In this document: piece after piece, positions 1 to 32,000 of the stretch
Layout: the number at the start of each line of letters is the position of its first letter
Position numbering within the stretch: the stretch's first letter is position 1
Assembly (NCBI RefSeq): GCF_000010625.1
Contig: NC_010296.1
Location: forward strand, 870,001 to 902,000
From: Microcystis aeruginosa NIES-843
GTDB taxonomy: Bacteria; Cyanobacteriota; Cyanobacteriia; Cyanobacteriales; Microcystaceae
Length of the DNA: 32,000 nucleotides
Direction of reading: 5' to 3'
Program-made: the position numbers and the translations under genes
The notes under the pieces: generated by a model
What the model was told of the DNA's origin: nothing
The model's database searches: none
The model's input: the letters and a program-made list of their open reading frames with translations, nothing else

Positions 1-127
1 GCCAACGAATCGCACCACACCCTACACCCTACCCCGTTAAGACAGCGCCGGAGTTGGCGGCAGGGAGAGCTAGTCCGAGCATTTGTACTAAATTTTCCAA
101 GACACGCTGTCAATCCAGTACACTTGT

Positions 128-1105
128 TCAGCTTGAAATCAAAGCTCCTCCACAACTGGAACCGCTGCCAGCAGTGCAACCGTAGCAATAGGAAGCGGTT
201 TGTACCTCTGCAATTAGCTCTAAAGTACCCGCTTGTAATAAATCCGGCAGGGTTAATTTTTGGCCTTGACTGGTGCAAGCGGCCCGATCCTCCATCTGAT
301 TAAAATCGCAGTCATAGATATTACCCAAATAATCAATGGAAAGCTGATTACGACACATCAAATGCTCGATAGTATCGCCATTAAAATAGTCTTCGAGGAA
401 TTGAAGATAGGGTTGATAGAGTTGCCGGTGTTCCAGATGGAAGCGTGTCCTTCCGACGGGTAGGTTAGTGATAGTAAATAGATTGTTAAAAGAAATATTA
501 AAATGTTCTTGCAAGAACTTTTTGTAATCCCGTGTTAGGGATAGTTGATCCGGTGTGAGAGAAAAATTATCTGACTTAGGAATCTGGGGATTATAGACTA
601 AATCCACAATCAAATTCGGCTCTTGAGCGTAGCCGAGACGGTTTAACCATTGTAAAGCGGCGATTGATCGGTCATAGACTCCCAGACCGCGCATTTTATC
701 CACATTATCGGCAAGATAACAGGGTAAAGAAGCCACCACCCGCAACTGATGGCCAGCGCAATATTCAGGAATATCAGTAAATCCTTTCTCGAAATAAATA
801 GTTAAATTCGAGCGCACAATTACCTGTTTCCCAGCTTTTCTAGAGATTTCCACAATCGGCTTAAAACCGTAGAGCATTTCCGGGGCACCGCCGGTCAGAT
901 CGACGGTTTTAATTTGGGGAAATCTTTCGATCAGTTCGATAATTTGTTCGCACACTTCTGGAGTCATTTCTTCGGAACGACCTGGACTAGCTTCCACATG
1001 ACAATGGCTACAGGCAAGGTTACATCTTTTCCCCAAATTAATTTGCAGAACCGAGATTTTTTGCTTAGTTAAAGGAGTTTTTAGTTTCTCAACAAAAGGA
1101 GTCAT
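128..1105 (-). CDS. arsS: Radical SAM / Cys-rich-domain protein, arsenosugar-biosynthesis ArsS-like
   Basis: 325-aa ORF. It has a CNLACSHC (CxxxCxxC) radical-SAM cluster motif near the N-terminus and a Cys-rich tail, CYGCTAGSGSSCGGAL, typical of the ArsS-type family. It is co-oriented downstream of an ArsM-like methyltransferase. Confidence 0.75.
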   Translation of the reverse strand: MTPFVEKLKTPLTKQKISVLQINLGKRCNLACSHCHVEASPGRSEEMTPEVCEQIIELIERFPQIKTVDLTGGAPEMLYGFKPIVEISRKAGKQVIVRSNLTIYFEKGFTDIPEYCAGHQLRVVASLPCYLADNVDKMRGLGVYDRSIAALQWLNRLGYAQEPNLIVDLVYNPQIPKSDNFSLTPDQLSLTRDYKKFLQEHFNISFNNLFTITNLPVGRTRFHLEHRQLYQPYLQFLEDYFNGDTIEHLMCRNQLSIDYLGNIYDCDFNQMEDRAACTSQGQKLTLPDLLQAGTLELIAEVQTASYCYGCTAGSGSSCGGALISS

Positions 1106-1111
1106 GGGAGA

Positions 1112-1226
1112 GTAAACAGTAATCAGTAAACAGTAATCAGTAAACAGTAATCAGTAAACAGTAATCAGTGAACGGTAAACATTGAACAGTAAACGGTAAA
1201 CAGTAATTAGTAAACAGTAAACAGTG
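1112..1226. repeat. Heptanucleotide tandem repeat (CAGTAAA/CAGTAAT)n
   Basis: Direct reading shows about 16 consecutive 7-bp units with A/T variation at unit position 7. It lies in the arsM-arsS spacer. Confidence 0.9.
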
Positions 1227-1243
1227 ACCAATAACTAATCAAT

Positions 1244-1391
1244 GATAACTGATAACTGATAACTGATAACTGATAACTGATAACTGATAACTGATAACTG
1301 ATAACTGGTAACTGATAACTGATAACTGGTAACTGGTAACTGATAACTGATAACTGGTAACTGATAACTGGTAACTGGTAACTGATAACTG
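1244..1391. repeat. Heptanucleotide tandem repeat (GATAACT/GGTAACT)n, i.e. (CAGTTAT/CAGTTAC)n on the minus strand
   Basis: Direct reading shows about 21 consecutive 7-bp units. This explains the artefactual VISYQL-repeat ORF at 1207-1431. Confidence 0.9.
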
Positions 1392-1421
1392 AGGGATCGA
1401 ACTTGTCTCGACGCTGCTTTT

Positions 1422-2396
1422 TTAACAGCAACCGCCCCCGTTATAGTGCCAAGTGGACTCGGTGATGAGGATATCTTGGGGAGAGGAGCGAGCTAAGTTG
1501 CCCGCAGTTTTATCACAGACGGCCACCGGCAATCCTTTGGCTAAAATATGCCCGGCACCATCATCGAAAATTGCCTCCGTACCAGTATAAATAGCAGTTT
1601 TGCCCGTAAAAATACAGGCCCCATCTTCGGGAATAGCTAGTTTAAAAGCAACGGAATCCAAACTTTCTAATAGGAGCGGATCGGCTAAATTATAACTCTG
1701 ACAGTCCAGTAAACGATAGGGACGACGGGCCCGAATTTCTACCTGACCAAAACCAGCATCGAGCAACTGTTTAATATAATCATCGTAGGTCAAGGCCCCC
1801 GATAGACACATAGCTCGTAAACGCTGATCTTCTTGCAAATGTTCGGGGATTGGACGAGTGGCGATCGGATCGCTCATCAGTAAACGTCCTCCCGGTTTTA
1901 AGACGCGAAAAGCTTCCCGTAAAGCTAACTGTAAGTCGGCTGGTTTAAAGATATTAAAAAGACAATTCTGCGCCACTACATCGACGGAGGCATCCTCCAC
2001 CGGCAATTCAAAGGCGGAACCATCTCTAATTTCCACAAAATCGAGACTAAACCAGGGATTTTCCAGCAGCGCTTCGCTGAGATTTCTTTGGGCTGCCCAA
2101 CGCATTTCTGGCACTGGATCCACCGCAATGACTCCCCCTGGACGACGGGAAAAATAGGCGAATTGCAGTGCTTCTAAACCACCACCCACACCCACATACA
2201 AAACCCTGGGAGAATTGCCTAATTCATTGGCCTGCACCGTCGTGCCACAACCATAGTTCATCTCTTGCATAATGGCAGGGATTTTTAACCCCGGTAGTTG
2301 CAAAGGACTGCTGTGGACACAACATAGCCCCACTTCGGGAGTTTGGGCTACTTCGCTGTAAAATTTGGCAGTAGCTTCCAGATAAGTCATTTTCAT
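1422..2396 (-). CDS. arsM: SAM-dependent arsenite methyltransferase (ArsM-like)
   Basis: 324-aa ORF. It has a class I methyltransferase glycine motif (VLYVGVGGG) and conserved Cys positions (GLCC, YGCG, NCLFN, CLSG), with a C-terminal GGGCC. It is adjacent to arsS. Confidence 0.75.
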   Translation of the reverse strand: MKMTYLEATAKFYSEVAQTPEVGLCCVHSSPLQLPGLKIPAIMQEMNYGCGTTVQANELGNSPRVLYVGVGGGLEALQFAYFSRRPGGVIAVDPVPEMRWAAQRNLSEALLENPWFSLDFVEIRDGSAFELPVEDASVDVVAQNCLFNIFKPADLQLALREAFRVLKPGGRLLMSDPIATRPIPEHLQEDQRLRAMCLSGALTYDDYIKQLLDAGFGQVEIRARRPYRLLDCQSYNLADPLLLESLDSVAFKLAIPEDGACIFTGKTAIYTGTEAIFDDGAGHILAKGLPVAVCDKTAGNLARSSPQDILITESTWHYNGGGCC

Positions 2397-2531
2397 CCTT
2401 TAAACTCCTTTTCTCTGATCAATTCAAGGACCGACTTCGCATCCTCGCCCAACGCTATCGTAGCATTCGTACTGACCTATAAACGCTTAAAATGCGTCTT
2501 AGTTTATCTTGATGCTCCGAGAACTCGAATA

Positions 2532-2648
2532 TATAGCGTTTTTCAGTCTGCTGAGGTACAAAAGTGATGGGTTTTAGGCAAAAGGCAAGAGGCAGAAGGC
2601 AAAAGGGAAGAAAAATAGGTGTACCTCACTAGCTTAGGAAATGCTATA
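2532..2648. mobile_element. 117-bp MITE with IS630-type terminal inverted repeats
   Basis: The ends are TATAGCGTTTTTCAGTCTGCTGAGGTAC (2532-2559) and GTACCTCACTAGCTTAGGAAATGCTATA (2621-2648). These are inverted repeats resembling the 28-bp IRs of the IS630 copies at 3671-4708 and 25932-26969. The element has no coding capacity. Confidence 0.65.
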
Positions 2649-3670
2649 AATCTTCTTCGGCCTGTTGATGAGAGGTTTTGGCACAAGCACCTGACAGGGG
2701 GACAAGCCAGCTGAAAAGCTTATGTAGCATGGAATACAGACACAGACTTCCAAAAAAGATAAGTCATATATAGTAAATATGACCTAGAGAACAAAAATGA
2801 TAAGTGAACTATACCAGAAAGTGTTAGAAAATGAACTGGGGCGAGCCAGATATCTACTGTTGTTAATGATAGTTGGAACCTGGCAAATACTAAAGCAAGC
2901 CAAGTTAGAGATATTAGCAGAAGCACTACCAATACCAATCCTGTTTGAGAGTCGGCGAAAAAAACTAAAAAGATTTTTAAAGCTGGAAATTCTGAATATT
3001 GAAAGAATCTGGTTTCCCTGCCTAAAAGAGATGTTAAAACAGCAGGAGAGATTCACAATAAAAGGATTAGTATATATTGCCATAGACCGAACGATTTTGG
3101 GAGCAATTAATATCTTGATGGTGAGTCTGATTTATGACAAGAGAGCCATGCCAATCTATTGGGAGATATTAGATAAAAAAGGAAGTAGTAATCTCGAAGA
3201 ACAGCAGCGAGTATTAGAAAAAACATTGACCGTGCTATCAGGTCATAAAATAGTGGTGTTAGGAGATAGAGAATTTTGCTCGGTCAGTCTTGGGAAGTGG
3301 CTTCAGAAGCAGAGTTTATACTTTTGTTTAAGACAAAAAAAAAGCACAAATGTGAAGACGAAGGAAGGGATTTATCAAGAAATGAGAGAGTTAGGTTTAA
3401 GTCCAGGAACTCAATTATTTTTGCATGATGTAAATATTACAAAAGAGAAGGGATTTGGCGAGTTTAACTTAGCGGGTAAGTGGAAAAAAACTTATCGGGG
3501 TTTTCAAACAAAAGAGCCTTGGTATATTCTGACTAACTTTGGAGATTTAGAGACGGCAATAATGGCCTATCAAAAAAGATTTGATATTGAGGAGATGTTC
3601 CGAGATTTTAAGTCGGGAGGCTATAGCTTAGAAGGTTCTCAATTAGCACCGAAATACCTATCAAAGCTGA

Positions 3671-4708
3671 TATAGCAATTCTCTGACTTATGAGGTACAG
3701 TAGCAACAGTGAGTAAACCAATTGCGAATATCTTTTTGAGTAACTTCTAACATAGCCAATTCAATCCCTTCTATTAAGTCTTTGTAAGTTCTCGCCTTCA
3801 GTTTTCTTAACGTCGCTTTCACTTTTGACCAAAAGTTTTCAATAGGAGAGAATTCGGGAGAATAAGGAGGTAAATAGATGAGTCTAGCTTTTTCTTGTTC
3901 GATTATTTCTCTGACCATTTCTCCGAGATGAATCTTGGCGTTATCCATGATCAGACAGTCTCCTTCTTTAATTTTTGGCAGCACTTCCTTTAGAATAAAT
4001 CCTTCAAATGTTACCGCATCCACTGCACCGTATATGTTGACTGATGCGACAACTTTTTCTCAGCTTATAGCACTAATTATTGAAATATTTCTCCCTCTTT
4101 TTTGTGGTTTTCTTCCCCGAGCTCTTCGGCCAATTAAGGCTCTAGCATAGAGTCTCAAAAGGGCTAAATTTACCCCCGATTCCTCGATGAAAATTAGTTT
4201 TGATGCCTCAATTTCCCGAACTTCTGACCAGTATTCCACTCTTTTTTGCTCTACCCTGTCACTTTCTTTTTCCGCCGCGTGTAGTGTTTTTTTTTGAAAC
4301 TGTAATTGAGTTTTTGCGTAAGCCGCCCCAGGGTGGCTCTACTGACTTTCACCTGTGTCTTTTCATACAGTAAGTCCGATAATTCTTCGAGAGTTGCATC
4401 ATTGTTAGCTTCGATGATTTCTATTAAAATTATCAGTTGTTCACTATTTAACTTGGTTGGCGGACTTCCCCCTTGCGGACGAGGACGGATATCTCCTGTT
4501 TCTTTATGTTGCTTCAATAACTTCTGAATAAAGCTTTTAGCCACGTCAAATCTCTGGGCTAGTCCTCGAATGGAAATTTTTTCTTTCTTCCAGACATCGA
4601 TAATTTTTTGGCGAAAATCTACGGAATAGGGTCTCATAGGAAGCTGGTAAGTTCTATTATTTGTCTATTTACTTTCTATTGTACCTCATAGCTCCAAGAA
4701 TTGCTATA
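3671..4708 (-). mobile_element. IS630-family IS, copy A (1038 bp including the TA duplication)
   Basis: 28-bp IRs (TATAGCAATTCT..GAG.TATGAGGTAC) flanked by TA. It is near-identical to copy B at 25932-26969. Confidence 0.9.
3688..4637 (-). pseudogene. IS630-family transposase, copy A, inactivated by a nonsense codon
   Basis: Same two-frame organisation as copy B. The codon at 4060-4062 (plus strand TCA, minus strand TGA) replaces TTA (Leu) of copy B and truncates the DDE-domain frame. Confidence 0.8.
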
Positions 4709-5358
4709 ATTGTTATAGCTATCGCCTATACAAGTGCCACACTACAAGGTAAAAAAATTAAGAATATGGGAATCCAAAAATATGTCACAAGACCTGAAAA
4801 AAGATATAAAGGTCAACGCAGACACAGCAGTTTTTATGTGGGTCAACATCTCTATCATTGGCTCCAGCTACATCAAATGTTCCCAAAAAATATAGAAGAG
4901 CTAATGCAAATTAGCCGCTATCGGTTGAAGGATTACATCAAGGGACAAAGAGCTATATCGCTTGCCCTATCTACCTTCTAGCTCGCTTGTCCCCCTCTCA
5001 GGTGGCAACGAGGTCTATACTGATAGTTTCTTCGGCAAAATAGCCCTAAAAGTCTTACCCGATAAACATTTCACGATTCCATAAGCAAAAATTATCACAC
5101 AAAGTCGAGAAGAGCCATGAATACGAATAACGATAGACAACATCTCAAATTATTATCAATCTTCCACTATATTGTGGGAGGGATTCTTGCCTTTTTCTCT
5201 CTCTTTCCACTTATCCACTTTACTATCGGTTTACTCATCATTACCGAATCTATTTCAGTACATTCATCGAAAATTTGGGTCTGAAACCCCGTCGTTCTAC
5301 GACGGCTTTACCGTTAAATATGAGCATCGTTTACGAAATATATGCTAAAATGTGAGGT

Positions 5359-6547
5359 ATGGAAAAAGCCTATTCTTACCGATTTTACCCAACACCAGAA
5401 CAAGAGTCGCTATTGCGGCGCACTTTGGGCTGTGTAAGATTGGTTTACAATAAAGCTCTCCACGAACGAACACAAGCTTGGTATGAAAGACAAGAAAGAG
5501 TAGGCTACGCTCAAACTTCTTCAATGTTGACCGATTGGAAAAAGCAAGAAGAATTAGACTTTTTAAACGAAGTTAGCTGTGTACCTTTACAACAAGGGTT
5601 AAGACACCTACAAACAGCTTTTACTAATTTCTTTGCTGGTCGTACTAAGTATCCTAACTTTAAGAAAAAACATCAGGGAGGAAGTGCCGAATTTACCAAG
5701 TCTGCTTTTAAATTTAAAGACAAACAAATCTATTTAGCCAAATGCACAGAACCTTTACCTATTCGATGGTCAAGACAAATCCCAGAAAGCTGTGAACCAA
5801 GCACAGTAACAGTCAGATTACATCCTTCTGGACGTTGGCATATTTCAATAAGATTTGATGACCCAACGATTAAGCCTCTACCAGTAACAGATAAAGCCAT
5901 TGGAATTGACTTAGGAATTAGTAGCCTCGTGATTACCAGCGATGGTGACAAAGTATCTAATCCTAAGCATTTTAAGAAACATTATCGGAGACTGCGAAGA
6001 GCATCTAAAAGTCTTTCTCGAAAACAGAAAGGGTCAAAAAATCGGGAAAAAGCGAGAATCAAAGTAGCCAAGATTCACGCTCGAATCACCGATAACAGAA
6101 AAGACCATTTACACAAGCTAACCACTCAATTAGTTCGTGAAAACCAAACGATTGTGGTTGAGAATTTAGCCGTCAAGAATATGGTCAAAAACCCCAAGTT
6201 ATCTCAGGCAATATCTGATGTAAGCTGGGGTGAAATCACCCGACAATTAGCCTATAAATGCCGTTGGTATGGGAGAAATTACATCGAAATAGATAGATGG
6301 TTTCCTAGCTCTAAAAGGTGTAGTAATTGCGGGTATATTGCCCTTGAAAATGCCGTTAAATGTTCGAGAATGGGACTGTCCAGACTGTGGGACTCACCAC
6401 GACCGAGATATTAACGCTAGTAAAAATATTTTGGCCGCAGGGCTTGCGGTGTCAGTCTGTAGAGCGACCATAAGACCAGAACAGAGTAAATCTGTTAAGG
6501 CAGGTGCGGAACCCCGCAAGGGAAAGAAGCAGAAACCTAAATCGTGA
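5359..6547 (+). pseudogene. tnpB: TnpB (OrfB) RNA-guided nuclease homologue with one frameshift
   Basis: RuvC-like motifs are present ([24 protein letters not shown]) together with a zinc finger (CSNCG...CPDCG). The reading frame changes around 6335-6350: ORF 5359-6414 continues in ORF 6338-6547. Confidence 0.85.
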
Positions 6548-6592
6548 GGTTTGGGAATCACCGTCCGTTTACGGCGGTGAGGATGTCAAATT
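6420..6592 (+). ncRNA. Putative omega-RNA (reRNA) scaffold overlapping the tnpB 3' end and right end
   Basis: Assigned by analogy with characterised TnpB elements, where the guide RNA derives from the tnpB 3' end plus RE. A conserved hairpin, CACCGTCCG-TTTA-CGGCGGTG, lies at the extreme right end. There are no expression data. Confidence 0.4.
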
Positions 6593-6819
6593 AGGAGAAG
6601 TTTTTGCTATTGCTACCATTGTATCGGGGCGATTCCTCAAACGCCGCCAGAGATACTGGTTTTCCTTCGTTATGGCCTGCATCCTCTGCTTATTCACTCC
6701 CTTGGGGACAATCCTCGGAGTCTTCACGATTATTGTTCTCTCCCGCCAGTCCGTCAAGGAGCTATACGGGCTTCCTAATGCAGATACCGTTAATTAACAT
6801 CTCCAAATGAGAGCGGCCT

Positions 6820-7350
6820 TCAATAAATAGGCTTAGTAGCAGCCGCCGTCACGCTCAATAAGAAAGCCACGAACTGGATACTGAAAATAATAAATGCTAT
6901 CAACTGACCCAGCGATAATTGAGCGGCGAGGACTGGGGAAGCCCCATACCAGAAAAGGAAGAGTACGATTAGGGTCAAAGGCAAGCGGAAAGAAAGAGGA
7001 AGAGGTTCTGAACCAGACTCGGCTACCAATCTGTTTCTTTTGAGAAGGTAATAGGTTCCACAGGCTAGGGCAGTTAGTCCAGTGGAAGCAAAGGCAAGTT
7101 GAGGACTGTAAATAGCCATTAATGATAGCATGGCCAAGACTTTAGGGAGTGTGACAGCGACTTTGAGAAAGAGGTTCCTAGCCAGACCGTTGCCTATGAT
7201 GGCGGCGGTGAGAGCGGCTAGGCCGATCTCCGAGGCACTGGCAAAGAGAGTCGTCACTATCAAGAAAACACCCCAAAAGTTGAGAGCCTCAGGCGAGTTC
7301 TGGATGATGACCTTATCGATAATCACCTGAATGACTAAGGGGATAGACAA
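6820..7350 (-). CDS. Hypothetical polytopic membrane protein, possibly an ABC-exporter TMD-like gene fragment
   Basis: Hydrophobic 176-aa ORF with a TTG start. The open frame extends about 75 nt further upstream without an ATG. The LVIQVIIDKVI and GQLIAFIIF motifs resemble ABC-exporter transmembrane domains. No nucleotide-binding domain follows. Confidence 0.3.
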   Translation of the reverse strand: MSIPLVIQVIIDKVIIQNSPEALNFWGVFLIVTTLFASASEIGLAALTAAIIGNGLARNLFLKVAVTLPKVLAMLSLMAIYSPQLAFASTGLTALACGTYYLLKRNRLVAESGSEPLPLSFRLPLTLIVLFLFWYGASPVLAAQLSLGQLIAFIIFSIQFVAFLLSVTAAATKPIY

Positions 7351-7486
7351 CCAGAACAGAGTACCGAAGGCACTTAAAAAGAAGACGGTTATCGATAAGA
7401 GCAGTTGAATGATAATTGTTACTCCCCGAAGCTAAACTCACCGGATGAACGATCCAGGCTAGACATACCATAAAATATTTAGCCAC

Positions 7487-7512
7487 AAAAAAGCACCCCC
7501 TTGCGGGAGTGC
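7487..7512 (-). terminator. Rho-independent terminator of psbA copy 1
   Basis: On the minus strand, GCACTCCC-GCAA-GGGGGTGC is followed by TTTTTT. The same hairpin follows every psbA copy. Confidence 0.8.
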
Positions 7513-7532
7513 CTTTTCGTTCAGACTAGGAA

Positions 7533-8615
7533 TTAACCATTGATAGCAGGAGCAATCAGAGCTACAGGAGCCTGTTCACCACTAGCCAAGTCTAAGGGGA
7601 AGTTGTGAGCATTGCGCTCGTGCATTACTTCCATACCGATACCAGCGCGGTTCAGCACATCGGCCCAAGTACCGATTACACGACCTTGAGAATCGAGAAT
7701 CGACTGGTTGAAGTTGAAACCGTTGAGGTTAAACGCCATGGTGCTAACACCCATCGCCGTAAACCAGATACCGATTACCGGCCAAGCACCTAAGAAGAAG
7801 TGCAGAGAGCGGCTGTTGTTGAAAGAAGCGTATTGGAAGATTAAACGTCCGAAGTAACCGTGAGCGGCAACGATATTGTAGGTTTCTTCTTCTTGACCGA
7901 ATTTGTAACCGTAGTTCTGAGATTCGATTTCAGTGGTTTCACGCACTAAGGAAGAAGTTACTAGAGAACCGTGCATCGCACTGAACAAGGAACCGCCGAA
8001 CACACCGGCAACACCTAACATATGGAAGGGGTGCATCAGGATGTTATGTTCTGCTTGGAACACGAACATAAAGTTAAAGGTTCCAGAGATTCCTAAAGGC
8101 ATACCATCAGAGAAGGAACCTTGTCCGATGGGATAGATTAAGAATACAGCAGTAGCGGCGGATACGGGTGCAGAGTAAGCTACACAGATCCAAGGACGCA
8201 TTCCTAAACGGAAAGACAGTTCCCACTGACGACCGAGGTAGCAGAAGACACCTAGTAAGAAGTGGAAAATGACTAACTGGTAAGGACCACCGTTGTATAA
8301 CCACTCATCTAAGGAAGCAGCTTCCCAGATGGGGTAGAAGTGGAGTCCAATCGCGTTGGAGGAGGGAACAACCGCACCGGAGATGATGTTGTTTCCGTAA
8401 AGTAGAGAACCGGCTACAGGCTCGCGGATACCGTCGATATCTACAGGAGGAGCGGCGATAAAGGCGATGATGAAGCAGGTGGTGGCGGTGAGCAGGGTGG
8501 GGATCATGATGACACCGAACCAACCGATGTATAAACGGTTGTTGGTGCTGGTGATCCACTGACAGAACTGCTCCCACAGGGAAGCGCTCTCGCGCTGTTG
8601 TAGAGTGGTGGTCAT
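7533..8615 (-). CDS. psbA: Photosystem II D1 protein, copy 1
   Basis: 360-aa ORF beginning [23 protein letters not shown] and ending ...APAING, unmistakably D1. The protein is identical to the other two copies. Confidence 0.98.
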
Positions 8616-8664
8616 TGGTTTATGATTCCTATTAAGTTATCGAGGTACGATTGATGATGTCTCT

Positions 8665-8693
8665 ATCTTAGAGAGTTTGTAACGGTTTGTAAA
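8665..8693 (-). promoter_or_regulatory. Candidate sigma70-type psbA promoter (TTTACA-N17-TAAGAT)
   Basis: Read on the minus strand. It is identical to the promoter region of copy 3 and sits about 50-80 nt upstream of the ATG. Confidence 0.5.
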
Positions 8694-8794
8694 GGGGTTT
8701 GAAACTATTGTTACTTATACCATTGATAAGCTGAGGTTATGAAAAACCCTAGATCTCGAACTCAGGTTAGACTAAAAAGGGAAATTTAATCATA

Positions 8795-9211
8795 ATGGCG
8801 GTTGTCATGACTATGGTAGAAAAAGTTCGTAAAACCGAGGCGGAATGGCAGGCCCAGCTAACTCCCGAACAGTTCCAAGTTACTCGCAAAAAGGGAACAG
8901 AACGGGCTTTTACAGGTAAATATCACGATAATAAAGAAAAAGGTATTTACAAATGTGTCTGCTGTGGTACGGAGTTATTTACTTCTGACAGCAAGTATGA
9001 TTCGGGTACTGGTTGGCCGAGTTTCTGGACTGCTGCTAACGAGGCTAATATTAAGTACGAGCGAGATGTTAGTTTTTTCATGGTGCGGACAGAGATTGTT
9101 TGTGCCGCCTGTGATGCTCATCTTGGTCACGTTTTTAATGATGGTCCACCCCCGACGGGAAAACGCTATTGTCTCAACTCTGCCGCTTTGCAGTTTGAAA
9201 AAAATCCCTAA
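8795..9211 (+). CDS. msrB: Peptide-methionine (R)-S-oxide reductase
   Basis: It has two CxxC pairs (CVCCG, CAACD) and the GWPSFW and RYCLNS active-site motifs. Alternative ATG starts lie at 8810 and 8816. Confidence 0.9.
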
Positions 9212-9214
9212 AGC

Positions 9215-9244
9215 AAAAAGAGGTCTGGAAAGACCTCTTTTTTT
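9215..9244. terminator. Bidirectional terminator between convergent msrB and apcC
   Basis: Perfect hairpin AAAAAGAGGTCT-GGAA-AGACCTCTTTTT, with an A-run on one side and a T-run on the other. Confidence 0.8.
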
Positions 9245-9263
9245 AAGTTCCAGTGGCAGCCAA

Positions 9264-9467
9264 TTACAGTAAACCTGTATTAGTCCCCGGTTTGCCAGTA
9301 GCTAACTGCACTTTGACAATTTTGCCGCCCATTTTCATGATGCGTTGTTGCTCACGAAACCAATTATCGTAGGGAACGAGTTTGGTGAAATAGGTATTTT
9401 GTAATTCCCGTTGTGTCCGAATGCGGCTTTGGCTAGGAACACAAGCGGTGATTTTGAACATCCGCAT
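9264..9467 (-). CDS. apcC: Phycobilisome core linker protein Lc7.8
   Basis: 67-aa ORF, MRMFKITACVPSQSRIRTQRELQNTYFTKLVPYDNWFREQQRIMKMGGKIVKV, a CpcD-like domain. It lies downstream of apcAB. Confidence 0.9.
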   Translation of the reverse strand: MRMFKITACVPSQSRIRTQRELQNTYFTKLVPYDNWFREQQRIMKMGGKIVKVQLATGKPGTNTGLL

Positions 9468-9527
9468 GGATTGATTTCTCCTAATCGCTGAAAAACTTGT
9501 CGCTCAAACTAATGAAGGCTTTTTCCT

Positions 9528-9916
9528 AAATTGACATCCTCACCGCCGTAAACGGACGGTGATTCCTCACCACGCCACCTTTTTAGGGTGGTCGCTGAAT
9601 GGGGTTGACGCTTCACCGAAAAACGCTTAATTGCTTAAGTCTGACACTTTCTCCACGTCCATTTAAAGTCTCCGAATGCCCTTCGGCGACTGATTTAATT
9701 TTGGTTTATACATACCGACACAGGGTATGTTTTGCCTCTAGCATGGAGTTCCCAGCGGCCGTCAGCTTACCCTTACTCATCGTCAACCCGTTGCAGGAAT
9801 TTCAACCTAGTATATTTATTCGGTCGTATCTATGATAGGGCGGGTTTTTTAGACCAGTAAGATTTTAACACAAAGCCGCCCTAAAAGGGGCGGGGTTTTC
9901 AACCCAAATTTTCGAT
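9528..9916 (-). mobile_element. Non-autonomous (TnpB-less) miniature IS200/IS605-type element with an omega-RNA-like right end
   Basis: On the minus strand the left end, ATCGAAAATTTGGGTTGAAAACCCCG plus hairpin plus GGCTTT, matches the left end at 5266. The right end contains the identical 36-mer found at 6554-6589 (here 9531-9566). There is no intact ORF, though degenerate tnpB C-terminal-like coding traces are visible. Confidence 0.7.
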
Positions 9917-10041
9917 AACAAAGGTCGGGAGTCAAGGATCAATACTAGCTCGTCAAAACCTATCTTGGCCAGATTCAGCCTTTAAAGACCTAGCACTCAT
10001 CCTCGGCTTCCCGAACCCTATTTTGTCCGAGTTCGTTACTT

Positions 10042-10527
10042 CTAGCTTAAGCCAGAGCTAATGTAGTCGAAGTAAATCCCCATTTCCTTACCCGCATCAG
10101 CACCGACTAAACTAGCGGTGACTTCTTTCATCGCTTGGATAGCTTGAACGGTGGAGGAGATGGGTACACCTAAAGAGTTGTAGGTTTCTTTCAGGCCGTT
10201 GAGAACGCGCTCGTCGAGGATAGAAGGATCTCCAGCTAACATAGCGTAGGTAGCATAACGGAGATAGTAGTCGAGGTCACGGATACAAGCGGCGTAACGA
10301 CGGGTGGTGTACATATTACCACCGGGACGGGTTACGTCAGAGTATAACAGGGACTTAGCCACAGCTTCCTTAACGATACCAGCAGCGTTGGCGCTAATGA
10401 CACTAGCGGCGCGCACGCGCAGTTCACCGGTGGCGAAGTAGCCTTTCAGTTTGCCGAGAGCAGAAGCGTCAAGGTATTTGCCTTGAACGTCAGCAGAGTT
10501 GATAACAGAAGTAATTGCGTCTTGCAT
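10042..10527 (-). CDS. apcB: Allophycocyanin beta subunit
   Basis: 161-aa ORF beginning [20 protein letters not shown], a phycobiliprotein fold. It lies downstream of apcA. Confidence 0.95.
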
Positions 10528-10606
10528 GGTGGTTCTTCCTTGGGTTTTGCTTAATCTTAAGAGGTTTACGAGGGGTGTGTCTAGAACAATTCACAAAGGA
10601 ATTATT

Positions 10607-11092
10607 CTAGGACATAGAGCCGATCACGTAATCGAAGTAGGAAGAAGCTTCAGAAGCATCGTCAGAAGACATAAGACCAGTAGCAACTTCTTTCATTTCG
10701 CGAACGCTTTGAGCTACGGCACCGATGTCGGTTCCTAAAGATTTGTACATTTCACGCACACCGACCAAACCGATTTCTTCAATCGGGGTGACATCACCAG
10801 CAACTACTCCGTAGGTGATTAAACGTAGGTAGTAGTCCATGTCACGCAGACAGGTAGCGGTCATTTCTTCGCCGTAAGCGTTGCCACCGGGGGAAACGAT
10901 GTCAGGACGTTTTTGGAATAAGCGATCGCCAGCTTGTTTGACGATGGTTTCGCGAGCGCCGGTCAGGGTTTCGGCGATGCGTAAACGAGCGGCACCACTG
11001 CCAACGAAGGCTTTAATTCTGTCTAGTTCGCCGGGGCTGAGGTAACGAGCTTCAGCATCAGCATTCACGATCGATTTCGTGACGATACTCAT
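10607..11092 (-). CDS. apcA: Allophycocyanin alpha subunit
   Basis: 161-aa ORF beginning [27 protein letters not shown]. Confidence 0.95.
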
Positions 11093-11308
11093 TGATGGAT
11101 TCCTCCCAACTAAGTGAGATTAATAAACTTAATCTGACATTTTATAGCAGTTGTGGTCACTACGCTCAAGTTATCTCGTTTCCGCCTCAGCGTCTCAAGA
11201 CTTCCCTAGCTAGAGCGACCTAACGCAACTATTTTGCGGCATCTGGTTCACCTTCTCACTATTTTCGTAATACTTTTTAACATTTGCCCTGAGAAAGGAT
11301 CACCGGAG

Positions 11309-11362
11309 TGGGGTGTGGGGTGTGGGGTGTGGGGTGTGGGGTGTGGGGTGTGGGGTGTGGGG
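11309..11362. repeat. G-rich heptanucleotide repeat (TGGGGTG)n, about 7.7 units with 8 GGGG tracts
   Basis: Direct reading. It lies between the ruvA stop and the apcA upstream region, and is C-rich on the apcA-sense strand. Confidence 0.9.
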
Positions 11363-11385
11363 AGAATAAATAAAAATAATCTCCT

Positions 11386-11413
11386 GACGACCGACGACCG
11401 ACGACCGACGACT
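11386..11413. repeat. Heptanucleotide repeat (GACGACC)x4
   Basis: Direct reading. It abuts the ruvA stop codon. Confidence 0.85.
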
Positions 11414-11416
11414 GAT

Positions 11417-12046
11417 TTAACCTAGCCAATTAATTGCCCCTTTAATCCAGTCTTCCGGCTGAGTATTTTTACTAAATAAAGCATCTTGACTGAGGACTGC
11501 CATAGCTCGATCGATCTCCTCCTGGCTGTATCCTAAAGCTAAAAGGGTCATCTGCACATCTTCAAGGATTGCCGCTGCCGGTAGTATTGCCGTGATTGTC
11601 GTCGTCGCTTCTCTTAGCTGTCGCCATGCTGCCAATTTAGTTTTTAACTCTAAAGCGATTCTCTCTGCTGTTTTTAAGCCGACTCCGGGGGTTTTGCTCA
11701 AAATTTTGGTATTTCCTGTCACTATCGCCACCACAAGTTCCTCAATCCCCAAGGTATCGATTAAAGCTAGGGCTAATTGCGCTCCAACTCCATTGACGGA
11801 AAGCAGTTGACGAAACAGCTCTCGCTCTGGGGCGGTGCCGAAACCGTACAATAAAGGCTGCTCCTCGCGAAGGAGTAGGTGAGTAAAAATCTGACAACTA
11901 TCATTGTTATTGTTGCCGATGTCTAGGGCTAATCGCGAGGGAATTTGGATTTCGTAACCGATCTGGTTTACGTCTAAAATCAAGATCAGTCGGTTATTAG
12001 GGGTTTTGATCACCTCGATCGCTTGTCCCCGTAAATAATTAATCAT
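11417..12046 (-). CDS. ruvA: Holliday junction branch-migration complex subunit RuvA
   Basis: 209-aa ORF. It has tandem helix-hairpin-helix motifs (LLSVNGVGAQLALALI, LSKTPGVGLKTAERIALEL) and a C-terminal domain III. Confidence 0.9.
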   Translation of the reverse strand: MINYLRGQAIEVIKTPNNRLILILDVNQIGYEIQIPSRLALDIGNNNNDSCQIFTHLLLREEQPLLYGFGTAPERELFRQLLSVNGVGAQLALALIDTLGIEELVVAIVTGNTKILSKTPGVGLKTAERIALELKTKLAAWRQLREATTTITAILPAAAILEDVQMTLLALGYSQEEIDRAMAVLSQDALFSKNTQPEDWIKGAINWLG

Positions 12047-12217
12047 TGATTTAATTCTCCTACGAAAATAACCGAACCACAGGGATGACGGTTTTTACTC
12101 CCTGAAGGAATGCCGGGGAGATTTTCATTTTTGTTACAATTGTTAACAGAAGTGAATGGCGTAATTGATAACCTAATCTTCTTGGCGTTAGTCCCCAATA
12201 ATTGGAGAAGATACAAA

Positions 12218-13339
12218 ATGAATGGCAACATTAGAGTCGGGAATCTCTTTGGAATTCCCTTTTATATTAATCCTTCTTGGTTCTTTGTTCTGGGGTTAAT
12301 TACCTTGACCTATGGGGGAGATTTAAGTCAGTTTCCCCAGTTAACGGGAATCATGCCCTGGCTATTAGGATTTTTTGCCGCTATTCTCCTATTTGCCTCC
12401 GTGGTTGCCCACGAATTAGGTCATAGTTTTGTTGCCATCGCCCAAGGTATTGAAGTCAAATCAATTACCCTCTTTTTATTCGGTGGGTTGGCAACTCTCG
12501 GCAGAGAATCGAAAACTCCCCTAGAAGCTTTTCTAGTAGCAATTGCCGGCCCTTTAGTTAGTTTACTGCTCTTCGGTATCTTCCTAATTATTGGTTCCAA
12601 TATTAGCTTAAATGCGCCCCTGGCGGCGATTCTTTCTCTCCTGGCCTATATCAACCTCGCCCTAGGGTTATTTAACCTGATCCCCGGTTTACCTCTAGAT
12701 GGTGGTAATATCCTTAAAGCCATCGTCTGGCAAGTAACGGGTAATCCCAATAAAGGGGTTTTATTCGCTAGTCGTTTCGGTCAATTTTTTGGTTGGTTAG
12801 CGATTGTCATCGGTGCGCTATCAATTCTCGGAATCAGTCAATTTGGCAGTGCTTGGACGCTATTAATTGGCTTTTTCCTTCTACAAAATGCTGGCTTTTC
12901 CGCTCAATCAGCTAAGGTTCAAGATTTCCTAAGTCGCTACACCGCTAAAGATGTTATCTCTCCTAATAGTCCTGTAGTGCCGATTAATTTAACCCTGCGC
13001 GAGTTTGCTAATAATTATGTTATCGGTAAACAACAATGGTCTAAATTCCTAGTTACCGATAGCGAAGGTAAACTATTGGGGGTGATTAATGTAGAGGCTC
13101 TGAAAACGATTCCCACTTCCCAATGGACAGAGGTAAATATCGGCCAGTTATTACAAACTAGCGAAAGTCTTAAACTGGTTTTGTCTGATACTTCTCTCTT
13201 AGATGTGGTGAAAATTTTGGAAGGCGAAAATTTATCTCAAGTGACAGTGGTAGAAGAAAACGGCACAGTTTTGGGATTAATTGAGAAAGCTTCTATCCTT
13301 ACTTTTCTCGCCCAAGAAACCCAAAGTCAAGCCGCTTAA
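12218..13339 (+). CDS. Site-2 protease family (M50) zinc metalloprotease with a C-terminal CBS pair
   Basis: It has an HELGH zinc motif, multiple TM helices, NLIPGLPLDGG, and CBS-like C-terminal repeats. The start is chosen at the internal ATG 12218 (MNGNIRVGNLFGIPF) rather than the ORF-track start at 12110. Confidence 0.8.
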   Translation: MNGNIRVGNLFGIPFYINPSWFFVLGLITLTYGGDLSQFPQLTGIMPWLLGFFAAILLFASVVAHELGHSFVAIAQGIEVKSITLFLFGGLATLGRESKTPLEAFLVAIAGPLVSLLLFGIFLIIGSNISLNAPLAAILSLLAYINLALGLFNLIPGLPLDGGNILKAIVWQVTGNPNKGVLFASRFGQFFGWLAIVIGALSILGISQFGSAWTLLIGFFLLQNAGFSAQSAKVQDFLSRYTAKDVISPNSPVVPINLTLREFANNYVIGKQQWSKFLVTDSEGKLLGVINVEALKTIPTSQWTEVNIGQLLQTSESLKLVLSDTSLLDVVKILEGENLSQVTVVEENGTVLGLIEKASILTFLAQETQSQAA

Positions 13340-13340
13340 T

Positions 13341-13375
13341 CAGTTATCAGTTATCAGTTATCAGTTATCAGTTAG
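13341..13375. repeat. Heptanucleotide repeat (CAGTTAT)x5
   Basis: It starts one nucleotide after the TAA stop of the M50 protease gene. Confidence 0.9.
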
Positions 13376-13430
13376 GTAAATGTAATTTTCACCTCAATAT
13401 TCTCGCATAATTTTGTCTAGTATCTCCTGA

Positions 13431-14579
13431 CTATACTAACTGTCGCATTGCTTGCCACAATTGCTCGTATTCTTGCTCGGTTGCTGGGGATAAAGGGTTT
13501 AAAAAATCGCTTTTTTTGATCGCTTCTGGATTAACAAGTAAAGGATTATTTCTAATATCTGGGGAAATTTGGTCGGGATTTTGAGTGAGAATTAGGGGTG
13601 ATAATCCGGAGGTAAATAAAGAAATTTTAGTGGCGGATTCTGGTTGCCAACAAAAATCAATCCATTGCTCGACAAGAGAATTAGGAGTAGTTAAAACCGG
13701 TTTTACCCACACATCTGACCAGAGAGAAGTCCCAGATTTGGGGACAACAACTTTAATTTTATTATAGCGATCGCTCACTGGTAAAATATCATTAGACCAA
13801 CCCACAGATAGCCAGACATCACCGAGTATCAGGGGTTGTAAATAATGTTGAGAACTATAAAATTTTACCTGTTTTTGTAAAGCGAATAGCTGGTCTTTTA
13901 GTCCCATTACTTGTTTTAAATCACTAGAATTATAAGAATAACCCATTTTTTTTAGGGTTAAACCGATGACTTCGCGACGATTATCAATTAGGGCAATTTT
14001 ACCGGTTAATTCCGGTCGCCATAGATCAGACCAATCCTGTGGTCGCCAGTCAAATTGAGCGAATTTTTCCTCATTATAGGCAATTACTGTCATTCCCCAA
14101 CGGTAGGGCGCACCCCAGACTTTACCCTCTGTTTGCGGTTGTCCTTGGGCATTGCGAGTCATGTTTTCTTGCCAACGGGGGGGCAGTTTTGACCAATTAG
14201 AGAGTTGAGAAGTATCTAGGGGTTGAATTAAGCCGTTGGTAATCGCTTTTCCTAGCCAAGCATCCCCTAGGGTGACTAAATTACCCATCGCTGGGTTTTG
14301 TTCCCTAAAAGGGATAGAAATCGAAAATTGTGAGGCTGGTTGCCCCTGATTTTTTAACCATTTTTCCAACAATTTTAATAGCTCTTTCAGCTGCCTTTCC
14401 GACTGAAAATTGACTGTTTTTTCGGCAATAGTTTTCCGAAAGTCTGTTAGTAATCGCGGCGGAATCGAACCGGAGAGGAGAAAAATGCTCGGCTCGCCGC
14501 TTCCGGAAGCGCAGCCACTTAAACCTCCTGCCAAGGCGATTGTACCTAATCCTTGCAAAAAAGAACGTCTGTTTAACAT
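13431..14579 (-). CDS. ABC-transporter periplasmic solute-binding lipoprotein (PotD/polyamine-binding-like)
   Basis: It has a Tat-type signal (NRRSFLQGLG) followed by a lipobox (LSGC). Length and composition fit the family-1 extracellular solute-binding fold. The substrate is not determinable from the sequence. Confidence 0.55.
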   Translation of the reverse strand: MLNRRSFLQGLGTIALAGGLSGCASGSGEPSIFLLSGSIPPRLLTDFRKTIAEKTVNFQSERQLKELLKLLEKWLKNQGQPASQFSISIPFREQNPAMGNLVTLGDAWLGKAITNGLIQPLDTSQLSNWSKLPPRWQENMTRNAQGQPQTEGKVWGAPYRWGMTVIAYNEEKFAQFDWRPQDWSDLWRPELTGKIALIDNRREVIGLTLKKMGYSYNSSDLKQVMGLKDQLFALQKQVKFYSSQHYLQPLILGDVWLSVGWSNDILPVSDRYNKIKVVVPKSGTSLWSDVWVKPVLTTPNSLVEQWIDFCWQPESATKISLFTSGLSPLILTQNPDQISPDIRNNPLLVNPEAIKKSDFLNPLSPATEQEYEQLWQAMRQLV

Positions 14580-14957
14580 ATCGCCCGCCGATTTTCAACT
14601 TCAACAGTAATAATTGCCAGTTTCTAGCCTTAAATTATTATAGGACGATTTTTAACAGAATGTAAACTAGGGAGTTTTGCCGCTACCGATTTCAGCTATA
14701 GATCGGCTTTGTTGTTAACTTTTATGGTAGAAAACTCTGATTTTGTCCTAGTTAAAGCTAGGATAGAAAGAGTAAGCTAAGAGGCGAGGGTATAAGACTA
14801 TGTTCGACAATCATAATCGAGATTTTCGTTATTCTTGTCGTTGTGGACAAGCCAATTTTCAGTCGGTAAAACATCGATCGGGTATTTTATTAATCGGGGG
14901 AGCGGAAGAAGGTAAGTTAGGAGAAGATCAAGCGACCACATGGTTATTAAATCGAGC

Positions 14958-16099
14958 TATACTTTAGACGTTCATAATCTGAGATTTATTAAACTTCTGA
15001 AATCGTAGAGTCAGCAAGGAATCCAGTTCTTTTTTATGTTTCAAATGGGCATCATTCAAACATTCATAAATGGCTGAAGAAAAGTCAGAAAAGTTTTCAT
15101 AATATTTACCATATAAACATTTCTTTTTGACAAATTTCCACAGCCTTTCAATTAAATTTAGATTAGGTGAATAAGACGGCAGATAGAGCAGTTCTATTGA
15201 CAAAGAAAGAGCTAATTCTTCAACAATTTGACATTTTTGATAGCGGGCATTATCTAAGACTAGAGTGATGGGAATCATTAGTCCTAAAGCAGCTATTTTT
15301 GACCGGAGTTCACAGACTTGAGTTGCCGTAATATAAGTGTCATTCGTAACCAGAATAACTTCATGAGTTATTGCATTTAATGCTCCTAAAACATTGAAGC
15401 GTTTACGCCCGCTCGGTGACTTAACAAAAAGTCTCTCAAAACACCAAACAAAACCGAGAAATGCTCCCATGACGAAGTGAGCGGCATCAACAAAAAAAAC
15501 AGCCCTTTTTCCTTCTTTAGCCTCATTTAGTCTGGGTTCTAGCTTTTTTTCTTTGTATTCTTCTTGTTCATCTGGGTCAGCTTTAGAAGGAAGAGAACCT
15601 ATTTTTAAACATTTCATTCCCAAGGATTTTAAGAATTTTCTCACTTGGGTAGGACTTCGTTTTATTCCTGTCAATTCTTCTCTTCTATATACAGCTTCAT
15701 TTATTGTGGCTGGTGGATTTTTCTCGAAATATTTTTTGAGCGTTTCTCTTTGAGACTCTAATTCACTTTTAGGGCGATAGAAGTTGATTTCTTTTAATTT
15801 TTCTATTCCGCCCTCTTGATAATCTCGAAGATAGGTTAATAAGGTATTTGGCGAGATTCCTGCTAACTGACAAATTTTTTGGTGCGGTATCTTTTGGCTT
15901 TTTAACCAGAGAACTTCCATCTTCAGTTGAACCCGGGGATGGGGATGATGAAATCTTTCATAATACAGTGAGTTCTTTTCTTCTTCCGTGAATTCTAGGT
16001 TAATCATGTTTTTAATGAGTGCTTTGCTTCTAATTATGACTCTTAAACTATATTATTGTCCTTGAGTAAAAAATGCAAGTTGTAGCCGTGCAAAGTATA
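14958..16099 (-). mobile_element. IS630-family insertion sequence (type 2), with TA target duplication
   Basis: Both ends are flanked by TA, with short IRs TACTTTAGAC / TACTTTGCAC. It encodes an intact 347-aa transposase. Confidence 0.8.
14964..16007 (-). CDS. IS630-family DDE transposase (single ORF)
   Basis: 347 aa. It has an N-terminal HTH (ICQLAGISPNTLLTYLR) and a DDE-type C-terminus (FFVDAAHF, LVLDNARYQ, YLPSYSPNLNLIERLW). Confidence 0.85.
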   Translation of the reverse strand: MINLEFTEEEKNSLYYERFHHPHPRVQLKMEVLWLKSQKIPHQKICQLAGISPNTLLTYLRDYQEGGIEKLKEINFYRPKSELESQRETLKKYFEKNPPATINEAVYRREELTGIKRSPTQVRKFLKSLGMKCLKIGSLPSKADPDEQEEYKEKKLEPRLNEAKEGKRAVFFVDAAHFVMGAFLGFVWCFERLFVKSPSGRKRFNVLGALNAITHEVILVTNDTYITATQVCELRSKIAALGLMIPITLVLDNARYQKCQIVEELALSLSIELLYLPSYSPNLNLIERLWKFVKKKCLYGKYYENFSDFSSAIYECLNDAHLKHKKELDSLLTLRFQKFNKSQIMNV

Positions 16100-17042
16100 A
16101 AGGCGGTAATTACTTAGTGCTGCGCTTTGGTGATCTTGGCGGTCAAGCCGATTGGATTTGCGACAATTACCGCTCCCTGATCGGCTCGGCGGCGGAACTA
16201 TCAATTGATAGTCGTGAAGCGGCGAATCATCCTGATGTTATCGAATATATTAGTAATGCCGATATTCTTTTTTTTGCCGGTGGTGATCAAAATCAGTACG
16301 AGGATTTGTGGGAAAGCACAAAGGTGGAAACAGCGATCAATTATCTGATCAATGAGAAAAAAGTTCCCGTGGCGGGAACCAGCGCAGGAATGGCTATTCT
16401 GGGTGATTTTTACTATGCGCCCACTCACGAAGGGGTACTGAGTTCGGAAATATTAAATAATCCCTTTCACTTCAACACTAAAGACTTCTATCGGAGTGAT
16501 TTTATTCGGGTTCCTTTTCTCAAAAAAGTGGTGACAGATACCCATTTGGATCGACTCAATCAAGATCATCCCGAAACAAGATATGGTCGCCTTTTTGGTT
16601 TTTTAGCCCGCAATGTACACGATAATCACAATCAACTGCCCGCCTACGCTATCGGTTTAGAAGAAGGTGCTTTTCTGGCGATTGATGAGCATGGTATCGC
16701 CAAAGTCTACGGCAACGGCACCGATAAAGGACAAGATGCCTATTTTCTGCAAACTAACGGGACTCTACCCGAACAGATGGAGCCGGATCGGCCTTTAATC
16801 TGGAATAATAACGGTCAAGCGGTGAAAGTCTACCGCATCGCAGGAACTCCCTCCGGCAGCGGTAAATTTGACCTCAAGGATTGGTCTAGTGCTGCTGGCG
16901 GTCGCTGGGAATATTGGTACACTAAAGGGGGAATAGCTGGGTTTAAGCGGGTTCCAGTAGCCTGAAGTTCATTTTTGTCAAAAAAGTGATTTCTATGGGT
17001 TTTAGGATAAATTTTGAGGCAATACGGAGAGTTTTTTGAGCT

Positions 17043-17645
17043 ATGACCCCTGAATTAATCACTTTCGGTCGGTATCTCGCGGGTGAATTTGAAAATCAAC
17101 GGCAAGCGCAAGCAGAACCGGTGTGGTACGTTCACCTGCGTTTATGGTTGCGTCCGCTGCCTTTATTTCGGGAAGACAGCATCGCGCTTTTTGCCGAACA
17201 GGCCAGTATCATCAATTTAGACCAACCCTACCGACCGCGACTGTGGCGATTAACGCACTCGGAATCGGGAGGGTTAGAGGTTAGGCACTATATGTTTAAT
17301 GACCTGAAATCCGTGCAAGGTGCGGGCAAAAATCCCGATATTTTGCGAAAAATTAGCTTAGAAGACCTAACTTTCCTGCCTACCTGCACTTTAGCGGTCA
17401 AAGTCAATACTCTCGCTGATAATCAATACCAGTTTATCGCCCAACCGCAACCGGAACAGCGCTGTCAATTCACCTATGAGGGTACAACCTATCAGGTGGC
17501 TTTAGGTTTCGAGGTGACGAGTCATAGCCTAAAAACCTACGATAAAGGCCTAGATCCCGGCACTGGTAAGGGAATTTGGGGCGCTCTGCTCGGTCCCTAT
17601 CAATACGAGAAAAAACGGGATTTTTCGGCAGAATTGGATGTGTGA
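17043..17645 (+). CDS. cpcT: Phycobiliprotein bilin lyase, CpcT/CpeT family
   Basis: 200-aa ORF. The N-terminal LAGEFENQRQAQAEPVWYVHLRLW is typical of T-type lyases. Confidence 0.8.
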   Translation: MTPELITFGRYLAGEFENQRQAQAEPVWYVHLRLWLRPLPLFREDSIALFAEQASIINLDQPYRPRLWRLTHSESGGLEVRHYMFNDLKSVQGAGKNPDILRKISLEDLTFLPTCTLAVKVNTLADNQYQFIAQPQPEQRCQFTYEGTTYQVALGFEVTSHSLKTYDKGLDPGTGKGIWGALLGPYQYEKKRDFSAELDV

Positions 17646-17656
17646 GGAAGATTGCA

Positions 17657-17830
17657 TCACATTAGGTCAAAATGACGGCAGATGACACCGCAAAGAGCCG
17701 CTAAAGCGGTAATTCCTAAAGCTGTACCGATGTCTTGTCCTTGATTGACAGCAAAAGAAGTGACGATTCCCGCACCTAAACCGGCTGTGATTGCCGCTCC
17801 GAGAAAATCTTTATCCGAGTTTTTATACAT
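17657..17830 (-). CDS. Small glycine-zipper membrane protein (hypothetical)
   Basis: The ATG at 17830 gives a 57-aa product, MYKNSDKDFLGAAITAGLGAGIVTS...GITALAALCGVI. The longer ORF-track version starts at a TTG. Confidence 0.35.
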   Translation of the reverse strand: MYKNSDKDFLGAAITAGLGAGIVTSFAVNQGQDIGTALGITALAALCGVICRHFDLM

Positions 17831-17950
17831 AGAGATAAGGCCAAATTTCGACAAAATCGTGTTTTTTACCTTATCATCCTCTTTTGAGCAACTAATCACC
17901 CGGGAGCGGAATTGCAATTAAGCTTTAGATTTAGCCACGTTTCTTAACAT

Positions 17951-18143
17951 TAGATCTGCTGCAAAAATCAAAAATCTTCCGTTAGGTGAGGAGACTCTGA
18001 GATAGGAGACGGTCGCCAGGAGGAGAAAAAAGACAATAGACAACTATCCCATTCATAAAACCTAAGATTATGTCAAATTTATCTATTTTTTTGGGTATTT
18101 TGACCCGATGGCGGCTCGATAACTTACTTTTGCAGGAGGTCTA
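17951..18143. repeat. MITE-like element with inverted ends TAGATCTGCTGCA / TGCAGGAGGTCTA
   Basis: Its ends, and the subterminal sequence GGCTCGATAACTTACTTTTGCAGGAGGTCTATT, resemble those of the element at 30131-30270. Confidence 0.45.
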
Positions 18144-18177
18144 TTAAGTTGGGTAAGATAGATAGGAGGTAAAATCG

Positions 18178-18546
18178 ATGAAATTAGCTAAAATCTCTTT
18201 TTATGGCTTTTTAACTCTGATTATCTCCCTTTTGCTAATACTGAGTTTTGTTAATGCCAGCAAAGCACAATCGGATACGGCGGTAAGATCGGAGTTAATT
18301 AGTCTCCGCAATCGAGTCGAGCGCCTTGAAAGTCAGATTCGAGGAATATCCATCCGCGGGGAAAATGCCGCTCCGATTCCCCAACGGCGATCGGGAACGG
18401 GTATAGTAAATGGGGAAGTAGTCGGGGAAAGTGACCCACTGTTCCAGCGTTTAGCCACTTTAGTAATTGAACTAAAGGAAGATTTAAAAAAGCTAGAGCA
18501 ACGGGTGCAAATCTTAGAAAAAGAAACCGTTAGCCAGAAATCGTAG
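18178..18546 (+). CDS. Secreted coiled-coil protein (hypothetical)
   Basis: It has an N-terminal signal peptide (...LSFVNASKAQS) and heptad-rich segments. A GGAGG Shine-Dalgarno sequence lies upstream. Confidence 0.5.
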   Translation: MKLAKISFYGFLTLIISLLLILSFVNASKAQSDTAVRSELISLRNRVERLESQIRGISIRGENAAPIPQRRSGTGIVNGEVVGESDPLFQRLATLVIELKEDLKKLEQRVQILEKETVSQKS

Positions 18547-18589
18547 TCAATTGATGCTATAACGATCGAAAGTTAAATTGATCTCAACT

Positions 18590-20401
18590 ATGCAGTTAAT
18601 TGATTATGTAATTATCCTGCTTTATCTGGCAGGAACCCTAATAATCGGGATTATAGCCGAGAAAAAAGCTTCTCAAGGTCTAGAATCCTACTTTTTAGGT
18701 AATCGCAATTTGCCCTGGTGGATGTTAGGGGTGTCGGGAATGGCGGCTAACACCGATTTAGCGGGAACTATGGTCATTTCTGCCCTAATTTACGCCGTCG
18801 GCCCCAAAGGATTATTTATCGAAATCCGCGGCGGTGTTGTCCTAATTATGGCCTTTCTCATGGCTTTTATGGGCAAATGGAATCGCCGCGCCCAAGTTAT
18901 GACCATGGCGGAATGGATGCAATTTCGCTTTGGAACTGGAAAACAGGGGAATTTTGCCCGAATTATTAGCGCCGTCGCCACTCTCTTATTCTCTATCGGT
19001 GCGATGAGTTATTTCTCCGTTGCGGGGGGGAAATTTTTAGGGCAGTTTTTGGGCATGGATGATCGTCTTGCTTCGGTGATATTAATTCTTCTAACCTTAA
19101 TTTATACGGTGGCCAGTGGTTTTTATGGTGGGGTAATTACCGATTTATTTCAAGGATTTCTGATTTTTGTGGCGGTAATTTATGTATCGACAGTGGCTTT
19201 TTTTACTGTCAATCTTCCTGATAGTTTCACGGTAGCAATTCCGGGGGCAGCGGAGCCAAAAACTTGGAATTTAAGCGACTGGGCTAGTATTTTTCCTTCG
19301 ATGACTTTGGATTTACCCGGAGATTATGCCATCTTTAATTTGTTTGGTGGGGTGATTTTCTTTTATTTAGTTAAAACCATCATCGAAGGTTGCAGCGGCA
19401 GCGGTGGTTATATGTTACAACGATACCTAGCCGCCAAAAGCGATCGAGATGCCGGTTTATTATCTTTATTCTGGATTGTTCTGCTTTCTTTCCGTTGGCC
19501 TCTAGTCACAGCTTTTGCTGTTTTAGGCATTCACTACGGTTTAACCGAAGGCACGATTACAGATCCAGAAAGAATTCTGGCCACGGTCATTACTCAATAC
19601 ATTCCCGTGGGGATGAAAGGGTTATTAATTGCTGCTTTTTTAGCGGCAGCTATGTCCACTTTTAACGCAGTTATTAACGCTAGTGCTGCCTATTGGGTAA
19701 AAGATATCTATCAAGCTTTTTTGAAACCGAATGCGGGAGAACAGGAGTTAGTTTTTCAAGGTCGTTTGGCCTCGGTTTTTGTGGTAGTAATTGGCTTAGT
19801 TTTGAGTTTTAATATCCAAAATGTCAATGATATTTGGGGTTGGTTAACCACGGGATTAGGGGTGGGATTAGCAGTTCCTCTCCTATTACGTTGGTATTGG
19901 TGGCGCTTTAATGGTTATGGTTTTGCTGTGGGAACTTTAGCGGGAATGATTGCGGCTATTGCCTCACAAGTGATAATTTTACCTTTCTTTCGTCACAGTC
20001 AATATCAGGAATATATTCTCTTTCTTGTGCCGAGTTTGTTCGCTTTAGCTGGCTGTATTATCGCTACTTTGTTAACTCCTCCCACCGATAGTTTAGTTAT
20101 GGAAAATTTCTATAATGTTACCCGACCTTTTGGCTTTTGGGGAGAAGTCCGTCACAGTGTTAAACCTAATCTACAGGCAAAAATTAAAGCGGAAAATCAA
20201 CGGGATATCATTGCCGCTTTTCTCACTGTTCCTTGGCAATTAGTCCTCTTTATGATGGGGATTGTTTTAATCATCAAGCAGTGGCAAAGTTTGAAGATTT
20301 TGGCTTTGGTTTTTCTTTTACTTTCCATCGGTCTCTATTTTACTTGGTATCGCCACTTATCTAAGGAAATTACTGTCACTAAAGACCGAGATTTAGGTTA
20401 G
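18590..20401 (+). CDS. Sodium:solute symporter family (SSF) transporter
   Basis: About 600 aa with 13 or more predicted TM helices and SSF-like motifs. The start is placed at ATG 18590; the ORF track starts at TTG 18578. Confidence 0.7.
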   Translation: MQLIDYVIILLYLAGTLIIGIIAEKKASQGLESYFLGNRNLPWWMLGVSGMAANTDLAGTMVISALIYAVGPKGLFIEIRGGVVLIMAFLMAFMGKWNRRAQVMTMAEWMQFRFGTGKQGNFARIISAVATLLFSIGAMSYFSVAGGKFLGQFLGMDDRLASVILILLTLIYTVASGFYGGVITDLFQGFLIFVAVIYVSTVAFFTVNLPDSFTVAIPGAAEPKTWNLSDWASIFPSMTLDLPGDYAIFNLFGGVIFFYLVKTIIEGCSGSGGYMLQRYLAAKSDRDAGLLSLFWIVLLSFRWPLVTAFAVLGIHYGLTEGTITDPERILATVITQYIPVGMKGLLIAAFLAAAMSTFNAVINASAAYWVKDIYQAFLKPNAGEQELVFQGRLASVFVVVIGLVLSFNIQNVNDIWGWLTTGLGVGLAVPLLLRWYWWRFNGYGFAVGTLAGMIAAIASQVIILPFFRHSQYQEYILFLVPSLFALAGCIIATLLTPPTDSLVMENFYNVTRPFGFWGEVRHSVKPNLQAKIKAENQRDIIAAFLTVPWQLVLFMMGIVLIIKQWQSLKILALVFLLLSIGLYFTWYRHLSKEITVTKDRDLG

Positions 20402-20402
20402 G

Positions 20403-20510
20403 CAGTTATCAGTTATCAGTTATCAGTTATCAGTTATCAGTTTTAAGTTTTCAGTTTTCAGTTTTCAGTTATCAGTTTTCAGTTTTCAGTTTTCAGATTT
20501 GAGTTTTAAG
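20403..20510. repeat. Heptanucleotide repeat arm (CAGTTAT)5 followed by (CAGTTTT)n
   Basis: It starts 2 nt after the TAG stop of the SSF transporter gene. Confidence 0.9.
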
Positions 20511-20544
20511 TGTGCAGTATGGATTAGGTGAGCCTCATCAAATG

Positions 20545-20722
20545 CCAGTTTTCTACTGTCTTTTCACTGATTACTGTTTACTGATTACTGTTTACTGAAA
20601 ATAGCAGTTTCCTACTGTCTTTTTACTGATTACTGATTACTGATTACTGATTACTGATTACTGTTTACTGAAAATAGCAGTTTTCTACTGTCTTTTCATT
20701 GTTTACTGTTTACTGATCACTG
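20545..20722. repeat. Higher-order repeat: three units of [GCAGTTTYCTACTGTCTTTTYAY + (TGATTAC/TGTTTAC)n + TGAAAATA]
   Basis: Direct reading. The heptads are the complement-strand form of the CAGTAAT/CAGTAAA repeat seen at 1112-1226. Confidence 0.85.
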
Positions 20723-20738
20723 AATTAGGAGAGATCCC

Positions 20739-20767
20739 TTGACTTTTGCGGCGGCTTGGGTTATGAT
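20739..20767 (+). promoter_or_regulatory. Candidate promoter TTGACT-N17-TATGAT
   Basis: Sequence match only. A second TATAAT lies at 20773-20778, and a 19-codon hydrophobic sORF starts at 20777. Confidence 0.3.
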
Positions 20768-20961
20768 TTTCTTATAATGGGACTGTTGTGTTTATGGTTA
20801 AGTGGTTATATTTCCATTATTATTAAACTCTTTTAAAAATACTGTCCCAAAATCTGCCAAAAAAAGCAAGCAAAATTTTGCCGTCAATTGTTAAGTTTTG
20901 TTAAGAAAAATAGCAAGAGCGGCAAGGAATAGAAATCCCTTACCGTTGACTTTGGCCGGAC

Positions 20962-21399
20962 TCACCACTTCTTATAGGGTAAAAACTTACCCGACATAGT
21001 AATTTTAACGCGATCGCCTTTAGGGTCTTCCTCCTTATCCACGTCGAGGGTAAAATCGATCGCACTCATAATACCATCGCCGAATTTTTCATGAATCACC
21101 GATTTTAGTGGCATTCCATACACCTGCATGATCTCGTAGAAACGATAAATCAGGGGGTCGGTGGGGACAACAGGACCCAATCCCTTGACAGGATACTCGG
21201 TTAAGGATGCGACGATTTCGGTTCCCAGTCCCAAAGCTGCCACAATTTTCGTTGCTTCTTCTAGGGAGGCGCTCGCTTGCCGGTAAAAAACAGCGGCAAT
21301 CCACACCTCATCTCGTCCTAGAATCGCTTCTAGGTCAGCGAAACTGAGGCCTTTTTCCTTCTTCGCTTCCAATAGTTTTGCGGTAATTTCGGGTATCAT
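20962..21399 (-). CDS. cynS: Cyanase (cyanate hydratase)
   Basis: 145-aa [28 protein letters not shown]...FYRQ...[14 protein letters not shown], characteristic of CynS. Confidence 0.9.
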
Positions 21400-21498
21400 T
21401 GCTTATTTTTGCAGAATTTGTCTGCTTCTAGTTTACCTGAACATCAGTTATATAAGTAAAAGTTATGACATTGATAAAAAAACATTCCTTAAAACCCC

Positions 21499-21527
21499 TT
21501 TACATAACTATAAAAAGCCGATAGTAT
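21499..21527 (+). promoter_or_regulatory. Candidate psbA copy 2 promoter (TTTACA-N17-TAGTAT)
   Basis: It shares only the AAACCCCTTTACA -35 region with copies 1 and 3. The -10 box and 5' UTR differ. Confidence 0.45.
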
Positions 21528-21584
21528 TAACTCATGTCAAACAACGAACCTTGACAACCTAATACATACAGAAATTATCCAACC

Positions 21585-22667
21585 ATGACCACCACTCTAC
21601 AACAGCGCGAGAGCGCTTCCCTGTGGGAGCAGTTCTGTCAGTGGATCACCAGCACCAACAACCGCTTATACATCGGTTGGTTCGGTGTCATCATGATCCC
21701 CACCCTGCTCACCGCCACCACCTGCTTCATCATCGCCTTTATCGCCGCTCCTCCCGTAGATATCGACGGTATCCGCGAGCCTGTAGCCGGTTCTCTACTC
21801 TACGGAAACAACATCATCTCCGGTGCGGTTGTTCCCTCTTCCAACGCGATTGGACTCCACTTCTACCCCATCTGGGAAGCTGCTTCCTTAGATGAGTGGT
21901 TATACAACGGTGGTCCCTACCAGTTAGTCATTTTCCACTTCTTACTAGGTGTCTTCTGCTACCTCGGTCGTCAGTGGGAACTGTCTTTCCGTTTAGGAAT
22001 GCGTCCTTGGATCTGTGTTGCTTACTCCGCACCTGTATCCGCCGCTACTGCTGTATTCTTAATCTATCCCATCGGACAAGGTTCCTTCTCTGATGGTATG
22101 CCTTTAGGAATCTCTGGAACCTTTAACTTTATGTTCGTGTTCCAAGCAGAACATAACATCCTGATGCACCCCTTCCATATGTTAGGTGTTGCCGGTGTGT
22201 TCGGCGGTTCCTTGTTCAGTGCGATGCACGGTTCCCTAGTAACTTCTTCCTTAGTGCGTGAAACCACGGAAATCGAATCTCAGAACTACGGTTACAAATT
22301 CGGTCAAGAGGAAGAAACCTACAATATCGTTGCCGCTCACGGTTACTTCGGACGCTTAATCTTCCAATACGCTTCTTTCAACAATAGCCGCTCTCTGCAC
22401 TTCTTCTTAGGTGCTTGGCCGGTAATCGGTATCTGGTTTACGGCAATGGGTGTTAGCACCATGGCGTTTAACCTCAACGGGTTCAACTTCAACCAGTCGA
22501 TTCTCGATTCTCAAGGTCGTGTAATCGGTACTTGGGCCGATGTGCTGAACCGCGCTGGTATCGGTATGGAAGTAATGCACGAGCGCAATGCTCACAACTT
22601 CCCCTTAGACTTGGCTAGTGGTGAACAGGCTCCTGTAGCTCTGATTGCTCCTGCTATCAATGGTTAA
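21585..22667 (+). CDS. psbA: Photosystem II D1 protein, copy 2
   Basis: The 360-aa protein is identical to copies 1 and 3. The DNA differs at scattered synonymous sites, and the upstream region is distinct. Confidence 0.98.
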
Positions 22668-22687
22668 TTCCTAGTCTGAACGAAAAG

Positions 22688-22713
22688 GCACTCCCGCGAG
22701 GGGGTGCTTTTTT
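22688..22713 (+). terminator. psbA copy 2 terminator
   Basis: GCACTCCC-GCGA-GGGGGTGC followed by TTTTTT. Confidence 0.8.
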
Positions 22714-22738
22714 GTTGTTAGAATTATGATATAGCTCA

Positions 22739-22990
22739 ATGTTAAATGGAATCAATTTTATGTTATCTTCTCTGATAATTGAACTGGAACAAAAGTTACG
22801 AGACTGTTCTCTTGAAGATAAACAATGGTTATTGGAGCAGTTACATCAACAATTAGGATTGAATAATCAAAAAACAACTAAACAACGATTAATAGATAGT
22901 TGGAATGAAGCTTATAGTGATGGATTGGACGAATCAGAAACTTTAATGTTAGAGCGAATACGGCATCATCAAAGCCAATTATCTGAGTAA
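22739..22990 (+). CDS. Putative antitoxin (uncharacterised helical protein) upstream of MazF
   Basis: 83-aa ORF (possibly starting at the internal Met, MLSSL...). Its stop lies 2 nt before the mazF-like ATG. It shows no recognisable AbrB/MazE motif. Confidence 0.5.
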   Translation: MLNGINFMLSSLIIELEQKLRDCSLEDKQWLLEQLHQQLGLNNQKTTKQRLIDSWNEAYSDGLDESETLMLERIRHHQSQLSE

Positions 22991-22992
22991 AT

Positions 22993-23349
22993 ATGACGAT
23001 TTTTCAAGGAGAGATTTATTGGATTGATTTAGGAGAACCACAAGGTTCTGAACCTGCTTATCTTCGTCCTTGTGTTGTGGTGCAAAATGATGCTCTGAAT
23101 CAGTCACAAATTGGGACGGTTATTGTGTGTCCATTAACAACCAATTTGAGACGAGCAAAAGCTATTGGTAATGTTTTATTGAATGAGGGTGAAGGGAATT
23201 TACCAGAATCCAGTGTTGTTAATGTTTCGCAGGTTTTCACGGTTGATAAGCGTCTTTTAACAGAGTCTATCGGAAGACTTTCTCGGGAAAAAATCAAATT
23301 AATTATTCAGGGAATTAATTTGGTTATTGAACCTCAAGAACTCGAATAA
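22993..23349 (+). CDS. mazF: Type II toxin, PemK/MazF-family endoribonuclease
   Basis: 118 aa. GEIYWIDLGEPQGSEPAYLRPCVVVQNDALN ... VIVCPLTT ... SVVNVSQVFTVDKRLL matches the MazF/PemK fold signature. Confidence 0.85.
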   Translation: MTIFQGEIYWIDLGEPQGSEPAYLRPCVVVQNDALNQSQIGTVIVCPLTTNLRRAKAIGNVLLNEGEGNLPESSVVNVSQVFTVDKRLLTESIGRLSREKIKLIIQGINLVIEPQELE

Positions 23350-23417
23350 TAGGGGGTTATAAAAGGATTTAAAGAATCCATTAACACAAAAAAAGCACGA
23401 AAATAGATTACAGCATC

Positions 23418-23710
23418 GCCGCTCACGGTTACTTCGGACGTTTAATACTAAATCCGTTGAGTATATGCTGCTTATAAGGACAGGCAAAAGGCCACCCCCC
23501 CTGCCCCCCGACATCGGGGGGCAGGGGGGAATAAATAATCAGTTTTTAATAACCGGATTTAGTATTATCGGTACTTGGGCCGATGTCTTAAACCGCGCTG
23601 GTATCGGTATGGAAGTAATGCACGAGCGTAATGCACATAACTTCCCCTTAGACTTGGCTAGTGGCGAACAGGCTCCTGTAGCTCTGATTGCTCCTGCTAT
23701 CAATGGTTAA
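23418..23710 (+). pseudogene. psbA: psbA 3' remnant (29-bp and 143-bp psbA-homologous blocks separated by a palindromic element)
   Basis: 23418-23446 matches psbA ...GCCGCTCACGGTTACTTCGGACGTTTAAT. 23568-23710 encodes ...[47 protein letters not shown] plus the stop. The full psbA terminator follows. Confidence 0.9.
23444..23567. repeat. 124-bp palindromic MITE-like element
   Basis: Terminal inverted repeats AATACTAAATCCG / CGGATTTAGTATT. The central perfect hairpin is CCCCCCTGCCCCCCGA-CA-TCGGGGGGCAGGGGGG. Confidence 0.6.
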
Positions 23711-23730
23711 TTCCTAGTCTGAATGAAAAG

Positions 23731-23756
23731 GCACTCCCGCGAGGGGGTGCTTTTTT
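23731..23756 (+). terminator. Duplicated psbA terminator after the remnant
   Basis: The hairpin and T-run are identical to those of copy 2. Confidence 0.75.
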
Positions 23757-23810
23757 GTTGTTAGAATTGGGGAACGGGGTACAATAAAAGGGACTTCTCT
23801 AGGCGGAAAT

Positions 23811-24101
23811 ATGGCTACAGGCATCGATATTGGCGAATTTATTGTTGCTAGTCCGGATATCTGTAATGCTCGTCCCCGGATTGCGGGAACTAGAATCACG
23901 ATTCAAAGTTTAGTCATGGATCATAAAACGGGAATGAGTGCCGAAGCGATCGCTAGGGAGTATCCTCAGTTAAATCTGGCTCAAATTTATAGCGCTCTAG
24001 CGTATTATCACGCGAATAAAGAACGGATAGAAGCCGATATCGATGCTTACCGAGCGGATTGTGAAGACTGGGAATCCCGATATCGAGCCGGTGAATTGTA
24101 A
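23811..24101 (+). CDS. DUF433-domain protein (putative antitoxin)
   Basis: 96 aa. CNARPRIAGTRITIQSLV...GMSAEAIAREYPQLNLAQIYSALAYY is the DUF433 signature. Confidence 0.8.
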   Translation: MATGIDIGEFIVASPDICNARPRIAGTRITIQSLVMDHKTGMSAEAIAREYPQLNLAQIYSALAYYHANKERIEADIDAYRADCEDWESRYRAGEL

Positions 24102-24466
24102 TGAGTCAAATCCGTCTCTACCTTGATGAAGATGCGGGTCAACGCTCGGTCGTGCAAGCTTTGCGGAATCTGAAGATTGATGTAATTACCACTTGGGAAG
24201 CGGACAACATTCAGCTACCCGATCCCGATCAACTGGTTTGGGCAACCCAGCAAGGTCGGGTAATTTATACTTTTAATGTAGGCGATTTTTGTCGATTGCA
24301 TAAATCATATATGATGCGCTCGATGAGCCATACGGGAATTATCGTGGCCGCGAAACAAAGATATTCCGTGGGAGAACAGGTAAAAGCTATTGCCAATTTA
24401 ATCGCTACCCGCTCTGCCGAAGATATCAAGAATCAACTCATCTTTTTAGGGGATTATCTAGAATAG
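24101..24466 (+). CDS. DUF5615 / PIN-like (Mut7-C-type) protein (putative toxin)
   Basis: 121 aa beginning IRLYLDEDAGQRSVVQALR. Its start overlaps the DUF433 stop (TAATG). Confidence 0.7.
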   Translation: MSQIRLYLDEDAGQRSVVQALRNLKIDVITTWEADNIQLPDPDQLVWATQQGRVIYTFNVGDFCRLHKSYMMRSMSHTGIIVAAKQRYSVGEQVKAIANLIATRSAEDIKNQLIFLGDYLE

Positions 24467-24495
24467 ACCTTCGGCAAAAGTCGGAGAAACTAGGA

Positions 24496-25583
24496 TAAGT
24501 ACCTAGGCAAAATTAATTACATACTCGCCTCCAAAATTGTCCAGCACTTTTTTAACGTAAGCGAGGAGGCTCTTTCGGTCTTTATAGGCGCTAAATTCAA
24601 TCCATTCATATTTTAAAAATCTCCATAATATTTCAATTAAATTTAAATGAGGTGAATAAGTGGGCAACCAAAATATTTTCAAGTTTTTCTTTTCCCATTC
24701 CTCAAGTTTCTCCATAAATGCCTCGCTGGTATGAATGGAAGCTTGGTCAATTATTATGACAGTTTTTTTCTGTATATTTTGGCAATATTTATCCAGAAAA
24801 TTAATAACTATCTCGCTAGTAACCGTTCCGACCTGTGTCTCATAAAATAATTGATTATCTCGTTTCATTATTCCTAAAATATTTAGTCTTTTACCTTCAA
24901 TTGGTGGTAACTTTATCGTGGTTTTTTCTTCTTGCCAAGCCTCAGGAAGACAAGGCTTTGAATCCCCTCCCATTTCATCCAAATATCCTATCTCAATCTC
25001 TCCTCTTTTTTCCTGTTTTTTTAGTTCTTCTAAAATAGGTATTTTGACCTCAAGCTCCCACTCATCAGGGGTTTTGGCGACCCCTCTTCTCACCCTTTTC
25101 CACCTCATGTTGATTTTTTTTATGAGTCTTTTTATCTTGTCTTTGCTTACGGTTAATTTCCCTTCTTCTACAATTTTTATCTGGATTTTTTTTAAGCTTT
25201 TCGGTTCTTCTTTTACCCAGTCAATAACTTGTTGACCTTGTGCTTCTGTCAATTTAGGTTTTCTCCCTCTTCCTCGACGATTATAAAAACCAATTAGTTT
25301 TCTATCTTCCCAGGCCGTCAACCAATTATAGATGGTCTTTCTCGTAACTCCAAATATTCCGCTCAATTCTTCTATCGTGGTTCCCTGAAAACTTAAGAGT
25401 ATACATTTCGCTCGCTCTCTTACTTGATGATGTTTACTAGCTCGATAAATTCTCTCTAGCATTTTCTGGCTCTCGGGGTTTAGGTCTCTAATCAATCTCA
25501 TTGTATTTTCCTGCTGCTTCGTTTTTTTATGTATTATACTTCTTAATTTTTTATTTGGGTAATTAATTTTGCATGACTACTTA
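24496..25583 (-). mobile_element. IS630-family insertion sequence (type 3)
   Basis: 25-bp IRs: TAAGTACCTAGGCAAAATTAATTAC (24496-) against the reverse complement of GTAATTAATTTTGCATGACTACTTA (-25583). Both termini are TA. Confidence 0.8.
24503..25501 (-). CDS. IS630-family DDE transposase (single ORF)
   Basis: 332 aa. It has an HTH (LSGIFGVTRKTIYNWL) and a DDE region (GYLDEMG, IIIDQASIH, WLPTYSPHLNLIEILW). Confidence 0.85.
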   Translation of the reverse strand: MRLIRDLNPESQKMLERIYRASKHHQVRERAKCILLSFQGTTIEELSGIFGVTRKTIYNWLTAWEDRKLIGFYNRRGRGRKPKLTEAQGQQVIDWVKEEPKSLKKIQIKIVEEGKLTVSKDKIKRLIKKINMRWKRVRRGVAKTPDEWELEVKIPILEELKKQEKRGEIEIGYLDEMGGDSKPCLPEAWQEEKTTIKLPPIEGKRLNILGIMKRDNQLFYETQVGTVTSEIVINFLDKYCQNIQKKTVIIIDQASIHTSEAFMEKLEEWEKKNLKIFWLPTYSPHLNLIEILWRFLKYEWIEFSAYKDRKSLLAYVKKVLDNFGGEYVINFA

Positions 25584-25609
25584 AAGTACGAAAAATTCGA
25601 GAGCGCACC

Positions 25610-25777
25610 ATGACTCACGAACGTAGATAAAATTTACTCCCCGCAGATTTCAAACGCTTAACTGGAGTCTATCCCGATAATTTCGCCCTAATGGTCAAAG
25701 TCGTATCGGCCGAGAGGGCATTTCACAAAAAGATGGGAAGACCTAGTAAATTAAGCAGAGATTTTGCACAAATGTAG
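25610..25777 (+). pseudogene. IS5-family transposase N-terminal remnant
   Basis: ...FKRLTGVYPDNFALMVKVVSAERAFHKKMGRPSKLS resembles IS5-family N-termini. There is an in-frame TAA at codon 7 and the sequence is truncated after about 55 codons. Confidence 0.45.
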
Positions 25778-25931
25778 GGCTGAAGCAAGAGAAAGAGAAA
25801 TTTTAGCTAATTTTAAGGAATTGAAACAGGCGATCGCTGCTGGAACAGTCAGAAGGGGAACCGTAGAAGATTTGATTGCTGATTTTAATGAGGATTAACA
25901 ATTTATTTTTAGTTTTTCGGAAGATGGAGAA

Positions 25932-26969
25932 TATAGCAATTCTTGGAGCTATGAGGTACAATAGAAAGTAAATAGACAAATAATAGAACTTACCAGCTTC
26001 CTATGAGACCCTATTCCGTAGATTTTCGCCAAAAAATTATCGATGTCTGGAAGAAAGAAAAAATTTCCATTCGAGGACTAGCCCAGAGATTTGACGTGGC
26101 TAAAAGCTTTATTCAGAAGTTATTGAAGCAACATAAAGAAACAGGAGATATCCGTCCTCGTCCGCAAGGGGGAAGTCCGCCAACCAAGTTAAATAGTGAA
26201 CAACTGATAATTTTAATAGAAATCATCGAAGCTAACAATGATGCAACTCTCGAAGAATTATCGGACTTACTGTATGAAAAGACACAGGTGAAAGTCAGTA
26301 GAGCCACCCTGGGGCGGCTTACGCAAAAACTCAATTACAGTTTCAAAAAAAAACACTACACGCGGCGGAAAAAGAAAGTGACAGGGTACAGCAAAAAAGA
26401 GTGGAATACTGGTCAGAAGTTCGGGAAATTGAGGCATCAAAACTAATTTTCATCGAGGAATCGGGGGTAAATTTAGCCCTTTTGAGACTCTATGCTAGAG
26501 CCTTAATTGGCCGAAGAGCTCGGGGAAGAAAACCACAAAAAAGAGGGAGAAATATTTCAATAATTAGTGCTATAAGCTTAGAAAAAGTTGTCGCATCAGT
26601 CAACATATACGGTGCAGTGGATGCGGTAACATTTGAAGGATTTATTCTAAAGGAAGTGCTGCCAAAAATTAAAGAAGGAGACTGTCTGATCATGGATAAC
26701 GCCAAGATTCATCTCGGAGAAATGGTCAGAGAAATAATCGAACAAGAAAAAGCTAGACTCATCTATTTACCTCCTTATTCTCCCGAATTCTCTCCTATTG
26801 AAAACTTTTGGTCAAAAGTGAAAGCGACGTTAAGAAAACTGAAGGCGAGAACTTACAAAGACTTAATAGAAGGGATTGAATTGGCTATGTTAGAAGTTAC
26901 TCAAAAAGATATTCGCAATTGGTTTACTCACTGTTGCTACTGTACCTCATAAGTCAGAGAATTGCTATA
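25932..26969 (+). mobile_element. IS630-family IS, copy B (apparently intact)
   Basis: 28-bp IRs flanked by TA. It is near-identical to copy A (3671-4708) in inverted orientation. Confidence 0.9.
26003..26952 (+). CDS. IS630-family transposase in two overlapping frames, probably fused by a -1 frameshift at an A9 run
   Basis: ORF A is 26003-26446 (HTH domain) and ORF B is 26401-26952 (DDE; YLPPYSPEFSPIENFW). Reading in the -1 frame from the A9 run at 26345-26353 gives the family-typical KKKTLHAAEKESDRVQQKRVEYWSEV junction. Confidence 0.8.
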
Positions 26970-27142
26970 TTTAGAAGTTATCATCTTGTTAATTGATATT
27001 GGTAGTCACGATCAGGTGTATAGAAAATAGGCTAGACTAGACAGCGATCGCTGATATTGATCATAAGGTCATTTTTGAACATAGCTAAAATTGGATGGAT
27101 TTGGGAAAACTGATTCTAATTTTCTGGATTTTATTACACAAT

Positions 27143-27179
27143 AAAAAAGTTATCGTCGTTTTAAAAAGAGCGATAACTT
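27143..27179 (-). terminator. Candidate terminator downstream of the RTX-repeat gene
   Basis: On the minus strand, AAGTTATCG-(15-nt loop)-CGATAACTT is followed by TTTTATT. Confidence 0.45.
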
Positions 27180-27236
27180 GCACTACTTTCTTTGTTGTAG
27201 CTATATTATGTGAGCTTATAGGGTTTTAACAAAAGG

Positions 27237-27722
27237 CTACCAACCCTGAGTCACTTGATTAGAATTGAGAAATAATTGACCTCTGTCAACAGTAGTAAAA
27301 TTGCGATCTTCAATAACCCCAATAAGGTTTCCATCAAGACTAATCAGGGTATCAGCAGCACTACCTCCACTTATATTGACAGTCTGTAACTGAATACGAG
27401 AAGAGCGATAATTAATTCCATCAGCAAGTACAACCCAATCATAACGAATATCAAATTGTCTGAGAGTAGCATAGCCTGAACTCATATAAAAGCTAGTATT
27501 ACCTGTGCCTAGTACATAGTAATCTGTACCACCGCCACCAAGTAAAACATCTCGATCAATATGTGCCGTTGTTCCTGCACCTCCGGAAGCACCTTGTAAC
27601 CAGTCATTACCATTACCTCCAGTGAGGGTGTCATTACCATTTAAGCCAAAAAGCCGATCATTAGAGTTACTTCCGATTCGATTAATGAGATTGTTTCCTG
27701 ATGTACCATAAACGTCTGCCAT
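27237..27722 (-). CDS. Calcium-binding RTX (hemolysin-type) repeat protein
   Basis: 161 aa containing GLNGNDTLTGGNGNDWLQG and GGGGTDYY nonapeptide-type repeats. Confidence 0.7.
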   Translation of the reverse strand: MADVYGTSGNNLINRIGSNSNDRLFGLNGNDTLTGGNGNDWLQGASGGAGTTAHIDRDVLLGGGGTDYYVLGTGNTSFYMSSGYATLRQFDIRYDWVVLADGINYRSSRIQLQTVNISGGSAADTLISLDGNLIGVIEDRNFTTVDRGQLFLNSNQVTQGW

Positions 27723-27802
27723 AGTCTAAACTCCTTAATCATCAAAATTTTTTGAATTTTTATACCTAAAATTATCTAAGTCACTTTTAGGATTGACAAG
27801 CG

Positions 27803-27825
27803 GAAAAGTCGGCAATTCTGCCGAC
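27803..27825 (-). terminator. Candidate terminator downstream of the STAND NTPase gene
   Basis: On the minus strand, GTCGGCAGAATTGCCGAC is followed by TTTTCC. Confidence 0.5.
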
Positions 27826-27918
27826 TGACAGCCGGGTAAAAAGTCAGATGAGTCAGATTTTTGGTAAAATGTATCTTAAAATACAGAAAAATTAACGATT
27901 CAATAATACTGCTTGCGT

Positions 27919-29493
27919 TTAAACTTCAGCACTAGCTAACTCATTAATAAATTGTTTAATAATCGGCAAGGTGTTAAAAGCACAAGAATGTTCATCTTCT
28001 AGTTTCTCTAATAAATTTCTTCTCAGCAAAGACTGAATAGCTTTAAACAAACTAGAGGGATGTTCCGATAAATTTTGCAATAAGTTTTCTAAGGTGATCT
28101 CCTGTTCCTCTTGACTGATAACCCTCATTACTTTTTGTTCTAATTTTGATAAAGATTGCCACTGCTTTAATAAAATATCTCCTAACTCATCCGGAATAAT
28201 TTTATAATTCAAAAAAGAAGATGCTTGGTTATTAAATAGAGTCTTAATTGATTGAGTCGCTATTTTAAAATAAAGAGGATTTCCTCCATATTGATCAATC
28301 AATAATGACCATTTTTCATCCTCTTTTAAATTGGCCATTCTGAAAATTTCCTTAGCTGACTCTTGTAACCCCTCCAACTTAAGGAAATAGCTTGATTCGT
28401 CTTGAGTCAACGATTTCCTAATTATATCAGAGACAAAGATAACACAACTTTGATGTTCCAAATTAGGGTTCTTCGTTACTTGGTATGGTTCGATAGGGGG
28501 GCATAAATCGACTAAATCCTTATCTGGCAAGAGACTTAATTGATTAGTTCGCTCTAGATAAAAAACAATTGACAAAAATCGCTAAATGCCTTTCTATATA
28601 AGGGTTCCATCCCTTATAACCCCCGTCCATTGCATAACAATTACCGAAGAGCCCAAATTAGTAGAATAATAAAGAAATTGTTCGCAATCTTCATAACCAG
28701 AGCGGTAAATTCCCGAAATTTGACCTTCTTGAAAAAGGGTTTCACCTTGATCTAAAATGAGGAGACATTTATGTTTTTGTAGATAGCTCAGTAATTTATA
28801 GTTTAAATTTTCTGGCTCATCTTCAAAGACTTTGTTATCATTAAAAAGCTGAAATAGAGCTAATTTAAGCTCTCTCCAAGAATTATAAAATGATAAATTG
28901 CGCCAAATGACACAATCAAAGTTATCTTTAATTTTCTCGACTAATTGAACGGTTAAGGTCGTTTTCCCAATTCCTTTGACTCCAGTAATTTCTATCAAAT
29001 TATATTGCTGATTTAAAATAGCTTCTGCTAAAAGATTCACATCATTTTCTCGTCCAAAACAAAATTTTAAAGCTGGCATTTGTGACAAATCACAAGGATT
29101 TGAAGATGAAGCAGAGGGATTCTGATCTTGATAAATTGCTATATTTACATCATTATAGTTATTAACTAAAATAGAATTTTGTAAAGAATTACTATGATGA
29201 GAGTGATCCAAATATAATTGATGTGAACCTTCGTGAAACTCCCAACTTTTTAATCGAGATTTAGCATTAGATTTCGTAATATTTTCGTTCAAGTTATCTG
29301 ACATAAGTTTCCACAACTTAGAACCTTCATCTTTAATGTAACCATCGCTGTAACCAATCTCTTCAGCAATGGTAAAATAGCTTTTATCCATCATTGTCCC
29401 CAAAATAATCTGTTTTTGAATTAAATTTAAGTATTTACCCGTAGCCGTATAAACGATTTTTTCAACAAAGGCAAGAATCGGCAGGAAATCCAT
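27919..29493 (-). pseudogene. STAND-type (NB-ARC-like) P-loop NTPase with an N-terminal HTH-like domain, interrupted by a MITE
   Basis: It has a Walker A (GVKGIGKTTL), a Walker B (CLLILDQGE), HQSCVIFVSD, GGNPLYF and a C-terminal winged-helix-like region. ORFs 28594-29493 and 27919-28575 rejoin in frame (...YYSTNL-EHQSC...) when 195 bp are removed. Confidence 0.75.
28458..28661. mobile_element. 186-bp MITE (28467-28652) flanked by a 9-bp direct duplication CCAAATTAG
   Basis: The 9-mer occurs at 28458-28466 and at 28653-28661. The ends are imperfect inverted repeats (GCTCTTCGGTAATTG / GGTTCTTCGTTACTTGG on the gene strand). There is an internal hairpin ATAAGGG-ATGGAA-CCCTTAT. Confidence 0.7.
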
Positions 29494-29670
29494 GCTCAGT
29501 TACTGTTCATTATATTTTTGGTTCTACTATACAATAAGATTACATTTTTGTGGAGTATCAGCAGAGGGATATGTTGTGGTTGGTGGAGGCAATAGGGCTA
29601 ATGGTACTGAGGCATTTCGTTAGACACAAGCAACCGGGATAGTGAGACTAGGGGATTTATCGGGGGGTAG

Positions 29671-29823
29671 TTAGGGAATATTCATCGCACTCACTGCCTG
29701 TGGTGGTAAACTAAGATGGTCATTAATTCCAGTGTCAGCGACAAAATCTCAGGAAATTTTGGGTCGCGAAATTGAACGAAAAACCACTGGAATGATGACT
29801 TTCCCCTCGATTACCTTTCCCTA
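29671..29823 (-). pseudogene. Degraded retropepsin-like (clan AA) aspartic protease remnant
   Basis: Frame-broken pieces read GKVIEGKVIIPVVFRSISRPKIS* and DFVADTGINDHLSLPPQAVSAMNIP*. A DTG motif is present. There is no start codon and the sequence is truncated. Confidence 0.35.
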
Positions 29824-30112
29824 AATTATTCAGCAACACGCTCCATCGTACCCCAAAACTTACCGCGACATCATAACCAATACGCAGGGTAAACAATCTA
29901 ACGTTAGGGTTTTTCCGTTTTCGCTGTAAGGCTGTCTCTACACCGGTTGGCTCTATTCCATATTCACCGGTTTCTGCATCAATTACAATCATCTGGCCAA
30001 TATTGCCACCAGACTCGACACTTTGACGAATACCGCTTTCGTAAAATTGTTTAGCTCGATATGCGACTTCTTCCACACTCCAAAAAATAGATTGCATAAC
30101 AGTTGTACCCAC
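29735..30112 (-). CDS. Hypothetical small protein; the C-terminal third is probably read-through into the protease remnant
   Basis: The likely start is the internal Met at 30097 (MQSIFWSVEEVAYRAKQFYESGIRQ...). Sequence after ...IGYDVAVSFG overlaps the protease-like remnant in another frame. Confidence 0.4.
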   Translation of the reverse strand: MGTTVMQSIFWSVEEVAYRAKQFYESGIRQSVESGGNIGQMIVIDAETGEYGIEPTGVETALQRKRKNPNVRLFTLRIGYDVAVSFGVRWSVLLNNLGKGNRGESHHSSGFSFNFATQNFLRFCR

Positions 30113-30130
30113 TTTGAGTTTTTTTCTGGA

Positions 30131-30270
30131 TTAGACCTCTTGCATAAATCCGAAAACAAACGATAGAAACAATAATGGGAGGGACTTTCAGTTAATTATT
30201 TATTAGTAGTTGATAATCTTCAAAAATGTTGCTGTACAAGGATCGACTTAAGACTTTTGCAAGAGGTCTA
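30131..30270. repeat. MITE-like element with inverted ends TAGACCTCTTGCA / TGCAAGAGGTCTA
   Basis: Perfect 13-bp inverted termini. It is related to the element at 17951-18143. Confidence 0.5.
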
Positions 30271-30476
30271 TTGTAGAGTAGGTGGCGAACCGACTCCCGT
30301 AAAACCTTGCGGGTAAAAACTTTGTCTAAAAGTTACTAGCTTGTGGCCTTTTCTGTCGTCTTCCGGTGAGGGGAAAAGAAAACGGTAATCGGAAGGGGGT
30401 CATCGCTGGATGCGGCTTGGTCACTATACATAATTTAAACTTATGACAGCAAACAGAAATACTTTTGTCAAACCCC

Positions 30477-30505
30477 TTTACAAACCGTTACAAACTCTCT
30501 AAGAT
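30477..30505 (+). promoter_or_regulatory. Candidate psbA copy 3 promoter (TTTACA-N17-TAAGAT)
   Basis: The 87 bp upstream of the ATG are identical to copy 1. Confidence 0.5.
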
Positions 30506-30554
30506 AGAGACATCATCAATCGTACCTCGATAACTTAATAGGAATCATAAACCA

Positions 30555-31637
30555 ATGACCACCACTCTACAACAGCGCGAGAGCGCTTCCCTGTGGGAGC
30601 AGTTCTGTCAGTGGATCACCAGCACCAACAACCGTTTATACATCGGTTGGTTCGGTGTCATCATGATCCCCACCCTGCTCACCGCCACCACCTGCTTCAT
30701 CATCGCCTTTATCGCCGCTCCTCCTGTAGATATCGACGGTATCCGCGAGCCTGTAGCCGGTTCTCTACTTTACGGAAACAACATCATCTCCGGTGCGGTT
30801 GTTCCCTCCTCCAACGCGATTGGACTCCACTTCTACCCCATCTGGGAAGCTGCTTCCTTAGATGAGTGGTTATACAACGGTGGTCCTTACCAGTTAGTCA
30901 TTTTCCACTTCTTACTAGGTGTCTTCTGCTACCTCGGTCGTCAGTGGGAACTGTCTTTCCGTTTAGGAATGCGTCCTTGGATCTGTGTAGCTTACTCTGC
31001 ACCCGTATCCGCCGCTACTGCTGTATTCTTAATCTATCCCATCGGACAAGGTTCCTTCTCTGATGGTATGCCTTTAGGAATCTCTGGAACCTTTAACTTT
31101 ATGTTCGTGTTCCAAGCAGAACATAACATCCTGATGCACCCCTTCCATATGTTAGGTGTTGCCGGTGTGTTCGGCGGTTCCTTGTTCAGTGCGATGCACG
31201 GTTCTCTAGTAACTTCTTCCTTAGTGCGTGAAACCACTGAAATCGAATCTCAGAACTACGGTTACAAATTCGGTCAAGAGGAAGAAACCTACAATATCGT
31301 TGCCGCTCACGGTTACTTCGGACGTTTAATCTTCCAATACGCTTCTTTCAACAATAGCCGCTCTCTGCACTTCTTCTTAGGTGCTTGGCCGGTAATCGGT
31401 ATCTGGTTTACGGCAATGGGTGTTAGCACCATGGCGTTTAACCTCAATGGTTTTAACTTCAACCAGTCGATTCTCGATTCTCAAGGTCGTGTAATCGGTA
31501 CTTGGGCCGATGTGTTAAACCGCGCTGGTATCGGTATGGAAGTAATGCACGAGCGCAATGCTCACAACTTCCCCTTAGACTTGGCTAGTGGTGAACAGGC
31601 TCCTGTAGCTCTGATTGCTCCTGCTATCAATGGTTAA
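30555..31637 (+). CDS. psbA: Photosystem II D1 protein, copy 3
   Basis: The 360-aa protein is identical to the other copies. Confidence 0.98.
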
Positions 31638-31657
31638 TTCCTAGTCTGAACGAAAAG

Positions 31658-31683
31658 GCACTCCCGCAAGGGGGTGCTTTTTT
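31658..31683 (+). terminator. psbA copy 3 terminator
   Basis: GCACTCCC-GCAA-GGGGGTGC followed by TTTTTT. Confidence 0.8.
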
Positions 31684-31753
31684 GTTGTTAGAATTGGGGA
31701 ACGGGGTACAAATGAAAAACGCTGCAAAATGCTTATTCTCAAACAATCATCAT

Positions 31754-32000
31754 TATGACCGCTCTCACTGGAAAATATACTCTTAGTCAATATTTTGAGC
31801 AGGAAATACAATCCCAAACTCGTCATGAATATCTGGATGGAAAAATTATTGCTATGACAGGAGGGACACCGACTCATAATCGCATTATTAGTAATTTATT
31901 AGTGGCTTTATATACTGGACTAAAGAATCAACCCTATGCCGTTTTTGTCACCGATCAGCGTTTATGGATACCTGAGCGTCAAATAGCTACCTATCCTGAT
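31754..32000 (+). CDS. Uma2-family (DUF820) putative endonuclease, 5' partial at the window edge
   Basis: MTALTGKYTLSQYFEQEIQSQTRHEYLDGKIIAMTGGTPTHNRIISNL... is the typical Uma2 N-terminus. The ORF runs off the window. Confidence 0.7.

Follow-up and report, generated by a model that had tools for sequence, protein, structure and literature searches.

The stretch of DNA analysed here, called the window in what follows, is 32,000 nt long, comes from Microcystis aeruginosa NIES-843 (NC_010296.1:870001-902000) and contains the genes apcA, apcB and apcC (Table 1). The apcB ORF ends at 10042 and the apcC ORF starts at 9467, both on the minus strand, which leaves a spacer of 574 nt between them; these ORF ends are as a preliminary description of the sequence had placed them. 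Most of the spacer is taken up by an inserted unit which, as had also been described, is co-directional with the operon, with the insertion and all three genes on the minus strand. Exact look-up of the ApcC protein led to 10 Microcystis chromosomes or contigs, in each of which the neighbourhood is ruvA-apcA-apcB-apcC-msrB. An array of GGGGTGT repeats (11305-11360) stands upstream of apcA.

Table 1. Positions of the features discussed in the text, counted from the first letter of the window
Feature	Position	Strand	Remarks
Resident TnpB-only IS, 1322 nt	5268-6589	plus	tnpB 5359-6547; related but distinct lineage
apcC	9264-9467	minus	67 aa, CpcD-family linker; ORF; Pfam CpcD on the identical protein; 3' of the insertion
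Predicted guide TTTAGGAAAAAGCCTTCATT	9511-9530	minus	Adjoins the right end on its 3' side; opens the 63-nt apcC leader (its first 20 nt)
384-nt non-autonomous IS200/IS605 element (PATE)	9531-9914	minus	Starts CGAAAATTTGGG, ends GGATGTCAA
OmegaRNA-scaffold homologue, last 161 nt of the element	9531-9691	minus	Counterpart in full-length elements spans the tnpB 3' end and the right end
Right-end hairpin CACCG(T)CCG-TTTA-CGGCGGTG	9541-9561	minus	DNA fold z = -3.2; compensatory changes across the family
Left-end subterminal hairpin CCGCCCCTTTTAGGGCGG, then CTTTGTGTT	9876-9893	minus	DNA and RNA folds
TTAT target site, predicted TnpB TAM	9915-9918	minus	Directly 5' of the left end
apcB	10042-10527	minus	ORF; Pfam Phycobilisome in syntenic loci; 5' of the insertion
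apcA	10607-11092	minus	ORF; Pfam Phycobilisome in syntenic loci

The length of the apcB-apcC spacer varies between strains: it is 190 nt in seven of the ten other Microcystis genomes (L001, L002, L004-L007 and L010) and takes the 574-nt form in three (L003, L008 and L009). CP142375.1, CP086723.1 and MVGR01000003.1 are among the records with the insertion, and CP116295.1 is one of those without it. Alignment of the alleles reduces the difference to a single exact insertion of 384 nt. Filled alleles read GTTAT/CGAAAA...GTCAA/TTTAGG where empty ones read GTTAT/TTTAGG (in the allele alignment, CCTTTGTTAT/CGAAAATTTGGG...GAGGATGTCAA/TTTAGGAAAAAGCC against CCTTTGTTAT/TTTAGGAAAAAGCC), and the position of the junction is unambiguous, as it cannot be shifted by even 1 nt. 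The preliminary description had proposed a unit of 389 nt running from 9916 to 9528 and a comparison of spacers for empty sites; the exact empty sites in seven of the ten genomes bear out the insertion unit itself and correct its extent to 384 nt, from 9914 to 9531. The AT of what had been given as ATCGAAAA belongs to the TTAT target, so the left boundary lies at 9914 and not at 9916, and the sequence past the right end starts TTTAGGAAAAAGCC and not, as had been read, AGGAAAAAGCC, which puts the earlier boundaries and guide off by 2-3 nt.

The insertion is seen in four independent assemblies and in one metagenome contig (L037), and it is this 384-nt unit that explains the strain-variable length of the apcB-apcC spacer in Microcystis. 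That the long spacer belongs natively to the apc operon as a conserved regulatory part, or else is an assembly artefact, can practically be discarded, since the short spacer with identical flanks in seven of ten genomes, the agreement of the independent assemblies and the metagenome contig, and the presence of the same type of 384-nt unit at unrelated loci all stand against it. Alleles with the insertion group together as nearest neighbours roughly but not cleanly, a pattern that a single insertion with later recombination could give and that does not separate such a history from repeated gain.

Other repeats occur in the window. Two inverted copies of 1039 nt (3670-4708 and 25932-26970) are 100% identical, and the first holds a 128-aa ORF (4251-4637) that resembles the N-terminus of a transposase by sequence; the pair is probably two copies of another IS, bracketing about 21 kb that include the apc operon. 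Three psbA-type genes of 360 aa, 98% alike, are located at 7533-8615 (minus), 21585-22667 (plus) and 30555-31637 (plus), with a psbA fragment of about 220 nt at about 23562-23784, so that all psbA-type copies lie within 32 kb. Tandem arrays of heptanucleotides of the CAGTTAT, GATAACT and CAGTAAA types are found at 1087-1405, 13336-13388 and 20394-20753.

Ends, target site and coding content of the element

In each of the 37 related copies whose left end was detected, TTAT stands directly 5' of the element. It also precedes most full-length elements of the Planktothrix type, while the TnpB element of the window has TCAT in this place. The left-end hairpin begins 21 nt inside the element, and conservation of the left end extends to 10 full-length elements and to a Chroococcidiopsis element with tnpA and tnpB. 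At the other end, the hairpin is imperfect, with one bulged T, and identical to 6559-6579 in the resident TnpB element. In elements of the IS200/IS605 group with IS608-type geometry, the right end is cleaved 10 nt past the hairpin, and TCAA is the IS608 right-end motif; here, TCAA (9534-9531) ends exactly 10 nt past the right-end hairpin. The right ends used, from the mini-element, the TnpB-linked 3' ends and the metagenome copies, all end GGATGT(C/T)AA, which is the motif by which they were located.

Filled and empty alleles reveal no target-site duplication at the 384-nt insertion, and there are no terminal inverted repeats, as the ends CGAAAATTT and GGATGTCAA are not inverted copies of each other. 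Both features are expected of elements moved by DDE transposases, and a classical DDE-type MITE is ruled out by their absence here. The element contains no sense-strand ORF of at least 40 aa. A 78-aa antisense ORF in the gap has no Pfam match, nor has any other gap ORF, and no tnpA is present within the 32-kb window. The sole protein trace in the element is an 18-aa match to the C-terminal tail of TnpB, in keeping with the earlier statement that no transposase or TnpB ORF remains apart from degenerate traces of the tnpB C-terminus. The unit in the gap is thus a TnpB-less, non-autonomous IS200/IS605 element (PATE) that encodes no protein, and the original designation as a TnpB-less mini IS200/IS605-type element holds on the strength of its clean junctions, TTAT target, hairpins and lack of an ORF.

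The element shares both ends with the resident TnpB element. A 36-mer, GGAATCACCGTCCGTTTACGGCGGTGAGGATGTCAA, occurs at exactly two sites in the window, 6554-6589 (plus) and 9531-9566 (minus), as had been described, and was matched in none of 100 shuffles of the sequence; around it, the two right ends align at 44 of 46 positions (BLASTN). At the left, ATCGAAAATTTGGGT is found at 5266 (plus) and 9916 (minus) and nowhere else in the window, and the left ends align at 36 of 45 positions (BLASTN). The observation that the left end mirrors that of the element at 5266 with different stems is likewise correct: both fold at the same position and their stems are unlike.

OmegaRNA scaffold, parent lineage and mobile family

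The preliminary description had called the right end omega-RNA-like. A covariance model of tnpB 3' ends, R1, was built from a seed of 17 TnpB-linked sequences only, with no PATE among them, and identifies a full-length omegaRNA-type module at 9531-9691 (minus; 137.3 bits, E 3.8e-35, model positions 1-174 of 174). The R1 structure has four helices with 96% of cells paired. Double changes occur in 10 of its 25 modelled pairs, compared with 3.0 +/- 1.3 in shuffled alignments and 1-3 in slid-partner controls, and none of 500 shuffles reaches 10; covariation in the terminal helix 4 is by itself no proof of an RNA role, since the same sequence forms, as DNA, the hairpin that TnpA binds. Every modelled helix is retained in the mini-element. 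Judged by the model, the sequence from 9691 to 9531 preserves the omegaRNA scaffold of a cyanobacterial TnpB lineage whole and with its structure intact.

This scaffold RNA is without an existing Rfam family. Rfam release 15 gave nothing for the whole window at gathering thresholds, and a permissive scan gave no match to IS605-orfB-I or -II at E <= 10. HgcC (RF00062) appeared in the permissive scan at both right ends of the window with 16.0 and 14.2 bits, and these weak matches run through the hairpin and a GAGGAnGUCA motif. As the scores are far under the HgcC gathering cut-off of 50 bits, the element RNA is not a member of that family.

Conservation gives a mixed picture of the RNA. The RNA region of the mini-element is 86.6% identical to that of a full-length relative (L095), and one stem change between two Microcystis copies is compensatory, from C-G to T-A. 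Between copies, the RNA region is conserved no better than the rest of the element, and many family members are without the 5' half of the scaffold, so that selection on the RNA in TnpB-less copies is not evident.

The source of the element had been sought in its neighbour at 5266-6592. The TnpB of this resident element has the Pfam domains OrfB_IS605, HTH and TNB, but the TNB domain is split between two frames, one (5359-6414) matching profile positions 1-48 and the other (6338-6547) positions 38-60, which places a frameshift in the gene near 6340. The resident TnpB is 45% identical to the cognate TnpB of the mini-element. Beyond the last ~46 nt the two elements diverge; their RNA regions are 64% identical, and the 3' end of the resident element (6432-6589) scores 47.5 bits on R1 where the mini-element scores 137. 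On these grounds, and because better parents exist, the neighbour is rejected as the parent. The preliminary description would itself have given up its claim if the likeness of the ends stopped at the 36-mer: it goes somewhat further, to 44 of 46 positions, and then breaks off, so that this outcome was very nearly reached.

The better parents are two. The metagenome contig L095 carries an element of 1709 nt that agrees with the mini-element in left end, right end and TTAT target and has a 403-aa TnpB with all three Pfam domains. In M. aeruginosa PCC 9443 (HE972983.1; L101), the last ~75 nt of the copy equal the mini-element allele of L003 and L008, 36-mer included, which means that this right end is common to Microcystis lineages of the IS605 type and does not indicate descent from the neighbour. 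It is very likely that the mini-element arose by internal deletion from a TnpB-only IS200/IS605 element of Microcystis, of the lineage represented by PCC 9443 and contig L095. Two further observations concern these parents. The copy in PCC 9443 has an in-frame TAA early in tnpB (at ~1460-1500, …CCAACAGACTAACAAAAG…), owing to which the gene is called short, at 383 aa, and this full-length copy may be inactive. In L095, the stretch from the left end to tnpB is filled with CAGTTAT arrays like those of the window.

TnpB of the cognate lineage turns up widely among the draft genomes and MAGs of Microcystis, with M. aeruginosa, M. panniformis and M. wesenbergii among the NCBI source names of its 90% clusters. 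Among the matches listed, all members and clusters are on contigs of less than 0.5 Mb and none is on a complete chromosome, a weak indication that the strains with complete genomes, including L008 and L009, may lack an intact cognate TnpB.

Relatives of the mini-element were found at other loci. A scan of species-representative genomes with the 5' core pattern of the omegaRNA gave a second copy of the 384/385-nt type at an unrelated locus of Microcystis sp. LSC13-02, after GTTAT and with 91% column identity (flanks included), as well as about a dozen full-length elements with TnpB ORFs of 370-420 aa in Planktothrix and other Oscillatoriales. That only one other Microcystis copy was obtained in this way is explained by the loss of the 5' core from most family members. 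Metagenomes, scanned for a motif of the 3' half, yielded 68 loci with 46 distinct right flanks; as the pattern misses the CATTGACGCG variant of L003 and L008, these family counts are lower bounds. Three sites carry the 384/385-nt type: the apc spacer, where contig L037 has it as well, the locus in LSC13-02, and one more in the metagenomes; a second subfamily has a different interior and lengths of 133 to 358 nt. Together, these relatives define a Microcystis PATE family with the predicted TAM TTAT that went undetected in the window scan with Rfam release 15.

Outside Microcystis, the scan of species-representative genomes led to a cyanobacterial MAG (L025, ~120-490, minus) that holds a TnpB-less element of ~366 nt whose left end and RNA module are homologous (107.7 bits on R1) and whose interior is different, showing that the protein-less form is not confined to this genus. 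A plasmid collection gave four short matches that are not close relatives, comprising Planktothrix- and Acaryochloris-type tnpB 3' ends and a tnpA-linked left end. On plasmid p1 of M. aeruginosa NIES-2481, a left-end-like sequence (L099, 2501-2553) lies between the genes of a Uma2-family endonuclease and CyRepA1; it may be a short family member on a plasmid.

The metagenome loci provide some further observations. At several sites, elements of different lengths occupy one site across samples (L031/L094/L063/L097; L050/L083; L065/L078; L053/L072). These series, for example 133, 168, 205 and 223 nt at one site, look like nested internal deletions and may be real decay in place or artefacts of metagenome assembly. 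Two loci (L058 and L079) have an identical left flank (…CTCGAAGTCTTAT) and different right flanks, which suggests recombination between family copies or a chimeric assembly. Twelve of about 24 distinct insertion sites interrupt an ORF that reads through for at least 100 aa once the element is exactly removed, 10 of them in the sense orientation (the interrupted loci are L039, L042, L043, L052, L053, L055, L061, L066, L076, L086, L089 and L090). This sense excess could stem from lagging-strand insertion combined with gene-strand bias, or from tolerance of sense insertions. Intergenic copies show no sense-orientation bias, for which reason a family-wide rule of sense orientation was dropped, and the orientation in the apc operon is no evidence of a requirement.

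Predicted guide segment, transcription and possible effect on apcC

Empty alleles read TTAT/TTTAGGAAAAAGCCTTCG, so the predicted guide equals the sequence of the empty site beside TTAT, and the predicted target in the empty allele is TTAT-TTTAGGAAAAAGCCTTC. The window contains no second match to the guide (9530 to 9511) with up to 3 mismatches. The natural target would be the empty apc allele (TTAT plus TTTAGGAAAAAGCC), and the expected role of such a guide is retention or homing rather than the regulation of other loci. At the filled site, TCAA and not TTAT precedes the match, which should protect it.

The history and a proposed function of the element can be put together as follows. In one part of the Microcystis population, the element entered the apcB-apcC spacer whole, directly after TTAT. 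It retains the left- and right-end hairpins needed by a Y1 TnpA transposase and would be mobile only with TnpA supplied in trans, a related left end adjoining tnpA-tnpB in Chroococcidiopsis. RNA made across the element in the apc sense would carry the scaffold and then the guide TTTAGGAAAAAGCCTTCATT, and a cognate TnpB, if present, could be directed by this RNA to cut copies of the empty site, recognised by TTAT and the match to the guide. The break would then be mended from a chromosome copy that is filled, which would bring the element back.

A retention model for TnpB has been published (Meers et al. 2023, PMC10055086), and PATEs often encode omegaRNAs that would be used in trans by the TnpB of other elements (PMC10055086); trans use of a PATE omegaRNA is thus an existing proposal and not new here. 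Taken as a whole, a PATE from the TnpB lineage of PCC 9443 and L095, together with a putative omegaRNA-based retention, is strongly favoured as the explanation of the locus. Its parts are not equally firm. The mini-element as a source of an orphan guide is plausible from its layout, and use of the RNA by a TnpB in NIES-843 itself is somewhat doubtful.

The main rival touches only this last step. In this rival reading the element is a dead relic, the omegaRNA module being idle here because there is no cognate TnpB or because the RNA is not processed, and the insertion persists by drift and linkage. This has about an even chance of being right. The TnpB of the window is distant and frameshifted, the cognate TnpB members listed are all on short contigs, the RNA region shows no extra conservation between copies, and nested deletions take out the scaffold in many relatives, all of which would be expected of a relic. 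The full length of the scaffold here with all modelled helices kept, the compensatory C-G to T-A change and the wide distribution of the cognate TnpB lineage in Microcystis argue against it.

Transcription bears on the retention model and on apcC alike. No consensus-type promoter was detected in the 63 nt between the element and apcC, and any transcript arriving at apcC has probably run through the element in the omegaRNA sense. The left-end hairpin CCGCCCCTTTTAGGGCGG followed by CTTTGTGTT resembles an intrinsic terminator and is alone in this on the sense strand from apcA to apcC; in the empty allele, no terminator-like site reads in the sense direction. The insertion may therefore have some polar effect on apcC, and judging from its fold, the hairpin could also limit read-through into the scaffold. 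The left-end hairpin of IS200 reportedly terminates impinging transcription (Beuzon et al. 1999). A polar insertion, in which this hairpin and its U-rich tail end part of the apcAB transcripts before apcC, would be compatible with the other readings. It is nevertheless unlikely, because the stem is short (5-6 pairs; -14 kcal/mol together with the neighbouring hairpin, z = -1.2) and its tail is interrupted, and because the ApcC protein is identical in the filled alleles and hence presumably still expressed.

A stronger form of the proposal makes use of the sense position in a strongly transcribed operon. An unusually abundant, trans-acting omegaRNA would be made that leads a TnpB of the parent lineage to cut empty apc alleles. 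If this is true, the insertion would spread by drive among the many chromosomes within a Microcystis cell and, where DNA is exchanged, from strain to strain; in the same reading, binding or processing of the scaffold by TnpB might uncouple apcC from apcAB. Such a role is improbable. The same low standing applies to the version of the preliminary description, by which a deletion derivative of the element at 5266-6592 gives rise, through read-through of the operon, to an orphan guide for other protospacers or to a regulator of apcC. The identical 36-nt block, the similar left ends and the sense orientation inside the apc operon had made it attractive. It conflicts with the sequence divergence and model scores reported above, with the closer parents L095 and L101 and with the 36-mer in PCC 9443, which removes the tie to the neighbour, while the guide, which must match the empty site of its own element by construction, matches nothing else in the window, and intergenic family copies are without sense bias.

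Relation to known systems and significance

The element is closest in kind to PATEs, including the PATE-like elements of Geobacillus stearothermophilus (PMC10055086), with which it has in common the lack of a protein gene, ends and subterminal hairpins shared with TnpB-bearing relatives, and presumed mobilisation by TnpA in trans. It differs from the PATEs of that study (PMC10055086) in its Microcystis host, its TnpB lineage and its predicted TAM TTAT, in having a copy in sense orientation inside a photosynthetic operon with exact empty alleles in sister strains, and in being known from sequence alone.

In the TnpA-TnpB-omegaRNA systems of IS608 and ISDra2 (Karvelis 2021, Altae-Tran 2021), a fixed tetranucleotide serves both as the TAM and as the target on whose 3' side insertion occurs. 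The mini-element follows this plan in its tetranucleotide target and putative TAM, the lack of a target duplication and the TCAA 10 nt past the hairpin. Its scaffold also overlaps the tnpB 3' end and the right end, with flanking DNA as the guide, a likeness that here concerns geometry only. Unlike these systems, it has neither tnpA nor tnpB, its TAM would be TTAT instead of TTAC or TTGAT, and its scaffold has no match to the Rfam IS605-orfB families. Usable TAM data for ISTel2 or ISMae were not found in the literature.

RNAs from such elements are known in archaea. In Halobacterium salinarum, sotRNAs arise from the 3' ends of IS1341-type tnpB, the PATE-derived VNG_R0052 is transcribed, and HgcC has been linked both to these tnpB 3' RNAs and to the PATE-derived RNA (Gomes-Filho et al. 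2015, PMC4615843). The terminal hairpin of these RNAs resembles the right end described here (PMC4615843), but they are archaeal, and the HgcC scores of 16 and 14 bits in the window compare with a cut-off of 50.

Short, non-coding, multi-copy mobile elements have been described from Microcystis before, namely MaeMITEa-h of M. aeruginosa NIES-843 (PMC2779907) and a 187-nt ISL3-derived MITE of PCC 7806 that is co-transcribed with the gene it interrupts (PMC11448079). Going by their descriptions, these are set apart by terminal inverted repeats and direct target repeats, neither of which the mini-element has. Another likeness is to a cyanobacterial non-autonomous derivative of the IS200/IS605 type, by description only: the Nezha MITE of Anabaena and Nostoc is said to derive from an ISNpu3-like element of that type (Zhou et al. 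2008).

Protein-less selfish elements of the PATE kind are already known, and the main use of the present locus is as a test case for guide RNAs acting in trans. It amounts to a natural experiment, in which cultured strains with complete genomes carry the apc operon with and without a protein-less, scaffold-bearing element. The locus could therefore show whether the omegaRNAs of TnpB-less elements, so far proposed to act in trans, are made and used in this way, and whether such insertions alter the stoichiometry of phycobilisome core components.

Follow-up and report, generated by a model that had tools for sequence, protein, structure and literature searches.

The mazEF-like cassette downstream of the second psbA gene of Microcystis aeruginosa NIES-843 is best read as an old psbA-linked passenger lying beside a 5'-truncated psbA paralogue, in a psbA region whose neighbours reshuffle, a general picture to which we assign a probability of about 0.8. 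The psbA fragment downstream of the cassette derives from the 3' end of a different psbA paralogue, and we infer that the scar joining it to the cassette is old and is not the recent landing of a toxin–antitoxin (TA) circle. Most simply, this scar would have been formed by a deletion in cis, an account that we hold tentatively and at a little under even odds. The window is the whole 32,000-nucleotide stretch of NIES-843 DNA that was analyzed; comparison loci from other genomes and metagenomes, several of which are MAG contigs, carry L numbers. The features of the window on which the argument depends are the following:

20962-21399, minus strand: cynS, the upstream neighbour of psbA copy 2
21585-22667, plus strand: psbA copy 2, full length, encoding a 360-aa D1 protein (ORF list, translation)
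22679-22716, plus strand: psbA intrinsic terminator (hairpin and T-run), first copy
22714-22725, plus strand: 12-mer GTTGTTAGAATT, present again at 23757-23768 and 31684-31695
22726-23364, plus strand: mazEF-like cassette, with the 3' end GGGGGTTATAAAA
22739-22990, plus strand: antitoxin, unclassified, 83 aa
22993-23349, plus strand: MazF/PemK toxin, 118 aa
23365-23414, plus strand: native 3' spacer of the cassette, made up of S1 (23365-23382) and S2 (23383-23414)
23418-23446, plus strand: psbA remnant piece A (CDS 748-776), repeat family D8
23443-23567, no strand assigned: MITE-like hairpin element, 125 bp
23567-23710, plus strand: psbA remnant piece B (CDS 940-1083 with the stop codon)
23722-23768, plus strand: second terminator copy (23722-23759) and 12-mer (23757-23768), folding at -23.5 kcal/mol
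23769-23784, plus strand: 16-mer GGGGAACGGGGTACAA, present again at 31696-31711
23811-24466, plus strand: DUF433 (23811-24101) and DUF5615 (24101-24466), a TA-like pair (Pfam matches)
24503-25501, minus strand: IS630-type (DDE) transposase gene, the nearest one, 3' of the DUF433/DUF5615 pair and outside the 1043-bp unit
30555-31711, plus strand: psbA copy 3 with terminator, 12-mer, and 16-mer

The first-pass annotation of this DNA had described a mazEF-like pair bracketed by a duplicated psbA 3' end and terminator within a 1043-bp unit, and a repeat finder agrees: repeat family D4 occupies 22519-22741, 23562-23784, and 31489-31711, the first two members lying 1043 bp apart. Over 202 nt, the direct repeats at 22524-22725 and 23567-23768 share 96% identity, one belonging to a complete and one to a truncated psbA, and the only ORFs inside the unit are those of the antitoxin, MazF, and the remnant. 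The end of psbA copy 3, 7.9 kb downstream, is a direct repeat of the remnant; the flank that follows the remnant does recur directly after copy 3, about 10 nt from the position originally assigned to it (31686; the 16-mer starts at 31696). Full psbA copies are 98.5-99.4% identical and share one protein, the D1 translations of copies 1, 2, and 3 in the ORF list being the same. A consensus terminator scan overlooked the psbA terminator, and direct folding reveals its hairpin clearly (first copy, minimum free energy -26.0 kcal/mol, GGCACTCCC/GGGGGTGC stem and then TTTTTT; ViennaRNA). This terminator sequence is kept 3' of psbA at 35 Microcystis genome loci, and the 12-mer is the end of the sequence common to several psbA paralogue loci. 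In the window, the second terminator copy is now also the sole strong terminator 3' of mazF, and the 12-mer together with GGGGAACGGGGTACAA makes a promoter-like TTGTTA-16-TACAAT arrangement 5' of DUF433.

The cassette is a type II TA module as judged from its predicted products, a putative MazF/PemK endoribonuclease toxin and an unclassified antitoxin. MazF matches Pfam PemK_toxin (PF02452) with E = 5.6e-28 and 97.8 bits (cut-off 23.1) and, over residues 1-112, M. tuberculosis MazF6 in the PDB with E = 1.5e-21. The antitoxin ORF stops 2 nt 5' of the mazF ATG (22993), and the pair is kept together in all contexts. The module thus resembles MazEF/PemK modules such as MazF6 and B. subtilis EndoA/YdcE in its PemK fold family and in the small gene 2 nt upstream; unlike theirs, its antitoxin fits no described family, with no match in Pfam, NCBIfam, or the PDB, and one source labels a relative "antitoxin YdcD." Two identical MazF proteins are encoded by NIES-843 (BAG00862 and BAG05638). 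The 12-mer plus cassette (22714-23364) is identical at 651/651 positions in contigs L001-L005, L008, and L009, which have the cassette in the Coq4 context described below, and the Coq4-context cassette in L036 has 33 mismatches to that of the window.

The remnant had been taken for a single 143-bp block. That block stands as piece B; piece A (23418-23446) and the 125-bp element separating the two had been overlooked. Piece A is identical to psbA copy 3 at 29/29 positions. The separating element has the properties of a MITE: perfect 14-nt terminal inverted repeats (TAATACTAAATCCG, at 23443-23456 and 23554-23567), a length of 125 bp, no coding capacity, and multiple copies, related ones being present in L013, L024, L034, and L040; it folds at -65 kcal/mol. 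It stands in place of psbA CDS 777-939, flanked by psbA 776 and psbA 940 with 163 bp lost between them, and a clean target-site duplication is unreadable. In L025 and L056 a MITE occupies the same position as in the window; a scan of JGI metagenomes for the junction between MITE and piece B gave 0 matches. The Microcystis genome is rich in IS and MITE sequences (Kaneko 2007, PMC2779907). The partial psbA MAE10410 of NIES-843 is already on record from the same work (Kaneko et al. 2007, DNA Res; PMC2779907), as an annotated 81-aa ORF at 23465-23710 (BAG00863.1/MAE10410) that includes piece B. That paper gives its existence only, and the link to mazEF, the two-piece anatomy with the MITE, the junctions, and the strain comparison are absent from it.

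The remnant had also been said to differ from the full copies by synonymous changes only, and piece B agrees: its translation equals that of the full copies, and its differences from copy 2 are synonymous in 7/7 cases. Five of these seven variants (GTC, CGT, GCA, CAT, and GGC) are in none of the window's three full copies, and, with a synonymous share of 23.6% among the possible single-base changes in piece B, 5/5 by chance has P ~7e-4; the remnant's 3'-UTR has one difference, a T at 23724. A piece of a different psbA allele had been suggested, and the remnant is not recognizably foreign: Microcystis psbA copies commonly carry four of the five variants (CGT, GCA, CAT, and GGC), leaving GTC as the sole private variant among the Microcystis psbA copies compared. 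A comparison with cyanophage psbA had been proposed, and no phage match to the remnant was obtained; a phage origin of remnant or cassette was rejected after BLAST of 50,697 phage records gave only marine cyanophage psbA, the longer matches having ≤89% identity over ≤74 nt, and scans of viral contigs found neither terminator type. As a caution, synonymous-only divergence of a gene fragment may reflect conversion from a functional paralogue pool and not a foreign origin. The signature CGT/GCA/CAT, UTR T, and terminator G was rejected as a guide to the remnant's source; it fits the copy-3-type locus L014 as well as the cassette-linked L031 and L001. The remnant of contig L049 equals that of the window over 382 nt except at 4 clustered sites with full-copy alleles, a patch that looks like a gene-conversion tract, and the remnant's allele state is therefore unreliable as a marker of origin. 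This 650-nt k141 metagenome contig, possibly a chimera across the shared repeat, is the sole sequence linking the remnant to the copy-3 flank; where the window has DUF433 on the distal side of the remnant structure, L049 has a flank of the copy-3 type. Within NIES-843, GGGGAACGGGGTACAA is common only to the remnant flank and the copy-3 flank, and in other strains the sequence at copy-3-type loci is GGGGAACAATG and lacks GGGGTACA; no model accounts cleanly for this NIES-843-only sharing. The 57-aa cluster representative P0002 was considered as a remnant and discarded, its look-up yielding nothing but psbA tails that open a contig, the mark of an assembly break.

Across Microcystis, the cassette has long been a fixed neighbour on the 3' side of a psbA paralogue. 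Its left junction, the 12-mer followed by ATGATATAGCTC, is constant in all cassette contexts, and on the right there are at least five contexts: the window; L031; Coq4; L021/L039/L051-L055; and L025/L056. S1 is common to the contexts labelled C and D and to L031, and S2 is common to L025/L056. S1 and S2 were rejected as decayed psbA, a by-eye comparison being no better than chance and S1 being native to the cassette in all contexts. The spacer–psbA junction of the window reads ...GATTACAGC followed by ATCGCCGCTCACGG, against ...CCTACAATATCGTTGCCGCTCACGG in psbA. M. ichthyoblabe FBCC-A1114 (L025), whose genome is complete, and metagenome contig L056 have the same junction of S2 with piece A, and piece A stands at this junction in L025, L056, and L049. 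The cassettes of L025/L056 differ from the window's at 18-20/332 positions (~5.5% divergence), and because junction and MITE position are common to sequences whose cassettes have diverged this far, the scar is taken to be ancient. In L021, L039, and L051-L055, S1 is joined to psbA position 1015 and a different terminator follows, constituting a second, independent psbA-tail remnant; none of the fetched loci has a full-length psbA with this second type of terminator, which would have represented the state before the event, and a scan of JGI metagenomes for S1 returned L021-type and L025-type contexts only. In LSC13-02 (L031), psbA-mazEF and DUF433-DUF5615 are both present, 4 kb apart and without a remnant, and what stands before the DUF433/DUF5615 pair in L031 and L035 is a diverged sequence resembling a terminator, without psbA. 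The whole arrangement recurs in independent ENA metagenome contigs (L006, L007, L010, and L046-L048); it was seen only in NIES-843-like sequences, so that it is not fixed, a point on which the earlier proposal had been made to depend, and the orthologous cynS-psbA locus of other genomes is without the cassette.

One illegitimate junction near psbA CDS 733-748 (...TTACAGC followed by ATCGCCGC...) fuses the psbA tail to the native spacer of the cassette. A deletion in cis would have made it by removing what lay between the cassette and a psbA further downstream in the same orientation, along with the 5' two-thirds of that gene. A MITE later split the psbA tail, at a cost of 163 bp, and full copies continue to patch the remnant by gene conversion. 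Cis deletion demonstrably makes psbA remnants in Microcystis: in L042 a psbA tail (from ~CDS 855) lies 84 nt past the homologue of window 28655-29501, a simple 1.9-kb deletion relative to the upstream synteny of copy 3. BLCC-F210 (L067) offers a candidate pre-deletion architecture, with two full psbA genes that point the same way, 3.4 kb apart, and TA modules in the interval; its downstream psbA is at the "124-aa gene" locus, and the same locus has a 69-nt psbA tail in the L021/L051-type context. The pre-deletion state of the window lineage (cassette, intervening DNA, and full psbA with the GGGGAAC flank) was not found among the loci compared.

The first-pass annotation had instead read the unit as a Campbell-type integration of a small circle with a psbA 3' arm and a TA module. 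Spelled out, a small non-replicating circle (psbA CDS ~733-1083, terminator, 12-mer, mazEF, and spacer), made by illegitimate excision at a psbA-mazEF locus, would enter another psbA copy by a RecA-dependent single crossover and could hop between paralogues. The architecture fits, and the circle, the empty site, and the foreign allele did not materialize at a junction that is old; we regard this origin as unlikely. As in Campbell insertion-duplication, a full gene, cargo, and a truncated direct copy are present, and recombination between the 202-223 nt direct repeats bracketing the 1043-bp unit would excise it and recreate the psbA-terminator-12-mer-GGGGAAC junction seen at copy 3. Integration is also favoured by the two distal flanks of the remnant (DUF433 and, in the possibly chimeric L049, copy-3-type) and by the different terminator of the second cassette plus psbA-tail arrangement, and extrachromosomal psbA homology exists as a full psbA on a Microcystis plasmid. 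Against this, the circle junction equals the integrated junction, so it leaves no circle-specific signal; the junction is ancient and common to diverged lineages, the remnant alleles are ordinary pool alleles open to conversion, and L031 holds mazEF and DUF433 without a remnant. Deletion in cis is also simpler, because it needs one event where the Campbell route needs two, excision and integration. Unlike in Campbell insertion-duplication, neither a circle nor an empty orthologous site was found: the candidate sites in L024, L061, L064, and L066 carry flanks other than psbA-12-mer-GGGGAAC-DUF433, and the empty psbA-DUF433 junction was not found, L031 and L035 having a DUF433 locus without psbA directly upstream. 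Cassette-free copy-3-type loci do exist (L014, L015, L017, and L044), tied to the remnant through L049. Neither an att site nor a circle was detected, the unit neither contains nor adjoins an integrase or recombinase gene, and no cassette was found on a plasmid, the sole Microcystis plasmid match being the full psbA on NIES-2481 p1.

The Coq4 context bears on the same question. An empty YiaAB-Coq4 locus with an intact Coq4 (217 aa) is present in L068 and L069, and in the occupied locus of L063 a 3.4-kb block (psbA upstream region, psbA, and cassette) lies inside Coq4, flanked by the 10-bp direct repeat AAAAGCGATC, as integration of a circle at microhomology would leave. What the block carries is not a 3' arm; it is an entire psbA preceded by 1.6 kb of upstream DNA, and this upstream region matches that of L025. 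Here psbA and cassette entered Coq4 together as one block, which differs from Campbell insertion-duplication; at this locus psbA came with the cassette and was no landing pad already in place. We are rather doubtful of a further reading, in which mazEF and a psbA 3' fragment form an integrase-free, host-recombination-dependent mobile unit that leaves as a small circle through the psbA repeats and re-enters any psbA paralogue, or arrives by transformation; if it were so, an essential, highly conserved, multi-copy photosynthesis gene would be a portable attachment site spreading addiction modules within and between Microcystis genomes, and the varied TA-like pairs directly 3' of psbA terminators would be the footprint of the process. 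The two independent junctions of cassette with psbA interior (CDS ~733 and ~1015), both in direct orientation, also fit recurrent psbA-anchored integration.

One-sided homologous capture is another minority candidate, unlikely to the same degree as the Campbell route. A linear psbA-mazEF-spacer end, from transformation or ectopic break repair, would pair with a resident psbA through a ~1-kb psbA anchor, and its heterologous end would be joined by microhomology inside the resident psbA, replacing the 5' part and keeping tail and flank. A single event would give exactly the observed structure, with two illegitimate joints inside psbA (CDS ~733 and ~1015) that are always direct, a constant left side, and variable right ends; the tail terminator in L021/L051 differs from that of the full copy, as expected of a recipient tail. 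Microhomologies at the joints, TACA and T/TT, would fit as well and are short enough for chance; the transformation and the donor and recipient states are hypothetical, and the fetched loci include no full-length psbA that carries the second type of terminator. Homology-facilitated illegitimate recombination, reportedly described by de Vries and Wackernagel in 2002 and by Prudhomme et al. in 2002, shares the long anchor (here psbA), a possible microhomology joint, and the constant versus variable side; here, in contrast, incoming DNA is putative, and the joint falls within a homologue of the anchor itself, so that the anchor is partly duplicated instead of the recipient being simply deleted. 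Capture, Campbell integration, and deletion in cis share an identical final junction, and sequence by itself cannot discriminate among them. A local tandem duplication from psbA CDS ~733 to the spacer, with the second cassette then lost or the flank exchanged by recombination, is improbable. It would use the same illegitimate junction, psbA tails do exchange flanks, and NIES-843 has two identical cassette copies, but at least two further events are required, the second NIES-843-type cassette is in the old Coq4 context and not in tandem, and no tandem junction of remnant and then 12-mer plus cassette occurs in the fetched loci. The reading in which a phage, island, or integron-like element integrated site-specifically, with the psbA 3' end as att, is already close to refuted. 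Genomic islands integrate in the 3' ends of tRNA and tmRNA genes and leave the displaced 3' fragment as a direct repeat, and the architecture of intact gene, inserted DNA, and displaced 3' fragment is alike. The unit has, however, neither integrase nor recombinase in or beside it; its repeats, at 202 nt, 94-96% identity, and with a mosaic pattern, are unlike the short exact cores of att sites; its right boundary changes from one to another of the five contexts; and no phage or viral match was obtained. Unlike in the tRNA/tmRNA islands, moreover, the gene is protein-coding and multi-copy, and the cargo is only 0.64 kb.

The reading that we prefer, an old passenger in a reshuffling psbA region, places the scar within a wider pattern. 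psbA with its terminator and GTTGTTAGAATT is a ~1.2-kb dispersed repeat with five full copies in NIES-843, and homologous recombination and gene conversion between psbA copies swap upstream and downstream partners and homogenize linked cassettes, as seen in the two identical MazF proteins of NIES-843 and in the 651/651 match between the window and Coq4-context cassettes of NIES-843-like contigs. The synteny of cynS and psbA is kept in L024, L061, L064, and L066, and across five genomes four different contents lie downstream at this locus; the upstream region of copy 1 leads into the cassette in L051, and in L033 into a third flank. Cyanobacterial psbA multigene families evolve in concert by gene conversion, and the Microcystis genome rearranges through its repeats; here too there are mosaic 3' ends and swapped flanks; unlike in concerted psbA evolution generally, the tracts reach into a linked TA module, and a truncated copy still participates. 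The Microcystis psbA family thus amounts to dispersed 1.2-kb repeats that swap flanks, carry a TA module, and leave truncated tails, which helps account for assembly breaks at psbA loci and means that psbA 3' amplicons or read counts can take in non-functional remnants. It is a concrete, testable example in which accessory genes ride along on the homology that an essential multi-copy gene provides, and such reshuffling may account for the clustering of TA modules in adjacent variable DNA. A search for other cargo after psbA, which had been suggested from the window, did find further TA-like pairs at other loci, where YafQ/RelE-like, second PemK-family, and DUF433/DUF5615 pairs stand at the same post-psbA junction.

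The window, from Microcystis aeruginosa NIES-843, carries three full-length psbA copies that encode one and the same 360-aa D1 and differ from one another at 7-16/1083 nt. The 3' end of copy 2, the psbA terminator (fold energy -26 kcal/mol), and GTTGTTAGAATT recur 1043 bp downstream, reported by the repeat finder as the pair 22519-22741 / 23562-23784.

Features of the psbA loci and the cassette
7533-8615, minus strand: psbA copy 1, full-length
21585-22667: psbA copy 2, full-length
22714-22725 and 23757-23768: 12-mer ending the sequence common to psbA loci
22739-22990: antitoxin-position ORF, 83 aa, between the psbA 3' repeats
22993-23349: MazF/PemK toxin gene, 118 aa, between the psbA 3' repeats
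23418-23446: piece A of the psbA remnant, CDS 748-776, 29/29 identical to copy 3 (repeat family D8)
23443-23567: MITE, a 125-bp hairpin element with perfect 14-nt terminal inverted repeats
23567-23710: piece B of the remnant, CDS 940-1083
23769-23784 and 31696-31711: 16-mer GGGGAACGGGGTACAA, after the second 12-mer and after copy 3
30555-31637: psbA copy 3, full-length

The toxin was recognized as MazF by Pfam (PF02452, E = 5.6e-28) and in the PDB (MazF6, E = 1.5e-21), and NIES-843 has two identical MazF copies (BAG00862 and BAG05638); the 83-aa protein had no match across Pfam, NCBIfam, and PDB. The first-pass annotation had described a psbA 3' end and terminator repeated on both sides of the antitoxin-mazF pair, with a copy-3-type flank following, and the repeat layout, the synonymous-only variants described below, and the terminator fold therefore confirm this arrangement, which the comparisons extend. 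Read as one, the 12-mer and 16-mer (23758-23785) make up a promoter-like TTGTTA-16 nt-TACAAT immediately before DUF433. Comparable TTGTTC...TACAAT spacing is retained before DUF433 in two other loci (L031 and L035), and in the copy-3 flank an 8-nt insertion, GGGGTACA, yields a -10-like TACAAA, likewise at 16-nt spacing.

The remnant consists of two psbA pieces, a feature absent from the first-pass annotation, and the element that separates them, which we call a MITE because related copies occur elsewhere in Microcystis, takes the place of 163 bp of psbA. An ORF running through the remnant (23465-23710) is already annotated (BAG00863.1, MAE10410); the literature searched seems to contain no description of its anatomy or of the comparative picture. 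The block 23567-23710 has exactly the translation of the full copies, and its five third-position variants (GTC, CGT, GCA, CAT, and GGC), carried by 0/3 full copies in the window, are all synonymous, as had been noticed; 23.6% of single-base changes in the block are synonymous, giving P ~7e-4 for 5/5 by chance. These variants had been taken to mark a different, once-functional allele, but they do not make the remnant recognizably foreign: in a table of ~50 Microcystis psbA 3' ends, CGT, GCA, CAT, and GGC were all common, and GTC (23587) was the only variant private to the remnant. In L001, whose cassette is identical, the adjacent full psbA and the remnant differ at 2/144 positions. The signature CGT/GCA/CAT plus UTR T plus terminator G fits a copy-3-type psbA (L014) and a cassette-linked psbA (L031) alike and is therefore no marker of origin. 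Phage and viral searches returned no close counterpart. One 650-nt k141 contig (L049) matches the window through S2 (the distal part of the cassette's 3' spacer), piece A, the MITE, and piece B except at 4 clustered sites, where it has the full-copy alleles, and then runs into a copy-3-type flank without the GGGGTACA insertion. The 4-site patch looks like one gene-conversion tract, which would mean that the remnant still swaps sequence with full copies, with the proviso that this contig is possibly chimeric across the repeat.

The comparison loci came from a psbA-terminator scan of one genome per species (35 loci, 34 from Microcystis-titled records and one, L030, labelled Beijerinckiaceae) and from exact-protein look-ups and a metagenome scan (~40 further loci). 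L030 (JAPZTO010000014.1), a 1173-bp contig in an alphaproteobacterial MAG with 97% identity to Microcystis psbA plus terminator, is almost certainly a binning contaminant. The sequence common to psbA paralogue loci usually stops at TGTTAGAAT(T), beyond which it is highly variable. The flanks found there were the mazEF cassette; the copy-3 type, with GGGGAACAATG... and a Uma2-family gene; a YafQ/RelE-like gene pair; a third type, which in BLCC-F210 contains a different PemK-family pair; DUF433/DUF5615 pairs; XisH/XisI; and several non-TA genes. In the YafQ/RelE-like pair, PF15738 hits to the 93/94-aa gene that immediately follows psbA were mostly "weak", and the hit was unmarked only on the 95-aa gene of a second pair (L064 and L072); the NCBIfam match (E = 1e-4) falls below its cut-off. 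A TA-like pair comes first in about one third of the distinct flank types, and TA density genome-wide in Microcystis is also high. Copies of psbA also trade flanks: L024 keeps synteny with window 16110-22735 (cynS-psbA) before a different flank begins; after the cynS-psbA locus, two genomes have YafQ-like pairs and one other has XisH/XisI; and the region upstream of copy 1 adjoins the cassette in L051 and a third flank in L033. Homologous recombination among dispersed 1.2-kb repeats produces swaps of this kind. Plasmid p1 of M. aeruginosa NIES-2481 (L057, NZ_CP025929.1, 147.5 kb) has a full-length psbA at 4062-5144 with the same terminator type and a Ser/Thr kinase gene next, so extrachromosomal psbA homology exists; the kinase flank is also found behind a chromosomal-contig psbA (L071).

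The left junction of the cassette is constant, the 12-mer being followed directly by ATGATATAGCTC, and the right side takes at least five forms.

Right-hand contexts of the cassette (S1, 23365-23382, and S2, 23383-23414, form its native 3' spacer)
A: S1-S2 joined to piece A-MITE-piece B-terminator-12-mer-16-mer-DUF433; window and ENA contigs L006, L007, L010, L046-L048
A': spacer, ~4 kb of other genes, diverged terminator-like sequence, DUF433-DUF5615, remnant absent; L031 (LSC13-02)
B: identity stops at GGGGGTTATAAAA (23364), then 5'-truncated Coq4; L001-L005, L008, L009, L036, L063, L070
C: S1 joined to psbA CDS ~1015-1083 plus a different terminator; L021, L039, L051-L055
D: antitoxin-ΔmazF-S1-S2'-piece A-MITE', then unrelated DNA; L025 (M. 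ichthyoblabe FBCC-A1114, complete genome), L056

Contexts A and D have the exact S2/piece-A junction and the MITE insertion point in common, and their cassettes differ at 18-20/332 positions, so the junction is older than the split between these lineages. Rather than to a recent Campbell insertion, a single crossover with a small TA circle carrying a foreign psbA arm, the evidence points to the cassette being an old psbA-linked passenger and the remnant a truncated-paralogue scar kept by gene conversion. In L039 (Microcystis sp. M015S2 MAG, 169-990), a mazF 5' scrap and then a DUF433/DUF5615-like pair directly follow the psbA terminator; the inserted pieces replace the 5' part of the antitoxin gene and the mazF behind is interrupted, so that a single psbA 3' end holds TA insertions nested in one another.

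Full-length Microcystis Coq4 has 217 aa and, in the empty loci L068 and L069, lies directly behind a YiaAB gene. In L063, which comes from a complete genome, a 3.4-kb block lies within Coq4 and comprises 1.6 kb of psbA upstream DNA, which matches that of context D, followed by psbA, terminator, 12-mer, and cassette. The block is bounded, in the stretches 2369-2396 and 5795-5804, by a 10-bp direct repeat, AAAAGCGATC, which may represent a target-site duplication or else a trace left by integration at a microhomology; the repeat overlaps a HIP1-like GCGATC motif. In the Coq4 context psbA did not serve as a resident landing pad; the psbA-mazEF block was copied whole. The first-pass idea that psbA 3' ends act as landing pads is partly supported: they are recombination-prone boundaries with TA modules adjoining, but at Coq4 psbA moved with the cassette. 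In NIES-843-like contigs the context-B cassette is identical to that of the window (651/651), against 33 mismatches for context B of another strain (L036); it follows that the two copies within a genome are being homogenized, and concerted evolution spans psbA through to the cassette. A ~190-bp MITE (window 28467-28657) has copies at many Microcystis loci; one copy immediately follows the cassette of the Coq4 context (L001, 1821-2012) and further splits the truncated Coq4.

Every viable model of the scar would need one illegitimate joint, from the cassette spacer to the psbA interior, plus psbA homology, and three versions of it would leave an identical final sequence. Our first choice, at a probability of about 0.4-0.45, is a deletion in cis between the spacer and a psbA copy that lies downstream in direct orientation, since one event suffices and each of its two ingredients was observed. 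BLCC-F210 (L067, CP169647.1, 1-5083) has two full psbA genes that are directly oriented and separated by 3.4 kb, an interval that holds GUN4, a DUF433/DUF5615 pair, and a PemK pair of the second family; the downstream psbA is at the "124-aa gene" locus, where context C has a 69-nt psbA tail. In the M. wesenbergii MAG L042, a 5'-truncated psbA (from ~CDS 855; reverse-complement coordinates 4127-4402) with terminator and "124-aa gene" flank starts ~84 nt past the homologue of window 28655-29501; compared with the region upstream of copy 3 in NIES-843, this is a simple deletion. L042 also has the homologue of window 25757-29501 on the downstream side of a copy-3-type psbA, an order that is circularly permuted with respect to NIES-843.

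Two other routes to the joint, both unlikely and about equally so, are one-sided homologous capture of a psbA-mazEF end and circle excision with Campbell re-integration; they are kept in play by joints that fall inside psbA repeatedly, each time in direct orientation, and by the 10-bp repeat that flanks the Coq4 block. Site-specific integration is close to excluded, the recombinase being absent, the repeats long and mosaic, and the boundaries variable. Only NIES-843 has the 16-mer GGGGAACGGGGTACAA in both the remnant flank and the copy-3 flank; in other strains GGGGAACAATG follows copy-3-type psbA and ...GAGCTACAATAAAAGGGAC precedes DUF433. Once the remnant had formed, the two flanks must have undergone some exchange, or joining must have taken place at the nearly identical GGGG(A/T)ACAAT motifs.

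The window has other repeats. Two inverted, 100% identical copies of a 1039-bp IS630-type IS (3670-4708 and 25932-26970) each encode HTH_32 and DDE_3 in separate ORFs that occupy two frames, and their recombination could invert 21 kb including psbA copies 1 and 2; a third related transposase gene (332 aa, 24503-25501) directly follows DUF5615. Long arrays of 7-nt tandem repeats of the CAGTTAT and ACTGATA types are intergenic (1087-1420, 13322-13388, and 20394-20753), and a GGGGTGT array lies at 11305-11360; these repeat types also occur within the inserted DNA of L063 (1770-1810). Upstream of psbA copy 3, a minus-strand 299-aa ORF (28594-29493) with NB-ARC / STAND NTPase domains may be defence-related, and related VMAP-M9/NB-ARC genes adjoin psbA in L064, L066, and L072.
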